A stretch of 64,000 nt of DNA. Origin: an uncultured Phycisphaerales bacterium. Lineage in GTDB: Bacteria > Planctomycetota > B15-G4 > CAYZWU01. Positions 1 to 64,000 of the stretch are shown here, in pieces. The stretch is from the NCBI GenBank assembly GCA_964482235.1, contig CAYZWU010000030.1, positions 2,857 through 66,856 on the forward strand, in the 5' to 3' direction. How positions within the stretch are numbered: the first letter of the stretch is position 1; each line of letters opens with the position of its first letter. The notes beneath the pieces were generated by a model. The model was not told where the DNA came from and made no database searches. It saw nothing but the letters and a program-made list of their open reading frames with translations. Position numbers and translations under genes: made by a program.

Positions 1-299
1 GCTGCTTCGGCCTGGGCCGGCGAGTGAATGTCCGATGTGACCGGAACGTTGGCTCGCTCCTTGATCCGGCCCAGGATTTCGAGGCCTTTCTTCAAGCCCG
101 GTCCGCGGTGGGAGGTGATCGAGCTCCGGTTCGCCTTGTCGAATGAGGCCTTGAAGATGAAGGGGATGCCCAGCTCCTGCGTCATCTCGGCAAGCAGCAT
201 GGCCAGGCGGGTCGTCGTCTCTTCCGATTCGATGACGCAGTGGCCGGCGATCAGGAAGAGCTCCTTCCGGGGGTCGAATTGAAGTTGTCCTATCTCCAT
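1..299 (-). CDS. kdsA: 2-dehydro-3-deoxyphosphooctonate aldolase (KDO-8-phosphate synthase), N-terminal part. The gene runs off the window start
   Basis: Reverse translation from ATG at 297-299 gives [27 protein letters not shown]...[45 protein letters not shown] is the KdsA signature. The + strand ORF 28..282 is its antisense artefact. Confidence 0.85.
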
Positions 300-427
300 G
301 TCAAGATGCCTGTTACAAAGAGTAAAAAGGATGTTGCACCGGGATGCCCCGGTCCGCTGTCCAGCATTTTACCCGTGATCCCGATTCGGTAAAATCAATT
401 CCTCCTTTCCTTGGTAAGGAGAATCCG

Positions 428-1336
428 ATGCGCGCCGGCACAAACGATCGTCTGGACAGGGTTGTCGTAACGGGAGTGAGCGGACTCGTGGGATTCGCTT
501 TCTACCGGATCATGCGGGAAAGAGCCCGATCGATTTGTGGCGTCTGGCACAGGACTCCCTTCACGAGGAAGGACGGGAGCGAGGGATCCGATCTCTCCCT
601 GGACCTCACCCGGCTCGACGAGGTCGAAGCGTTCCTGGACAGATACGATCCCACCTTGCTGATAAACTGCGCCGCCTGGCCTGACATCGATCCCTGCGAA
701 TCCGATCCCGAGGGAGCGGAAAGGATCAATGTCGAGCTGCCGGCCCGCATGGCGGCGCTGTGCAGGAAAAGCGGAACCCTTCTCGTGCACTTCTCGACGG
801 ACCAGGTTTTCGACGGAGAGAGAGGTGGATACACCGAGACGAGCCCTCATTCGCCTGTTCATGTCTACGGAAGAACAAAGGCGATGAGTGAAAAAAGAGT
901 GCTGGAAGCCGATCCGGAAGCGATCGTCGCCCGGATCCCGCTCGTCTACGGCAGGTCCTGGACCGGCATCCGGTCCGCGTCGGAGAAGCTCGTCCTCGCC
1001 ATGGAACGGGAGGAGCGCCTCGGCCTCTACACGAACGAGTACCGATGCCCCGTCCTGTCGGACGACGTGGCCCTGGCCGTGCTGTTCCTGGTGGAAGCCG
1101 GCTTCTCCGGACTCATCCAGATCGCCGGACCGGAGCGCCTCAGCCGGATGGAATTCGCGCGCGCCGTTGCCAGGCGGTTCGGCCTCGACGAGGGAAAGCT
1201 GGAACCCGCGCTCTCCGGAGGTCTGTCGGAAAAACCGCGGCGGCCCCTCGATCTCTCCCTCGACACGACGCTGCTCCGTTCGATTCTTCCTTTTCCCGTA
1301 AAAAGAGTCGAGGATGGCCTCGCGCAGGGAGTATGA
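428..1336 (+). CDS. NAD(P)-dependent sugar-nucleotide reductase, RmlD (dTDP-4-dehydrorhamnose reductase) family
   Basis: RBS aaggagaatccg before ATG 428. N-terminal Rossmann motif VVVTGVSGLVG and YGRTK (YxxxK) catalytic motif. Size about 300 aa typical of RmlD-like enzymes. The upstream part of ORF 344 lacks an RBS. Confidence 0.7.
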   Translation: MRAGTNDRLDRVVVTGVSGLVGFAFYRIMRERARSICGVWHRTPFTRKDGSEGSDLSLDLTRLDEVEAFLDRYDPTLLINCAAWPDIDPCESDPEGAERINVELPARMAALCRKSGTLLVHFSTDQVFDGERGGYTETSPHSPVHVYGRTKAMSEKRVLEADPEAIVARIPLVYGRSWTGIRSASEKLVLAMEREERLGLYTNEYRCPVLSDDVALAVLFLVEAGFSGLIQIAGPERLSRMEFARAVARRFGLDEGKLEPALSGGLSEKPRRPLDLSLDTTLLRSILPFPVKRVEDGLAQGV

Positions 1337-2598
1337 TTGCTTCATGCTGCAAAAAAAGGAGTCGATATCTGGTCATGGGTAATAGTGTCGAATCGCAGAA
1401 GTACATCATCGTCATCGTGACGGGTCTGGGCGACCAGCCTCTCGATGCTTTGAAGGAGAAGACGCCCCTCGAGGTGGCGACCACCCCTCATCTCGACAGG
1501 GTTTCCTCGTCAGGCCGGCTGGGGCTCGTGGAGTCCGCGCCCGTTCAGGGCAAGTGGGGCTCGGAAAGGGTGCTCCTCTCGCTGCTGGGGTACGATCCGT
1601 CGCGGGTCACCGTGGCCCGCGGTCCCCTGGAAGCGTCGGGAATCGGGATCGCTCTCTCGCCCCACGACCTGGCGCTGCGCATGAACTTAGTCTCCACGTT
1701 CAACGACATTCTCGAGGACCACAGCGCGGGGCAGATCAGCGATTCCGAGGCTGACGTGCTGCTCAAGATGTTGAATCTCCGCCTGGGAAGCGAGAAGGTC
1801 GAGTTCCACGCCGGCCTCGGATTCCGGAACCTCCTGGTGCTCAGGGGCGGCGCAGACCTCGATTTCAACACCGTGCCGCCTCACGAGGTCGTTCAGCAGC
1901 CGGTGCGCGACTTTATGCCATACGGTCCTGACTCCGAGCTAGTCGTCGACCTCATCGTGCGGGCCGCCGCAGAGCTGGAGAAGCACGACATCAACCGCGT
2001 TCGGATCGATCTTGGCGAGAATCCGGCCAATGCGGTCTGGTTCTGGGGAGAGGGCCATCAGTTCGAGCTCCCTCCCTTTGACGCGATGTTTCCCCTGCGA
2101 GGGGCCGTGGTCGGCGCCGTTCCGCTGATAAGGGGGATTGCGAGGAAGGTCGGCATGACCTACCTGGATGTGGCCGGCGCCACGGGCGGCCTGGATACCG
2201 ATTTCAGCGGGAAGGTCGATGCCGCGATTCAAGCCCTCGACAACTACGACCTCGTCGTGCTCCACGTGGGAGCCGTCAACGAAGCCTGTCTTCAGGGCAA
2301 CCCCACTGCCAAGATAGCAGCCATCGAGGAAGTGGATTCCCGGGTGATCGGCCCGGTGCTGCAGGGGCTGGAGAAGTTTCCGCGCTGGCGGATGATGGTG
2401 GCGGCCGACCACGTGACCTCGTCCCGGGAGGGATCCAGGATCGGCAGCCCTGTTCCCGTGGCGTTCTGCGGCCATAACGTGGAAGGGATCCGGAACTACA
2501 CCTTCACGGAGGCCAACGCAGCCCGCTCCGACCTCTACGTGGAGAAGGGACACAACCTGATGGAGTTCTTTCTGGGAATGAAGAAGAGCCGGGTCTGA
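1333..2598 (+). CDS. cofactor-independent phosphoglycerate mutase, archaeal type (ApgM / metalloenzyme-PhosphMutase family)
   Basis: IVIVTGLGDQPLDALKEKTPLEVATTPHLDRV...LLGYDP...ARGPLEASGIGI...LRMNLVS matches the ApgM N-terminal consensus (GDGMAD...GKTPLE...TPnmD...LGYDP...GRGPLEA). ATG 1333 overlaps the upstream stop (ATGA). Alternative start ATG 1375. The long upstream extension of ORF 1045 overlaps the RmlD-like gene and is rejected. Confidence 0.7.
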   Translation: MIASCCKKRSRYLVMGNSVESQKYIIVIVTGLGDQPLDALKEKTPLEVATTPHLDRVSSSGRLGLVESAPVQGKWGSERVLLSLLGYDPSRVTVARGPLEASGIGIALSPHDLALRMNLVSTFNDILEDHSAGQISDSEADVLLKMLNLRLGSEKVEFHAGLGFRNLLVLRGGADLDFNTVPPHEVVQQPVRDFMPYGPDSELVVDLIVRAAAELEKHDINRVRIDLGENPANAVWFWGEGHQFELPPFDAMFPLRGAVVGAVPLIRGIARKVGMTYLDVAGATGGLDTDFSGKVDAAIQALDNYDLVVLHVGAVNEACLQGNPTAKIAAIEEVDSRVIGPVLQGLEKFPRWRMMVAADHVTSSREGSRIGSPVPVAFCGHNVEGIRNYTFTEANAARSDLYVEKGHNLMEFFLGMKKSRV

Positions 2599-2692
2599 TC
2601 TGTCGGGGGATCCGATTTCTTCCGCGCTGAACAAAACGAGCGCAGGCGTGAGATGACGCGCCTGCGCTCGATGTACTCTTCAGCGCTGGGGC

Positions 2693-4453
2693 CTACTTGA
2701 ACGGGTTGTTGCGGATCTTGATCGGGATCTTGAAGCGCGGGTGTCTCGATCCGACCACCGTGGCGGTGACCTCGATCTCCGTCATGCCCGTAGCCACGAC
2801 GTGCAACACGCGGATCTTCATGGGGGCTTCCTCGATGAACTTTTCGATCTCGAGATATCCCACAACGGCGTCGGATGCGTTGAGGAAGAGGACCAGGTTC
2901 TTGTCCTTGGGGAAGTTGACGTCGTCCTTGGCCTTGTGGACCGCACCGATCTTCTCCAGCTCCCGGTCGGCGCGCTCGTCCTCGGCCTTGGCCGCTTCCT
3001 TCTCCTTGCGCTCCTCTTCAGCCTCGCGTCTTGCCTTTTCCTCCGCCTCGAGCCGGGCTTTCTTCTGCTCCTCGGTCTCTTCCTCGGGGACTGCGGGCTT
3101 CTCTTCCTCCTCCTCCTTGGCTTCCTCTACACCTTCCTTCTTCGTTTCGTCCGCAACGGTCACGTCTGCAGGAGCGACAGCCGCGGGCTTCTGGCTCTTG
3201 TGACGGTAGACGAGGGTGTAGGCGCCGGCCGGAAGGTTCGGCTCCTCGAGAGCACGGGAAAGGGAGATGAGACCTATGGGGAAGTACTCTTCCTGGCTCT
3301 CCTTCACGATCTTGGAGATGCTGACCAGCTGCCTCTCGACCGGGGCGATGACGAAGTGGTCGTAGTTCGTGATGACGGCCATCTTGGGATCCACTTCCTC
3401 GATCTCGACGGCGTAGAAGTTCCTTGTGTCCCACTTCTTGTCCACCATGTACTTCGAGTTCAGCTCCTCGCGGGCGTGGTTGAAGATGTCGATTCCGGGA
3501 TCGGGCGACTTGATGCAGCGGAATCCCACGGAGTCGAAGTTGTTCGACGGCGCGAACTTGTCGCGGATGGCCAGCATGTTGGGCACATCGCCGAGGTGGT
3601 AATGCCCGCTTTTGAGCACGTAGTAGCGATGATCGAAATCGGGCCTCACGGTCTTCTTTTCCCTGCCGATCTTCAGGGTGATCGCCTTGAACTTGTCGTA
3701 CTCGACATAGGGGCTGCTCGTCCATTCCCAGACGCCGGCGGTCATGTCCAGGATGCCGAAGGGCGACGCGCCGTCGGGATAGGAGCCCACGGCGACCATC
3801 GAGTTCCTCCTGTTCTGGCAGAGCTTGGGATTCCACTCGTCGCCCCAGGCGTAGCGGCGGCCGTCGTCTCCGCCGGCGGCCCGCATCCACTCGAGCTCGG
3901 TTGGAATGCGCTTGCCGCACCACCGGGCGAATTCGCAGGCCTCGTAGTAGCTCACGTTGCGGACCGGGAACCGCGCCTGGTTTTCCGGATAGCTCATGCC
4001 TCCGTCGGGACCCTTTCCCCAGGCGAGGGTTTTGAGGTCATTGCTCGGCTTCCGGCCCGTGGCGTCGAGATAGGCTTTCCACTGGGCGTTGGTCACCTCG
4101 CACTTGTCGCAGAAGAACTCCGGCACCATCTCGCGCGGCGTGTGCTTCGGCATGGAGGCGGAAAGGTTCCTCATAACGGTGGGATCGCCTTCTCCGAACT
4201 CTTCCACTTCCTTCTTGCTCAATCCGAGAACGGTCTTGCCGGCCGGGACCTTCACCATGTCGAGAGGCGGCTTCGAGTTGCCCAGGCGGGCAGCTCCGTC
4301 GGTTCCGCGGGTGGTGGTTTCCTTTTCAGGTTCCGGCGAGTTGGAGGCCGCTGCCGTCTGCAGAGGCAGGGATGCCAGCGACAGGACTAGGGTAAGAAAT
4401 AGAACAAATGAAACGATCTGTTTCGAAACAGGATATTCGGCATTGCGTGACAT
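2693..4453 (-). CDS. secreted protein with FGE/SUMF1-fold (sulfatase-modifying-factor-like) domain, Glu/Lys-rich charged linker and C-terminal beta domain
   Basis: Start MSRNAEYPVSKQIVSFVLFLTLVLSLASLP (signal peptide), with aggagcagg RBS upstream of ATG at 4451-4453. FGE-fold motifs EFARWCGKRIPTELEWMRAAGG, GVWEWTSS and GFRCIKSP. No CxxxxC catalytic pair. EK-rich low-complexity segment around 2930-3180. Confidence 0.7.
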   Translation of the reverse strand: MSRNAEYPVSKQIVSFVLFLTLVLSLASLPLQTAAASNSPEPEKETTTRGTDGAARLGNSKPPLDMVKVPAGKTVLGLSKKEVEEFGEGDPTVMRNLSASMPKHTPREMVPEFFCDKCEVTNAQWKAYLDATGRKPSNDLKTLAWGKGPDGGMSYPENQARFPVRNVSYYEACEFARWCGKRIPTELEWMRAAGGDDGRRYAWGDEWNPKLCQNRRNSMVAVGSYPDGASPFGILDMTAGVWEWTSSPYVEYDKFKAITLKIGREKKTVRPDFDHRYYVLKSGHYHLGDVPNMLAIRDKFAPSNNFDSVGFRCIKSPDPGIDIFNHAREELNSKYMVDKKWDTRNFYAVEIEEVDPKMAVITNYDHFVIAPVERQLVSISKIVKESQEEYFPIGLISLSRALEEPNLPAGAYTLVYRHKSQKPAAVAPADVTVADETKKEGVEEAKEEEEEKPAVPEEETEEQKKARLEAEEKARREAEEERKEKEAAKAEDERADRELEKIGAVHKAKDDVNFPKDKNLVLFLNASDAVVGYLEIEKFIEEAPMKIRVLHVVATGMTEIEVTATVVGSRHPRFKIPIKIRNNPFK

Positions 4454-4927
4454 GAAACCTGCTCCTAATCCATGGGGTCTCGAAAGTTGACCAGTATTAA
4501 ATCCACACCGATTTTTATGATTTACCGTCAAAACGGGAGAGAGTAACAAAGGCGGATGCCAGCGTCAATGGGGCTGGGAAATCTCGCATCCCAGGATTTC
4601 GGGTTTTCTTTTTTTTTGAATTTCCGATCGTGCCGTGTAATTCTCGCTTCAGTGCGGTCTTACGAAGCCGTCGGATGTTTCGTTCATTCAGGGAACGATT
4701 TTTCACCCTCTTCCGGCATTGTCAATTCCTTGCCATTTTCCGTGATTTGCCGGGCTTTCGAGCGGAGACGCGGAAAAAGAAGCCGCGCCTTCGTTCTCGA
4801 AGCAGTTCAGCGGCAGTCTCTTACAGCCGCAAGCCGTCATTCGGTGCGGTACTTGGAATCGAGAGGCCCCATCGTGTATCATCATTACCTTTTCCAGAAG
4901 CTTCGATCATGAAAGGATGGCAGCTTC

Positions 4928-5935
4928 ATGACGGAACCGGAAAAGAGCGTGCAGGAGATCGAGATCTCGGCCAAGGAGTCGGGCAGGCGGATCGACCGGT
5001 TCCTCGGCCACCGGCTCTTTCCCGACTACTCCAGAAGCTACCTGACCGGCCTGATCGAGGCGGGACGGATCAAGGTGGACGGCAAGAGGGTTCGCAAGAA
5101 CTACCGGCTCGCCGAGGGCGAGACGATCACTCTCGAGCTGACGGCTCCCAACCCCCAGACGCCGGAGGCGGAGGACATTCCCCTCGAGATCATTCACGAG
5201 GAGGAGCAGTTCGTCGTCATCAACAAGCCGGACGGCTTCATCGTCCATCCCGGCACGGGAGCGAAGAGCGGCACCCTGGTGAACGCCCTGCTGCATCGGT
5301 ATCCCGACCTGGCCCGCGTGGGGATCGCCTACCGGCCCGGCATCGTGCATCGGCTCGACAAGGAGACAACGGGGATCATCCTCGTGGCGCGAACCAACCT
5401 CGCACGCTACAACCTTGTGGAGCAGTTCAAGAGCCGCAAGGTCGAGAAGGAATACCTCGCAGTGGCGGTGGGCGACATCGCGATCCACTCGGACTACATC
5501 GACCTGCCCCTCGGACGTGATCCCAAAAACCCCGAGAAGATGAAGGTGGATCCGGTGAACGGCAAGCCGGCCTCGTCGTTCTACGAGGTCGTGGAGCATT
5601 TCGAGGACTCCTGCCTGGTGAAGATCCAGCTGCACACGGGCCGCACCCACCAGATCCGCGTTCACATGACCCATCTCGGATTTCCTCTCGTGGGCGATGC
5701 CGTCTACGGGCGCGGCAAGAACCAGAAGTACTCCGCGAAGATGAAGGAGGCCGCCTCGGCGGGAAAGGTGCTGCCGGTGATCGACCGCCATGCACTGCAC
5801 GCCTGGAAACTCTCCTTTCTCCATCCCGAATCGGGGGAGCGTGTCTACTTCGAGGCTCCGCTGCCGCGCGACCTGGAGCAGCTCATCGAGTGGCTGCGGG
5901 CGGAACGGGATGGATCGGATGAAACGCCGGCCTGA
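4928..5935 (+). CDS. rluD: RluA/RluD-family 23S rRNA pseudouridine synthase
   Basis: N-terminal S4-like segment (RIDRFL), catalytic HRLDKETTG(I/V) motif and GRTHQIRVH motif. 335 aa. Confidence 0.85.
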   Translation: MTEPEKSVQEIEISAKESGRRIDRFLGHRLFPDYSRSYLTGLIEAGRIKVDGKRVRKNYRLAEGETITLELTAPNPQTPEAEDIPLEIIHEEEQFVVINKPDGFIVHPGTGAKSGTLVNALLHRYPDLARVGIAYRPGIVHRLDKETTGIILVARTNLARYNLVEQFKSRKVEKEYLAVAVGDIAIHSDYIDLPLGRDPKNPEKMKVDPVNGKPASSFYEVVEHFEDSCLVKIQLHTGRTHQIRVHMTHLGFPLVGDAVYGRGKNQKYSAKMKEAASAGKVLPVIDRHALHAWKLSFLHPESGERVYFEAPLPRDLEQLIEWLRAERDGSDETPA

Positions 5936-5977
5936 ACAGAGAGCTAGATCCGACAGCTTGAACTGGAGTGAAGCAAC

Positions 5978-7618
5978 ATGGGGAAAGAATACGAAGAGTG
6001 GCTTTCAGGCAGCTATCAGCCGGCAATGGACAGGGTGAAGGGAAAGAGCCCGCGCCGGCCCGAGACCTCGTCGGGATACGTTCCCGATCCTCTCTACCTG
6101 CCCCGCGACGAGGAGGAGGCGGCGCGCCTCGGCTTTCCGGGACATTTCCCGTTCCTGCGGGGAATCTATCCCTCCATGTACAGGGGGAGGTTCTGGACGA
6201 TGCGCCAGTATGCCGGGTTCTCCTCGGCCGAGGAAACGAACCGCCGGTTTCGCTACCTCCTCGAGCAGGGGCAGACCGGGCTTTCCGTGGCCTTCGACCT
6301 GCCCACGCAGATCGGCTTCGATCCCGATGATCCGGTCTCCGAGGGCGAGGTGGGCAAGGTGGGGGTCTCCATCGCCACCCTCGACGACCTCGACCGCCTC
6401 CTCGACGGGATTCCCCTGGACAAGGTCTCGATCTCGATGACGATCAATGCCACTGCCTCGATCCTGCTGGCCATGCTGGCGGCGCTGGCCGAGCGGCGCG
6501 GCGTCGATCCCGCCTCGCTGCGCGGGACGATCCAGAACGACATCCTCAAGGAGTACGTCGCCAGGGGCACCTACCGTTTTCCCGTGGCGCCGTCGATGCG
6601 CCTGATCACCGACATCTTCCGCTTCACCCGGGAGGATCTGCCGCGCTTCAATCCGATCTCGATCTCGGGCTACCACATGCGGGAGGCCGGGTGCACCGCC
6701 GTACAGGAGATCGCCTTCACCCTGGCCAACGGCATCGCCTACGTGGAAGCGGCTCTCGACGCCGGCCTCGACGTGGACTCCTTTGCCGGCAGGCTCTCCT
6801 TCTTCTTCAACGCCCACAACAACTTCCTGGAAGAAGTGGCCAAGTTCCGCGCCGCCCGCCGGCTCTGGGCAGCGATCATGAAGGAGCGCTTCCAGGCGAA
6901 GGACGAGAAGTCGATGATGCTTCGGTTCCACACCCAGACGGCCGGCTCCACGCTCACCGCGGTCCAGCCGGAAGTGAACGTGGTGCGCGTCACGCTCCAG
7001 GCCCTGGCCGCCGTCCTGGGCGGCACCCAGTCGCTGCACACCAACTCGATGGACGAGGCGCTGGCCCTCCCATCGGAGAAGTCGGCCCGCATCGCGCTCC
7101 GCACGCAGCAGGTCATCGGTCTCGAGAGCGGCGTCACCGACACGGCCGATCCGCTCGGCGGCGCACCCTACGTGGAAGCGCTCACCGACCGGCTCGAGCA
7201 GGAGGCGCGCGGGATCATCGACGGGATCGACAAGAAGGGCGGCGCGGTCAAGGCGGTGGAGAGCGGCTACGTGGCCGCCGAGATCGCCGCGGCGGCGTAC
7301 AAGATCCAGATGGCCCAGGAGTCCGGCGAGGAAGTCGTGGTGGGCGTCAACCGCTTTCAGGTGGACGAGCCTCCGGTGCAGGACCTCCTCAGGGTGGACG
7401 ACTCGCTGCGGCGCGAGAGGATAGCCCAGCTGGAAGAATCCCGGAAGGCGCGGGATGGCGCGAGCTGCGGGGAGGCGCTGGATCGGCTGGAAGCCCGTGC
7501 CCGCGATGAGGCATCGACCCTCATGCCCGCCCTGACCGATGCCGTGAAGGCGGGCGCCTCGATCGGCGAGATCTGCGCCGCGCTGGAAAAGGTCTTCGGC
7601 CGGTTCCGGGCGAGCTGA
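5978..7618 (+). CDS. methylmalonyl-CoA mutase, catalytic (alpha/beta)8 large-subunit domain only. The B12-binding domain is not encoded here
   Basis: MCM N-terminal barrel motifs: [55 protein letters not shown]. The ORF ends after the barrel with no cobalamin-binding DxHxxG domain. Confidence 0.85.
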
Positions 7619-7674
7619 TCCCGGACCGGCGGACGCTCTGTCAAAGCTCCCAGGAAAATCAGGAGAAGGATCAA

Positions 7675-8073
7675 ATGGTAGATTCGCTGGACCACGTGGC
7701 CATCGCCGTCCGATCGATCGACGAGGCGCTTCCCTTCTACAGGGATGTCCTCGGACTCGACCTGCTCGGCTTCGAGGAGGTTCCCACGCAGAAGATCAAG
7801 GTGGCCGTGCTTTCCGCCGGCCAGACCCGCATCGAGCTTCTCGAGCCGGTCTCCCCCGAGAGCCCTGTCCAGAAGTATCTCGACAAGAACGGCGAGGGGC
7901 TCCACCACATCGCCTTCAGGTCGGACGGGATCGAGGCGGAGCTCGATCGACTCGACAGGGCCGGCATCCGGCTCGTGGACCGGTCGCCCCGCCCCGGCGC
8001 CGAGGGCGCCCGGATCGCCTTTCTCCATCCCAAGGCAACGGGCAAGGTCCTGATCGAGCTGGTGGAGCGTTGA
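7675..8073 (+). CDS. methylmalonyl-CoA epimerase (glyoxalase/VOC fold)
   Basis: 132 aa. LDHVAIAV...FY..VLG, TRIELLEP and GEGLHHIAF are typical of Mce, and the genomic context fits. Confidence 0.8.
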   Translation: MVDSLDHVAIAVRSIDEALPFYRDVLGLDLLGFEEVPTQKIKVAVLSAGQTRIELLEPVSPESPVQKYLDKNGEGLHHIAFRSDGIEAELDRLDRAGIRLVDRSPRPGAEGARIAFLHPKATGKVLIELVER

Positions 8074-8202
8074 ACTCGGCCCATCGGCATTGCATTCGAC
8101 GGAACCAGTGGGTAAGATCCGTGATTCACATAGGATGTAGTTGAAGAAGAACCGGCTGCCGACTCGACCTCGTGCAGCCTTTCGATTCGGTTGGAAGGTA
8201 AG

Positions 8203-9747
8203 ATGTCCTCCAGACAAAAGACACTCGAAGAGAAGAACAGGGCCGCCCTTCTCGGCGGCGGCGAGAAGAGAATCAAGGCCCAGCACGACAAGGGAAAGCT
8301 CACGGCGCGCGAGAGGGTCGACCTTCTGCTCGACGAGAGCTCGTTCAACGAGATCGATCGCTTCGCGGCCCACCGCACGACCGACTTCGGGATGGGGGAC
8401 AAGAAGATCCCGGGCGACGGCGTGGTGACGGGATACGGCACCATCGACGGCCGCCGGGTCTACGTCTTCTCCCAGGATTTCACCGTCTTCGGCGGCTCGC
8501 TCGGCGAGGCCCACGCGCGGAAGATCTGCAAGATCATGGACATGGCCATGAAGGTTGGCGTGCCGGTGATCGGCCTCAACGATTCGGGCGGCGCCCGGAT
8601 CCAGGAAGGGGTGATCTCCCTCGGCGGCTATGCCGACATCTTCCTGCGCAACACCCTGGCCTCGGGCGTGGTGCCCCAGCTTTCGGCCATCATGGGGCCC
8701 TGCGCCGGCGGCGCGGTCTACTCGCCGGCCATCACGGACTTCATCTTCATGGTGGAGGAAACCTCCTACATGTACGTCACCGGTCCCCAGGTGGTGAAGA
8801 CCGTGACGCACGAGGAGGTGACGCACGAGGAGCTCGGCGGCGCCATGACGCACGCGTCCCGCTCCGGCGTGGCGCACTTCAGCGCCGGCTCGGACCTCGA
8901 GTGCCTGGCCAAGATGCGGAAGCTCTTCAGCTACCTGCCCCTGAACAACATGGAGGATCCCCCGATCCTCGACACGGGCGACGATCCCGAGCGGCGCGAC
9001 GAGAGCCTGAACAGCCTGATCCCGGAGAATCCGAACAAGCCCTACGACATCAAGGACGTGATCCAGTCCGTTCTGGACAACGGCGATTTCATGGAGGTCC
9101 ACGAGCATTATGCGAGGAACCTCGTGGTGGGTTTCGGGAGGATCGACGGGCGCTCCGTCGGAATCCTGGCCAACCAGCCCGCCGTGCTGGCCGGAACGCT
9201 CGACATCGATTCGTCGCTCAAGGGGGCGCGCTTCGTCCGCTTCTGCGACTGCTTCAACATCCCCCTGATCACCTTCGAGGATGTTCCCGGCTTCCTTCCC
9301 GGAACGAACCAGGAGTATGGCGGGATCATCAAGCACGGGGCCAAGCTGCTCTACGCCTACTGCGAGGCCACCGTTCCCAAGATCACGGTAATCACCCGCA
9401 AGGCCTACGGCGGCGCCTACGACGTGCTCTCGTCCAAGCACATCCGCGGCGACATGAACTTCGCCTGGCCCTCGGCGGAGATCGCCGTCATGGGGCCCGA
9501 CGGGGCGGTGAAGATCATCTTCAGGAGGGAGATCGAAGAGGCGGAGGACAAGAAGGCGGCCGAGGAGAAGCTGGTGAACGAGTACAGGGAAAGGTTCGCC
9601 AACCCTTACATCGCCGCCGAGATGGGATACCTGGACGAGGTGATCCTGCCGTCCGAGACGAGGTGGAAGCTCGTTTCCGCCCTGCGGCTCCTGGCCACGA
9701 AGAGAGAGAAGAATCCGCCGAAGAAGCATGGCAACATCCCGATCTGA
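8203..9747 (+). CDS. pccB: propionyl-CoA carboxylase beta subunit / methylmalonyl-CoA carboxyltransferase (AccD5/PccB family)
   Basis: Carboxyltransferase motifs: [45 protein letters not shown]. Alternative start 8191. Confidence 0.85.
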
Positions 9748-9786
9748 GACCGGATCGAGTCAAGTCGTTAGAGGCAAGGAAAGCCC

Positions 9787-11298
9787 ATGGTGTTCAAGAA
9801 AGTGCTGATCGCGAACAGAGGTGAGATCGCTCTCCGCGTCATCCGGTCGTGTCGCGAGATGGGCATCGAGTCGGTGGCCGTCTACTCCGAGGCGGACAGG
9901 GACAGCCTGCACGTCCGCTGGGCCGACGAGGCGTGGTGCATCGGTCCTCCTCCTTCGTCCGAATCGTATCTTTGCGCGGACAAGATCCTCGACGTGGCCA
10001 GGCGCTCCGGCGCCGAGGCGATCCATCCCGGCTACGGCTTCCTGGCCGAGAACGCCGGGTTTGCCGACGCCTGCGAGGAAGCCGGCTTCGTCTTCGTCGG
10101 CCCTCCCGGCAACGTCATCCGCGCTATGGGGGACAAGATCGAGGCGAGGCGGCTGATGAGCGGGGCCGACGTCCCGGTCATGCCCGGCACGGAAGGGGAG
10201 ATCGCCACGATCGACGAGCTTAAGGCCACGGCGGAGTCCGTCGGCTTCCCGATGATGATCAAGGCGTCGGGCGGCGGCGGCGGAAAGGGGATCCGCATCG
10301 TCCACGAGGCCTCGGAGATGGAGAAGGCCTTCGACATGGCCCGGTCCGAGGCGGGCAAGGCCTTCGGCAATCCGACGGTCTACGTGGAGCGCTACCTGAA
10401 GAACCCCCGGCACATCGAGTTCCAGGTCATGGCGGACAACCATGGCAACGTGATCCACCTCTTCGAGAGGGAGTGCTCGATCCAGCGCCGCCACCAGAAG
10501 ATCATCGAGGAGACACCGTCGCCCCTGGTGGATGAGAAGATGCGCCGGCAGATGGGTGATGTGGCGATCCGGGCCTGCACCTCGATCGGCTACCGCAATG
10601 CCGGGACGGTGGAGTTCCTGGTGGACGAGAATCGGAAATTCTATTTTCTCGAGATGAACACGCGCCTCCAGGTGGAGCATCCGATCACCGAGCAGGTGAC
10701 GGGGATCGACCTCGTACGCCTCCAGCTCGATATCGCCTCGGGCGTGCCGCTCTCGATCCGGCAGAGCGATCTGAAGCAGCGCGGCCACTCGATCGAGGCC
10801 CGGATCTGCGCCGAGGATGTGGCTTCGGGTTTCCTTCCCTCCATCGGCCGCGTCACCAGCCTCGACATCCCCGGCGGATCGGGTGTCCGTCTCGACTCCG
10901 CGCTGTTCAAGGGCATGGACATCCCTGTCTACTACGATCCCATGCTGGCCAAGCTGGTGGTTCGCGGCGCGACGCGCGACAGGGCGATCGACAGGCTCAA
11001 GCGCTGCCTCGGCGAGCTTCACATCATCGGCGTCAGCACCAACGTCTCCTTCCTCCTGGCAATCCTGGAGACCAACGCTTTCCAGTCCGGTGCGTATCAT
11101 ACGGGATACGTGGAGGAGAGCCTGGACGGGATCTTGAAGAAAACGGGTCCGGAGAAGAGCGAGAACATCGCCCTGGCCGCGGCGATTCTCTCCCACACCC
11201 AGAGAAAGCACAGGTCGCGGCAGCTCCAGGGGCGTAGCCAATCCGGCCTCTCGCCCTGGACGGCTGCCTTCAGGCCGGGGGAGCCGAGTCGATCATGA
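9787..11298 (+). CDS. accC: biotin carboxylase (acetyl/propionyl-CoA carboxylase biotin carboxylase subunit), not fused to BCCP
   Basis: KVLIANRGEIALRVIR, ATP-grasp motifs MIKASGGGGGKGIRIV, EMNTRLQVEHPITE. Ends before any biotinyl domain. Confidence 0.85.
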   Translation: MVFKKVLIANRGEIALRVIRSCREMGIESVAVYSEADRDSLHVRWADEAWCIGPPPSSESYLCADKILDVARRSGAEAIHPGYGFLAENAGFADACEEAGFVFVGPPGNVIRAMGDKIEARRLMSGADVPVMPGTEGEIATIDELKATAESVGFPMMIKASGGGGGKGIRIVHEASEMEKAFDMARSEAGKAFGNPTVYVERYLKNPRHIEFQVMADNHGNVIHLFERECSIQRRHQKIIEETPSPLVDEKMRRQMGDVAIRACTSIGYRNAGTVEFLVDENRKFYFLEMNTRLQVEHPITEQVTGIDLVRLQLDIASGVPLSIRQSDLKQRGHSIEARICAEDVASGFLPSIGRVTSLDIPGGSGVRLDSALFKGMDIPVYYDPMLAKLVVRGATRDRAIDRLKRCLGELHIIGVSTNVSFLLAILETNAFQSGAYHTGYVEESLDGILKKTGPEKSENIALAAAILSHTQRKHRSRQLQGRSQSGLSPWTAAFRPGEPSRS

Positions 11299-11795
11299 AG
11301 TACTACGTCACGATGAACGACCGGGAGACCGAAGTCGATATCCGCGAAGAGAAGGGAGAGGTCCTGGGCACGCTGGATGGAAAGACATACCGTCTGCACT
11401 GTTCGGTGGTGGAGCCCGGTTCCAAGTACTCCGTCCTGATCGGCCACGAATCGCTCAACGTGACGGTCAATCCGCTGGCTTCCGAGCTGGCCATGGTCAT
11501 TTCAGGCCACCTCTACAGCACGCGGGTGCTGGACGAGCGGGAGCGAGGGGCCCTGGCCCTGGAAAAGACGTGCGAGCAGAAGGGCGGCGTGGAGAAGAGC
11601 GTGATGCCCGGCATCGTGCGCAAGATCTTCGTGGCCGAGGGCGACGAGGTGGAGGCCGGATCGCCGCTCCTCATCCTCGAGGCGATGAAGATGGAGAACG
11701 AGATCGTTGCCAGCGGCGTGGGTATTGTGTCGAAAGTGCATATCAAGCAAGGAGATGCGGTCAACTCGAACGACCCGCTCGTGACGATAGGGTAG
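11295..11795 (+). CDS. biotin carboxyl carrier protein (biotinyl domain protein)
   Basis: C-terminal EAMKMENEI biotinylation motif (AMKM lysine). Start overlaps the accC stop (ATGA), so translationally coupled. Confidence 0.8.
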   Translation: MKYYVTMNDRETEVDIREEKGEVLGTLDGKTYRLHCSVVEPGSKYSVLIGHESLNVTVNPLASELAMVISGHLYSTRVLDERERGALALEKTCEQKGGVEKSVMPGIVRKIFVAEGDEVEAGSPLLILEAMKMENEIVASGVGIVSKVHIKQGDAVNSNDPLVTIG

Positions 11796-11976
11796 GATCC
11801 GCTCCCAGGATTCCTTTTGATGATTTTGCTGAAATCATCGGAACCGGGGAGAAAGAGAACCGTCTAAGAGTTATTACGTTGTTGACGGATCGAATTATTT
11901 CAGCTAATCCGGCGTTTTCCCGATGAATTGCCGGACGAAAATAACTGCCGAATATACCATTTGAAAGGTTCTGCAA

Positions 11977-14025
11977 ATGTTCTGGTCACTAAAATCTGTC
12001 CTGTTTGTCCTGCTGGTCCTTTTCATTCCTGCAACCGCTCCATGCTTTGCAACGGAGTGCGTTCCCGAGGCTGCTTCCCTGGCTGTAGCCGATCAGCCGG
12101 GCACGAGCCAGGATACGGGCGATGATCCCGTGAAGAAGCCCCAGGAAGATCCGAAGAAGAAGGACGAGGAGACCAAGAAGGGCAAGCTGGAGCGCCTCAA
12201 GAAGGGCGACAAGAATTCCGGCGGAAAGAAGCCCAGGCTCGTCAAGCCGAAGACCTCGGATCCGGCGACGAGGAAGCAGCGCCAGGCGACGCGAGCCAAG
12301 CAGGAGCCGAAGGTCGTCGAGGATATCGTGGCTTTCCGGCAGGAGCCTGCCACCATGACGACCAAGCTGGAAGAGCGCTTCAAGCTCGATCTCTCGGACG
12401 TGAATTACGACGCTCCGATCATCGCGACGATCAACGGCGAGAAGATCACGCGGGAGATGTTCCGGATGAACGTGGTCGATTCGGTGGGGGCGCTGGAAGT
12501 CGACCGCTTCACCACGGCGTTGCTCACCGAGATCATCAAGGAGAAGCTGATCGCCGAGGGAGCCGACCCGAGCCTGTTCGACGTTCCCGACAAGATGGTC
12601 GAGGACGACATCCAGACCCAGGTCATGATGGCCAAGCAGCAGGACCGGACCGGGAAGTTCGACGAGGAGACGTGGAAGTCCCAGATCGCGTCCACCTTCG
12701 GCTGGGATCGATTCGTGGCCATGACGCGGTCCAATCTCGCTTTCGGCGTGGCCTACCTGCCGGAGATCGAGCCCGCTCCCGAGGAGACGCTCAAGGAAGA
12801 CGATCCCGTCTCCACCGGCGAGGCCTTCGCCAAGCCGGGCGAAGAGGTGGAAGTGCCCATCGATCCCTCCCTTCCCGTTGACAAGGATTTCCAGGGGAAG
12901 GAGGTCAACATCCACATGCCCCTCCATACCTGGAAGATGCTCGATCGCAGCGATCAGGACCGCAATCTGAGGGATATCATCAACAAGGCCTACAGGATGA
13001 AGAGCCCTCTCGGGGGCTTCATGCGGCCCCACTACATCAGGATGGTCCAGGAGGCGGTGGTCGCCAAGACCGAGATCATCTATCACACGTCCGGCAAGCT
13101 TCCCGAAGGCGTCTACATGAGCGTCGGCGGCAAGAACATTCTCCTCGACGAGATCTATTCGATCGTGACGGGCCGGTTCCGCCCCGAGGACCGGGAGCTC
13201 GTGCTCAAGGAGATGCTGGTCTACAAGGCCATGGACAGGGATCTGAAGGCGAAGGGCTACTACCCGACGGAGGAGGATTTCGAGGCCGCCTTCACGGAGC
13301 ACGAGAAGACCTACGAGGGCAGCCTTTTTCCTCTCCGGTTCATCATGCGGATCAACGGCTATCTCTCCAAGGAGAACTACAGGAAGATGTACCTCCGCCG
13401 GCACGGCTTCGAGAGCATGCTCAAGGGCGAGGGCAAGTTCACCGACGAGTGCCTCCAGGGCTTCTTCCAGAAGAGCGGCCGGCTCTTCTATCAGAACGGC
13501 GGCGTGAAGGTGCAGCTGATCTTCATCGGCGCCTTCGACCACAAGGAACGGAAGATGCGCGAGGACGGCTTCGCCTATGCGAAGAGTGAGATGGACAAGG
13601 CCCTGAAGGAGCTCGCGGAGCCCGGTGCCGATTTCCTCACCGTCGCCAAGAAGTACGAGAACCCGAAGGGGACCTACACGACCTGCGATTTCGATTACCT
13701 GAGCCGCAACGATCTCCGTTCCACCTTCGACGAGAAGACGAAGACGATCCTGAGCGAGGGATACAGCCTGGCGGACGACATCTTCTACAACAAGAAGGAT
13801 GGCGACATCGTCGGTCCTCTCATGGTGATGCGCGGCGATTTCGGTGTGCCCGTGTTCAAGGGCGCCTACCTTGCAAAGGTCGTGAGCTACCGGACGATGC
13901 AGGATCTCAGGCCCTTCGAGGACAGCCGTCCCATGGTGGAGATGGATTACGTGGATCTCGGATTCCTCCGCTGGTCGTCCAAGGTCCTGGCGGACTCCGA
14001 GATCGTCCTGTCCAGGAATTCGTGA
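11977..14025 (+). CDS. secreted hypothetical protein with Lys-rich low-complexity N-terminal region and weak SurA/PpiD-N-like and degenerate parvulin-like segments
   Basis: Signal peptide MFWSLKSVLFVLLVLFIPATAPCFA. K/E/D-rich 80-aa tract. INGEKITREMF resembles the SurA_N chaperone domain. GADFLTVAKKYE resembles a parvulin PPIase segment. Similarity judged by eye only. Confidence 0.4.
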   Translation: MFWSLKSVLFVLLVLFIPATAPCFATECVPEAASLAVADQPGTSQDTGDDPVKKPQEDPKKKDEETKKGKLERLKKGDKNSGGKKPRLVKPKTSDPATRKQRQATRAKQEPKVVEDIVAFRQEPATMTTKLEERFKLDLSDVNYDAPIIATINGEKITREMFRMNVVDSVGALEVDRFTTALLTEIIKEKLIAEGADPSLFDVPDKMVEDDIQTQVMMAKQQDRTGKFDEETWKSQIASTFGWDRFVAMTRSNLAFGVAYLPEIEPAPEETLKEDDPVSTGEAFAKPGEEVEVPIDPSLPVDKDFQGKEVNIHMPLHTWKMLDRSDQDRNLRDIINKAYRMKSPLGGFMRPHYIRMVQEAVVAKTEIIYHTSGKLPEGVYMSVGGKNILLDEIYSIVTGRFRPEDRELVLKEMLVYKAMDRDLKAKGYYPTEEDFEAAFTEHEKTYEGSLFPLRFIMRINGYLSKENYRKMYLRRHGFESMLKGEGKFTDECLQGFFQKSGRLFYQNGGVKVQLIFIGAFDHKERKMREDGFAYAKSEMDKALKELAEPGADFLTVAKKYENPKGTYTTCDFDYLSRNDLRSTFDEKTKTILSEGYSLADDIFYNKKDGDIVGPLMVMRGDFGVPVFKGAYLAKVVSYRTMQDLRPFEDSRPMVEMDYVDLGFLRWSSKVLADSEIVLSRNS

Positions 14026-14044
14026 CTCGGGACGGAAAACAGAC

Positions 14045-14812
14045 GTGACCGCTGAAACGGGCTTCTGGTATCTCTCCGATTCGGGAGCCCGCCATCCCCA
14101 CGACAACATGGCGCTCGACGAGGCGCTGCTCCATCTGCCTGCCGGGCATCCGGTGGTGCTCCGGTTCTACGACTGGAATCCTCCCGGCCTGTCCCTCGGC
14201 TACTTCCAGAAGCACGACGAACCGCCGGGACCCGACGCCGCGCGGTATGGCGCCGTGCTGACGCGTCGCAGCACGGGCGGCGGCGCGATCCTTCATGCAG
14301 GCGAGATCACCTTCTCCATCGCCGGCGACGAGGGGCGTGCACCGTTCAACGGCACGATCGAGAGCTCCTACCACCTGATCCACGACGCCATCGCCAAGGG
14401 CCTGCAAGAGCTCGGCATCACGGCCCGCCTGCGGGAGAGCCGCCGGATCGACCAGGGCAGCGAGCCCGAGGCCGGGCGGTGCTTCTACAAGGTGACGGGC
14501 TACGATCTCGTGGCAAGGGGCCGCAAGCTGGTCGGCTCGGCCCAGCGCCGAACGGGCGGCCGCGTGATCCACCACGGCACCATCCCCATCGACCCGAATC
14601 CCATGACCCCGGCCTCGGCATCGGTGCGCGAACTGGCAAAAGCTGATATTCCGCCGGAACGGAAGGCAATCCAGCAAGTGATCTGCGAGGGATTCGAAAA
14701 GGTCTTCAAGATCCGCCTGGAGAAGTGGCAACCGGGATTAGATGTCGAACAGGAAGCCGCCCGCCTGGCAGCGGAAAAATACGCCACCGACCCCTGGATT
14801 CGCCGTCGCTGA
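14045..14812 (+). CDS. lipoate-protein ligase / octanoyltransferase catalytic domain (LplA/LipM family, BPL_LplA_LipB fold)
   Basis: RRSTGGGAILHAGE (LplA RRxSGGGAVYHD-like) and KLVGSAQRR (catalytic Lys in KxxGxAQ). 255 aa, so no LplA C-terminal domain. Confidence 0.65.
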   Translation: MTAETGFWYLSDSGARHPHDNMALDEALLHLPAGHPVVLRFYDWNPPGLSLGYFQKHDEPPGPDAARYGAVLTRRSTGGGAILHAGEITFSIAGDEGRAPFNGTIESSYHLIHDAIAKGLQELGITARLRESRRIDQGSEPEAGRCFYKVTGYDLVARGRKLVGSAQRRTGGRVIHHGTIPIDPNPMTPASASVRELAKADIPPERKAIQQVICEGFEKVFKIRLEKWQPGLDVEQEAARLAAEKYATDPWIRRR

Positions 14813-15094
14813 TAACCTATCGGACTTTTGTCGTCCGGACGCCTACCCTGGCTCGAGGTGGTCGAAATTTTGCTCCCTCAGGCATTCTTTCCTGCGGAAA
14901 GAATGAAGTCGGTCGCAAGAATCCCGACCACCTCGATCCGTGCAAGCTCCCTGCGCGTCAACCGAGTCCGACAGGTTTTCTTCTTCTCAATAATTATTTT
15001 GGAAGGAACGGCGCACAACTCTCCCTCTGTCCCACTGCAAATGAGCAGACCAGTCTGCAAACAATCTTTGTCAGGCCCTGAAGGCGCACCCAAT

Positions 15095-15175
15095 CCGGTC
15101 TTGAGCGGTTCGTTCCCTGTCTTTAAAGGGCCGTCCCCGGCCCGTCCAGACAGGGAACGGACTGCTCAAGACCGG
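15095..15175. terminator. 27-bp-stem inverted repeat between convergent lplA-like and gcvPB genes (candidate bidirectional terminator or structured element)
   Basis: CCGGTCTTGAGCGGTTCGTTCCCTGTC ... GACAGGGAACGGACTGCTCAAGACCGG with a 27-nt loop. No flanking T-tract. Confidence 0.35.
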
Positions 15176-15200
15176 CCCGTAGGCCCCCTGTCGATCATCT

Positions 15201-16649
15201 TCAAGACAAAGCAGTAAGAGAGGGCTCCTTGACGGCGCGAACCTCGTCGGGACGCCCGATGGGGGTGTTGTGCGGCGATTCCTTCAACGTGTCGGGGTCC
15301 TCCTCCGCCTCCCGGGCAATGTCGAGCATGATCTCCACGAACCGATCGAGCGTGTCCACCGACTCGGTCTCGGTGGGCTCGATCATCAACGCCTCGGGAA
15401 CGATGAGGGGAAAGTAGACGGTGGGCGGGTGAACGCCCCTGTCGATCAGGCGCTTCGCCACGTCCATGGCGCGTACCCCGTTGGGAAGGCCCTTCGCCGT
15501 GGCGACGAACTCGTGCATGCAGGTGGTGTCGAAGGGGACGCGGTACGCTTCTCTCAGCTTCACGCGGAGATAGTTGGCGTTGAGCACGGCGTTCTCCGCC
15601 ACCTCCTTCAGGCCGTCACGGCCAATGGCGAGAATGTAGAAGAAGGCCCGCACGATCACGCCGGAGTTGCCGAAGAAGGATCGCGTCCTGCCGATCGTCA
15701 GGGGGAAGTCGCGGGAGAGGCGGAGCTCGCTGTCCTGACCGACGACGCGCGGCACGGGCAGGAAAGGATCGAGGTGCGCGGCCACTCCGATGGGACCCGA
15801 GCCGGGCCCCCCGCAGCCGTGGGGCGTGGAAAAGGTCTTGTGCAGGTTGAAGTGCATCACGTCCACGCCGAAGTCGCCGGGCCGCGTGTACCCCATGATC
15901 GCGTTGAGGTTCGCCCCGTCCATGTAGACCTGCCCGCCCGCCTCGTGCACGACGTCGCAGATCTCGACCACGTCCTTCTCGAACAGGCCGAGCGTGTTGG
16001 GGTTGGTGATCATGATGGCGGCCGTGTCGTCGCCCACCTTCTTCTTCAGGCTCTCGAGGTCGACGAGGCCCGTCTCCTTCGACGACTTGATCTCCTTCGT
16101 CCTGAAGCCGGCCAGGGTGCAGGAGGCGGGATTGGTCCCGTGGGCCGAATCGGGGATCAGCACGGTCCGCCGGTCCTTCTGCCCGGCCGCGTCGAGATAG
16201 GCCCGGATCACGAGCAGGGCGGTCATCTCGCCGTGGGCGCCGGCCGCCGGGTGGAGCGAGATGCCGGGAAGCCCGGAGATCTCGGCCAGGTACTGCTCGG
16301 TCAGGCGGAAGAGCTCGAGGATCCCCTGGACCGACTCGTCCTCCTGCTCGGGATGAAGGTCGGCGAATCCGGGCAGCGCGCAGGCCGCCTCGTTGAACAC
16401 GGGGTTGTACTTCATGGTGCACGATCCGAGCGGATAGAAGGCGCTCGTCACCGCCGTGTTCCTCTTGGCCAGGTGGGTGAAGTGGCGCACCAGATCGAGC
16501 TCGCCCACCTCGGGCAGGGAGGCATCCTCGTTCCGGATCAGCTTCTCCGGGATCAGGGATTCGATGGGGGGAAGATCTTCTTCACCCGGAAACCGGACGA
16601 TGCGCCGGCCGGGATGGTCCTTCTCGAAGATCAGTCTATCGTCGAACAT
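15201..16649 (-). CDS. gcvPB: glycine dehydrogenase (decarboxylating) subunit 2
   Basis: PLP motif NLHKTFSTPHGGGGPG, and LGSCTMKYNP. 482 aa. Confidence 0.9.
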   Translation of the reverse strand: MFDDRLIFEKDHPGRRIVRFPGEEDLPPIESLIPEKLIRNEDASLPEVGELDLVRHFTHLAKRNTAVTSAFYPLGSCTMKYNPVFNEAACALPGFADLHPEQEDESVQGILELFRLTEQYLAEISGLPGISLHPAAGAHGEMTALLVIRAYLDAAGQKDRRTVLIPDSAHGTNPASCTLAGFRTKEIKSSKETGLVDLESLKKKVGDDTAAIMITNPNTLGLFEKDVVEICDVVHEAGGQVYMDGANLNAIMGYTRPGDFGVDVMHFNLHKTFSTPHGCGGPGSGPIGVAAHLDPFLPVPRVVGQDSELRLSRDFPLTIGRTRSFFGNSGVIVRAFFYILAIGRDGLKEVAENAVLNANYLRVKLREAYRVPFDTTCMHEFVATAKGLPNGVRAMDVAKRLIDRGVHPPTVYFPLIVPEALMIEPTETESVDTLDRFVEIMLDIAREAEEDPDTLKESPHNTPIGRPDEVRAVKEPSLTALS

Positions 16650-17989
16650 CAGGAGATTCCTTTCAGGCAGTCGACCAGCCGGTCCACGTCAACCCGGGTC
16701 GTCATTTCCGTCACGGCCAGGATCATCAGATCGCTGCAGCCGTCGTATTCCTTCTCCGCCTCGAAGCCGCCCACGATGCCGGCATCGAGGAGCTTCCTGT
16801 TCACCTCACCGGCCGGAACGGGGCAGCGGATCGTGAACTCCTTGAAGAACGGCGCTGCGAAGGCGAGCTCGAATCCCTTCACCTCGCAGATCCGGCGCGC
16901 CGCCTCGTGCGCCGCGGCGGCGCAGGTCCGTCCGAGGTTCCTGAACCCCTCCCGCCCCAGGGCGGCCAGGTAGACGGCGGCCCGGAGAGCGATCAGGGCG
17001 TGGTTGGTGCAGATATTCGAGGTGGCCCGGGCGCGGCGGATGTGCTGCTCCCTGGCCTGGAAGGTGAGCACGTAGGCGATGCGCCCCTTCTCGTCGACCG
17101 TCTTTCCCACGATCCGGCCGGGCATCTGGCGGATGTGCTTCTCCCGCGCCGCCAGGAATCCGAAGCCCGGTCCGCCGTAGGAAAGGGGGGTGCCCAGGCT
17201 CTGTCCCTCGCCCACGACAATGTCCGCGCCGAGCTTGCCGGGCGGCTCCAGGATAGACAGGGAGATCGGATCAACGCTGACCGCCGTGAGCACACCCTTC
17301 TCCGACGCCGCGCCGATCAGGCCGGCAGAATCCTCGATGCACCCGAAGAAGTTGGGGGATTGGAGAAGGAGGCAGGCCGTCTCGTCGTCCAGCGCATCGC
17401 GAAGGGACTTCTCGTCGACAACGCCGTTCTTTGCCGGCACCTCGGTGATGGAGATGTCGGTGTGCCGCAGATAGGTGGCCAGCACGGCCCGGCTCTGCGG
17501 GTGCAGCGTCGCGGCGGCGACGATCTTCTTCCTTCTCGTGAGGCCCACGGCCATCAGCGCCGCCTCGGTGAGCGCCGTGGCGCCGTCGTACATCGAGGCG
17601 TTGGAGATCTCCATCGCCGTGAGCATGCAGATCATGGTCTGGTACTCGAAGAACGCCTGGAGCGCACCCTGGCTGGCCTCGGGCTGGTAGGGGGTGTAGG
17701 CTGTCACGAACTCCGACCGCCCCGCCAGGTTGTCCACCAGGGCGGGGATGAAGTGGCGGTACGATCCGGCGCCGAGAAAGCTGGGCCGGCATGAAGCCGT
17801 GATGTTCCTGTGGGCCAGCTCGTACGCCCTGTTCTCGAGCTCCACCTCGGTCATCGAGCGGGGGATGTCGAACTCCCCCTTCCAGCGGATCGAATCGGGG
17901 ATGTCGGTGAAGAGATCGTTCACCGATTCGGCTCCCACCGCTTGAAGCATCCGGGCACGGTCGCTGTCCGTGTTCTGGATGTAAGACAT
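16649..17989 (-). CDS. gcvPA: glycine dehydrogenase (decarboxylating) subunit 1
   Basis: TAYTPYQPEASQGALQAFFEYQTMIC motif. 446 aa. Its stop overlaps the gcvPB start. Confidence 0.9.
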   Translation of the reverse strand: MSYIQNTDSDRARMLQAVGAESVNDLFTDIPDSIRWKGEFDIPRSMTEVELENRAYELAHRNITASCRPSFLGAGSYRHFIPALVDNLAGRSEFVTAYTPYQPEASQGALQAFFEYQTMICMLTAMEISNASMYDGATALTEAALMAVGLTRRKKIVAAATLHPQSRAVLATYLRHTDISITEVPAKNGVVDEKSLRDALDDETACLLLQSPNFFGCIEDSAGLIGAASEKGVLTAVSVDPISLSILEPPGKLGADIVVGEGQSLGTPLSYGGPGFGFLAAREKHIRQMPGRIVGKTVDEKGRIAYVLTFQAREQHIRRARATSNICTNHALIALRAAVYLAALGREGFRNLGRTCAAAAHEAARRICEVKGFELAFAAPFFKEFTIRCPVPAGEVNRKLLDAGIVGGFEAEKEYDGCSDLMILAVTEMTTRVDVDRLVDCLKGIS

Positions 17990-18182
17990 GGCAAGGCTTC
18001 CTTTGTAAAATGGATATCAAGAGCTGCGCCTCGAGACGGCGAGCTCGCATGGCGACGATGCCGGATGTCGCATCAGGATGTGGATCCGACGATCTTCTCT
18101 ATCAAGGCCCGCGGCATGAACGACTGTCCGCGAACAGGAGCCCGCGTCGGCAGAGTCCTCTATCGTTTCGTGCGGGTTCGGA

Positions 18183-18566
18183 TCAGTCCTCTTCTTCCTC
18201 GACCCGTTTCTGATACTCTGCCTCATCGAGGAGGCCCTCGTAATCGGTAAGATCCTTTACCTGGATCTTGACCATCCAGCCTTCACCGAAGCAGTCTTTC
18301 GAGATCAGCTCGAGGTTCTCGGCCACGCTCGTGTTGACCTCGACGACCTCGCCGGAAACCGGTGCGTTGAGCTCCGAAACGGCCTTGACCGATTCGACCT
18401 CGCCGAAGGGATCGTTCTGATCGACCTTGTCGCCCACTTCGGGGAGCTGGATGAAAACCAGGTCGGACAGATGCTTGACCGCGAACTCCGACAATCCCAC
18501 GGTGACGATATTGCCCTCCTGCAGGGCCCATTCGTGACTTTCCAGGTACTTTCTCTCCCCGGTCAT
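18183..18566 (-). CDS. gcvH: glycine cleavage system H protein (lipoyl carrier)
   Basis: Start MTGERKYLESHEWA with an AAAGGAG RBS 8 nt upstream (ORF-track start 18584 is TTG). Lipoyl-lysine motif EVESVKAVSEL. Confidence 0.85.
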   Translation of the reverse strand: MTGERKYLESHEWALQEGNIVTVGLSEFAVKHLSDLVFIQLPEVGDKVDQNDPFGEVESVKAVSELNAPVSGEVVEVNTSVAENLELISKDCFGEGWMVKIQVKDLTDYEGLLDEAEYQKRVEEEED

Positions 18567-18832
18567 GGATTTGACTCCTTTCAATGGATGGATTTTCTAC
18601 CGAATCGCCCGCGGGTTGAACGCCGGTCCCGACCGGGATGCCTGGCGGAACCGTCCGCGCTGTCCGGGTAATGCATCGAATCACGTTGGAAAAACACCTA
18701 GTGATGAAAACAAAAACCCGGGAAGCAAGCAAGATTCTGGAACTGTTTCTTGCCTGATTTCAGCGTGCGCCGAACGGCCCGGAGGGAGGGGGATCCCCCT
18801 CGAATAGGGGAGAATCCGGAGGTTCTTTCCGG

Positions 18833-21800
18833 TCAGAGCTTCACCGTGACGAAACGCTCGTCGTCGCCGGCTGCGATCTCCACGTCCATGCGGCGCGTGG
18901 TGTAGCCCGGACAGCTCACCTTGAGGTGGTAGACGCCGGGCGCATACCGGCCGAGGGGGTACTGCCCGGCCGTCGCGGAGTCGGTGGAGTAGATGATCTC
19001 CATCAGCTCGGAGATGCCGATCAGGCCGGAGAGGCAAAGCCCGGAGCCGTCCTCGAGATCGAGAATCACCCCCGTGAGCGGATCCCCGGTCTTCTCATCC
19101 TGCACCCGGACGGTGACGGCAGCGCCGGGCTGAAGGGTCAGGTCGAGCGTGGACGTCTTCTCCTTCCTCACACTGACGTCGTACACCAGGGTGATCGCGT
19201 GGTCCTTGTGCTTGACGGCAGCGGTGTAGCTTCCCTCGCGAAGGCCCGCGAAGCGGTATTCCCCCTGCGAATCGCTCAGGCAGTCGGACCACTTTTCGAA
19301 GGAGCCCTCCCCCGTCTGCTGGAAGTAGATTGTGGCGCCCGCCACGGGCCGTCCCTTCCTGTCGGTCAGCGTCCCTTCGACCACGCCGCCCTTCTCCAGC
19401 TCGATGCGCAGGCCGCCTTTCTTCTGGCCCTTCAGGATCCCGATGCCCGGCACCTTGCTCCTGGCGTATCCGCCCGATTCGAAGCCGAGCATGTTGGCAC
19501 CGCCGGCGGTCAGCTCGTACGTTCCCTCGCGCAGGTTTCTCACCCTGAAGCGTCCCTCGGAGTCGGAGTAGATCTCGCCGATGCGCCCGCCCACGGCATC
19601 TGAAATGGGATCGCCGCTCTCCGTTCCCTCGGAACGGGTGATCTGGATCCTCACCTGAGGCAGCCTTTTCAGCGAGTCCCGATCGATCACGATCCCCTCG
19701 ATCGAACCACCGGGGAGATCCATGTCGTACTCGTAGCGATCCCTGTCCGGCACCTTCACCCTGAAGACCGTCTCGCAGGCCGATCCCGGAACCATGCCGT
19801 CCGTCCTGACGATCCGGAACGTGTAGTCGCCCGGTTCCATGTTCTTGAACAGGTAGCGTCCAGCGGTGTCGGTTCCCGCCGTGTACGTCCTTCCCTGCGC
19901 CTTCTTGCCTCCCCCGACCGGAACGGCGCTGATGAACGCGCTCTTCACCGGATCGCCCGCGTCGCGGATGACTCCGGTGACGACCCGCGAGCCGTCATCG
20001 ACGTTGACCCGGAAGTCCAAGGTCTTGATCTGATCCTTCTCGAGCTTCACCGCCTTGATGTCGAGGCCGCTCATCAGCGATCCGAGGAAGTCGTCATCCA
20101 TGTCGAATCGCATGGCCAGGCGCGTCACCTGGTACGAGCCGGGCGGCAGCCCGCTGATCTCGTAGAATCCGTCCCCGTCCGTGCGTCCCGACTTCATGGT
20201 CGAGGCCGTGGGAGTCGAGACGATGAGGCTCGCGCCGGAGACCGGCCTGCCGTCCGGGCCGTAGACATGGCCCTTGATCACGGCGCCCCGTGTGAGAAAG
20301 AGCTCGAAGCCCTCGACTGTCTCTCCTTCCATCACGACGATACGGTCGAGATGGAGCGGCTCGTACCTCTGATGGGAAACGATCAGCTTGACCGGTCCGG
20401 CGTCGAGGCGGCCGAAGCGGAACCGGCCCGACTCGTCCGAAACCACCAGGTCGCCGCCCCTGAAGCGTTCCATCAGGTTCTCGATACCCGTCTTGAGCGA
20501 GACGGAAGCCCCCTCGACAGGCTCGCGCGTCTCGGAATCGTAGACCGTGCCGGCGATCGCGGCCTCCTTCGGCATCAGGATCATCAATCCGCGGACCGAC
20601 TCCCCTTCCTCCACCTGAATGCCGCGGAGCTTGCGCGTGGCAAAACCGTTCGCCGAGAGGGTGAGGTTGTACCTGTCCGGCTTGACGTGGGCGATCTCGA
20701 ACCTGCCGAGCTCGTCCTTCTCCTTGTGGCGGATCCTCGACTTGAATCCGTAGGGATCGAGCATGTCCTTGTTCACCGCGGGATCGAGGAAGATCGTGTA
20801 TTCCTGCACCGGTTCACCGTCGATGGCGGAGACCACGATGCCGGAGATGGCGCCTCCCTCCTTCAGCCGGATCAGCACCTCGTCGTCCCCGGGCCGGAAT
20901 CCGGTGTGCGAGTTGTCGGCAGTGCCTTCCCAGGTGATCTCCAGGTCGTATTTCACATCGCGCAGACCCTGGCAGCAGAAACGGCCCTCCGCGTCGGCGA
21001 GGACGGGCTTCGCGGTCTCCTGCTCCCTGAGGTTGTCGATCAGGGCCGCCAGGTTGAAGTGGGGGAAGGCTTTGACCCGGGCTTTCGCTGCCGGCTTCCC
21101 GTCACCGCGGACGATCCTGCCGGAAAGGGCCAGTCCCCTGTCGAGTACGAGCTTCAGGTCGTCGTGGGATTCGCCGCCCGCCAGCTTCAGCCCCTTGATC
21201 GTGGCTCTCAGGAATCCCGGTTCGTTCAGGGAGATCTGGTAGCTGCCCGGGGCGAGAGCGTCGAAGCGGAAGGTGCCGTCCTTTTCCGTGTCGGCCTTCC
21301 TTTCCATCAGCTTGTTGTCGCCTGCCGTCACATTGGTGAGCAGATCGTCCACCTTGAGAGCCATCACCGAGATGTCCGCAACGGGCTTCTCGTCCTGGTC
21401 GAGCACGATGCCTGAAATCGATGCGGCGTCGGGAAGCACGACCTCGGTGGTGGTCGCTTTACCGGCTCTGAGGGAAACGCGGCTGGCCAGGCAGGGGGAG
21501 AAGCCGTCCGCCATGGCATCGACGATCATCTCTCCGCGGCACGGCACGGCCTGGAACCTGAAGCGGCCGTTCTTGTCCGCCGTTGTCGTGAAGGGAGTGA
21601 GAAGCCCGTCCTGTCCCGAGAAGACGATCATGGGATCGAACTTCTCTCTCAACGTCACCGTGGCACCGGGGACCGGGTTGCCGCGGCTGCAGACGACCGT
21701 TCCCTCGAGAACGCCGCCCTCGCTCAGGATCAGGCGCACCGGAACATCGGGCTTCCTGTCGCTCCATGACAGGGGGCGTGGCTTCGAGAGATAGAGAAAG

Positions 21801-22333
21801 TCGTCGTCAGGCACGAGATAGACGGCGTCCTGCTTCGGTATGGCGATCGAGAAGCCGCCGTCGGCGCCGGTCCGCGCCCGCGAGCCGCTTCTCGCTTCGT
21901 CGAGCATGGCCTGGTCCTTGACGGTGTTGTTTTTGTTGTTCTTTTCCTGATCGAAAGGCACCAGGGAGAACGGCGGCTTGCGGATACTGCAGACGAGCGA
22001 GACCGGGCCCTCGAGGTCGAAGCCCTTTTCCAGGACCGCTCTGCCGTGGATCACGGCCTCGCCGCCCCGGTCTTTCGAGATGAGGACTCTCGCCCCTTTT
22101 TTTCCGGACTCGCCCTCCTCCATGATCTCCGTGACGGGCCCCTTGTCCCCGGCTTCCGTCTCGTACAAAGCCGGCGTCACGTTGCCGGAGCCGGTGCCGA
22201 TATCCTGCGAGTCCCCGAGGGAGGGGCGATCGTCCGGCACGGTCTTGTCGTTGAAGAGAAGGATCGCAACGAGCCCCACGACCAGGACGGACGCAATCAG
22301 CAGGAGCGAAAATGGTTTGATGCTTGATCCCAT
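18833..22333 (-). CDS. large membrane-anchored surface protein made of about 10 tandem carboxypeptidase-regulatory-like (CarboxypepD_reg / Cna-B-like beta-sandwich) domains
   Basis: N-terminal signal anchor FSLLLIASVLVVGLVAILLF. Recurring roughly 90-aa units with a G-x-V-x-D-x-x-G-x-P-V-x-G-A-x-V pattern, followed by a ...DxxGxFxF... hairpin. Confidence 0.65.
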   Translation of the reverse strand: MGSSIKPFSLLLIASVLVVGLVAILLFNDKTVPDDRPSLGDSQDIGTGSGNVTPALYETEAGDKGPVTEIMEEGESGKKGARVLISKDRGGEAVIHGRAVLEKGFDLEGPVSLVCSIRKPPFSLVPFDQEKNNKNNTVKDQAMLDEARSGSRARTGADGGFSIAIPKQDAVYLVPDDDFLYLSKPRPLSWSDRKPDVPVRLILSEGGVLEGTVVCSRGNPVPGATVTLREKFDPMIVFSGQDGLLTPFTTTADKNGRFRFQAVPCRGEMIVDAMADGFSPCLASRVSLRAGKATTTEVVLPDAASISGIVLDQDEKPVADISVMALKVDDLLTNVTAGDNKLMERKADTEKDGTFRFDALAPGSYQISLNEPGFLRATIKGLKLAGGESHDDLKLVLDRGLALSGRIVRGDGKPAAKARVKAFPHFNLAALIDNLREQETAKPVLADAEGRFCCQGLRDVKYDLEITWEGTADNSHTGFRPGDDEVLIRLKEGGAISGIVVSAIDGEPVQEYTIFLDPAVNKDMLDPYGFKSRIRHKEKDELGRFEIAHVKPDRYNLTLSANGFATRKLRGIQVEEGESVRGLMILMPKEAAIAGTVYDSETREPVEGASVSLKTGIENLMERFRGGDLVVSDESGRFRFGRLDAGPVKLIVSHQRYEPLHLDRIVVMEGETVEGFELFLTRGAVIKGHVYGPDGRPVSGASLIVSTPTASTMKSGRTDGDGFYEISGLPPGSYQVTRLAMRFDMDDDFLGSLMSGLDIKAVKLEKDQIKTLDFRVNVDDGSRVVTGVIRDAGDPVKSAFISAVPVGGGKKAQGRTYTAGTDTAGRYLFKNMEPGDYTFRIVRTDGMVPGSACETVFRVKVPDRDRYEYDMDLPGGSIEGIVIDRDSLKRLPQVRIQITRSEGTESGDPISDAVGGRIGEIYSDSEGRFRVRNLREGTYELTAGGANMLGFESGGYARSKVPGIGILKGQKKGGLRIELEKGGVVEGTLTDRKGRPVAGATIYFQQTGEGSFEKWSDCLSDSQGEYRFAGLREGSYTAAVKHKDHAITLVYDVSVRKEKTSTLDLTLQPGAAVTVRVQDEKTGDPLTGVILDLEDGSGLCLSGLIGISELMEIIYSTDSATAGQYPLGRYAPGVYHLKVSCPGYTTRRMDVEIAAGDDERFVTVKL

Positions 22334-22672
22334 CGTTTTTCATTCCCTTGGTCCCTCGGCGAGGGACAGGACATCGATTTCGGAAAAACCATTATCAGAC
22401 TGACCCAAAAGGATGCGCAAATCCTGTTCCCGATTCAGTCGAAATATGATTCGGCTTAATAGATTGAAATACAAAATGTTACACACGGATCGAGTTCCCC
22501 GGCACGACCAGGGGTGTGCTGAATAGGCACAGGTTGGTTTTTTGCACAACCTTCGATGAGAAGATGAGTTAAAATGACCGGATCGAATCCGGCACCCTTC
22601 ATCGCTCCGGTCAGACCGCGCTCCCTGGCGCGAAACCGGTTTTCAACCTGCAGCTAAGGAGCAGACGGTCCC

Positions 22673-25588
22673 ATGGCCTCCCCGGATTCTGTCAAGCCGG
22701 TCTATCTCGTCGTTGTCTTCGGCATGGTGATGGCGGCAGCCGCTGTCCTCGTATTGTACGATCCCGCAGGTAGTGCGCTGGGCGGGAATCCGGCCGACGC
22801 GGCTGATCCTTCCGCCCAGTACGGCCAGGATCTGTCCACGCACCGCACCGGCGCCCGATCCGGCAGCCCTGGCGGGCATGATACCGACGCCCGGCAGGAC
22901 CTTTACGACTCTTCCCTGACCGAAGCGCCCGTCCGCGAGGCGATCTCCGATTCGGTTCTCACCTCGTGCGTCAAGGGGAAGGTGAAAACGCCGCAGGGAG
23001 ATGGCCTGCCCGGCGCCGAGCTCCTGCTCCATCCCGGTCTTCCTCAGGCTCTTCGTCCGCTCCTGGCAGGAGGCTCGTACTCGGCAGAGGCGACAACCGG
23101 GCAGGATGGCACCTTCGAGATTCCCCTGCCGGCGGAGGGGGTTTTCCGGCTCGAGGTGAAGAAGGAGGGCTTCGCCTCGGCCGACGTCGGCGTTGTGCTG
23201 CCGGGCGACGATCTGGCCGTTGTGCTTCAGCCGGGACGTTTTCTCGAGGGCGAGGTCCGCGACGCCCTCTCGGGCGACGTGATCTCCGGTGCGGCGATCC
23301 GCGCGCGTCATCACCGCCAGACCTTCGAGGCCGAATCGAAGGCGAACGGCACGTTCCGATTCGGCGATCTGCCCGAGGGGATCTATTCTCTCGAAGCGTT
23401 TCACGAAAGCTATGAGGTGGAGCGTCTCGAGGGAATCACGGTCTCGAGCGGAAGCTCGAGCGATGTCACCCTGGAGCTCCGTTCAGGCGGTACGATCAAG
23501 GGGAGGGTCTCGGCCCTCGACACGGGCAAGCCCGTTCCCGAATCCCGCGTGACCTACACCGTGGTGTTCCGTGGCGAGGCGGGGCGCGAGGAGATGTTCC
23601 GGCAGGAGGCTTTCACCAACGAGAAGGGCCTCTTCTTCTTCGAGAACGTCTCCCGGCGGGGAGCGCGCATCGTGGCCGTCGCCGCCGGCTTCTCGCCGGG
23701 CACTCCGGAGCCTTTCCTGCCTCCGGAAGCGGATCCCGGCGATGAGATCGATATCGAGGTCTTCCTGAAGAGGGAGAGCGGCGTTGCCGGAGTCGTTGTC
23801 GATCCCGACGGCAATCCGTTGAAGGGCGCCGCTGTCCGCGCACTGAGGACACGGATGTCCTCCGGCCGGGTTCCCCGCGCAACGACGGATGCCGAAGGCG
23901 CCTTCCGGCTCGAAGGGCTGGAGGGCGATCCCGGCTTCGTCCTTGCCGCCTATCACGGCCTGCACGGCACGGCTTTTTCCGGCTACCTCCTCGCCGCCCG
24001 GGGCGAGATCCTCGAGGATGTGACTCTCCCCCTGAAGCGCTTCGCCTCGATCAAGGGTGCTGTGTCCGCCCCGGACGGGCGGCCTTTCCAGGGCGCGCGC
24101 GTCACTCTCGACGGCATTCGCGGCTTCATGAGGGAGGAGGAGCGCGCGGCGCCCCTCGTGGTGACCGACGAGGAAGGTTGCTTCGCTTTCGAGAAACTGG
24201 TGCCGGGCAGGTACTGCCTCGCCTCGCACAAGGGCAATCTGAGAAGCGAAGCCCTGGATCTGACACTCCTCGAGGGCGAAACGCTCGACGCGGCTCTCAC
24301 TCTGGAGAACGGTCTCGCACTGACAGGCAAGGTGGTCGATCCTCTTGGACAGCCCCTGGACGACGTCCTGGTGACAGCGGTGGCGATCGAGAAGGAACAG
24401 ACAACCAAGCGGCCCCAGCCGAAGGGCATCGACAAGAAGAAGAGCAGCCGGAAGGCCGGCAAGGAGGCTCGCCCAGCTCAGAAGAAGTCCCCGCAGCGGG
24501 AGAACGACCTCCTGCGCCGGAGCGGCTTCGCCCGCTTCCGCGGCAATGCGCGCAGCGACGAGGACGGATTGTTCTGCCTGGCCGGACTGCGCCGGGACGA
24601 CAACCTCGTTGTCACCTTTCGCCGCTACGGATACCTCACCGAGACGGCGGCGGACATCTCGCCTTCCCTGGAAGGCCGGCAGGTCACCCTGAAGCCCGAG
24701 GCCGCCCTGCAGGGCCGGGTCGCCGACTTCGCCACGAACCGCCCGCTGGAACGGTACCGCGTCGAGTGGATTGCGGTGGAGCCGGGCGAGACGGGAGAAC
24801 CGGCCGAGATCTTCAAGAGGAAGGCGCGGCAGAGCCGGGCGCGTTCCGTCCAGACGCTGGACGGCAATTTCCTGATCGAGCGCGTCGAGGCGGGAGAGGT
24901 GGTCCTGCGCGTCTCGGCCAGGGGATATCGCAGCAGCGAACCCCGGCGTCTCTTTGTATCGCCCCTCTACGGCGCCGCGTTCCAGAGTTTCCTTCTCGAC
25001 AAGGGCGGCGTGGTGACGGGAAGGGTCGTCGCCGCGGACTCGTCGCCCGTCGAAGGCATCCCCGTCCACCTCGGCAAGGCCGACCAGGGAAGGGAGAGGA
25101 GGAACAAGAAGAAGAAAGGAAAGAAGGAGGCGGGAGTGAAACCGGCCAGGACGTCCAGGGGAGGGCAGTCGCGCCGGACGGACCACAAGGGCCGCTTCGA
25201 GTTTCACAACCTGCCTGAAGGATCGTACCAGCTCGTGGTGGGCGATTCGAAGCGCCCGCTCGTCGATCCCAGGAACGTCCGTCTCCGCCGCGGAGACAAC
25301 GTCTCGAAGTCGTTCGTTCTCCGCGACCTCTGCGGCGTCGAGGTGCGCGTGACCGGCAAGGCGGGATCGTGCCGGGCTGACGTGAAACTGACGGGCGGAC
25401 CGGCCAAGGCCGTCTTCCGCAAGAGATCGGGAAACCTCGGAATCGTGTCGTTCCGGAACCTTCTTCCCGGAAAATACAGGTTGCACGTCCAGGCCAGGGG
25501 ATATAAGTCTTTCTCCGGAGGCCTGGAACTCGAGGAGAAGGGCCGCATCAAAAAGGAAGTGTCCCTCGAGGAGCGGCGACCGCGATAA
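22673..25588 (+). CDS. large membrane-anchored surface protein of tandem carboxypeptidase-regulatory-like domains, paralogue of 18833..22333 and divergently transcribed
   Basis: N-terminal anchor VYLVVVFGMVMAAAAVLVLY. At least 9 repeats (GKVKTPQGDGLPGAELLL, GVVVDPDGNPLKGAAVRAL, GAVSAPDGRPFQGARVTL, GRVVAADSSPVEGIPVHL and others). Stop TAA lies inside the first copy of a 22-bp tandem repeat. Confidence 0.65.
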   Translation: MASPDSVKPVYLVVVFGMVMAAAAVLVLYDPAGSALGGNPADAADPSAQYGQDLSTHRTGARSGSPGGHDTDARQDLYDSSLTEAPVREAISDSVLTSCVKGKVKTPQGDGLPGAELLLHPGLPQALRPLLAGGSYSAEATTGQDGTFEIPLPAEGVFRLEVKKEGFASADVGVVLPGDDLAVVLQPGRFLEGEVRDALSGDVISGAAIRARHHRQTFEAESKANGTFRFGDLPEGIYSLEAFHESYEVERLEGITVSSGSSSDVTLELRSGGTIKGRVSALDTGKPVPESRVTYTVVFRGEAGREEMFRQEAFTNEKGLFFFENVSRRGARIVAVAAGFSPGTPEPFLPPEADPGDEIDIEVFLKRESGVAGVVVDPDGNPLKGAAVRALRTRMSSGRVPRATTDAEGAFRLEGLEGDPGFVLAAYHGLHGTAFSGYLLAARGEILEDVTLPLKRFASIKGAVSAPDGRPFQGARVTLDGIRGFMREEERAAPLVVTDEEGCFAFEKLVPGRYCLASHKGNLRSEALDLTLLEGETLDAALTLENGLALTGKVVDPLGQPLDDVLVTAVAIEKEQTTKRPQPKGIDKKKSSRKAGKEARPAQKKSPQRENDLLRRSGFARFRGNARSDEDGLFCLAGLRRDDNLVVTFRRYGYLTETAADISPSLEGRQVTLKPEAALQGRVADFATNRPLERYRVEWIAVEPGETGEPAEIFKRKARQSRARSVQTLDGNFLIERVEAGEVVLRVSARGYRSSEPRRLFVSPLYGAAFQSFLLDKGGVVTGRVVAADSSPVEGIPVHLGKADQGRERRNKKKKGKKEAGVKPARTSRGGQSRRTDHKGRFEFHNLPEGSYQLVVGDSKRPLVDPRNVRLRRGDNVSKSFVLRDLCGVEVRVTGKAGSCRADVKLTGGPAKAVFRKRSGNLGIVSFRNLLPGKYRLHVQARGYKSFSGGLELEEKGRIKKEVSLEERRPR

Positions 25589-25633
25589 AGAGGAGCGGCG
25601 ACCGCGATAAAGAGGAGCGGCGACCGCGATAAA
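25568..25633. repeat. three perfect tandem copies of a 22-bp unit gaggagcggcgaccgcgataaa
   Basis: Units at 25568-25589, 25590-25611 and 25612-25633, read directly. The first unit encodes the last 6 codons (EERRPR) and the TAA stop of the 971-aa gene. Each unit carries a TAA. Confidence 0.9.
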
Positions 25634-25651
25634 CCTGTCTGAGACTATTCC

Positions 25652-28600
25652 ATGATCAAGCTTTTCCCGCGATCCGGACCAATGACTCTCCCGAGGCATC
25701 TTGCCCTTGCCGCCGCCGTCGTCCTGATCGGCTTCGCGGCCGCATCAAGCGATGAATCGGCCGCTGACGCCGGCGCCACCTACACGGAGCGCCACCTGGC
25801 TTCCGCCCGGACGCATCGCGACGCCGGACGGTCCGAGGAGGCGCGGGCCGAATTCCTGAAGGTCCTGGAGCGCGACGGCGGAAACTTTCATGCCCTCGAG
25901 GGGCTCGTGTCCCTGGCCGTTGAGGCCGGCGAGGAGGACGAGACGGTCTACTACATGTACCGTTTCGTAGACAGGGCGTCGAAGCTCAGGGACCTCGATG
26001 CCCCGCATCGCAAGCGGCTCAAGGAATACAAGCTCCTTCTCAAGGAGAAGGACCCGAACCACGGCAAGCTCGGATCGTATCGCGCCGCTCACCTGCGCCG
26101 CCTCCTCAATCTCGGCGCCGCCCACATGAAGAAGGGGCGCTACCACTCGGCCAAGGCGATCTTCGAGGAGGTCCTGCACATCGCTCCATCGAACGCCGAG
26201 GCGCGGGCCGCGCTCCGCCGGATCCGCACCGACGCGGGCAACGAGCTGGCCGAGGAGAGGCCGGCCGGAACGGAGGACCTATTCTCCGACGTGACCCGCG
26301 AGTGGATCGAGAAGCAGGACGCCCGCCACTCCACCTGGGACACGGCCTGGGAGAAGAAGCTCGACAACTACACGATTTTCACCGATGCGGGATACGAGGT
26401 TCTCGAGATCATCGCCCTGGCCCTGGAGCAGCTCGATACCTTCTTCAGGATCTTCTACGACTACAAGACCGACGGCAGCGGCACGCCGCACATCCAGATC
26501 AAGATCTACAAGGACCGGGCCGAGTTCATGCGGCTGGGAAAGCCCCACGTGGACTGGGCCGCCGGCTTCTACAACGGCAGCGCCGTGGTGACCTACGATC
26601 CCCGGGGGAGCCGGGCGGCAGGCGACGGCCGCTCCGAGATGGAGCCGTCCCGCTCCCTCAAGGGATTGATCCAGACGCTGGCGCACGAGGTGAGCCACCA
26701 CTTCGTCAGCATCGCTCCCGGCTCGGGCGTGCCGGCCTGGATGAACGAGGGCTTCGCGTCGTTCTTCGAGGGAACGCGGCTTCTTTCCAACGGGCGGATC
26801 GAGTGGAACATCGTGGCGCCGCACCGCCTGAGGCCGCTGGTCGAATACCTCCAGTCGGAGAAGCCGCCGGACCTGGCCAGGATCATCTCCTGCCGCGTGG
26901 ACGACTACAGGATCTTCTATCCCTACGGATGGGGTCTCGTCTACTTCCTCTGGAACTACGAGGACGAGGAAGGGAACTACCTCTACAGGAATGTGCTCCG
27001 CGAGTACCGCGCCCTCTACGTGGGCGGGGTGGACCATTTGGAGCGCTTCACGAAGTTCATCATCGAGAGGCCCGACGTGCCCGGTATCTCGAACCTGCAG
27101 GAGTTCGAGGAGGTGTTCACCGGCTATATCCTGAAGGTCAACGAGGAATACCTGGGCCGCACCGAGGTGGCGCGGCAGTACGAGGAGCGGGCCGACGAGT
27201 TCATGGAGAACGAGAACGTGGAGAAGGCCCTTCTCTTCTACGAGAAGGCCCTGGCGAAGCTCCCGGAGGATCCAGGCCTTCTCTGGAAGCTGGCCCGGGT
27301 GCTCGAAGCCCTGGGAGAGAACGACCGGGCCGCGGGAACGTACCGGACCTTCCTGACCCGGGCCGAGTTCCACGGGATCACCGACGATCCCCGTCTCGCC
27401 GCGGCGCGCGAGAAGATCGAGAAGCTCGATCCCATCGCCGGCCGCTTCCGGAAGATCCGGGAGCAGTTCGAATCGGACATCCTCTTCGTGGCGCGCACCT
27501 ACAGGGATCTCGGCCTCTTCCTGATGGCTCTCCAGACGGCGCGCGAGCTTGCCGTTGCCGACAACCCGTCGATCCCGGCGCGCGACTTCTACCTCGACGT
27601 GGAGAAGGAGAGCGGCAAGACCCTCGAGCAGTGGCAGGTGGCGTTCAACGAGACCGACCTCAGCGGGTGGTACGGCGAGGACATCGTCGACGAGTTCCGC
27701 GTCGAGGACGATCGCCTCGTCGGGGAGGTGGAGGAGGGCGACGTGCCCGACCAAGGCAAGGCGACGCGGACCGGCTCCGACATGGGGGAGAAGCCGACGA
27801 TCCCCTACAAGATCTTCCTTCTCGACCGGGAGATCCAGGGCGACTTCTCCTTCGACACCGAGGTGCGTGCGCCCGAGGCATGCGAGCTTTACGGGATCTG
27901 CTTCGGGGCCAGAACGAAGGACGCCTTCCAGTCCGTTCTGCTCAAGAGCGATCAGAATCTCGATTTCTCGACCTTCGACGGCGGCTGGACGATCCTGCGC
28001 CACATCCCCGTGATGTTCGATCCGGCGGAGTGGAACAGGCTGCGCGTCGATGTCCGCGGCAGGCTGGTCAGCATCAGGATGAACGGCGAGCTGGTGGAGG
28101 AGCTCGAGTTCGAGTCGGGTGCCGAGCTTCGCGGCGACGTGGGCATCCTGGTCGGCAAGGGGCTCGCTGAGTATCGCAACATCCGCTTCCTCGAGCGCAA
28201 CTGGCGGCTGCCGTCGCGCCGCATCAAGCGCACCTTCGAGTCGCGCTACAGCCCGGACGCCCTTCCCGAGAGGGCGGGGCCGGGTCAGCTCTCCTACCGC
28301 GGCAAGTTTCCGCCGCCTCTCACGATCGGCGCCTGGCGGAACACGGCCCCCCTCACCCTCGACAAGCTGATCGGCAAGGTGGTGGTCCTGGCCTTCTGGT
28401 CGCAGGACCAGGAGAGCTCCCTGCCCACCCTGCCCGTTTATCAGAAGCTCCTCGAAGAGTACGGCGATACCGACGTGGAGCTCCTCGTCGTGGCCAACGA
28501 GAAGGAGTACGTGGTGGACGCCTTTCTCGCCGAGTGCGGGCTGCCGCTGAAGATGGCCGTGGACCGGCGCGATCACCGGACGATCATCGACTACGGCATC

Positions 28601-29440
28601 CCTGACACGGGGCTGCCGCGATTCCTTCTCATCGATCTGAACGGCAAGGTCGTCTGGGACGGAAACCCGGACTGGAGCAAGAAGTACGGATCGTACCTCG
28701 ACAAGCCGCTGGCCGACCTGGTGAAATCGCTCCGCCTCAGGGATATCGCCAGGCTCCGCGCCCGCTTCCCTGAAGCGAAGCAGGCCCTGAGCGAGGGCCG
28801 GTTCAAGGAGGCGCTCGACGTCTACGGCGGATTCCAGGGGATGAGCCCGGCGCACGCCGACGTCCGCTTCGCCCAGGGCGAGTTGGAGAGGATCCGGCGG
28901 GCCTCCCGCGACCTCCTCGGCCTGGCGCAGCAGCGCCGGGAGAAGGGGAACTATCTCGGGGCGCTGGACCTCCTCGAGAAGCTGGCCGCCCAGTTCCAGG
29001 GCTCACCCTTCGCGGGAGATCCGGACAGCGAGATCAGGAAGTTGAAGAAGGAGCCGCTCTTCGAGGACGCCCGCTGGATCGAGTTCCGTGCGGTCTCGGC
29101 CATGGAAGCCCTGGGCAAGGGCGGCACCGGGAAGTTCGCCGATCTCTTGAAGCGGATCGGCGACCGCCTCGAGCGGCTATCCACTGCGGGAAAAGGCGGC
29201 CTGCGCGAGATCGAGTTCGCTCTGATCCGCTCCTGGCTCGCTACGGGGCAGAAGAATCCCGCCGGCTTCGCAGGCCGCCTGGCTGCGCACAGGGAGATCA
29301 GGATTTCCCTCGAGACGATCGAGGAGATGGCCGCCGGTACGCGCCTTTTCGAAGCCAGGCGACTCCTGGCCGAGCTTGTCGCCAGGGCGCAGGGCACCCC
29401 GTACCAGGAGATCGTGGACCGCCTCCTGGACCGGCTCTGA
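25652..29440 (+). CDS. secreted multidomain protein: TPR, HExxH peptidase-MA-like (DUF1570-like) domain, TPR, DUF1080/LamG-like jellyroll, cysteine-less TlpA-like thioredoxin-fold domain, TPR
   Basis: Signal peptide. TLAHEVSHHF...WMNEGFASFFEG (HExxH ... NEG). Jellyroll ending in GILVGKGLAEYRNIRFLE (DUF1080-like). KVVVLAFWSQDQESSLP where TlpA-type proteins have WCxxC. Several TPR-like helical repeats at both ends. Confidence 0.55.
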   Translation: MIKLFPRSGPMTLPRHLALAAAVVLIGFAAASSDESAADAGATYTERHLASARTHRDAGRSEEARAEFLKVLERDGGNFHALEGLVSLAVEAGEEDETVYYMYRFVDRASKLRDLDAPHRKRLKEYKLLLKEKDPNHGKLGSYRAAHLRRLLNLGAAHMKKGRYHSAKAIFEEVLHIAPSNAEARAALRRIRTDAGNELAEERPAGTEDLFSDVTREWIEKQDARHSTWDTAWEKKLDNYTIFTDAGYEVLEIIALALEQLDTFFRIFYDYKTDGSGTPHIQIKIYKDRAEFMRLGKPHVDWAAGFYNGSAVVTYDPRGSRAAGDGRSEMEPSRSLKGLIQTLAHEVSHHFVSIAPGSGVPAWMNEGFASFFEGTRLLSNGRIEWNIVAPHRLRPLVEYLQSEKPPDLARIISCRVDDYRIFYPYGWGLVYFLWNYEDEEGNYLYRNVLREYRALYVGGVDHLERFTKFIIERPDVPGISNLQEFEEVFTGYILKVNEEYLGRTEVARQYEERADEFMENENVEKALLFYEKALAKLPEDPGLLWKLARVLEALGENDRAAGTYRTFLTRAEFHGITDDPRLAAAREKIEKLDPIAGRFRKIREQFESDILFVARTYRDLGLFLMALQTARELAVADNPSIPARDFYLDVEKESGKTLEQWQVAFNETDLSGWYGEDIVDEFRVEDDRLVGEVEEGDVPDQGKATRTGSDMGEKPTIPYKIFLLDREIQGDFSFDTEVRAPEACELYGICFGARTKDAFQSVLLKSDQNLDFSTFDGGWTILRHIPVMFDPAEWNRLRVDVRGRLVSIRMNGELVEELEFESGAELRGDVGILVGKGLAEYRNIRFLERNWRLPSRRIKRTFESRYSPDALPERAGPGQLSYRGKFPPPLTIGAWRNTAPLTLDKLIGKVVVLAFWSQDQESSLPTLPVYQKLLEEYGDTDVELLVVANEKEYVVDAFLAECGLPLKMAVDRRDHRTIIDYGIPDTGLPRFLLIDLNGKVVWDGNPDWSKKYGSYLDKPLADLVKSLRLRDIARLRARFPEAKQALSEGRFKEALDVYGGFQGMSPAHADVRFAQGELERIRRASRDLLGLAQQRREKGNYLGALDLLEKLAAQFQGSPFAGDPDSEIRKLKKEPLFEDARWIEFRAVSAMEALGKGGTGKFADLLKRIGDRLERLSTAGKGGLREIEFALIRSWLATGQKNPAGFAGRLAAHREIRISLETIEEMAAGTRLFEARRLLAELVARAQGTPYQEIVDRLLDRL

Positions 29441-29448
29441 AAACGGGA

Positions 29449-32079
29449 TCACTGCCCCTCTTCCCGATCATCCGCGGAGGAGGAGAGGCTGCGGTACTCG
29501 TCCGCCTTCTCCGGTTTTCCCCATTTCTCGTAGAGCCTGACCAGCAGGGCTATCGCCTTTCCGCGGAAGCCGCCGTCATCCTCCTGTTCCTCCGGGACGT
29601 TTTCCAGCACATCGAGGAGAAAAGCCTCCGCCTCGGAGAACCTTTCCTGATCGGTGAGGAAGCTCCCCAGGGAAAGGAGTGTCATGCTTGTTTCGGGATG
29701 GCTGTTTCCGAGGAGCACGCGCCGTCCTGCGAGCGCCTCGAGGAGAATACGTTCTCCCTCGACGGGCCTGCCCTGCTTCACGTGCATGGCCGCCAGGTTC
29801 GCCTTCAGGGTGAGCGTCCGCTGGTTCTCCACACCGCCGTGCTTGCGATCGTGCGCGGCGAGGGCATTCTCGTACAGCGCCTGGGCGTCGGCAAAGCGCC
29901 CCTGGAGCTGGAAAAGAAATGCGAGGTTGTTGATCGTGATGATCGTCTGGGGATGCGCCTCGCCCAGGAGGAGTTTCTGCCCTTCCAGCGATTCCCGCAT
30001 CAGCGTTTCCGCCTCCTCGTATCGTGCCATCTTGCCGAGCACGAGAGCGAGGTTGGCCTTGACCAGATGGGGCGCCACATCGTTTTCGATCCGCATCTTC
30101 CTGTAGGCATCGAGACACTTCCTGTAGAGCGCCTCGGCATCGTTCAGCCTGTTGCGGCTTTCGAGCGAGAGAGCCAGGGTGTTCATCGAGGCGATCGTGT
30201 CCGGGTCGCTTGCACCCAGAACGCGGGTCTGGGTGGAAACGGTCTCTTCAAGCAGCTTCCACGCCTTACCGTACTGACCCTTGTTGCAGAGTATGTCGCC
30301 CAGGAGGTGCTGCGTTCTCAGCGCTGCACGATTCTCCTTTCCCTCGAGGCGCTCCTGCGTCCAGAGCACTTCGAGGGTGAGCTTTTCCGCCTCGTCGAAC
30401 CGGCCCAGCTGCGCGAGCGCGGCTGCGAGGTTGTTCTGCCACTCGAGGGTCGTTTCGTCCTCCTTGCCCCTCATCCGGATCGACGCCTCCAGAGCGGCCC
30501 TTAGAAGCGGCTCCGCTTCGACCGACCGGCCGAGGCTGTGATAGATCGCTCCGAGGGTGTGGCGCAGCGAGGCTTCGATGTCCGGATTCTCGGACGAGTC
30601 GGTGTTCACCTCGAGGACAGCCTTCTCCAGGGCATCGACGACCTTGATCTCCCGGCCGTCCAGCCCGGGAATGGGAGTCGAGAGGATCGCGTTCAGGAAG
30701 GCGGAGACCGTGGCCGCCAATTCGCGCTCGGCCCGGGCCAGCGCCTCGCTCGCGGCCCGTCTCTCGCACTCCTCCCGGACTTTCCTTTCGCTGGCTGCCC
30801 GCTTCCGGCACTCCTCGCGGGCCGTCCTCTCGCTGGCCACGAGCTGGGGATACGACCAGAGCATGTAGCCGACGAGAACGACGAGCGAGAGGACGGCCAC
30901 TCCCACCGCCGCGCTGACCAGCGGATACCTCCTGATCCGCCGCATGAGCTTCCTGGTCAGGCTCGCCGGCTTGGCCCGGATCGTCTCGCCCTGGAGAAAG
31001 CGCTCGATGTCCTCGCTGAGCTCCTTCATGGTCGCGTAGCGCGCTTCGGGCTGCTTCTCCATCGCCTTGATGCAGATCACGGCCAGGTCGTTCGGGACGC
31101 GCGGATTGACCTTGCAGGGGTTGCGGGGATCGATCAGCACGATCTTGCGCAGGACCTCCTGCGACGTCTCGCCCTGGAAGGGGCGCTCCAGGGTGAGCAG
31201 CTCGTAGAACGTGACGCCCAGGGAGAAGATGTCCGTCTTGTGGTCGATCCCGATGCGGCGACTCATCGCCTGCTCGGGCGACATGTAATAGGGAGTGCCG
31301 GCGAAATCGCCTGTACGGGAAAGGGCCAGGGCGTCTTCCACCTTGGCCAGGCCGAAGTCCGTTATCTTGGGGCGTCCGTCTCTTGTGAGAAGGATGTTCG
31401 TGGGCTTGATGTCGCGGTGGATGACCCCTGACTCGTGGGAGAACTGGAGCGCCTCGGCCAGCGTCTTCACGATCCCGGCCACCTCGCGGAAGTAGCCGAT
31501 CCGCGGCGGGGATTCCCCGCGTATCTCGTCGAGCCAGTCTCCCAGGGTGCGGCCGTTGTCGATGAGCTCCTGGGCGATGTAGTGAACACCCTTGTCCTCG
31601 CCAACGCCGAAGATCGAGACGATTCCGGGGTGGCTCTGCCGCCCGGCGGCCTCTGCCTCGCGGTGGAACTTCACCACGGCCTCGTCGGAGTAGCTCAGGT
31701 GCGAGGGAAGGATCTTGAGCGCCACTCGGCGCTTCATCGGGATCTGCTCCGCCTCGTACACGGTGGCCATGCCGCCGGCGCCGATCTTCCGGGTTATCCT
31801 GTAATCGCCCAGGATCTTCGGCGCTCCGTCTCCGGCGTTCTTGTCGTTAATGGAATCGAGATCGATCTCAACGGGCCGGCGGGCCTTGATCCTGGCGAAG
31901 AACTTCTCGAGATCCTTCTTCAGCTCGGGGTAGAGCCGGAGGTACTCCTCGGGATCGACCTCTTCACCCGATTCCCTGCGGGAGAGGTATTGCTTGAATA
32001 CCTTTTCGGATTCGCTGAGCCTTTTCTTCTCTTCCGGCGAATCAGGGTTGTTCCTGTCGCCGCTCCGGCCTGCCATCAA
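29449..32079 (-). CDS. Hanks-type Ser/Thr protein kinase with a transmembrane helix and C-terminal TPR repeat domain
   Basis: Kinase motifs GAGGMATVYEA, VALK, HRDIKPTNILL, DFGLAK, GTPYYMSPE. TM helix YPLVSAAVGVAVLSLVVLVGYMLW. About 9 TPR units afterwards. Internal 13-aa duplication AREECRKRAASER / VREECERRAASEA. Confidence 0.85.
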   Translation of the reverse strand: MMAGRSGDRNNPDSPEEKKRLSESEKVFKQYLSRRESGEEVDPEEYLRLYPELKKDLEKFFARIKARRPVEIDLDSINDKNAGDGAPKILGDYRITRKIGAGGMATVYEAEQIPMKRRVALKILPSHLSYSDEAVVKFHREAEAAGRQSHPGIVSIFGVGEDKGVHYIAQELIDNGRTLGDWLDEIRGESPPRIGYFREVAGIVKTLAEALQFSHESGVIHRDIKPTNILLTRDGRPKITDFGLAKVEDALALSRTGDFAGTPYYMSPEQAMSRRIGIDHKTDIFSLGVTFYELLTLERPFQGETSQEVLRKIVLIDPRNPCKVNPRVPNDLAVICIKAMEKQPEARYATMKELSEDIERFLQGETIRAKPASLTRKLMRRIRRYPLVSAAVGVAVLSLVVLVGYMLWSYPQLVASERTAREECRKRAASERKVREECERRAASEALARAERELAATVSAFLNAILSTPIPGLDGREIKVVDALEKAVLEVNTDSSENPDIEASLRHTLGAIYHSLGRSVEAEPLLRAALEASIRMRGKEDETTLEWQNNLAAALAQLGRFDEAEKLTLEVLWTQERLEGKENRAALRTQHLLGDILCNKGQYGKAWKLLEETVSTQTRVLGASDPDTIASMNTLALSLESRNRLNDAEALYRKCLDAYRKMRIENDVAPHLVKANLALVLGKMARYEEAETLMRESLEGQKLLLGEAHPQTIITINNLAFLFQLQGRFADAQALYENALAAHDRKHGGVENQRTLTLKANLAAMHVKQGRPVEGERILLEALAGRRVLLGNSHPETSMTLLSLGSFLTDQERFSEAEAFLLDVLENVPEEQEDDGGFRGKAIALLVRLYEKWGKPEKADEYRSLSSSADDREEGQ

Positions 32080-32144
32080 GCTTACCCCTCTCGAAGTCTA
32101 TTCGATCCCTGCGTAAAACGGTCGGTCAAGGCAGAGCGATTTTT

Positions 32145-32819
32145 TCAATCTTCCTCTTTTTCCTTGTTCCGCTCATCGAGGATGAAGTCGCTGATCCGCA
32201 TCAAGCCGCGGCTGTACAGCTTCCGGACAGCCTCGGCCGACTTGTTCATGATCTTGCCGATCTGCTCGAAGGTCATCTCGTCTCTCATCCTGAGCACAAG
32301 GGCCTTGCGCTGGGGATCGGGGATCCTGTCGAGCAGACGGATGAACCTATCCAGATCCTCATCCTGCATGGCCGCCTCGCTCGGTGTGGGATCATCGGAT
32401 GGAGGCGGAGGCGCTCCCGGTGTCACGGAGTCGTCATTCACCAGCCGCTTTTCCCTGCCGATGTCCCGCTTGCCCGAAGCGAAGTAGCGTCCCTTGTCCT
32501 GGATCTTGTGAACAAGGCGTGTCAGCAGCCAGCGGAAGAATGAGTCCGGGCCACGATATTCGAACCCGTCCATGTCGCCCAGCACATCCTTCCAGACGGA
32601 CTGGACCAGGTCCACGCTTTCCATCCTGTCGCGCAGCCTCCTGCCCAGCCGCATCTTCACCGCTCCCTGCAGCCTCTCCGCATAGAGGCGGTAAAGGTCT
32701 GCCATGGCAGCCTGATCCCCCGCCTTGGCCTGAGAGAGCAGATCCCTCGTTTGGCAGTTGAGGTCGTCGCTCTGATCGCTCATCGGATGCATCATCTCCT
32801 CCAGTGGTGTATGCGTCAA
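32145..32819 (-). CDS. ECF-type sigma-70 family RNA polymerase sigma factor
   Basis: Region-2-like segment LVQSVWKDVLGDMDGFEY...FFRWLLTRLVHK. Region-4 HTH segment ALVLRMRDEMTFEQIGKIMNKSAEAVRKLYSRGLMRI. Sits immediately upstream of the kinase. Start could be an internal Met (MHPMSD or MSDQ). Confidence 0.75.
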   Translation of the reverse strand: MTHTPLEEMMHPMSDQSDDLNCQTRDLLSQAKAGDQAAMADLYRLYAERLQGAVKMRLGRRLRDRMESVDLVQSVWKDVLGDMDGFEYRGPDSFFRWLLTRLVHKIQDKGRYFASGKRDIGREKRLVNDDSVTPGAPPPPSDDPTPSEAAMQDEDLDRFIRLLDRIPDPQRKALVLRMRDEMTFEQIGKIMNKSAEAVRKLYSRGLMRISDFILDERNKEKEED

Positions 32820-32831
32820 GATTCGCCGGCA

Positions 32832-33740
32832 TTATTCGTATGCCTCGCGCGGTATCGAATGCGCCGGCCGGAATCCCACGTGGCCGCAGTTGCGCAGGGG
32901 GGCGCTCATTCCGCGGTTCGCCGAACGGCAGTAGCTGTTCTCGCGGCTCAGGAAGGAGCCGCCCCGTTTCACGCGGTAGGGGCTCGCGCCTTCATCCCAC
33001 GAGGAGCCGTCCCGCGGGGCATCTCTGTAGCTGTCGTGGACCCTGTCGCTGCAGAGCTCCCAGACGTTGCCGTGCATGTCGTGAAGCCCGAAGGCGTTGG
33101 GCCTTTTCCGCTTCACCTCGTGCGGCCGCCCGCCGGAGTTTCCCTTGTGCCAGGCATAGATGTCGAGCTCGGACTCGGAATCACCGAACGAATAGGAGGT
33201 GCGCGTGTCGGCCCGGCAGGCGAACTCCCACTCCGCCTCGGTGGGGAGCCGCAGCCCCGCCTTGCGGCACCAGTCGGAGACCGATTCCCAGCTGGCGCCC
33301 TCGACCGGAAGGTCGGCGCCGATGAACCGCCGGTCGTCCTGACCGCCTAGGGCGTCCCAGGCCTTCTTGGTGCACTCGGTGCGGCAGAGGAGAAAGGGCT
33401 GCACGGCAACGGGGTGGGGAGGAGATTCGTCCTGGTCCCCGTCCCGCCAGGAAGACCCCATCAAGAAGGTCCCCCCCGGTACCAGGACGAATTCCAACCC
33501 CGTTCTCTCATGAAAATAGATCCGCATCTTTCGTGTCACGCTTCCGCATGAATAGGTGTCTTCTCGGAGGTACCGGAACCCGGGAATCTCGAGGTCGACG
33601 GGCAGGGTCGTGATCTTCGCCGCGCCGCACTGCCAGCTGGCCTCTCCCCTGCCGAGCCCGGGACTTGCTGTAAAGCGGGATCCGGAACCGATCAAGGTCG
33701 CTATTCCCAGCAAGAAGAGGATTCCGCCTGGTATTTTCAT
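32832..33740 (-). CDS. secreted FGE/SUMF1-fold domain protein (sulfatase-modifying-factor-like, probably non-catalytic)
   Basis: Start MKIPGGILFLLGIATLIGSG (signal peptide) with an aagga RBS. Motifs LPTEAEWEFACRA, GLHDMHGNVWELC, RGGSFLSRENSYCRSANR. Only one of the two FGE catalytic Cys is present. Confidence 0.75.
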   Translation of the reverse strand: MKIPGGILFLLGIATLIGSGSRFTASPGLGRGEASWQCGAAKITTLPVDLEIPGFRYLREDTYSCGSVTRKMRIYFHERTGLEFVLVPGGTFLMGSSWRDGDQDESPPHPVAVQPFLLCRTECTKKAWDALGGQDDRRFIGADLPVEGASWESVSDWCRKAGLRLPTEAEWEFACRADTRTSYSFGDSESELDIYAWHKGNSGGRPHEVKRKRPNAFGLHDMHGNVWELCSDRVHDSYRDAPRDGSSWDEGASPYRVKRGGSFLSRENSYCRSANRGMSAPLRNCGHVGFRPAHSIPREAYE

Positions 33741-33854
33741 CGCTCTGTTCCTTAATGTAATCCGTGAGTCGGTTGTCTCGATCTGAACAGGTGAGCGAAA
33801 AAAGGCCGGGGAACCGGACAGAAAAAACGGGGAGGGCAAAGCTGTTCGATCGCT

Positions 33855-34445
33855 TCAGAGAAGAGGGACGAACCGCACGTCGAGGAGGGTGTCCTCGCTG
33901 AAGCGCTCGCCGCTCCGCTTGACCTGCTTGAGGACCTGGCGCCCCTTACCCACGGGAAGCACCATGATCCCTCCGTCGGCGAGCTGTTCCGGCAGGACGA
34001 GAAGGTCGTGTTCCGGCGCGGCGGTGATGATGATCCTGTCGAAGGGGGTCTCCTCGGGCCATCCCCCGCGGCCGTTTCCGATCCGGAAGGCGATGTTGCC
34101 GTAGTTCATCCGGAGAAGCCGTTCTTCCGCCTCGCGGCCGAGGGGCTCGATGATCTCGATCGTGAAGACGCTTCTTGCGAGCTCGGCGAGGATGGCCGTC
34201 TGGTAGCCCGATCCCGTGCCGATCTCGAGGACCTTCTCGTGACCCTCGAGCCTGAGGGCATCGGTCATGAAGGCCACGATGTAGGGCTGGGAGATCGTCT
34301 GATCGTGCCCGATGGAGAGCGGGCCGTCATGGCATGCGATATCCCTCTGGGAAGGAGGAACGAATTCGTGGCGTGGAACGTTGCGCAGCGCCGCCAGGAG
34401 GCGCCTTTCCTTGATGCCGCGCCGCTCGATCTGGTCCCTGACCAT
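33855..34445 (-). CDS. pcm: protein-L-isoaspartate O-methyltransferase
   Basis: TISQPYIVAFMTDAL and SAM motif VLEIGTGSGYQTAILA. 196 aa. Confidence 0.85.
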   Translation of the reverse strand: MVRDQIERRGIKERRLLAALRNVPRHEFVPPSQRDIACHDGPLSIGHDQTISQPYIVAFMTDALRLEGHEKVLEIGTGSGYQTAILAELARSVFTIEIIEPLGREAEERLLRMNYGNIAFRIGNGRGGWPEETPFDRIIITAAPEHDLLVLPEQLADGGIMVLPVGKGRQVLKQVKRSGERFSEDTLLDVRFVPLL

Positions 34446-34501
34446 TTCGGCTCGTGCTCTGGCGTAGTCGATGGCGGATATTCCTCGTCAGGTGTCAGGT
34501 C

Positions 34502-34963
34502 TTACTTGAACTCGGTGGTCCAGTCGAAGCCGATCTCGGGATCGTCATAGGGCTTCCGTTCCTCGTCGGGATTGTCCGGGTTGTACGGCTCCGTCGTGTG
34601 GTAGAAGAGAGCTGCCGACTTGTTGCCGAGAACGCGGTATCCGTGGGCCACGCCGGGCGGAATGGAGAGCAGGATCCTGTTGTCGTCTCCCATGTAGAAG
34701 ACGTCGGTGGTCCCGTGCGTCGCCGACGTCTCGCGAAGATCGTAGAGAACGACCTGCGCCATTCCCCTGCTGAAGAACCAGATGTCCGTCTGAACGTTGT
34801 GCCAGTGGAAGGCCTTGATCGTGTTGGGATAGGTCACCGTGTAGGTGGTTTGCTTGATCTCATCGAAGATCGGATCCCCTGCCTTCACGATCTCCAGCAG
34901 GATCCCCCTGTCATCCGTGTGGATTTCAAGCGTTTTAACTTGAACGCCTTCGATTTCAGGCAT
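34502..34963 (-). CDS. RmlC-like cupin (dTDP-4-dehydrorhamnose 3,5-epimerase family)
   Basis: Start MPEIEGVQV with a GGAGGTG RBS. DDRGILLEI...FHWHNVQTDIWFFSRGMAQVVLYDLR is typical of the RmlC-type cupin. The upstream 57 codons of ORF 35137 lack an RBS and overlap the next gene. Confidence 0.6.
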   Translation of the reverse strand: MPEIEGVQVKTLEIHTDDRGILLEIVKAGDPIFDEIKQTTYTVTYPNTIKAFHWHNVQTDIWFFSRGMAQVVLYDLRETSATHGTTDVFYMGDDNRILLSIPPGVAHGYRVLGNKSAALFYHTTEPYNPDNPDEERKPYDDPEIGFDWTTEFK

Positions 34964-35015
34964 GCATTCACCTCCAAATGCTGTTCCACAGCAAGAAAAG
35001 CTGCTGCGCGTACGA

Positions 35016-35978
35016 TCAAGAATTGCCTTTTTTCTCTTTCCGGTCAAGACCTCGCTTGGCCCCGTCCCCGCCGGAACGCGGGACAACGACCAGGAACACC
35101 CAGCCGACGAGGAGGCCTGCCGGGAGGTCGATCGCATAATGGGGGCCGCCGTAGACGGTGGACACGAAGAGCCCGGAAAACAGGACGAGTAAAGGATACC
35201 GCACCGCTGATAGCAGCCGCCAGCCGAAAACCAGCGCGATCAGGGACACGGCCACGTGGGAGGAGGGGAATGCGCCCGTGGCCTTCTCGAAGCTCTGAAG
35301 GACCTCTGTCAGGAGGGGGCCGAAGATGTAGCCTTCCCAGACGATGCGTCCTCCCTGGAGATGAAACTGCGGTCCGGCCGAGGGCACGAGGCAGAAGAGG
35401 AGGTAGCAGAAGTAGAAGCAGGCGGCCACGGTGAGGACGTATTCCGAGAAGAGGCTTTTCGCCCTCAGCCAGACGACGAGACCCATACCCGGGATCAGGA
35501 TGTAGTAGGAGAAGTAGAAGAAGGCCATGACCTCCCGGAACCAGAGCTGCGGCAGGAGGGCGGGGATGGCGGTGGAGAGCGTTTCATCGAAGAGGAACCG
35601 GTCCGTACCGGTCAGCCATGGATCGATGCAGGGGATCGGGCTTCCCGGGTTGATTATTCCGGTTTCCAGGTAGAAGAGGCTGAACAGGAGGAAGGGATAC
35701 CATTCGAGGAGCGCTCTCTTCCACCGGCGGTCCGAACCGGAAAGGGCGCGGTAGCAGAAGGGAAGGACCAGGGCGGCCGTTCCGTGGCCGAGGGCGATCC
35801 ATCCCCCCGCCTGTTCGGGATGAAGAAAGAGGGCTGCCAGGAAACCCGAGAGCAGCAGGTAGACCACGGTGAGCAGGTCGACGGGCCGGATCGCGGAAGG
35901 CGCGGGAAGATCTCTCAAATCCACCCCTCCTTCCTGTACCATGCGGCCGTGGCTCCCATTCCTTCCTCGAGGCTCCAT
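35016..35978 (-). CDS. PAP2-superfamily integral membrane protein (lipid phosphatase / phosphotransferase family)
   Basis: Multiple TM helices. C-terminal PAP2 motifs FPSSHVAVS and GGPHYAIDLPAG. Start uncertain (an alternative Met at 35942 shortens the overlap with the upstream gene). Confidence 0.6.
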   Translation of the reverse strand: MEPRGRNGSHGRMVQEGGVDLRDLPAPSAIRPVDLLTVVYLLLSGFLAALFLHPEQAGGWIALGHGTAALVLPFCYRALSGSDRRWKRALLEWYPFLLFSLFYLETGIINPGSPIPCIDPWLTGTDRFLFDETLSTAIPALLPQLWFREVMAFFYFSYYILIPGMGLVVWLRAKSLFSEYVLTVAACFYFCYLLFCLVPSAGPQFHLQGGRIVWEGYIFGPLLTEVLQSFEKATGAFPSSHVAVSLIALVFGWRLLSAVRYPLLVLFSGLFVSTVYGGPHYAIDLPAGLLVGWVFLVVVPRSGGDGAKRGLDRKEKKGNS

Positions 35979-36892
35979 CTCGGCTGGAAGCCGAAATCCC
36001 CGGCCGCCTTCTGCCGCGAGCAGAGCCAGGCGTCCTGAAGGATCTCGCGCGCCTTGTAGCGGTTCAGCGTGACGGCCCGCCCGGTGACCATTCCGGCCGC
36101 CTCGGCGAGATAGGCCGCCGCGGCGAGGATCGCTCCTGGAAGGCGGATGCGAAATCCGCGCCCCACGGCCCGGGACACGGCCTGGGAGAGCTCCTTCCAG
36201 TCATGGTCGCCGCTCGTGATGAAGTAGGTCTCGCCCTCCGCCCTGGAGGAGAGCGCGGCCTCGAGGATTCCCCGGACCAGGTCGAGGACGTGGACCAGGG
36301 AGAGGATCCGGTCGGGGCGGCCGACGATCGGCACGATCCCGAGAGAGGCGAGCTTGAAGTAGATGAAGATGTCCCTGTCCCTTGGACCGTAGACGGCCGG
36401 CGGCCTGATGATCGTTGCAGGAAGATCCTTCGCCCTCTCGAGCACGGCCCGCTCGCCGGTGAGCTTGCTCCGGCCGTAGGGGGTGATCGGCCGGGGCATG
36501 GCCTTTTCGGTCACGGGGACGCGCCCCTCGGCCGGTCCCGCGGAGGCCTGGCTCGAGATGTAGACGAACCGTTTCAGGCTGCCTGCCGTCTTCAGGGCCG
36601 CCTCGACCATGGCCCGCGTGCCGTCGCCGTTGGTCCGCAGGTATTCGCCCTCCGATCTGGCCTTCACGAGGCCGGCTGCGTGGAAGATGTAGTCCGCACC
36701 GGCTGCCGCAGCGGCCAGGGAGGCGGGATCCTCGAGGCTTCCCTCGATCTTCCTGACTGCGGGAATGAGGTCGAGCCAGCTTTTTCGCTTCGGCGCGCGT
36801 ACGAGGGCCGCCACCTCCCACCCTTCATCGAGGAGAAGCTCGGCCAGGTGGCTTCCCACAAAACCGGTCGCTCCGGTCACGAGAGCTTTCAT
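35915..36892 (-). CDS. NAD-dependent epimerase/dehydratase-family (extended SDR) reductase. Candidate ceramide reductase (CerR-like)
   Basis: Start MKALVTGATGFVGSHLAELLL (Rossmann GxxGxxG), YGRSK catalytic motif. About 325 aa. The ORF track merges it with upstream antisense sequence (35915..37621). Start ATG at 36890-36892 overlaps the upstream stop (ATGA). Confidence 0.7.
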   Translation of the reverse strand: MKALVTGATGFVGSHLAELLLDEGWEVAALVRAPKRKSWLDLIPAVRKIEGSLEDPASLAAAAAGADYIFHAAGLVKARSEGEYLRTNGDGTRAMVEAALKTAGSLKRFVYISSQASAGPAEGRVPVTEKAMPRPITPYGRSKLTGERAVLERAKDLPATIIRPPAVYGPRDRDIFIYFKLASLGIVPIVGRPDRILSLVHVLDLVRGILEAALSSRAEGETYFITSGDHDWKELSQAVSRAVGRGFRIRLPGAILAAAAYLAEAAGMVTGRAVTLNRYKAREILQDAWLCSRQKAAGDFGFQPRWSLEEGMGATAAWYRKEGWI

Positions 36893-38022
36893 CCCACGAG
36901 TTCCTCGATCTTTGCCTCCCAGATGGCGTACCTCTTGCTGATCCGCGCCTTCATCTTCTCGAGGATGCGGCGCATCATTACGTTGTCCTCCAGGATCCAC
37001 GAGAGCTCGGCCGACCCGTAGCCGAGGCCGAGGCCGTTCTCCACCGTCTTGTGGATCATCATGGACTCCAGTCCGATCCCGCGAAACTTCTTTCTCACGC
37101 CCAGGGTAAGGACCCGGGTGTGGGTGATCTTGCGCTGCTCCCGAAGGAACCGGATGAAACCGAAGGGGAAGAGCCGGCCGCGAAGACGGATCAGCGCCTG
37201 GTTGAGATCGGGCAGAGTCAGGGAGAACGCCGCGGGCTCTCCGGCCTTCTCGGCGATGAGAGCCAGCTTGGGCACGATCACCGGCTTCAGCTTCTTCGCC
37301 TGCCAGAGGAACTCCTCCCCGGACATGGGGACGAAGGCCCAGTTCCTTTCCCAGGCATCGTTGTAGATCGTCCGGACCAGGGCGATCTCCTTCTCCATCT
37401 CCTTCACGCGGATCGGGCGGATCTCGATCGACTCGCGCTTTGTCTGCCGCTCGAAGAGCCGCTTCATCCGCGAGTAGTCGTTGCTCTCGTCGACGAAGTA
37501 TGCGAGAAGCTCCCTGGCTTTCCGGAGCCCGGCCGCCATCAGCAGTTCGGGGTACCATTCGGGATTGTAGGGCATCATCACGGCGGGCGCGGTGTCGAAC
37601 CCCTCGATCAGGGTGCCGCACTCCTCGTTGGTGGAGAAGCTGTACGGCCCCCTCAGGACGGTCATCCCCTTCTCACGGGCCCAGGCCGCTGCCGTGCGGA
37701 TCAGCGCCTCGGCCACTGCCGCGTCGCGGCAGAACTCGATCAGGCCGAAGCCGGCCGCCTGCTCGCCGTGGAAGCTGTTGTGAGACTCGTTCACCAGGGC
37801 GGCCACGCGACCGACGACCTCGTTTCCCCGGCGCGCCAGGTAGAACTCCGCCTCCCCGTTCCTGAAGAAGGGGTGCCGAGCCCGGTCGAGTTTCTCCTTC
37901 ATGTCGCTGAAAAGGGGAGCCACCCAGCAGGGATCGTTCCGAAAGAGACGAAAGGGAAGGTTCAGGAATTCGCGCCTGTCGCGCCGCCCCCTGACGGGGT
38001 GAACGGTGATGGCGGCTTTCAT
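36889..38022 (-). CDS. GNAT-fold acyl-CoA N-acyltransferase (Acetyltransf_6/FemAB-like). Candidate bacterial ceramide synthase or N-acyl-amino-acid synthase
   Basis: 377 aa, no TM. REFLNLPFRLFRNDPCWVAPL...FYLARRGNEVVGRVAA...GFGLIEF pattern of the FemAB-like GNAT family as I remember it. Translationally coupled to neighbours on both sides. Confidence 0.45.
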   Translation of the reverse strand: MKAAITVHPVRGRRDRREFLNLPFRLFRNDPCWVAPLFSDMKEKLDRARHPFFRNGEAEFYLARRGNEVVGRVAALVNESHNSFHGEQAAGFGLIEFCRDAAVAEALIRTAAAWAREKGMTVLRGPYSFSTNEECGTLIEGFDTAPAVMMPYNPEWYPELLMAAGLRKARELLAYFVDESNDYSRMKRLFERQTKRESIEIRPIRVKEMEKEIALVRTIYNDAWERNWAFVPMSGEEFLWQAKKLKPVIVPKLALIAEKAGEPAAFSLTLPDLNQALIRLRGRLFPFGFIRFLREQRKITHTRVLTLGVRKKFRGIGLESMMIHKTVENGLGLGYGSAELSWILEDNVMMRRILEKMKARISKRYAIWEAKIEELVG

Positions 38023-38025
38023 TCT

Positions 38026-39468
38026 TCAGATCAGTCCCAGCTTCTTGCCGACCTTCTCGAAAATTCCAAGAGCCTGGTCGAGATGATGCCTTTCGTGGGA
38101 AGCCATGATGCTCACCCTGACCAAGGCCTGGCCGGTCAGCACGGCCGGCGCGATGATGGGGTTCACGAAGATCCCTTCGCGCCGGAGAGCGAGCCAGGTC
38201 TTGAAGCAGAGCAGGTCGTTGCCGACGATGACCGGGATGATCGGCGTTTCGCTGTCCCCGGTGTTGAAGCCGAGGTCGTCGAGTCCCTCGTGCAGGTATC
38301 TGGTGTTCCTCCAGAGTCGCTTGACGAGCTCCGGTTCCTCGTCGAGCAGATCGAGAACGGCAAGGACTGAGGCGACCTGTGCCGGAGGCAGCGAGGCGCT
38401 GAAGATCAGGCTCCTGGCGTGGTGGCGGATGTAGTCGATCACCACCCGGTCGCCGGCCACGAATCCTCCGATCGAGGCGAAGGATTTCGAGAAGGTTCCC
38501 ATGATCAGGTCGACGCGGTCGGAGACCCCGAAGTGTGAGCAGGTGCCTTTCCCGTTCGGTCCCATCACGCCGAGGCCGTGGGCATCGTCCACCATCAGGT
38601 TGGCGCCATGCCTCTCGCACACTTCGAGAAGATTCGGCAGGTCGGCCACGTCGCCGTCCATGCTGAAGACGCCGTCCACCACGACGAGCTTTCCATTGCC
38701 GTTGTCGTTGGCCACGATGACCCGTTCGAGATCCTCGGGGTTGTTGTGGTTGAAACGGATCATGCGGCCGAAGGAGAGGCGTGCGCCGTCGATGATGCTC
38801 GCGTGATCGGTCTTGTCGATGAAGACGAGATCGTCCTTGGCCACGAGGGTCGAGAGCGTGCCCAGGTTGGCCTGGAAGCCCGTGGTGAAGACGATGGCGT
38901 CTTCCTTCTCCGTGAAGGCGGCCAGCCTCTTCTCCAGCTTCTCATGGATCTCCAGGGTGCCGTTGAGGAACCTCGAGCCGGCACAGCTCGATCCGTACTG
39001 CTCCAAGGCTTTGCGGGCGGCCTCCTTCACCCGGGGGTGGGTGGTCAGCCCCAGATAGCTGTTCGAACCGAGCATCAGCATCTTCTTGCCGCCCAGGGTG
39101 ATGACCGGTTCCTGGGACGACTGGATGGGACTGAAGTAGGGATAGAAGCCGGATTTCCTGGTTTCATCCGCCCTGGTGAAGTTCCGGCACTTTTCGAAGA
39201 TGTCTCTGTTGTTGTCGGAATCGGGCTGCACGGCTGGCTTTTTTTCCTCCTCGACTTCCGGGTTTTCTTGCTGTTGAAGGCCGGAACGCCACTTGAGAAG
39301 ACCGCGCCCCCAGAAGCCGCGCTGCTCCACCGCAGATGCGCTTCGATTCCCTTTGTCCTGTCGCCAGCTCCAGCGCGACAGGCGGAACGGATTCTTCTGG
39401 AAAAAGGTCTTCGATTCCCCTTCCCGTTCCTTCAAAGCAGTACGATTAAAGAACTCCCGGATTTTCAT
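38026..39468 (-). CDS. alpha-oxoamine synthase (serine palmitoyltransferase / BioF / KBL family, PLP-dependent) with about 85-aa N-terminal extension
   Basis: MLGSNSYLGL, VVDGVFSMDGD, MVDDAHGLGVMG and TFSKSFASIGGF (PLP lysine). Preferred start MKIREFF with an AGGAGC RBS (ATG at 39466-39468). The ORF-track start 39540 is GTG. Confidence 0.8.
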   Translation of the reverse strand: MKIREFFNRTALKEREGESKTFFQKNPFRLSRWSWRQDKGNRSASAVEQRGFWGRGLLKWRSGLQQQENPEVEEEKKPAVQPDSDNNRDIFEKCRNFTRADETRKSGFYPYFSPIQSSQEPVITLGGKKMLMLGSNSYLGLTTHPRVKEAARKALEQYGSSCAGSRFLNGTLEIHEKLEKRLAAFTEKEDAIVFTTGFQANLGTLSTLVAKDDLVFIDKTDHASIIDGARLSFGRMIRFNHNNPEDLERVIVANDNGNGKLVVVDGVFSMDGDVADLPNLLEVCERHGANLMVDDAHGLGVMGPNGKGTCSHFGVSDRVDLIMGTFSKSFASIGGFVAGDRVVIDYIRHHARSLIFSASLPPAQVASVLAVLDLLDEEPELVKRLWRNTRYLHEGLDDLGFNTGDSETPIIPVIVGNDLLCFKTWLALRREGIFVNPIIAPAVLTGQALVRVSIMASHERHHLDQALGIFEKVGKKLGLI

Positions 39469-39671
39469 CTCAGAGCTCCTGTCAAGAAGTCGGGTAGATG
39501 ATAGAGTCAGCATCATGTTGAGGGCAAGTGGTTTTTTCACACATTTTTATGATGCTGCGTCCCGGAAGTGAGGAAAAGAAATTGACTAACAGGCTCGGAT
39601 CCAGAATGATTTCCTGAGGTTATCGAGCGCGTTTCGGTGTCGATCCATTAATAGAAACGGGATTCGTTCCC

Positions 39672-40430
39672 ATGATATATATCTATATCCCTGCGTTTAA
39701 CGAAGAGAAGAACATCGGTCCGATTCTCGACGAGGTTCGCCGCACGCTAGATAGTGCGGATCTCAAGTATCGCCTCGTTGTGGTGAACGACGCCTCCACG
39801 GACAGAACGAGCGAGATCCTGGAGGAGTACGCCAAGACGATGCCCCTCGAGGTGGTCGCTCACGAGAAGAATCTCGATCAGGGCGGGGCGTTTCGATCCG
39901 GGATCTCGAAGATCCTCGATGAAGCGGTTGATGACGACTTCATCATCACGCTCGACGCCGACTCCTCCCACCAGCCCAGCAACATACTCGGCATCTACGA
40001 CAAGCTTCTCGACGGTAGGGACGTCGTGGTCGCCTCTCGCTACAGGCGCGGCGGAGACGAGTGGGGGGCTCCCCGGTACCGGATCTACCTCGCCAAGCTG
40101 GCCAACTGGCTCCTGCACCAGTTCTTCCCCATCGAGGAGGTGTCCGACTACACCGGCTCGTTTCGCGGCTTCAGGGCTTCGGCATTTCGCAAGGCGTGGG
40201 GCGACGAGGGTGTCGAAGTTCTCAAGGAGAACGACTTCACCGTCGTGCCGGAGGTGCTGCTCTGCCTCAGGGGCAAGGGTCTTACCTTCACGGAGATTCC
40301 CCTGATTCTCCGGTACGACCTCAAGCGGGAGAAAACGAAGATCAAGGTGAGGCAGACCCTGAAGGCCACCTCACGCCTGATCTGGCGCAGGATGCTTGGC
40401 GGGCTCAAGCAGCGGCGCAGCAAGTCCTGA
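39672..40430 (+). CDS. family-2 glycosyltransferase, polyprenol-phosphate sugar transferase (DPM1-like)
   Basis: IYIPAFNEEKNI, VVNDASTDRT, LDADSSHQP (DxD-type) and VASRYRRGG motifs. 252 aa. Divergent from the Spt-like gene. Confidence 0.75.
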   Translation: MIYIYIPAFNEEKNIGPILDEVRRTLDSADLKYRLVVVNDASTDRTSEILEEYAKTMPLEVVAHEKNLDQGGAFRSGISKILDEAVDDDFIITLDADSSHQPSNILGIYDKLLDGRDVVVASRYRRGGDEWGAPRYRIYLAKLANWLLHQFFPIEEVSDYTGSFRGFRASAFRKAWGDEGVEVLKENDFTVVPEVLLCLRGKGLTFTEIPLILRYDLKREKTKIKVRQTLKATSRLIWRRMLGGLKQRRSKS

Positions 40431-40443
40431 ATATCCCCTCCGG

Positions 40444-41604
40444 CTACTCTTCCCCCAGAGCCTTGCGGAACTCGCTCTCCAGGTGCTCGAGCATGGCCTC
40501 CCGTCTCCTGTAGAGCCTCTTCAGCGGGCGCTTCTTCGCCCTGGACAGGGCGTAGTGCGTGATGAGGGGCAGCGCCACAGTCGCGTCCATGTAGGCCACC
40601 ACCGCGTCGGGCAGCTGGTCGGGATTGATCTTTCCCCACGACACCGCCTCGCTGGGAGTGGCGCCCGAGAGGCCGCCCGTGTCGGGCCGCGCGTCGGTGA
40701 CCTGGATGAAGAAGTCGTGTCCGACCTCCTCGATGCCGAGGATCTCCTGGATGTGCGGCTCCGTCTGAAGGACGAAGTTCTTCGGGCTGCCGCCGCCCAC
40801 CACGAAGACGCCGGTCCTGCCGGTGCGCTTGGCATCGAGGACGATCGACGTCGACTCGTTCACGTCGAGGGAGGGGTTGAAGCGGAGCTTGTGCCCCACG
40901 ATCTCGAGCATGGCGATGTTCATGCCGATGGTGGAGTCGCCCGGCGAGCTGGTGAATACGGGGACGTCGGCCCGGTACGCGGCAGCCAGGACGGAGACGT
41001 TCCTGAGGCCGCTCTTCCGTTCCCACTCGGCGGCATACTTCCCGAGCAGCCAGTGGAATTCCGTTGTGCTCATCTCCTTCTGGAACTCGGGAGCGTCCAC
41101 GATGTTCTGGAGGATGCGGTCCGTTTTCAGGAGGCAGTCGGTGTACCCGAGGAAGACATCGTAGATGCGGACCACGTCGTTCCGGTGCAGCTTGTCGTCA
41201 TCCGTTTCATGGTGGCCCGCGTGGAGGGGGCAGTTGAAGGCGAAGTGGAGGTCGTGGTACAGGTTGGCGCCCGTCGAGACGATCCAGTCCACGAACCCGG
41301 CCCGGATCAGGGGGATCAGGCAGGAGCAGCCGAGACCGGCCGGCGTCAGGGCGCCCGTGAGGCTCATCACCACGGTCACGTCGTCGGTGAGCATCTTCTG
41401 CGTGTAGAGCTTGCACGCCTCGCCGAGCTTGCGTCCGTTGTAGGCGAGAAAAGCGTTGTCGAGGACCGTGGCGAGCGATTCGCGTCCCGTGATGCCGCGC
41501 GGGAGGATCCGTTTCCCCGAAAGCAGGGCTTTCTTCTCCGCTTTCTTCATTCCCTTGATCCAGTGGGCCTTCTTCTTGAGATAGGGGAATGTCTTTCGAG
41601 GCAT
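40444..41604 (-). CDS. deoxyhypusine synthase-like protein (DHS-like NAD-binding fold)
   Basis: [14 protein letters not shown]...[15 protein letters not shown] and GGGSPKNF resemble DHS family motifs. Similarity judged by eye. Confidence 0.55.
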
Positions 41605-41640
41605 GCTCGGATCTCCTTTTCGGTCTTGTCAGCCGGCTTG

Positions 41641-42492
41641 TCAGCCGGTCTTGCCGATCGCTTCCTTCAGGGCGGCCACGCGCTTTGCATCCACAGGTGC
41701 GCTCACCTCGCCGTTCGCCTTGCACCATGTCCCCACGATGGCGGCATCGGCAAAGCGGAAGACCTTTTGGGCGTTATCGGGATTCAACCCGCTGCCGGCG
41801 ATCAGGAAGGCGCCGGGAACGGCGTTGCGGACGGCCTCCAGGTCCTCGATGGCCGGGCCGGATCCTGTTGCCGGACCGGTGACGATCAGGGCGTCGGCCC
41901 GGCCGCGATAAAAAGCGTCGCAGGCGGACCGGGAGATCTCCGCGGGAACCAGGGGGCTGGCGTGCTTCACGTGCACGTCGGCCGCGATGGCGATTTCGGC
42001 ATCGATGCCGCTTCTGTACCGGAGGAGATCGTGGGCCCTCCCCTCGATGATCCCCTGGTCCGTGACCGCGGCGCCGGTGAAAACGTTGACACGGATGAAG
42101 GCCGCACCGGCGGCGAGAGCCGCGCCGAGGGCGGCAAAGCCGTCGTTCCGCAGGACGTTGATCCCTACGGGGCAGGGGAAGCGCCGGCCGATCTCGCGGG
42201 CGATCACGGCCACGAGGGCCGTTGTGTGGGGTTTCACAGTCCGGGGATGAAACGGCGCGTCGCCGAAATTCTCCACGATCAGGGCGTCGGCGCCGCCGTC
42301 GATCCAGGCCGCGGCGTCGGCCAGGGCTCTCTTCTCGATCTCTGCGATCGAAGCCCTGTGCCCGGGGCTTCCGGGAAGTGGCGCGAGATGGATCGTGCCG
42401 ATCAGCGATCCGGCGGCGAGTGGAAATGTTCCGGAAATCATCTCCGCGAGGATAGCGGACGCTTTCATCCGGTTCAACCGGGAATCCGTCAT
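41641..42492 (-). CDS. BtpA/SgcQ-family TIM-barrel protein
   Basis: GTIHLAPLPGSPG near the N-terminus is the BtpA-family hallmark. Start MTDSRL at 42490-42492. The remainder of the 953-aa ORF 41641..44502 is antisense artefact. Confidence 0.6.
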   Translation of the reverse strand: MTDSRLNRMKASAILAEMISGTFPLAAGSLIGTIHLAPLPGSPGHRASIAEIEKRALADAAAWIDGGADALIVENFGDAPFHPRTVKPHTTALVAVIAREIGRRFPCPVGINVLRNDGFAALGAALAAGAAFIRVNVFTGAAVTDQGIIEGRAHDLLRYRSGIDAEIAIAADVHVKHASPLVPAEISRSACDAFYRGRADALIVTGPATGSGPAIEDLEAVRNAVPGAFLIAGSGLNPDNAQKVFRFADAAIVGTWCKANGEVSAPVDAKRVAALKEAIGKTG

Positions 42493-42708
42493 TGTTCCCC
42501 GGCCGGCCGGTGAAGGGACTCTCGCGGAGGGACGAAAGGCCTTTTCAGGCGGGAAAGAAGAGGTATTAGCCAATTTATATATAAAGAATATCTGATATAT
42601 TTCGATAATAGAAAGTGTCGGATAAAAAAACTTATAGGTCCGGGCAGCCAACCTGGGGGGGCGGCAGAAAGACAACACCATAACTCTTGATAGAAAAAGG
42701 GGTTGAGG

Positions 42709-45066
42709 ATGAATCTCAAGACGATTTTCTGGTCCGTCATATTGTTGACGCTGCTGGCGCTCTGGAACTGCGGCGGCGGCGGGGGAGGCGGTGGCTCTCT
42801 TCAGGGTCCTGCCGAGACCGGTGACCGCGGCGGGGGCGGAGAAGGCGGAGGCACCGACGGAGGCAGCGGTTACGGTGATTCGGACTTCGAGGTCTCGAGG
42901 GGGCCCTATGGTGGGGACCGCTTCAATGTGGTGATCGATCCACTCGATCCCAACCACATCATCACCGATTCGTGCGATCAGAGCGGAATATGGCTGAGCG
43001 AGGACGGCGGCGAGGAGTGGCGCCGCTGCTCGCCGCAGGGCTCTGCTTTCGAGCGCGCCAACACGCTGATCGCCCTGATGCGCGGCAGCGAGGGCGGCCC
43101 TGACGAGATCCTGGTGGGCATCGCCGATGAGCACGAAGCCACGAGCGCATTCTGGAAGGTCCCGCTCCGGTCGCCGGACGTCGAGGCGGCCCAGGAACTG
43201 CCCGGCGTCGTCTCCCGCATCAAGCGCCTCACCGTGGACCCGCATCCCTCGCGTCCCGGGCGGATCGCCGCGGTCTCGTTCTCCCTTGCCAACCTGCTCG
43301 AGGTGAGCCTGGGAAACATCGTTTTCAGCAGCGACAGGGGCGCCACCTGGAGTCGGTGGTACGCAGGTTCCCGCTATCATGCCGTTCTCGATCTCTGCTT
43401 CGCTCACGGCGGCGAGCGCCTGCTCATCGCCTCGGCCGGCTCGCTGTCGGTCACCGACCTCAATCTCCTCTACGAGGATGAGGGGACTGACGGCGTGCTC
43501 GAGGTCATCTACTCCCTGGAGAGCAACGTTCCCATCAGGCCGGATTGGGTGGCAAGGTATTCGATCGATGAAGTTCCCTGCGTCGTCGTCGCCGATCCCC
43601 AGACCGGTGCGCTGGTCGAACCGTACACCCTTCTCACCGGAAGCCGTGTCCAGGCTTTTGCCATGGATCCCGGCCTCGAGAATGTGATCTGGTTCGCCCA
43701 CTCCCTCGGCCTGGCCCGATCGGTCAGCAACGGGATGACGGCCGAGGACGTGCAGATGGCTCTGACTGGATCGCGGAGCGGTTTCATCACCCCGATGAAG
43801 CACCAGGGCATCACCGTTCTCGATGATCCCGGCTCCGGCGGGGAGGAGACGGTCTTTCTCAGCCTCGGCGGCGGCCTCAGCTGGAACAGGGGGATCTTCA
43901 AGCTCCAGTACGACGTGGAGTCCTCCCTCTGGCAGGCGGAGCGGGTATCGCCAGGTCCATCGACGCGGTTCCAGGAATATCCCAAGGGCCCGGTCTGCGC
44001 CGCGCCGTCGGACGGGAGAAGGCTCTATGCGCCGTACTGCCAGGACTCGATTCTCCGCTCCGACAACTTCGGGGAGATCGAGACCTGGACGGTGGCGAAG
44101 AAGGGGCTGACAGGGGTCAACGTGTTCGGCGTGGTCGAGGATCCGTCGGACTCGAGCGTGGTGATGGTGACCGGACAGAACGTGATCCGGCGCAACAACA
44201 ACCGGATCGCGAACTCCGAGTGGCTGCCCTTCGTGATCCAGCAGGACCAGGTGACCGCGAACCTGAGGGCCGGAGCCATCGTCGATCCCGAGGATTCGAA
44301 CCGGTGGCTCGTGGCAGGCGGCGCCGGCGCCGGCGTCAACCTTAACGGCGGCGCCTGGCTCACGAACGACGGCGGATACACCTGGGAGCGCACGCTGGGC
44401 AGCAACGAGAACCAGGAGACCAATCCGCAGGTCTACGCCATCGCGCAGCATCCCGAGTATCCGGAACTCGTGGCGGCGGCGAGCGGGCTCTGGTGCGGCC
44501 ACGGTACGGCGGGTGTCTTTGCCAGCCTCGAGCGGGGGGCGGCAGGGAGCTTTGTCCAGGTCCTCGGCGACGGAGCCTACGGAGCCCTGGCCGCACTGGA
44601 GATCCCTGGCGAGGCGGGCACCATCCTTGCCGGCGGGGAAGCCGGCCTGGCTCTCCTCACGATCTCCGCCGGCGGCGAGGTTGAAGCAATGAAGCTCGCG
44701 TGGGAGAACGGAGCGATCGCCGCCCTGGCCTGGGACGGCACCACCGTCTACGCCGGGACCGCGGAGGGGAAGATCTTCTCCATCGAGGACGATTCGCTGC
44801 GTGAACCAGGCGCGTGGTACGAGCTCGACGACATCGGATGCGAGATAACGGCCCTGGCCGTCTCGTCGGCGAGACCGGGCGAGATCTATGCCGGAACGAC
44901 GGAGAACGGGATCTTCCGCAGCCTCGATGGAGGCGGGGTGTTCGACCTGTTCGCCAGCGGGCTGGAGAGCAGCGAGCAGAAGGTGTTCTGCCTGCTCATC
45001 TCATCGAGGGGGGACCGGCTCTACGCCGGCACGCTCGGCGGTCTTGCTGTCCGGAAGCTGGATTGA
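42709..45066 (+). CDS. lipoprotein with BNR/Asp-box repeats (two predicted beta-propellers; sialidase/sortilin-like fold)
   Basis: Signal plus Cys (LLALWNCGGGGGG) and a Gly-rich linker. Asp-box motifs SEDGGEEW, SSDRGATWS, TNDGGYTWE, SLDGGGVF. ATG 42709 with an aaggggttgagg RBS. Confidence 0.65.
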   Translation: MNLKTIFWSVILLTLLALWNCGGGGGGGGSLQGPAETGDRGGGGEGGGTDGGSGYGDSDFEVSRGPYGGDRFNVVIDPLDPNHIITDSCDQSGIWLSEDGGEEWRRCSPQGSAFERANTLIALMRGSEGGPDEILVGIADEHEATSAFWKVPLRSPDVEAAQELPGVVSRIKRLTVDPHPSRPGRIAAVSFSLANLLEVSLGNIVFSSDRGATWSRWYAGSRYHAVLDLCFAHGGERLLIASAGSLSVTDLNLLYEDEGTDGVLEVIYSLESNVPIRPDWVARYSIDEVPCVVVADPQTGALVEPYTLLTGSRVQAFAMDPGLENVIWFAHSLGLARSVSNGMTAEDVQMALTGSRSGFITPMKHQGITVLDDPGSGGEETVFLSLGGGLSWNRGIFKLQYDVESSLWQAERVSPGPSTRFQEYPKGPVCAAPSDGRRLYAPYCQDSILRSDNFGEIETWTVAKKGLTGVNVFGVVEDPSDSSVVMVTGQNVIRRNNNRIANSEWLPFVIQQDQVTANLRAGAIVDPEDSNRWLVAGGAGAGVNLNGGAWLTNDGGYTWERTLGSNENQETNPQVYAIAQHPEYPELVAAASGLWCGHGTAGVFASLERGAAGSFVQVLGDGAYGALAALEIPGEAGTILAGGEAGLALLTISAGGEVEAMKLAWENGAIAALAWDGTTVYAGTAEGKIFSIEDDSLREPGAWYELDDIGCEITALAVSSARPGEIYAGTTENGIFRSLDGGGVFDLFASGLESSEQKVFCLLISSRGDRLYAGTLGGLAVRKLD

Positions 45067-45170
45067 GGCAAGGGAGGAATTCAAGTGCCGGTCCATGACC
45101 GGCAGCTGAGATAACCGAATCCGCGCTGCTTGAGGGGGCTCTGCGCGGAAGAAGGGGCTGGGCCGCCCAT

Positions 45171-45284
45171 CACCCATGGAAGAACCAGGTGGGTGATGGT
45201 GCGGTCCTGGCTTTTTGCTCAGCTCCCGAAGCTCCGGCCCATCTCCAGGGCCTTCATGTTGATTTCCACGGTCCTCGGCTTGAC
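45171..45284. repeat. direct repeat copy A: duplicated 3' end of iorB (last 21 codons) plus downstream sequence
   Basis: 45220-45284 matches 46806-46870 at 62 of 65 positions. 45171-45212 matches 46739-46782 at about 85%. Copy A in reverse translation reads VKPRTVEINMKALEMGRSFGS*. Confidence 0.85.
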
Positions 45285-46738
45285 CTGCAAAACCTAAGTC
45301 TATCACCAGGGGATGATATCAAGACGAAGACGTCTGTCTAAGGGTGTGGAATTAGTCCTTGGCGTATAACGCGGACGGACTTTTCCGGAGGGGCAAAATC
45401 TAAAAATGAACTTGCAAAATAGAAATAATATTCTAATTTGCAAGACGTGATACGAAGAAGAGTTCGGCAACAACTTCTTGAGCGTCTGAAAATCCATCCG
45501 GCTGTGGCGCTGATCGGGCCACGCCAGTGTGGCAAGACCACCTTGGCGCAAACTCTGGGCGGAACCTATTTCGACCTGGAGCAGGAACCCGAACGCCTGC
45601 GCCTCGATCTGGAATGGGGGAGTCTCGAGGCAGGAAAGGACCTGGTGATTCTGGACGAGGCTCAGTCCTGGCCGGAGGTCTTCACCCGCCTGCGAGGGGC
45701 CATCGATAAGGATCGCAAGCGCATGGGCCGTTTTCTCCTGCTTGGATCCGTCTCTCCCTCGTTGATGGTTCAGGTTTCCGAATCCTTGGCAGGTCGCCTG
45801 TCGTTGATCGAGTTGACGCCGTTCTTCATGACTGAACTCACTACAAAGGCATCGCGGGAACACCTTTGGTTGTTTGGTGGGTACCCGGATGGCGGTGTGC
45901 TTGAACCCAAGCAATATCCGCGATGGCAACTGGACTACCTGGCACTGCTGAGCCAGCGGGATTTACCTTCATGGGGATTGCCCGCCAAACCGCAGACAAC
46001 CGACCGCTTGTTGCGCATGCTTGCCGCTTTGCACGGTCAGGTATGGAATGCTTCGCAGGTGGGGCAAAGCCTGGGACTTTCTTATCAGACAGTCAACAGC
46101 TACCTCGATTACTTCGAGGGCGCCTTTCTGACACGGCGACTCCAACCCTTTCAGGCGAACATCAAGAAACGGTTGGTCAAGAGCCCCAAGGTATACTGGC
46201 GCGACAGTGGTTTGCTTCATGCTCTCCTGAACGTATCGGACGAACGCGGCCTGCTGGCGCAACCATGGGTGGGGGCCAGCTGGGAGGGTTTCGTGATTGA
46301 GCAGGCGCTCGGCGAAATGTCTTCGCGCGGGCGGAATTTCAATGCCTACTACTTTAGAACCAGCGATCAGCACGAGCTTGATCTGGTGCTGGACTTCGGA
46401 AAAGATCGCTGGGCCGTCGAGGTGAAACTATCGTCCTCACCCGGCCTGGATGACATGAGACAATTGGATAAGACCGCTGACATGATCAGCGCAACACGTC
46501 GTTTCCTGGTATCGCAGACAAGCCGGTCGAGCGATGATGGGCGCCGGGTTTCCTGTAATCTGCCTTCGTTTCTGAAGCATCTTCGTGAGGAATCATAGTC
46601 GTATCAGAAAAAACACGGTCCGCCCGGTGCGCCTCCGGGTGGGCGAAAGCCTGGCAATGAACCATGGTTATACTGAACGACATGATCAAGACCGGATGTT
46701 CTTGTCGTGCGGGCATCGGACCGCGATCGCTCAGTGCA
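45285..46738 (+). mobile_element. about 1.45 kb lower-GC insert between the direct repeats, carrying one AAA ATPase gene. Candidate remnant of an integrated element
   Basis: Bounded by the imperfect direct repeats. AT-rich leader 45285-45437 (about 42% GC) with inverted repeat CTTGCAAA...TTTGCAAG. Codon usage of the ATPase gene differs visibly from flanking genes. No integrase or transposase in the window. Confidence 0.4.
45438..46598 (+). CDS. AAA-family ATPase with C-terminal DUF4143-like domain
   Basis: P-loop LIGPRQCGKTTLA, Walker B VILDEAQ. 386 aa. ORF-track start is TTG 45438. GTG 45447 is an alternative. Confidence 0.7.
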   Translation: MQDVIRRRVRQQLLERLKIHPAVALIGPRQCGKTTLAQTLGGTYFDLEQEPERLRLDLEWGSLEAGKDLVILDEAQSWPEVFTRLRGAIDKDRKRMGRFLLLGSVSPSLMVQVSESLAGRLSLIELTPFFMTELTTKASREHLWLFGGYPDGGVLEPKQYPRWQLDYLALLSQRDLPSWGLPAKPQTTDRLLRMLAALHGQVWNASQVGQSLGLSYQTVNSYLDYFEGAFLTRRLQPFQANIKKRLVKSPKVYWRDSGLLHALLNVSDERGLLAQPWVGASWEGFVIEQALGEMSSRGRNFNAYYFRTSDQHELDLVLDFGKDRWAVEVKLSSSPGLDDMRQLDKTADMISATRRFLVSQTSRSSDDGRRVSCNLPSFLKHLREES

Positions 46739-46870
46739 CACCCATGAGAGGGCCAGGTGGGTGCATGGAGCGGTCCCGGCTATTAACCCTTACGTTTTAC
46801 AGTATCAGCTACCGAAGCTCCGGCCCATCTCCAGGGCCTTCAGGTTGATTTCCACGGTCTTCGGCTTGAC
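46739..46870. repeat. direct repeat copy B (native iorB 3' end and downstream region)
   Basis: See copy A. Includes the authentic iorB stop at 46805-46807. Confidence 0.85.
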
Positions 46871-47377
46871 GTTCTTCTGCAGCGTATCGCGCCAGTTCTC
46901 CATGTCGAAATCGAGATGGTTCGAGAGGACGCCCAGCAGGAGCACATTGACGCTTCTCACGTTTCCCGCCTCGATCGCCATGGCGTTGGCATCGAGAAGG
47001 ACCGTCTTCCCGGCCTTCTCCTTGATCCGGTCTTCCAGCTTCTCCGGGTAGGTCTCCTGTCCCGAGGGAAGGAGCTCCATCGTGTTCACGATGGCCACCC
47101 CGTCGGGTTTCAGGAAGTGGAGCCACCTCAGGGCCTCCATCTTCTCGAAGGCGAGGATGAAGTCCGCCCCGCCTTCCTCGATCAGCGGCGAGTGGATCTT
47201 CTCGCCGAACCGGACGTGGCTCACCACCGAGCCGCCGCGCTGGGCCATCCCGTGCACCTCGCTCTTCTTCACGTCATAGCCCTGATCCAGAGCGAGAGCC
47301 GAGAGGATCTTGCTCGAGAGGAGGATTCCCTGGCCGCCCACACCGCAGATGAAAACGTTGGTCATCTTCTTCGTCAT
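46805..47377 (-). CDS. iorB: indolepyruvate:ferredoxin oxidoreductase beta subunit (2-oxoacid oxidoreductase gamma-type)
   Basis: MTKKMTNVFICGVGGQGILLSS N-terminus with a gaggaag RBS. 190 aa. Follows iorA. Confidence 0.8.
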   Translation of the reverse strand: MTKKMTNVFICGVGGQGILLSSKILSALALDQGYDVKKSEVHGMAQRGGSVVSHVRFGEKIHSPLIEEGGADFILAFEKMEALRWLHFLKPDGVAIVNTMELLPSGQETYPEKLEDRIKEKAGKTVLLDANAMAIEAGNVRSVNVLLLGVLSNHLDFDMENWRDTLQKNVKPKTVEINLKALEMGRSFGS

Positions 47378-47433
47378 TTTTCTACTTCCTCATTTCATGG
47401 CTCGTGGTCTCTAACAGAAAACACGGCCTCCCG

Positions 47434-49188
47434 TCACTTCCCCTCGAGGGGCTGGATGGCTCCGGTGGGGCAGACCTGGCCGCAGACGTTGCACACGTCC
47501 CCGGCGCAGAGGATCGAGGTGATGTATGATTTCTCCTCCCCTTCCCCGCCGACCTTCGAGATGGCGGGACAGCCGGTCTTGCGGCACATGGCGCAGTTGA
47601 TGCAGGTCTCCGCTTCCACGGTGCGGGGGTCCCTGCCGGCCTCGCGGTTGCGCAGGATGCAGGCGCCGCGCACGACGACGAGCGAGGAGACATCCTTCGA
47701 CGTCTCCTCCTTGAGCGTCTCGAGAACGGCCTTCACGTCGTAGGCGTCCACCAGGGTGAAGCTCTCGATCCCCACGGCCTTGGCCAGCATCTCGTAGTCG
47801 ACGGCAACGGTTTCCTGGCCGGAGAGGGTCTTCCCGCTGCCGGGATGATCCTGATGTCCGGTCATGGCGGTGATCGAGTTGTCGAGCACGATCACCGTGG
47901 AGGTTCCCTTGTTGTAGGCGAGGTTGATCAGCCCGGTGATTCCCGTGTGGACGAAGGTGGAGTCGCCGATCACGGCCACGGTCTTGCGGCCCTCTTCGGG
48001 GTCGAGGGCTTTCTGCATGCCGTGGGCCGACGTGACGCTGGCACCCATGCAGATGCAGCTGTCCATGCCGTTCAGGGGCGGCAGGGCGCCCAGCGTGTAG
48101 CAGCCGATGTCGCCCATGGCGTGAAGCCTCAGCTTGCGGATCGCCAAAAAAGCGCTGCGGTGGGGGCAGCCGGAGCAGAGGACAGGGGGGCGGCCCGGGA
48201 CTTCGGCCGGGGTGAACTCGGTCCTGCTCTCGGTCAGGCTTTCCCGGACGATCCTCTGGTTCAGCTCGCCGCAGAGCGGAACCTTCGCCTTGCCGACAAC
48301 GTCGATGCCGGCCAGCCGGGCGGCCTCCTCGATGAACGGCTCGCCCTCCTCGACCACGTAGACCGTGTCGACCTTGGCGGCGAAGGCCTTGACCTTCTCA
48401 TCCGGGAAGGGATAGCACATGCCGAGCTTGAGGAAGGAGGCCCCGGGGAAGGCTTCGCGCGCATACTGGTATGAGATCCCTGAAGCGATGACGCCGATCT
48501 TCGTGTCGGCCATCTCTTCCTTGTTGAGATCGCTCGTCTCCGCGAGCTCCTTCAGCTTGCCGAGCCGCTCCTCAAGGTCCTTGTGGCGGACACGGGCGTT
48601 GGCCGGGATCAGGACGCGCTTGCGCATGTCCTTCTCGTAGCTTACCTCCTTCGGCTGGACGGGATCGTTCGTTTCCACCGGTGTGAGAGCGTGGCAGAGG
48701 CGGGTGCTCATCCTGAAGAGGATCGGCGTCCCGTACTCCTCGGAGATCTCGAAGGCCCGGACCAGGAGGTCCTTCGATTCCTGCGAATCGGTGGGCTCGA
48801 TCACGGGGAGCTTGGCGAACTTGGCGTAGAGCCGGTTGTCCTGCTCGTTCTGCGACGAGTGCATTCCCGGATCGTCGCAGCAGACGATGACCAGCCCGCC
48901 GTGGGCGCCGATGTACGAGGCGCTGAAGAGGGGATCGGCCGCCACGTTGAGCCCCACGTGCTTCATCACCGCCATGCTTCTCTGGCCGGTGAAGGAGGCG
49001 CCGAGGGCGACCTCGACGGCCGCCTTCTCGTTGGGGCACCACTCGGAGTAAACCGTTTCGTACTTCACGAGATTTTCGAGAATCTCCGTGCTGGGTGTGC
49101 CGGGATAGGCGGCTGCAAGCTTGACCCCCGCCTCGAATGCACCCCTGGCAACGGCCTCGTTTCCTGATATGAGTTCTGCCATCGTCAA
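47434..49188 (-). CDS. iorA: indolepyruvate:ferredoxin oxidoreductase alpha subunit (TPP and 4Fe-4S binding)
   Basis: GAFEAGVKLAAAYPGTPSTEI, the TPP GDIGCYTLG region, and C-terminal CINCAMCRKTGCP and CNVCGQVCP ferredoxin motifs. Confidence 0.85.
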   Translation of the reverse strand: MTMAELISGNEAVARGAFEAGVKLAAAYPGTPSTEILENLVKYETVYSEWCPNEKAAVEVALGASFTGQRSMAVMKHVGLNVAADPLFSASYIGAHGGLVIVCCDDPGMHSSQNEQDNRLYAKFAKLPVIEPTDSQESKDLLVRAFEISEEYGTPILFRMSTRLCHALTPVETNDPVQPKEVSYEKDMRKRVLIPANARVRHKDLEERLGKLKELAETSDLNKEEMADTKIGVIASGISYQYAREAFPGASFLKLGMCYPFPDEKVKAFAAKVDTVYVVEEGEPFIEEAARLAGIDVVGKAKVPLCGELNQRIVRESLTESRTEFTPAEVPGRPPVLCSGCPHRSAFLAIRKLRLHAMGDIGCYTLGALPPLNGMDSCICMGASVTSAHGMQKALDPEEGRKTVAVIGDSTFVHTGITGLINLAYNKGTSTVIVLDNSITAMTGHQDHPGSGKTLSGQETVAVDYEMLAKAVGIESFTLVDAYDVKAVLETLKEETSKDVSSLVVVRGACILRNREAGRDPRTVEAETCINCAMCRKTGCPAISKVGGEGEEKSYITSILCAGDVCNVCGQVCPTGAIQPLEGK

Positions 49189-49258
49189 TCACCTTTCGAT
49201 GCTGCCGAAAAAGTTCGTCCCTTCGAGCCGCTCCGCATGGGCGGCCGGGAAGGGTTTT

Positions 49259-49450
49259 CTAGCGATGATATTTCATGAGATTTTTCCAGGACCGATCATA
49301 CGTCTTCTCGCCCTCTTCTGTGAAGAAGCAAGCGGGAATCTCGCCGTTGTCCCTGTGGTTGCGGACACAGAGACAGCAGTTGCCGTGGTTCGGGCACGCA
49401 GTGTAGGTGCACCTGCAGTTCTTGATATTCTCGTTCTGCCTGCATTCCAT
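49259..49450 (-). CDS. 63-aa cysteine-rich protein (8 Cys, putative metal-binding small domain)
   Basis: MECRQNENIKNCRCTYTACPNHGNCCLCVRNHRDNGEIPACFF. AGGAGA RBS 8 nt upstream of ATG 49448-49450 (ORF-track start 49468 is GTG). Resembles my memory of the Cys-rich small domain family (CxC...CPxHGxCCxC). Confidence 0.5.
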   Translation of the reverse strand: MECRQNENIKNCRCTYTACPNHGNCCLCVRNHRDNGEIPACFFTEEGEKTYDRSWKNLMKYHR

Positions 49451-49464
49451 GAAAAAATCTCCTG

Positions 49465-49968
49465 TCACGTCATCCCGCCGAGAAGGCGGATCACTGCTCC
49501 CGGTTCGCTGATCGCCATGAACCTGTCGAGGATGTCATCCTCCTGGAGAAGCTCACCCAGGTGGCGGTAGATTCTCAGATAGACCTTGTCGTCGTACGGC
49601 GGACCCACGATGGGAACGAAGACCTGGACGTCCAGGCCGTCGGCGGCGCCGAAGGGAATTCCCTCGCGCGACCGGAGAAAGCCGACCACCGTGCTCTTGG
49701 CCTGGAGCGTCCGGACGTGGGGGATCGCCACGGCATTGCCGATGGCGGTGCAGGCCCGCTTCTCCCGGTTCAGGAGATCGGTGTAGAGCTTGCTGCGATT
49801 GCCGACCCGGCCCGACTCGTAAAGGAGGTCGGAGATCCTGCCGATCACGCTCTCACGGTAGTGGTTCACGATCCGCTTATCCAGAGCCGTTTCCTCCAGT
49901 TCGAGATCGCGCGGGATATCGAGCTCCAGGTCGATCAGGCTTTCATTGATGTAGCGGGTCAAGCTCAT
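49465..49968 (-). CDS. PTS EIIA type-2 domain protein (PtsN / IIA-Ntr-like)
   Basis: TAIGNAVAIPHVRT carries the phosphorylatable His motif of PTS_EIIA_2. Start MSLTRY overlaps the rSAM stop (ATGA). Confidence 0.65.
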   Translation of the reverse strand: MSLTRYINESLIDLELDIPRDLELEETALDKRIVNHYRESVIGRISDLLYESGRVGNRSKLYTDLLNREKRACTAIGNAVAIPHVRTLQAKSTVVGFLRSREGIPFGAADGLDVQVFVPIVGPPYDDKVYLRIYRHLGELLQEDDILDRFMAISEPGAVIRLLGGMT

Positions 49969-51545
49969 GGTGTTTCCGTTCTGGTGGCCCCGCCCCACTG
50001 CTTCGCCGGTCCGGAAAAGCCCTGGTTCGCCTCCTCGAAATCGGAGCGGACCGCCATGACCTGCGTGTAACGGATCGAGTAGTGAAGCTTACCCTCGGTG
50101 CAGAACCTGTCGGAGAGGCGGCGGTCCTCCTCGAGGATCTTCCCGCTGTGGGCGGCCCAGGCCTCGGCGTCGAGCGCCTCCAGGTCGGCAGCGAGCCTGC
50201 CGTAGGTGCCCTCGAGCCCGAAGCCGGCGCGCCCGTTGACGTACCAGTGGAAGCAGCGCCTCAGCTTCTCGATGAAGAGGGAGAGGCCGGGCTCGAAGCG
50301 AAGCACGCTTCCCTCGTAAAAGGTGTCCTTGCCCTCCATCAGCGATCGGTCGACCAGGTTGTGCCTGTCGCAGATCTTCTTGATCTCCGTTCCCGGGAAG
50401 GGAAAGAAGACCGACCAGCGGAACCGTCCGGGACGGACGCGGGCCACGAGGTCGATGGTGGCTTCCAGGTCCTCCCTCTCCTCGAGCGGCAGCCCGATCA
50501 TCAGGAACGCCGACGTGTGAAGCCCCGCCTCCTCGGCCATGGCGAAAGCGTCCACGATCTGCGCGTTCGACATGATCCTGTGGAGCACGTCCCTCCTGAT
50601 CCGTTCCGACCCCGATTCGATCCCGAACTTCACGATCATGCAGCCCGCCTCCTTCAGGGCCTCTGCCATGTCCCGGGTGAAGCTTTGCACGTGGGCGTTC
50701 ACCACGAAGGGGATTCCGAGTCCCAGCTCCCTGTAGCCGCGGCAGAAGTCGAGGACCGTCTTCTCGTCCAGGGTGAAGAGGTCATCGTCGAAGATGAACG
50801 TCCGGATCCCCGGATGCCGGGCAGCCAGGTCCCCGGCCTCGCCGAGGACGCGTTCGAGGGGGTACCGCCGCAGGTACGCGGCCGGCTTGACGCCCGCCTC
50901 GGTACGGTAGCGGTTGACGATCTCGTGGTTGAAGCAGTAGGAGCAGCGGAAGGGACATCCCCGCGAGGTGAGGAGCGACATCCAGCCGTTCATCCGGTCG
51001 AGCATGTGGTCGAGGTCGAAGATCTCGAAGTCCTTCGGCGGAAGCGACTCGAGAGACGGGAAGGGGCCCAGGGCGTTCCGCTTGTACTCCCCGTCGCGGA
51101 ACGCCCAGATGCCCTGGACCGCCGTCACGTCGGCGTCCTCCTTCATTGCAGCGACCAGGCGCGGCAGGGAGACGTCGCACTCGCCGATGGCAATGAAGTC
51201 GAAGATGCGGTCCGCGGCGATCCCTTCAGGGTCCATGGCCGCGTGCACCCCGCCGATGGCCAGGGGGAAGGAGTACTTCTTTTTGATCTCCCGGGCCAGG
51301 GTCAGGGCGTACTTGTACTGCTGCGACATGACGGAGAAGCAGATCAGGTCGGGATCGAACCGACGGATCTCGGCGAGAAGCTCTTCCGTCGTGGGGAGGT
51401 CGTAGAGAGAGTTGTTCAGGTTGATCAGCCTCGTTTCCGCACCGATATCCTTCAGCGCGCCCGAGAGGGCGGCGATGCCGTGGTTGAAGCCCTCCTGGCT
51501 GTTGATATTCGGATAGATGAACAGGATTCGAGCCTGGTATTTCAC
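49965..51545 (-). CDS. B12-binding-domain radical SAM enzyme (class B rSAM)
   Basis: N-terminal Rossmann-like B12-binding region (ILFIYPNIN...LICFSVMSQQY...LAIGGVHAA), then LTSRGCPFRCSYCF CxxxCxxC radical SAM motif. 526 aa. Confidence 0.8.
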   Translation of the reverse strand: MKYQARILFIYPNINSQEGFNHGIAALSGALKDIGAETRLINLNNSLYDLPTTEELLAEIRRFDPDLICFSVMSQQYKYALTLAREIKKKYSFPLAIGGVHAAMDPEGIAADRIFDFIAIGECDVSLPRLVAAMKEDADVTAVQGIWAFRDGEYKRNALGPFPSLESLPPKDFEIFDLDHMLDRMNGWMSLLTSRGCPFRCSYCFNHEIVNRYRTEAGVKPAAYLRRYPLERVLGEAGDLAARHPGIRTFIFDDDLFTLDEKTVLDFCRGYRELGLGIPFVVNAHVQSFTRDMAEALKEAGCMIVKFGIESGSERIRRDVLHRIMSNAQIVDAFAMAEEAGLHTSAFLMIGLPLEEREDLEATIDLVARVRPGRFRWSVFFPFPGTEIKKICDRHNLVDRSLMEGKDTFYEGSVLRFEPGLSLFIEKLRRCFHWYVNGRAGFGLEGTYGRLAADLEALDAEAWAAHSGKILEEDRRLSDRFCTEGKLHYSIRYTQVMAVRSDFEEANQGFSGPAKQWGGATRTETP

Positions 51546-51754
51546 GAGATTAGATCCATCTTCCGTCGATGCGGTGCTGCCGCTGCTTCCTGCTCCCGGG
51601 TCCTTGCATCCGAAGCAGACGTTAAAAGTTGAGATATTACTATAAGAGGCAGGGTTTCATCCAGCCGGTATTGATAGATATTTGTGAAATATTTGTTCGA
51701 AAAGGGGACTGCCCATAGAATACGATCTCCGAGAAATACGGATGGAGGCTTCTC

Positions 51755-54445
51755 ATGGCAATCTCTGCTTCCCGATCCCTGTTCCTGGTGATCCTGGCTG
51801 CTCTGGGCGCCGGGCTGATCGCTCAGGAGTCGGCCGCCCAGGATTCCGGCCGCGACAAGATCGAGTGCTATACCTGCCGCGACACGGGTCTCGTTCCCTG
51901 CGAGGACCACAAGGCCTCCGCCGACTGGTGCCGCGACTTCCATTTCTACTGCTCCGAGTGCATGAAGGAGCAGGCCTGCTGCCGGGGCAGGGGTTACAGG
52001 CCCTGCGATTGCGTCGATCGTGACTGGGAGAACCTGGTTCTCGATCCGGGATACGAGCTGTTCGATGGCGGGATCGAGGCCCGGCAGCCCCTGGTCGAAT
52101 TCATGAAGGCCGATCCGATCTATCTGGTGACCGAGCACTTCTTCGTGATGAGCACGCTGGAGGGGATGAAGCTGTCGCCCAACCAGGTGGAGGAGATGTC
52201 CGCCGACCTGAATCCGATGAAGAAGAACTTCCCCTGGGTCTTCCGGAACCTGCTGAACATCTCGCCCCACGCCATGGCCCATCTCTACGCCCACAGGCTG
52301 GAGAAGATCTACGAGAAGTACTGCGAGGCCATCGGAGTGACAGTGGAGGAAGACCGGGGCATCCCCTACTCGGGGCGGCTCACCGAGGTCTTTCTCTGCG
52401 GCCAGGTCAAGGAGCAGAAGGCCTGGCAGGCGCGGCACGGCGGGGCATCGCTGACATCGGGGTCGTCGGGAAAGTTCGCCCTGTCGCCGCTCTCGAGCCC
52501 AGCCGGCGGGCGGCATCGCAAGTCGTACGGGCCGAACGTGAGCGGCGACACCAACTTTCACGACGGGGTGATCCACCTGACGTCGCGATGCCTGCTGGAG
52601 CGGTTCTTCTGCCGCCAGGGCGGCAAGTTCCCGCCCGGGTGGCTGAAGGTCGGCTTCCCGCACTGGATGGAGCAGCAGATCCTCAAGCAGTGCAGCTACT
52701 ACCTGGTCAACATCGAGGTGAAGGGGCTGAGCGAGGAGTGGGTCGTGTCGGGCTGGGACCGCCGCGCCGTCTCCCTGGCCCGGCGCAGCAACACCGTGAC
52801 CTTTCCCGTCCTGTCGAAGAAGGACTTTGCCGATCTGGGTTTCAGGGAGCATGTGCTGGCCTGGAGCTTCGTCGACTTTGTCCTGAGGAACCAGCCCAGG
52901 GAGAAGTTCCGGGATTACTGGGACAACCTCCGGAGCCGGATGCATCCCAGGGACAGCCTGTTGACCGCCTATGACTGGTCCGAGCTCACGCTGGAGAACA
53001 ACTGGCGGTGCGATCTCCTCATGCAGGCGAACGAGTTCGAGGACCTGTCGCGGGCCGAGAGGTTCGTGGCCGAGTTCGATCGCGCGCTGCTCCACCCGGA
53101 CCTGGAGACCCGTGCGTCGGCTTCCTACTTCCTCAAGTACAGCAACACCCTTGCCGCAGCCGAGCGTATCCTTCAGGCCTTTCAGGAGAGCGAGGTTGTC
53201 GTGCGGGCATCGGCGCTGGCGGCGCTGAAGGAGTTCGAGAGCGAGGCGGCGCTCCGCTGGGTGGTGGAGAACGGGCTGACCCACGCCTCCGAGCGCGTGA
53301 GGCGCAACACGGCCATCGCGCTGGGAACGATGCCGGGATTGCTGGAGATCACGCTCCCGCTCCTGCTGAAGCTTCTCGAGGACGGCAAGGCGGCGGCCCG
53401 GGCCGGCGCCGTGCGCGCCCTGGGCGAGCTGCACCCTGACGAGGCCTTCCTGCCCGTGGCCGACATGGCGACGGACAAGAGCCCCGAGGTCAGGGTGGAG
53501 TGCGCCCTCGCGCTCTGGAACTTCCGGGAGGACGGGGCCCTGACCCAGGTGCTGACACTGCTTCGCGACGAGGTGTGGGCCGTGCGTCTCGCCTCGATCC
53601 GGTCGCTTCATTACATCGAGGACAAGCGGATGATCCCCGCTCTCATCGAGCGGCTGCGCGCCGAGACGGGGAGGCTGCGCGAGGATATCCTCGACCTCCT
53701 GGTGAAGAAGACACATCAGGACTACGGCCTCAAGCCGGACCGGTGGACCTGGTGGTGGAACACCTACGGCGGGGACTTCAAGTTCGGCGCCGGCAAGTCC
53801 AAGTCGCAGGAGCACAAGATACGGTACGCCATCCAGTACCACGAGGTGGAGACGTGCTCCAAGAAGTTCATCTTCCTCGTGGATACGTCGAGCAGCATGA
53901 ACGAGATCGTGGCCGTGGAGAAGGTGGGCGGCAAGACCTACGGCAAGGGCGACCTCAACAAGAAGAAGATCAACGTGGCGCAGATCGAGCTGGTCCGTCT
54001 CCTGCGCGAGTTCGACAAGAACATCCTCTTCAACATCATCACCTTCAACGACGAAGTGGGGCAGTGGAAGAAGAACGTCGTGGCCGCATCGGGGGGGCAG
54101 AGGAAACAGGCCGAGAAGTATGTCTGGGACATCAAGCCGCCCGACAAGGCGGCCACCAACATCTACGACGCCTTGATGATGGCCTTCGACATGGTGGACG
54201 CCGGCTTCGCCAAGCGGAAGTACGAATCCGTGGTGGACACGATGTTCCTCCTGTCCGACGGCCGTCCCACGGCGGGGGCCGTGACGGACGTTGACATGAT
54301 CCTCCGGACGGTGAGGGAGCGTAACCGCGTGCACGGCATCAAGATCCATACCTTTTCCCTGGGCGGCCGGAGCGGCGATCCCTATTTCCTCAAGAAGCTC
54401 GCGGAGATCACGGGGGGGCAGTACCAGGTAATCCGTGTAAGGTGA
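51755..54445 (+). CDS. secreted protein with Cys-rich N-terminal module, HEAT-like (PBS-lyase-type) repeats and C-terminal von Willebrand factor A domain
   Basis: Signal peptide. CYTCRDTGLVPCEDH...CSECMKEQACCRGRGYRPCDC. Repeats RVRRNTAIALG, AVRALGEL, VRVECALAL, VRLASIRSL. vWA MIDAS-like FLVDTSSSM...LLSDGRPT. Confidence 0.6.
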   Translation: MAISASRSLFLVILAALGAGLIAQESAAQDSGRDKIECYTCRDTGLVPCEDHKASADWCRDFHFYCSECMKEQACCRGRGYRPCDCVDRDWENLVLDPGYELFDGGIEARQPLVEFMKADPIYLVTEHFFVMSTLEGMKLSPNQVEEMSADLNPMKKNFPWVFRNLLNISPHAMAHLYAHRLEKIYEKYCEAIGVTVEEDRGIPYSGRLTEVFLCGQVKEQKAWQARHGGASLTSGSSGKFALSPLSSPAGGRHRKSYGPNVSGDTNFHDGVIHLTSRCLLERFFCRQGGKFPPGWLKVGFPHWMEQQILKQCSYYLVNIEVKGLSEEWVVSGWDRRAVSLARRSNTVTFPVLSKKDFADLGFREHVLAWSFVDFVLRNQPREKFRDYWDNLRSRMHPRDSLLTAYDWSELTLENNWRCDLLMQANEFEDLSRAERFVAEFDRALLHPDLETRASASYFLKYSNTLAAAERILQAFQESEVVVRASALAALKEFESEAALRWVVENGLTHASERVRRNTAIALGTMPGLLEITLPLLLKLLEDGKAAARAGAVRALGELHPDEAFLPVADMATDKSPEVRVECALALWNFREDGALTQVLTLLRDEVWAVRLASIRSLHYIEDKRMIPALIERLRAETGRLREDILDLLVKKTHQDYGLKPDRWTWWWNTYGGDFKFGAGKSKSQEHKIRYAIQYHEVETCSKKFIFLVDTSSSMNEIVAVEKVGGKTYGKGDLNKKKINVAQIELVRLLREFDKNILFNIITFNDEVGQWKKNVVAASGGQRKQAEKYVWDIKPPDKAATNIYDALMMAFDMVDAGFAKRKYESVVDTMFLLSDGRPTAGAVTDVDMILRTVRERNRVHGIKIHTFSLGGRSGDPYFLKKLAEITGGQYQVIRVR

Positions 54446-54709
54446 TATTTCGGTCTCCTGCTTTTACTCCCGCTCCCCGTAACCTACTTTATACAAGCGG
54501 GTTCAGGATTGGGAGAGGGGGGCAAGAAACACTTTCTTCTGTCTGATCAATCCGTACTCATTCCAGAATAATCCCTTCTTTGCAATGTAAGAACAGGGGA
54601 CAGCACCGCTCTATTCGCCCATTGATTTTTCATCCGGTTTTCAGGGCCTCTCTAACCCGAGCAAAAATGCTGTTGAGGTATTCCTGAGAACGGATCGAGG
54701 AGGTGAGAC

Positions 54710-56317
54710 ATGTTGATGAAGCGCAGCCCTGTCCTCTTTCAGTACCTTGCCTTGTTTCTTGCCATGGCGGCACCGGCGGCCCTGCCTGCCGGCTCCCTGG
54801 GAACGACTCACGTGGACAAGGAAACAGGCTTTTCTATCCGTGTACCAAAGGACTGGAAATTCGTGGCATCGCCTGACAGCGAGCGTTACATCGTGGGCAA
54901 GTTCATCGGTGAAAGGGAGCTCTGGTCGCGCACATCCGGCAGGGCCAGATACGCCCACACGCCGGAGATGCGGATCATCGTCTTCTCTCCGGAGAACAGC
55001 GGGATCCGGGAAGAGAAGAGCAGCGGCACGCTTTTGGGAAAAGAGATCACCGTCGTGGCGCGGCAGAATCCCTATCGCGACTTCAAGGAATACACGAAGC
55101 GAAACAAGAAGGGGTTCTACTTCGGCGAGGAGAAGAAGGATCGGATCCGCGGAATCGACTGCACATGGATCGAGGTCGTGATGGAGCAGAGAACGCCTCC
55201 GTCGAGGCAGCTGGCCTGCATCTTCCACCTCGATGACATGGATGTCGCCGTCTCCTTCGAGATCATGGACGAATGGTACTCCAAATACGAGAGGCTGTTT
55301 TGCTCCTCGTGCCGATCCTTCAAGAAGGTGAAGCGCACGGTGAAGAAGACGGATTCCGGCAGCTCGATCGACGAGAAGCCGAAGAGCCGCAAGGAGTTCG
55401 TCAAGTCCGTGGCCTCGAAGCTTCCCAAGGGCTGGGTCGTCAAGGAGACGAAGAACTACCTCGTGATCTCCCACACCGGCAAGAGGTTCACCCAGAAGAT
55501 CGCCGCCTTTGCCGAAACGGTCCACAAGGCCATTGAGAAGGATTACAGTGGCATGGCGTTCTGGTCTGTCCAGGACAGCGAAGGGAACGGAACCGGCGTG
55601 ACAATGCCGATCATCCGGATCTGCGCCGACTACGCGGAAAGAAATGCCTACGTGGACAACTCGCGCGGACACAGCGTCTTCAATGCCGACGCCAGCGAGA
55701 TCGTGATCCATGACGGGATGAAGGAAGGCAGATCGATCGAGTACACCATGCAGCGCCTTGCCAGGGGGCTTCACGCCCGGTTCGTCGCGGAACGGTTCGG
55801 GCTGGCCATCCCTCACCCCTGGTACAACGCCGGCAAGCAGTACTACTACTATGTCAGCTACAGCGGCGGGGGCTCCCGAGGCAAGTACAAGAAAGATCCG
55901 TGGGACGTCGAATTCCTCCGCGACGCGGTCCGCGGCGGCGACTGCCGTTCGTTCCGGACCCTGATCTGCCACGAGTCGACCGGCCTGAGCTACGAGGAGT
56001 CTATCAAGCTGGGTACCCTCTTCTGCTTCCTGCAGACCCGGAAGGGCATGAAGAAGCCGTGGAAGGGTGTGACCGGCTCCTACCTGGAAAACATCGAGGA
56101 CGCCTACATCGAGTTCTCGGCAAGAGCCGGGGAAAACGTGGAGAACTACTCGGAGGACGGCTCCTCGGGAAAGCAGAAGAAGGACAAGGGAAAGAAGAAG
56201 GGACTGACCGTCAGCATCGAGGAGATCAGGAAAGAGGCGGTCGAGAGGACATTCGCCAGCTGGACCGACGAGGACTGGAAGAGGCTCGAGGCGGCCTGGC
56301 AGGACTGGGCTCTATAA
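54710..56317 (+). CDS. secreted hypothetical protein. Motif-degenerate paralogue of the HExxH (DUF1570-like) domain of 25652..29440
   Basis: Signal peptide. Region YTMQRLARGLHARFV...WYNAGKQYYYY aligns to TLAHEVSHHFV...WMNEGFASFFEG with HExxH replaced by ARGLH and NEG by NAG. Lys-rich C-terminal tail. Confidence 0.45.
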   Translation: MLMKRSPVLFQYLALFLAMAAPAALPAGSLGTTHVDKETGFSIRVPKDWKFVASPDSERYIVGKFIGERELWSRTSGRARYAHTPEMRIIVFSPENSGIREEKSSGTLLGKEITVVARQNPYRDFKEYTKRNKKGFYFGEEKKDRIRGIDCTWIEVVMEQRTPPSRQLACIFHLDDMDVAVSFEIMDEWYSKYERLFCSSCRSFKKVKRTVKKTDSGSSIDEKPKSRKEFVKSVASKLPKGWVVKETKNYLVISHTGKRFTQKIAAFAETVHKAIEKDYSGMAFWSVQDSEGNGTGVTMPIIRICADYAERNAYVDNSRGHSVFNADASEIVIHDGMKEGRSIEYTMQRLARGLHARFVAERFGLAIPHPWYNAGKQYYYYVSYSGGGSRGKYKKDPWDVEFLRDAVRGGDCRSFRTLICHESTGLSYEESIKLGTLFCFLQTRKGMKKPWKGVTGSYLENIEDAYIEFSARAGENVENYSEDGSSGKQKKDKGKKKGLTVSIEEIRKEAVERTFASWTDEDWKRLEAAWQDWAL

Positions 56318-56377
56318 TCGAAGAAACCTCCCTGCCTCTTCCGGGCAGGTTTTCAGGATCCCCTTGGGGGGCTTCCC

Positions 56378-56408
56378 ATCCACGTCCTCAGGGCGTGGAT
56401 TTTTTTTT
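56378..56408 (+). terminator. rho-independent terminator downstream of 54710..56317
   Basis: ATCCACG-tcctcaggg-CGTGGAT stem-loop followed by T8. Confidence 0.7.
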
Positions 56409-56635
56409 GCTCCACTCTGACTTGTTCTGGGTTGGACGTGAATTTGGCCGGCACGAGGTCTTCCCATTCCAACTGATCGGCGATCCCCCGTATTCAGTAT
56501 TGAAAACCCGGACCACCGCACTATGCTTGATCTTGCCGCAAGCAGGAGAAATGAGGCGCCTGGAGCGGCGGCCATGGAAGTGATGGGCACCATCGTCTCG
56601 GCCGTCCGGAGATCGGGAAAGGGATATCGTCGATC

Positions 56636-57700
56636 ATGAATCCGACCAAGGCTCTTGTCATCCACAACAACTGCACCGGCGGCTGCCGGTTCTGTTTCGT
56701 CGAGCCCTACCGCAGGGACGATGCCGAGGAGACAGCCAGCCTCCTGGACGAGACGAAGCGCCTCGGCATCGATTCGAGGCTCTTCCATCTGGGCCGGATC
56801 GATGAAGAGCTTTCAAGGCGTCATCCCCAGCCCGAGGAGATGCAGTGCTTCGGCAACCGGGGCCGCGACGGGTACTCGAATCCGGCCGAAGTCAGCTTCA
56901 ACCTTCACGGACCCAGCGCCCAGGTCCATGAGCTTCTAGCTCCCCGGGGCGAGTTCGACGCGATTCTCGAGGAGATCGGGAATCACCGCGACAACGGAGC
57001 GGGCCCCCTCATTCAAATATTCTCCGTCATCCACGAGAAGAACTTCCGCCTGATGGAGGAGATGTGCCGGCTGTTCCACGAGCTCGGCGCCGATCGCGTC
57101 TTCTTCCTCAAGCTCAGCTATGGAGGGAGAAACAGGAAGCTGCCCGCGGACATGTTCATGACGCGGGACAGCATCGCTCGCTTCCTGACCTCCTACGACC
57201 GGATTCGCTTCCGCCTGAAGCCCACGAGGTTCCTGCTCCTGCACAACTGGGGGCCGAGATACTCCCACTTCAAGCAGCTCTGCGGCAGGCTGCTCAGATG
57301 GTTCTCCACGGGAGCGTTCTGCGAGACGGGAAGAGACGAGGTCGCCGTCCAGGCCTCCACGAAAGAGATCTACGCCTGCCGGTTCACCGTGACCGTTCCG
57401 GTCTTCAGGATGGGGCGCTTCGATCCCGACAGGGGGATGATCATCGACAACGACTGGTTTCCAACGCTTCACGAGAATGTCGAAGAGCCGTGCCGGAGCT
57501 GCCGGGTCTTTCACTCCTGCCAGGGCGGTTGCCGTTCGGAAGCGGTCTCGGAGAAGTACCGGCTGACCGGAGAAATGGACGTCAACGCCGGCTTCGACAA
57601 CTGCATGGTCAGCGCCGGTTCGGTCAGGCTCATCAACTGGCGGGAGGATTCGATCTCCGTGCTGAGGGTGCTGGGGAAGCTCTTTCCGTTCTTCAGATGA
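56636..57700 (+). CDS. radical SAM protein with C-terminal SPASM/twitch-type Cys cluster
   Basis: CTGGCRFC (Cx3Cx2C) at residues 13-20. C-terminal CRSCRVFHSCQGGCRS...C. 354 aa. Confidence 0.7.
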   Translation: MNPTKALVIHNNCTGGCRFCFVEPYRRDDAEETASLLDETKRLGIDSRLFHLGRIDEELSRRHPQPEEMQCFGNRGRDGYSNPAEVSFNLHGPSAQVHELLAPRGEFDAILEEIGNHRDNGAGPLIQIFSVIHEKNFRLMEEMCRLFHELGADRVFFLKLSYGGRNRKLPADMFMTRDSIARFLTSYDRIRFRLKPTRFLLLHNWGPRYSHFKQLCGRLLRWFSTGAFCETGRDEVAVQASTKEIYACRFTVTVPVFRMGRFDPDRGMIIDNDWFPTLHENVEEPCRSCRVFHSCQGGCRSEAVSEKYRLTGEMDVNAGFDNCMVSAGSVRLINWREDSISVLRVLGKLFPFFR

Positions 57701-57723
57701 CCGCCGCGCCCGGCGAGGGCTGC

Positions 57724-58974
57724 CTACCTGCCCAGCCGATGCATCATCTTGATCCACATGCGGCGGAAGGGGAGCAGCTGCTTCAGGACCCAGACGGCCG
57801 GTTTGAACCAGAACCGCTCGAAGTCATTTGCCACGTCCTCGAGAAGGTCGGGGATCGCCAGGTTCTGCGGGCACTTCTCGATGCAGCTGCCGCATTGCTG
57901 GCAGAGCGACGCATTGGAGGGCGTTCCGCTCATCACTCCTCCCAGGCGCGCGATGTAGAAGAAGCCGAAGAACTTCCTGCCACCGAACATGTGGACATGG
58001 TTGTACATCAGGAAGCATCCCTGGATATCGACACCCGATGGACAGGGCATGCAGTACTGGCAGCCGGTGCAGCCGACCTTCATGAGGCGCGTGTAGGCGG
58101 CGGCGACCTGCTCGACCAGCTCGAGCTCCGATCGGGACAGCGAACCGGGATGCGCCTCCGCTGCCGTCGCGATGTTCTCGTCAGCCTGGCTCTGCTCGTT
58201 CATCCCCGAGAGGATCATGGTCACCTCGGGCCGGTTCCAGATCCAGCGGAGAGCCCACTCGGCCGGAGTGCGCCGGACTTCCGCGCCGTCCCAGAGCGCG
58301 GCGACCTCCGCGGGCAGGTTGCGGCAGAGGTTCCCGCCGCGGAGAGGCTCCATCACGATCACCGCGAGATTCTTCGAGGCGGCGTACTCGAGTCCCTCGG
58401 TGCCCGCCTGGTTGTACTCGTCGAGGATGTTGTACTGGATCTGGCAGAACTCCCAGTCATGGGCGTCCACGATCCGCTTGAAGTCCTCCTTGCTGCCGTG
58501 GAAGGAGAATCCCCTGTTGACGATGCGGCCGTCCCGCTTCGCGCTGTCCAGGAACTCGAGGACGCCGAGGGCCTCGATCCTGTCCCAGGTCAGGCCGTCG
58601 AGGGTGTGAAGGAGGTAGTAGTCGATCCGATCCGTCTCGAGGCGCCGGAGCTGCACCTCGAGGTAGTCGTCCATGTCCCGACGCGTCAGTACCAGCCACT
58701 GCGGCATCTTGGTGGAGAGCTTCACCTTCTCCCTGTAGCCACCTGCGAGAGCCTTGGCCACCAGGGGCTCGCTTGCCCCGGAGTGATAATTCCAGGCCGT
58801 GTCCACGTAGTTGACACCGCTGTCGATGCAGCGGCGGATCAGCTCGATCGACGCCTTCTCGTCGATCCTGCCGTCGGAGAGGGGCAGTCTCATGGCACCG
58901 AATCCCAGGATCGAGATCTCGTCGCCCGTCTTGGGGACCTTGCGATAGAGCATCCTGTATCTCCGATGGTCCAT
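57724..58974 (-). CDS. aldo/keto reductase fused to a C-terminal 4Fe-4S cluster-binding domain
   Basis: AKR fold (ILGFGAMRL, GVNYVDTAWNY, MEPLRGG) plus CTGCQYCMPCP and CQQCGSCIEKCP motifs. Confidence 0.7.
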   Translation of the reverse strand: MDHRRYRMLYRKVPKTGDEISILGFGAMRLPLSDGRIDEKASIELIRRCIDSGVNYVDTAWNYHSGASEPLVAKALAGGYREKVKLSTKMPQWLVLTRRDMDDYLEVQLRRLETDRIDYYLLHTLDGLTWDRIEALGVLEFLDSAKRDGRIVNRGFSFHGSKEDFKRIVDAHDWEFCQIQYNILDEYNQAGTEGLEYAASKNLAVIVMEPLRGGNLCRNLPAEVAALWDGAEVRRTPAEWALRWIWNRPEVTMILSGMNEQSQADENIATAAEAHPGSLSRSELELVEQVAAAYTRLMKVGCTGCQYCMPCPSGVDIQGCFLMYNHVHMFGGRKFFGFFYIARLGGVMSGTPSNASLCQQCGSCIEKCPQNLAIPDLLEDVANDFERFWFKPAVWVLKQLLPFRRMWIKMMHRLGR

Positions 58975-59176
58975 GAAGAGGATCTGGAATGAGATGCGGC
59001 TTCATCATAGCTTCCGATTGTCTCTGTGAGAACCGGTTTAAAGCCTACAAGAGCTTGTTCCTTCTCTCTTCAGGCTTAGCCAAGCAGATCGTTTGGATGA
59101 GGATGGTCCGCCGTTTTACACGAGGACTCGTCCGCGGGAACGAACGAGCCCTCGTGTTGTTCTCGATAAAGAGGTC

Positions 59177-60772
59177 CTAGAGATTGAACTCCCACCAGTC
59201 CGTGACGGTGATCACCTGGCCGGAACCGTTGAGAGCCGCGGCGCGCCACATGTAGACTCCCGCCTGGGCGGAATTCCACGACGACTGACTGGGGTAGTAG
59301 TAGTTGTCCGACAATCCCGTCAGCGTGATCGTGCCGCCCGAGGGGAGCTGGATCTGGATCGCGTAGGTGGCGGCGCCCGCCGTCCCGGTCCAGCCGAATC
59401 CGAAGGGGCTTGCACCGGAGTTCAGCGTCGAACCGTCGCCGGGCGTGAGGAGGGCGATCTGGGTCGGATCAGGCACCGGGACCGTCAGCGCGCCGTAGGC
59501 GTCGAGGCGGCCGTCGCCGAACTGGAAGTCCCAGCCGGGCGTCCCGAGATCGACCGTGCCGGCGCGCACCATCTGCCTCACCTGGCTCGCGGTGAGCGTG
59601 GGATCCAGCGAGCGGACCAGAGCCGCAACACCGGCGGCATGAGGGCAGGCCATGGAGGTACCGTCAGCGGTATAGTAGCCGCCGCCCTTCCAGGTGCTGA
59701 GAATGTTGACGCCCGGAGCGGCGAGCTCGACGTTCGCTCCTTGCGTGGAGAAACCGGCCAGGCTATCGCTGCTGTTCGTGGCGCTCACGGCCATCACCTG
59801 CGGATAACCGGCCGGATAGTTTAGAGCCGTGTTTCCGCCGTTGCCCGCTGCAGCCACGAAGAGAACGTCGAGGTTCTCGCCGTAGACCACGGCGGCGAGC
59901 TCGGCCTGCGAGAACTGGGTCGAGCCGAGGCTCATGCTGACAATGTTGGCACCGTTGTCAGCGGCATAGAGCATCGCACTGATGATGTCGGAGGAGTAGC
60001 CCATGCCGAGAAGCCCGCCGAGAGCGCGGATCACCATGATGCGGCAGTCCGAGGCAGTGCCGGCCACACCGATGCCGTTGTCCGTCGCGGCAGCCACGGT
60101 GCCTCCGGTGTGCGAACCGTGCCCGTTGTCGTCCTCCGGGTCGGGGTCCTCGTCGCCCTCGGGCGGAGGGATGAGACCGAAGAGAGCCGTCCCGAAGAAG
60201 TCGTACCCGTAGGCGTCGTCCACGTAGCCGTTGCCGTCGTCGTCGATCTGGTTGTTCGGGATCTCATCGATGTTGATCCAGCGCTGATTGACGAGCTCCG
60301 GGTGGTCCTGGTCGACGCCCGTGTCGATCATGGCCACGACGATGTCGTTCGAGCCGAGGGTGATGTCCCAGGCGCTTTCGGCCCGGATCTTCGGGAAAGC
60401 CCACTGCTGGCCGTAGCTCGGATCGTTGGGCGTGAAGAAGGTCTGCCGGACGTAGTTCGGTTCGGCGAACTCCACCTCGGGGTAGAGGGAGAGGAGCTCG
60501 ATCGTCTCGGTCACGCGCCTGTCCGCCACGCGGAAGAGATGGACGTCGATCTGATCGTAGGTGTGTTCGCTGACCATGCCCGCTTCCCTGGAGATCCTGG
60601 TCACGGCGGCCGATTCCACATCGGGCCGGAACTTCACCAGGATGGTGTCGAGGGCATAACCCTGCGACATGATCTGAGCGGCATCGGCCGGAATGCCCTG
60701 ACCGTGCGCCGCAAGGGGCAGAAGGGTGAAGAGGAGCAGGGTGGAGGCTGTCGATAGCAGAAGTCGTTTCAT
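59177..60772 (-). CDS. secreted subtilisin-like serine protease (peptidase S8) with I9-like propeptide and C-terminal extension
   Basis: Signal peptide. Catalytic triad motifs DTGVDQDHP, HGSHTGGTVAA, GTSMACPHAAG. Confidence 0.85.
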   Translation of the reverse strand: MKRLLLSTASTLLLFTLLPLAAHGQGIPADAAQIMSQGYALDTILVKFRPDVESAAVTRISREAGMVSEHTYDQIDVHLFRVADRRVTETIELLSLYPEVEFAEPNYVRQTFFTPNDPSYGQQWAFPKIRAESAWDITLGSNDIVVAMIDTGVDQDHPELVNQRWINIDEIPNNQIDDDGNGYVDDAYGYDFFGTALFGLIPPPEGDEDPDPEDDNGHGSHTGGTVAAATDNGIGVAGTASDCRIMVIRALGGLLGMGYSSDIISAMLYAADNGANIVSMSLGSTQFSQAELAAVVYGENLDVLFVAAAGNGGNTALNYPAGYPQVMAVSATNSSDSLAGFSTQGANVELAAPGVNILSTWKGGGYYTADGTSMACPHAAGVAALVRSLDPTLTASQVRQMVRAGTVDLGTPGWDFQFGDGRLDAYGALTVPVPDPTQIALLTPGDGSTLNSGASPFGFGWTGTAGAATYAIQIQLPSGGTITLTGLSDNYYYPSQSSWNSAQAGVYMWRAAALNGSGQVITVTDWWEFNL

Positions 60773-60808
60773 CTTATTGTCCCTCCTTCGATGGAAAATG
60801 TTGCCAAT

Positions 60809-60832
60809 TTTTGATCACACTTCTGATCAAAA
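60809..60832. promoter_or_regulatory. perfect 9-bp inverted repeat TTTTGATCA-n6-TGATCAAAA, 37-60 bp upstream of the S8 protease start. Candidate operator
   Basis: Read directly from the sequence. Lies in the AT-richer promoter region of the minus-strand protease gene. Confidence 0.35.
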
Positions 60833-61055
60833 GTCTGTTTACTGGGTTTTCTTACTTCAGGCTTTGACCGCATTCACGGACGTGCGCCCGGGGGTGCTCT
60901 GCGGCCCCGCGATTATAGCAGAGAAGGATGAATCGCTCCTATTCAGAAATGCGAAGGGCTTCTCTGCACCTTGCGTGGCCGTGCTAATAGATCGATAGGC
61001 GGACGCGCCACGGCATTTCGCATCTCTTGGATGCGATGCGACAGCAGGAGGGGAA

Positions 61056-63617
61056 ATGGCATCGGACACGATGGATCAAGATGGCCGGGACAGGGGCGAT
61101 TCTTCCGGGATCGACGAGGTCGACCTCTTGAAGGAGTATCTGGAGGGTGGATCGGAAGCGAGGACCCTCGGCGACTTCAAGATCGTCCGCGAGATCGGCA
61201 GGGGCGGCATGGGGACGGTCTACGAGGCGATACAGCTCTCGTTGAACCGCAGGGTCGCCTTGAAGATGCTGCCAAGGCACCTGAGCTTCTCGATGGACGC
61301 CGTCGTCAAGTTCCAGCGCGAGGCCGAGGCCGGCGGCCGGCAGAGGCACCCCGGCATCGTGGCCGTCCATGCCTTGGGGGAGCACGAGGGGGTGCACTAC
61401 ATCGCCCAGGAGCTCGTGAAGGACGGCGTCACCCTTCACGACCGGATCGAATCCCTGCGAAAGACCGGGCGTCTGGAGAGGGGCTACTTCCGCGATACGG
61501 CACGGCTCGTGTCTGACGTGGCCTCGGCTCTCCATCACGCGCACCGGTCCGGGGTGATCCACCGCGACATCAAGCCGTCCAACATCCTGATCACCGAGGA
61601 GGGCCGTCCGAAGGTGACCGACTTCGGCCTGGCCAAGGTTGAGGATGCACTGGCCCTCTCGCGCACCGGTGATTTCGCCGGCACGCCCTTTTACATGTCG
61701 CCCGAGCAGGCGCTGAGCAGACGCATCGGGATCGACCAGCGGACCGACATCTTTTCCCTCGGCGTCACCCTCTACGAGATGATGACCCTGAGCCGCCCCT
61801 TCGACGGCAAGACCTCGCAGGAGATCCTGAAGAAGATCGTCCTCTTCGATCCGAAGGATCCGCGCAAGGTCGATCCGCGCGTGCCGCGCGACCTGGCCGT
61901 GATCTGCTCCAAGGCGCTCGAGAAGGATCCGGCTCGGCGGTACCAGACCATGACCGAGCTCAAGGATGACCTGGAGCGCTTTCTTTCGGGCGACGTGATC
62001 CTGGCCAGACCTGCGGGGCCCGCCTCGCGCTTCTGGAGAAAGGTGAAGCGCAATCCCGTGATCAGCGTCTCGTCGGCCGTCGCGATCTTCGCCGTCGTGG
62101 GGGCTGTCTGCTACGTGCTCTTCTGGGCCTACCCGCGCGTGCGTTCCGAGAAGGAGAAGGCGCTGCAGGCCCGGAAGGCGCTCGAGGAGCAGGTCGATTT
62201 GACCAACGAGCGGTATCATCAGATCGTGGGGCTCTCCGATGTGAAGATCCTCGCCGACCTCGAGGCCGAGATGGAGAAGATCTGGCCGGCACATCCCGAC
62301 AACATTCCACGGATGACGCGCTGGCTCGAGACGGCGGAGAAGCTGGTGGAGCGGGTTCCGGTCCATTCCCGGACGCTCGAAACGCTCCGCGCCAAGGCGT
62401 CGGAGCGGGCGGATGGCCGGTCTTCCGGCGAAGGGGCGGATAAGGCGGATGATGTCCCGCGAAAAGGCGATGCCGGTGTATGGGAGTTCGACACCACCGC
62501 CCTGCAGTGGCAGCACGACACGGTGGAGTACCTGGTCCGGGAGATCGAGAGCCTGTCTAGCGGTGAGAAGGCGGCCATCGATCGGATGCGGGAGCGGCTC
62601 GCTTTTGCCGCGTCGATCGAGGAGAGAAGCATCGCTTCGCATCGGGAGGTGTGGGATCGAGCCGTTTCCTCCATCGCGAACAGGGAGGAGTGTCCAGGCT
62701 ACGAAGGCCTCGCCCTCGACTTCATGGTGGGTTTCGTTCCCCTCGGTCCTGATCCCGATTCCGGGCTCTGGGAATTCGTACATCTTCAGACAGGCGGCAT
62801 TCCCGAGCGCGATGGCAACGGACGCCTCGTCCTGACCGAGGAGACAGGACTGGTCTTCGTCCTGATCCCGGGAGGGACGTTCCGGATGGGGGCGGAAAAG
62901 CCGTCGACGGGATTTCCCGAAGGGAGCGCCAACGCGGATCCCCAGGCGGAGGATCTCGAGAAGCCGGTCCACGGCGTGGACCTGAAACCCTTTTTGATCT
63001 CCAAGTACGAGATGACCCAGGGACAGTGGCTCCGGTTCACAGGCGAAAACCCCAGCCTCTACATGCCTGGAAAGACCCTGGGCGAGCCGATCAACCTGAT
63101 ACACCCCGTGGTGCGTGTGAGCTGGAACGACTGCCGGGAGGTCCTCCATCGCCTGGGGCTGCGCTTTCCCACCGAGGCGGAGTGGGAGTACGCTGCCCGC
63201 GCCGGAACGACGACGATCTTCTGGACGGGGAACGAGAAGAGCTCGCTCGAAGGGGCGGCCAACGTGAGCGACAGCGTCCTGAAGAAGTTCATCAACCAGC
63301 CGACCATGAAGTACGAGGCCTGGTCGGACGGCGCGCCTGTCCATGCGCCGGTGGGAATCTTCAGGGCCAACCTGTTCGGCCTGCACGACATGCACGGCAA
63401 CGTCTGGGAGTGGTGCCGCGACTCCTATGTCCCGAGCTACGAGTCCGCTCCGCGGGACGGCTCGGCGATGGAGTCGAGCGAGACGACGAAGCGGATCGGC
63501 CGCGGCGGTTCATGGTACGACTTCGCGCGGTTTTGCCGTGTGGCCAAGCGGATCGGCTTCGAGCCCACTATCCGCAACGACGGCGTGGGGCTCAGGCCGG
63601 CCTGCTCCATCCCCTGA
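61056..63617 (+). CDS. Hanks-type Ser/Thr protein kinase fused, via a TM helix and coiled linker, to a C-terminal FGE/SUMF1-fold domain
   Basis: Kinase motifs GRGGMGTVYEA, HRDIKPSNILI, DFGLAK, GTPFYMSPE, closely paralogous to 29449..32079. TM VISVSSAVAIFAVVGAVCYVLFWAY. FGE-fold motifs FPTEAEWEYAARAG, GLHDMHGNVWEWC, RGGSWYDFARFCRV. Confidence 0.85.
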   Translation: MASDTMDQDGRDRGDSSGIDEVDLLKEYLEGGSEARTLGDFKIVREIGRGGMGTVYEAIQLSLNRRVALKMLPRHLSFSMDAVVKFQREAEAGGRQRHPGIVAVHALGEHEGVHYIAQELVKDGVTLHDRIESLRKTGRLERGYFRDTARLVSDVASALHHAHRSGVIHRDIKPSNILITEEGRPKVTDFGLAKVEDALALSRTGDFAGTPFYMSPEQALSRRIGIDQRTDIFSLGVTLYEMMTLSRPFDGKTSQEILKKIVLFDPKDPRKVDPRVPRDLAVICSKALEKDPARRYQTMTELKDDLERFLSGDVILARPAGPASRFWRKVKRNPVISVSSAVAIFAVVGAVCYVLFWAYPRVRSEKEKALQARKALEEQVDLTNERYHQIVGLSDVKILADLEAEMEKIWPAHPDNIPRMTRWLETAEKLVERVPVHSRTLETLRAKASERADGRSSGEGADKADDVPRKGDAGVWEFDTTALQWQHDTVEYLVREIESLSSGEKAAIDRMRERLAFAASIEERSIASHREVWDRAVSSIANREECPGYEGLALDFMVGFVPLGPDPDSGLWEFVHLQTGGIPERDGNGRLVLTEETGLVFVLIPGGTFRMGAEKPSTGFPEGSANADPQAEDLEKPVHGVDLKPFLISKYEMTQGQWLRFTGENPSLYMPGKTLGEPINLIHPVVRVSWNDCREVLHRLGLRFPTEAEWEYAARAGTTTIFWTGNEKSSLEGAANVSDSVLKKFINQPTMKYEAWSDGAPVHAPVGIFRANLFGLHDMHGNVWEWCRDSYVPSYESAPRDGSAMESSETTKRIGRGGSWYDFARFCRVAKRIGFEPTIRNDGVGLRPACSIP

Positions 63618-63639
63618 TTTCCCGCCCTCCCGAGCCGGT

Positions 63640-64000
63640 TCACTCCACGTCGCCCGGCTCCTGGACGCTTTTCTCCTTCAGCTCGTCGCGCACGCTCGAG
63701 CAGGTCTCCTTGATCCTCTTGCTTCGGCGTAAGAAAAAGAGAGCCACGCCCACGAGAAGCATGTCGACGATGGCGGCAAAGAGATCGTCGCCCGAGCCGT
63801 CGCGGGAATAGAGAACGAACCTGTAAGCAGCCATCCCGATGAGGACGATGCCGTAGATGATGCAGCAGACGATCATCATACCGGCTTCCTTCATCATCAT
63901 CCCGGCCAGGCCGTCGTAATCATTGTCCTTGAGAAACTTCTTGTGCTGGTAGAGCAGGATCTTCTTCTTGCCCGTCAGCTTCTTCTCGATCTCCTCGTTG
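63640..64000 (-). CDS. hypothetical small membrane protein (C-terminal part). The reading frame stays open to the window end
   Basis: TM-like segments MMIVCCIIYGIVLIGMAAY and AAIVDMLLVGVALFFL. Frame continues upstream of the annotated Met through 64000 (..EEIEKKLTGKKKILLYQHKKFLKDNDYDGLAG..). Confidence 0.4.
   Translation of the reverse strand, partial: NEEIEKKLTGKKKILLYQHKKFLKDNDYDGLAGMMMKEAGMMIVCCIIYGIVLIGMAAYRFVLYSRDGSGDDLFAAIVDMLLVGVALFFLRRSKRIKETCSSVRDELKEKSVQEPGDVE

Follow-up and report, generated by a model that had tools for sequence, protein, structure and literature searches.

Cobalamin-type radical SAM enzymes such as MgmA (9CCB), AprD4 (6FD2), TsrM (6WTE), OxsB (5UL4), CysS and TokK combine a Rossmann B12-binding N-terminus with a CxxxCxxC core and a helical C-terminal domain. 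Radical SAM and cobalamin enzymes require low-potential reductants, and to our knowledge none of these six has been reported with an EIIA partner. Nitrogenase has a dedicated low-potential electron supply, the pair formed by nifJ (PFOR) and nifF (flavodoxin). The canonical contexts of indolepyruvate:ferredoxin oxidoreductase (IOR) are paaK/ACT-domain or amino-acid catabolic genes. For the PtsN branch of the EIIA proteins, PtsP senses glutamine and 2-oxoglutarate and, in Pseudomonas putida, unphosphorylated PtsN binds to pyruvate dehydrogenase, a TPP-dependent 2-oxoacid enzyme, and inhibits it (PMC13104625).

The window analysed here is a 64,000-nucleotide stretch of contig CAYZWU010000030.1 from an uncultured Phycisphaerales bacterium. 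Five minus-strand ORFs, all present at the coordinates given by an earlier sequence-only reading, encode a B12-binding-domain radical SAM enzyme (49965..51545; 526 aa, GTG start), a PTS_EIIA_2 protein of the PtsN/fructose type (49465..49968; 167 aa), a DUF6485 protein of 63 aa with eight cysteines and one histidine (49259..49450), and the two subunits of an IOR: alpha (iorA, 47434..49182; 582 aa, including a 2x[4Fe-4S] ferredoxin-like domain at the C-terminus) and beta (iorB, 46805..47377; 190 aa), with which the unit ends. The gene content described in that reading agrees with ours in ORFs, domains and strand. Judged from their sequence and arrangement, the five genes are a genuine operon of one lineage of uncultured Phycisphaerae, and this lineage is probably anaerobic. 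No description of the operon's function was found in the literature searched, and searches for radical SAM enzymes with PtsN or EIIA, for radical SAM enzymes with heptosyltransferases, and for DUF6485 returned nothing relevant.

The stop codon of the radical SAM gene (TGA, 49967-49965) overlaps the start codon of the EIIA gene (ATG, 49968-49966) as ATGA. This overlap had been noted from the sequence alone, and the earlier value of 56 nt between iorA and iorB was also reproduced; two other spacings required correction. The EIIA gene ends with a TGA at 49465, 14 nt and not 12 nt before the DUF6485 ATG at 49450, although the AGGAGA ribosome-binding site proposed at this junction is indeed present (49463-49458), 7 nt 5′ of the ATG. 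The gap between the DUF6485 TAG at 49259 and the iorA ATG at 49182 is 76 nt rather than 70. None of the intergenic gaps of the operon contains a terminator-like site: three such sites were detected, against a mean of 4.2 in shuffled sequence, and each lies within coding sequence; no internal terminators or promoters were detected above shuffle expectation. The operon is presumably transcribed from the region 51546..51754, in which no sigma-70-like site was found and which separates the radical SAM gene from a divergent HEAT/VWA gene on the plus strand (51755-54445). At the other end, the next gene (AAA_14/DUF4143) is convergent with iorB and ends at 46598. A riboswitch or leader RNA, 5′ of the radical SAM gene or between genes, was considered and rejected: Rfam gave no match, either across the whole window at gathering score or, at E<=1, within 46500-52000. 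A hairpin between DUF6485 and iorA (~49219-49254) was not significant (z-score -1.74); it is kept in one related locus (L084) and not in another (L086).

The radical SAM protein matches the B12-binding (PF02310, 52.3 bits against a cut-off of 32.1) and Radical_SAM (PF04055, 73.3 bits) families, and its CxxxCxxC motif (C197/C201/C204) is invariant in an alignment of homologues. In an AF2 model (pLDDT 88.4), the N-terminal B12-binding Rossmann domain and a helical C-terminal domain are present and the protein superposes on MgmA, TsrM, OxsB and TokK; the best Foldseek matches were MgmA, AprD4, TsrM, OxsB, CysS and TokK, with E-values of 1e-16 to 1e-21. Domains and fold matches together bear out the class-B architecture assigned earlier, in which cobalamin would be a putative cofactor. 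In sequence, however, it is just 14-21% identical to these six enzymes, the best PDB sequence match being AprD4. The sequence-only reading had proposed comparison with known class-B methyltransferases, and here no named equivalog cut-off was reached. The protein fell below every curated NCBIfam cut-off for HpnJ, HpnR, BchE, TsrM, PhpK, AprD4, ApyD, MgmA and BzaD, with scores against cut-offs of 122.5/750 for ApyD (the best), 98.5/577.6 for HpnJ, 84.7/481 for BchE, 80.7/500 for AprD4 and 47.6/650 for HpnR. Function is not readable from the B12 domain either, because AprD4 shares this architecture yet is a diol dehydratase and not a methylase.

The EIIA matches PTS_EIIA_2 (PF00359) with 81.2 bits. 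Its phosphorylatable His84, invariant among six orthologues, lies in an AIPH motif and aligns with the active-site histidine of PtsN proteins, which are its closest solved structures. The resemblance expressed in the earlier label 'PtsN-like' therefore holds, extending to the PTS_EIIA_2 fold and the conserved RE..T.G...AIPH phospho-His motif. The operon EIIA, like P. putida PtsN, stands alone as a protein of about 160 aa, and its gene adjoins that of a TPP-dependent 2-oxoacid enzyme. What did not hold were the PtsN equivalog cut-offs (TIGR01419, 37.8 against 138.7; NF008145, 32.9 against 221) and the ptsN-type gene context; fructose IIA models gave higher scores (61.6 and 54.8), also under their own cut-offs. 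Scanning from ~10 kb upstream of the operon to 20 kb beyond its downstream end revealed no rpoN/hpf/rapZ/npr context, EI-Ntr, NPr or HPr. The same holds for the other scanned parts of the window; five ORFs, lying between 18.8 and 32.1 kb and at 54.7-57.7 kb, were outside the scan or gave no Pfam match. Unlike the PtsN of Proteobacteria, encoded within rpoN-hpf-ptsN-rapZ-npr, this planctomycetal EIIA shows translational coupling with a radical SAM enzyme, and it carries an extra acidic segment of ~15 residues near its N-terminus.

A profile search with the 63-aa protein, as suggested by the sequence-only reading, identified it as DUF6485 (PF20095; 35.9 bits against a cut-off of 24). It is a typical, full-length member of the family. 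Its eight cysteines (C3, C12, C14, C19, C25, C26, C28 and C41) and H32 are invariant among 40 diverse members, in the pattern C-x8-C-x-C-x4-C-x5-CC-x-C-x3-H-x8-C, and these nine residues are retained from CPR bacteria to DPANN archaea. The AF2 model is confident (pLDDT 93.1), compact and helical, and no PDB match was found by sequence or by fold. Two familiar types of small redox protein were rejected, as the CxxCxxCxxxCP motifs of a 2x[4Fe-4S] ferredoxin and the two CxxC knuckles of a rubredoxin are absent. The family comprises 551 clusters and is widespread and stand-alone. Among the best 150 of the 551 cluster representatives, all of 50-132 aa, a search for Rosetta-stone fusions yielded one tandem duplicate and no fusion. 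The 63-aa ORF can be taken from sequence conservation to be a real gene, because it is kept in seven other lineages (60-83% amino-acid identity) under purifying selection (dN/dS ~0.1, with dS saturated). DUF6485 genes from other taxa lack a radical SAM, EIIA or IOR neighbour at 83 of 84 loci. Their neighbours are variable and in some taxa include Fe-S/corrinoid proteins (QueH, a LipA-like radical SAM protein, a corrinoid protein); among the ~95 loci examined, an operon joining DUF6485 to a radical SAM and an EIIA gene was observed only in this lineage.

The window radical SAM enzyme belongs to a group, clade A, that is monophyletic in the family tree. The EIIA gene directly follows the radical SAM gene in all 11 distinct clade-A lineages (radical SAM identity 56-100%, dS saturated), with a 4-nt overlap or a gap of 33-64 nt. 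DUF6485 follows EIIA in eight of the 11, counting two loci in which gene callers had missed it; it is missing from the orthologous loci L001-L003, where EIIA is directly followed by iorA. The stable core of the operon is radical SAM, EIIA, DUF6485, in that order. The order and orientation of radical SAM-EIIA(-DUF6485) are kept in 11 lineages despite rearranged flanking genes, and the arrangement is therefore more than chance. The combination, which the sequence-only reading did not recognise, is thus conserved in relatives, most of which retain the small ORF under purifying selection. It is nevertheless confined to one Phycisphaerae lineage, and no EIIA, IOR or DUF6485 gene was found near 77 more distant radical SAM homologues (44-54% identity). 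A profile HMM search for a divergent EIIA near these 77 clade-B loci also gave none at E<=1. In general, therefore, the radical SAM enzyme does not need EIIA, IOR or DUF6485.

An IOR adjoins the unit at every clade-A locus whose contig reaches far enough, and occurs in two forms. The window, L084, L086 and L001-L003 have canonical iorAB, co-directional with the unit across terminator-free gaps of 30-100 nt. Both window subunits exceed their equivalog cut-offs (IorA, TIGR03336, 680.9 against 650.9; IorB, NF005322, 249.7 against 237) and none of the expected TPP, POR and ferredoxin-like domains is lacking (POR_N, TPP_enzyme_C, Fer4_21 and POR). Family membership would imply arylpyruvate specificity, IorA lying just 30 bits above its cut-off. 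Unlike in canonical contexts, iorAB here comes after a radical SAM-EIIA-DUF6485 unit. Sister lineages (type 2) carry in its place a convergent paralogue, iorA′B′, which is 41% and 40% identical to iorAB, matches NF005324 and has no Fer4 domain. In L091 and L177, a tight operon with gaps of 11-15 nt unites iorA′-iorB′ and a second B12-type radical SAM gene. The product of this second gene is KedN5-like; with 22% identity to the window enzyme it belongs to a different family, and was rejected as a paralogue. These two loci are a second pairing of an IOR with a B12-type radical SAM enzyme in the same lineage.

We tentatively favour a redox module in which the IOR feeds the B12-type radical SAM enzyme, the EIIA gates the process through His84, and DUF6485 is a small metal cofactor protein. 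The IOR would oxidise aromatic 2-oxoacids and release low-potential electrons via its own ferredoxin-like domain, and these would reductively activate the radical SAM enzyme by reducing its [4Fe-4S] cluster and cob(II)alamin. The EIIA would be a protein-protein switch, turning the radical SAM enzyme and/or the IOR on or off according to the phosphorylation state of His84, which would be set by a regulatory PTS reading carbon/nitrogen status. DUF6485 may be a metal-binding (Fe-S or Zn) Cys8His accessory, acting as electron carrier or cluster donor, helpful and dispensable; its absence from three orthologous loci marks it as an accessory component rather than a RiPP precursor. By analogy with nifJ-nifF, the operon would pair a 2-oxoacid:acceptor oxidoreductase with a small redox/metal protein and an enzyme needing a strong reductant, but DUF6485 is neither a flavodoxin nor a ferredoxin, and electron transfer in the operon is hypothetical. 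The redox module is favoured by the tight gene coupling confirmed here, by an IOR adjacency kept by two subfamilies in two orientations, by the second pairing of an IOR with a B12-type radical SAM enzyme, by the phospho-His motif of the EIIA and the PtsN precedent, and by the Fe-S/corrinoid neighbours of DUF6485 in some taxa. Against it, the two IOR forms could reflect differential loss of an ancestral pair, not repeated recruitment; ferredoxin motifs are absent from DUF6485, the scanned parts of the window showed no gene for EI or HPr/NPr, the EIIA is under the PtsN cut-offs, AprD4, with the same domain, is a dehydratase, and outside this lineage the radical SAM family (77 loci) and DUF6485 (83 of 84 loci) occur without the other genes of the operon. 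A more specific version, in which the EIIA directly gates the radical SAM enzyme or its IOR supply and DUF6485 founds a new class of Cys8His metalloproteins serving Fe-S/corrinoid enzymes, seems to us rather unlikely.

We give plain lineage synteny almost the same probability as the redox module. The unit would then be radical SAM-EIIA(-DUF6485), with no mechanistic link to the IOR; the radical SAM enzyme would be a housekeeping envelope enzyme acting on a heptose/LPS-core sugar, and the IOR a neighbouring aromatic amino-acid fermentation unit. Clade-A loci have a wider synteny in common (CarboxypepD_reg protein, HEAT/VWA, PAS-histidine kinase, BtpA and sulfatase), and much of the conservation could therefore stem from gene-order inheritance within the lineage. 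The type 2 IOR, being convergent, is separately transcribed. The radical SAM family, mainly planctomycetal with members also in Acidobacteria and Thermodesulfobacteriota, is widespread and mostly without conserved neighbours. At 15 of 80 loci, the 15 all belonging to the 77 more distant homologues (identity <=54%), the gene lies in a heptose/LPS-core cluster, adjoining genes for a GT9 heptosyltransferase and/or an RfaE-like PfkB kinase, often within a few nucleotides; these 15 are from Thermodesulfobacteriota, Brocadiales, Acidobacteria and Planctomycetia. Such distant relatives in ADP-heptose/LPS-core clusters are the sole clue to the substrate, and hint at a cell-envelope sugar. The synteny explanation is weakened by the lack of GT9 or RfaE genes near any clade-A locus, by the six loci with closely spaced, co-directional iorAB, and by the adjacency of two IOR subfamilies, one of them operonic with a second B12-type radical SAM gene.

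It is unlikely that the EIIA is instead a dedicated PtsN-type regulator of the IOR, tying aromatic amino-acid catabolism to nitrogen/carbon status, with the radical SAM enzyme a co-transcribed bystander. The inhibition of a TPP-dependent 2-oxoacid enzyme by P. putida PtsN (PMC13104625) would provide a precedent, iorA lies directly 3′ of EIIA in L001-L003, and all sufficiently long loci have an adjacent IOR. The EIIA gene, however, is always joined to the radical SAM gene (by ATGA or a gap of <=64 nt), even where the IOR is inverted or replaced, and IOR-alpha differs by 59% between locus types whereas the orthologous EIIAs are 56-80% conserved.

A small-molecule pathway is less probable again. 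Here one or both B12-type radical SAM enzymes would alkylate or rearrange an aromatic or indole substrate in a TsrM-like manner, and the IOR would make or consume the matching 2-oxoacid or acyl-CoA. IORs handle indole- and aryl-pyruvates, the best structural matches include TsrM, a tryptophan 2-C-methyltransferase, and the second radical SAM enzyme, operonic with iorA′B′, is of the KedN5-like C-methyltransferase type; but the operon contains no aminotransferase, CoA ligase, transporter or other tailoring gene, scores for named methyltransferases are all far under their cut-offs, and 77 loci of the same radical SAM family have no IOR. That DUF6485 is itself a protein or peptide substrate, RiPP-like or otherwise post-translationally modified, is scarcely credible: its gene lies two genes downstream of a radical SAM gene whose best NCBIfam and structural neighbours include the peptide- or protein-modifying ApyD and MgmA (the latter the MCR glutamine methylase), but the protein is of fixed length, 50-60% identical across phyla, compactly folded and without a leader/core split, it occurs without this radical SAM family at 83 of 84 other loci, and L001-L003 keep the radical SAM gene without it, all in line with the earlier judgement that a modified-peptide role is less likely.

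If lineage synteny is all that the arrangement reflects, its main value lies in the annotation of a Phycisphaerae genome. The locus also offers a genomic handle on a radical SAM family of Planctomycetota, Acidobacteria and Thermodesulfobacteriota, found elsewhere in LPS-heptose clusters, and on DUF6485, a highly conserved 63-aa Cys8His protein for which the PDB contains no structural relative. Should the coupling prove functional, this would be a rare case in which a B12-type radical SAM gene has a dedicated reductant supply encoded beside it, and PtsN-type regulation would reach beyond Proteobacteria to new targets, radical SAM and 2-oxoacid:ferredoxin enzymes. Gating by the EIIA, if true, would be the first link of phosphotransferase signalling to radical SAM chemistry.

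Five minus-strand genes, whose positions in the sequence-only reading proved exact, form a conserved, tightly packed, lineage-specific operon. The first (rSAM, 526 aa, 49965–51545) encodes a protein with B12-binding (PF02310) and Radical_SAM (PF04055) domains, and is followed by genes for a 167-aa PTS_EIIA_2 protein (EIIA, 49465–49968), a 63-aa protein (49259–49450), IorA (47434–49182; TIGR03336, 680.9 bits against a cut-off of 650.9) and IorB (46805–47377; NF005322, 249.7 bits against 237). Reading of the junctions verified that the rSAM stop overlaps the EIIA start (ATGA), and placed the proposed ribosome binding site, AGGAGA, 7 nt 5′ of the ATG of the small gene. The next three gaps measured 14, 76 and 56 nt; the last had been given correctly, while the first two had been put at 12 and 70 nt. 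Three terminator-like sites were found, against a shuffled mean of 4.2, none of them in the intergenic gaps of the operon, and an Rfam search of the window returned no elements. Upstream of the operon lies a HEAT/VWA gene that diverges from it, and downstream an AAA_14/DUF4143 gene that converges on it. A GC-rich hairpin at about 49219–49254 (−), between the small gene and iorA, was rejected as a signal: the 89-nt region (−32.8 kcal/mol, z = −1.74) was not significant, no T-run follows, and the hairpin is present in the relative L084 but not in L086.

The closest named relatives of the window are Phycisphaerales MAGs. Among the candidates scored, 1065 proteins belonged to the rSAM family at E ≤ 1e-20, predominantly from Planctomycetota with some from Acidobacteria and Thermodesulfobacteriota, and on a neighbour-joining tree the 24 closest clusters (56–100% identity to the window rSAM) formed a single clade, clade A. 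Clade-A loci from 11 distinct lineages were inspected and fell into two types. In the first, represented by the window and L086 (rSAM 65% identical), all five genes are co-directional in the order rSAM-EIIA-small gene-iorA-iorB; L084 and L085 (83%) keep this order as far as their contigs reach, the contigs ending within iorA so that iorB is not seen, and L001, L002 and L003 (67–69%) lack the small gene, with EIIA and iorA just 30–100 nt apart. In the second, rSAM, EIIA and the small gene are followed by a convergent iorA′-iorB′ pair (L089, 60%; the P0017 contig, 58%; L091, 56%; L177, 57%) or, in the P0016 contig (60%), by a convergent second B12-rSAM at the contig end. The order rSAM-EIIA-small gene was never altered in clade-A loci having all three. 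Annotated absence of the small gene is unreliable, because gene callers skipped intact ORFs at L084:10676–10867 and L085:8039–8230 (82.5% amino-acid identity) and at about 9780–9970 of L177. Synonymous sites of this gene were saturated in most pairs, and the lineages are therefore old enough for kept gene order to carry meaning; where measurable, dN/dS was approximately 0.1, indicating that the gene is translated and constrained. The neighbourhood, first noticed in one genome, is thus conserved in relatives, and neither of the refuting outcomes named in the sequence-only reading was seen.

This conservation has limits. None of 77 other rSAM-family loci (44–54% identity) has an EIIA within 10 kb, a result that held when a profile HMM was used at E ≤ 1, and neither IOR (iorA with iorB) nor the small gene was found near them; the arrangement is confined to uncultured Phycisphaerae. 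Clade-A loci also share, in shuffled positions, genes for a CarboxypepD_reg-repeat protein, HEAT/VWA, a PAS-histidine kinase, BtpA and a sulfatase, and the conservation is therefore in part plain lineage synteny. Loci of both types have a BtpA-family gene at a distance of a few kb (the window; L091:16992–17569; the P0017 contig), a recurrence that may be synteny only. In the window (39672–42492) the BtpA gene (−) is followed by a deoxyhypusine-synthase-like gene (−) and a GT2 gene (+). A 953-aa ORF at 41641–44502 (−) is a high-GC artefact: the BtpA gene corresponds only to its final 283 codons, and the real gene, on the other strand at 42709–45066 (+), encodes 785 aa without a Pfam match. Elsewhere, 14045–18584 carries genes for an LplA-type lipoate-protein ligase, glycine cleavage P-protein subunits 1 and 2, and H-protein.

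The IOR genes adjoining the rSAM unit belong to two different subfamilies. IorA′ is 41% identical to the window IorA and ends without the ferredoxin-like domain. The model matched by IorB′ is NF005324, not NF005322, and in L091 and L177 IorB′ carries an extension of approximately 70 aa. In these two loci iorA′, iorB′ and a third gene, rSAM2, form an operon with gaps of 11–15 nt (L091:10413–14578; L177:10110–14268; both −) that converges on the rSAM-EIIA-small gene unit. rSAM2 is a KedN5-like B12-rSAM, unrelated to the window rSAM (22% identical). The constant gene order, the two IOR subfamilies and the IOR′-rSAM2 operon exceed synteny. B12-type radical SAM enzymes require reductive activation, and in the model we tentatively prefer IOR would supply low-potential electrons for activating rSAM, EIIA would act, like PtsN, as a protein switch controlled by phosphorylation, and the small protein would be an accessory Cys8His metalloprotein. 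The main support for this model is that IOR is paired with a B12-rSAM twice in the lineage.

The rSAM motif, C197-x3-C201-x2-C204, is invariant, and the best structural matches of a confident AF2 model (pLDDT 88.4) were MgmA, AprD4, TsrM, OxsB, CysS and TokK. The earlier class-B assignment holds as to type, but scores fell far below every named equivalog cut-off; rSAM is therefore a class-B-type enzyme outside the named equivalogs. Use of a B12 enzyme by the organism is shown by a propionate/methylmalonyl-CoA pathway cluster at 5978–11795 (+), with genes for methylmalonyl-CoA mutase large subunit, a glyoxalase-type epimerase, carboxyltransferase, biotin carboxylase and BCCP. In 15 of 80 loci, all from distant relatives (Thermodesulfobacteriota, Brocadiales, Acidobacteria, Planctomycetia), rSAM abuts a GT9 heptosyltransferase, an RfaE-like PfkB kinase or both. 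GT9 lies directly downstream in L047, L053, L061, L065, L066, L072, L078 and L079, and divergently upstream in L012 and L031; the kinase flanks rSAM in L070, L074 and L077. Family members 44–52% identical to rSAM reside, in several phyla, in ADP-heptose/LPS inner-core clusters adjoining GT9 and RfaE/HldE-like kinase genes. These loci, the sole contextual clue, suggest that the substrate of the family is related to a sugar or to the LPS core. The main rival to the electron-supply model, which we consider nearly as likely, holds that rSAM and EIIA, with or without the small protein, act on an envelope sugar and that IOR is merely a syntenic neighbour.

The closest solved structures to EIIA are PtsN proteins, and the RE..T.G..AIPH motif is kept with His84; its score is below the PtsN equivalog cut-off, and no ptsN-type genomic context surrounds it. 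According to PMC13104625, PtsN lacking its phosphoryl group binds pyruvate dehydrogenase as an inhibitor, and PtsP senses glutamine and 2-oxoglutarate. Regulation of IOR alone by EIIA, and an aromatic-metabolite pathway, are lesser alternatives to the electron-supply model.

Profile search, as proposed in the sequence-only reading, assigned the 63-aa protein to DUF6485 (PF20095; 35.9 bits against a cut-off of 24). At 50% identity the family divides into 551 clusters; the 150 best representatives were all stand-alone proteins of 50–132 aa, with no fusions apart from one tandem duplicate of the domain (P0241, 128 aa). C3, C12, C14, C19, C25, C26, C28, H32 and C41 are invariant. The model, four short helices, is confident (pLDDT 93.1), and neither sequence nor fold searches gave a PDB match. 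DUF6485 occurs in Hydrogenedentota, Elusimicrobiota, CPR bacteria, DPANN archaea, Clostridia and Thermotogota, and the Phycisphaerae-type arrangement recurred in only one further metagenome locus (L097). Outside Phycisphaerae its neighbours vary: VKOR/DsbA and QueH genes precede it in six loci (L101, L103, L106, L112, L137, L176), a LipA-like rSAM adjoins it in three (L162, L164, L172), Fur in three (L094, also with znuABC; L129; L173), a corrinoid protein in one (L095:6362–7006), and gatCAB with a leucine-type operon in Ammonifex. The Fe-S, metal or corrinoid-related neighbours, a small sample partly from one lineage, may hint at a metal-cofactor role. That DUF6485 is instead the substrate of rSAM, already thought less likely, is essentially excluded by the conservation pattern and distribution of the family.

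The literature searched gave no example of a PtsN-like EIIA gene in translational coupling with a B12-type radical SAM gene and accompanied by DUF6485 and IOR. Taken singly, the five genes are all new members of known families. It is improbable that the operon represents PTS control of radical SAM chemistry along with a new class of small metalloprotein.
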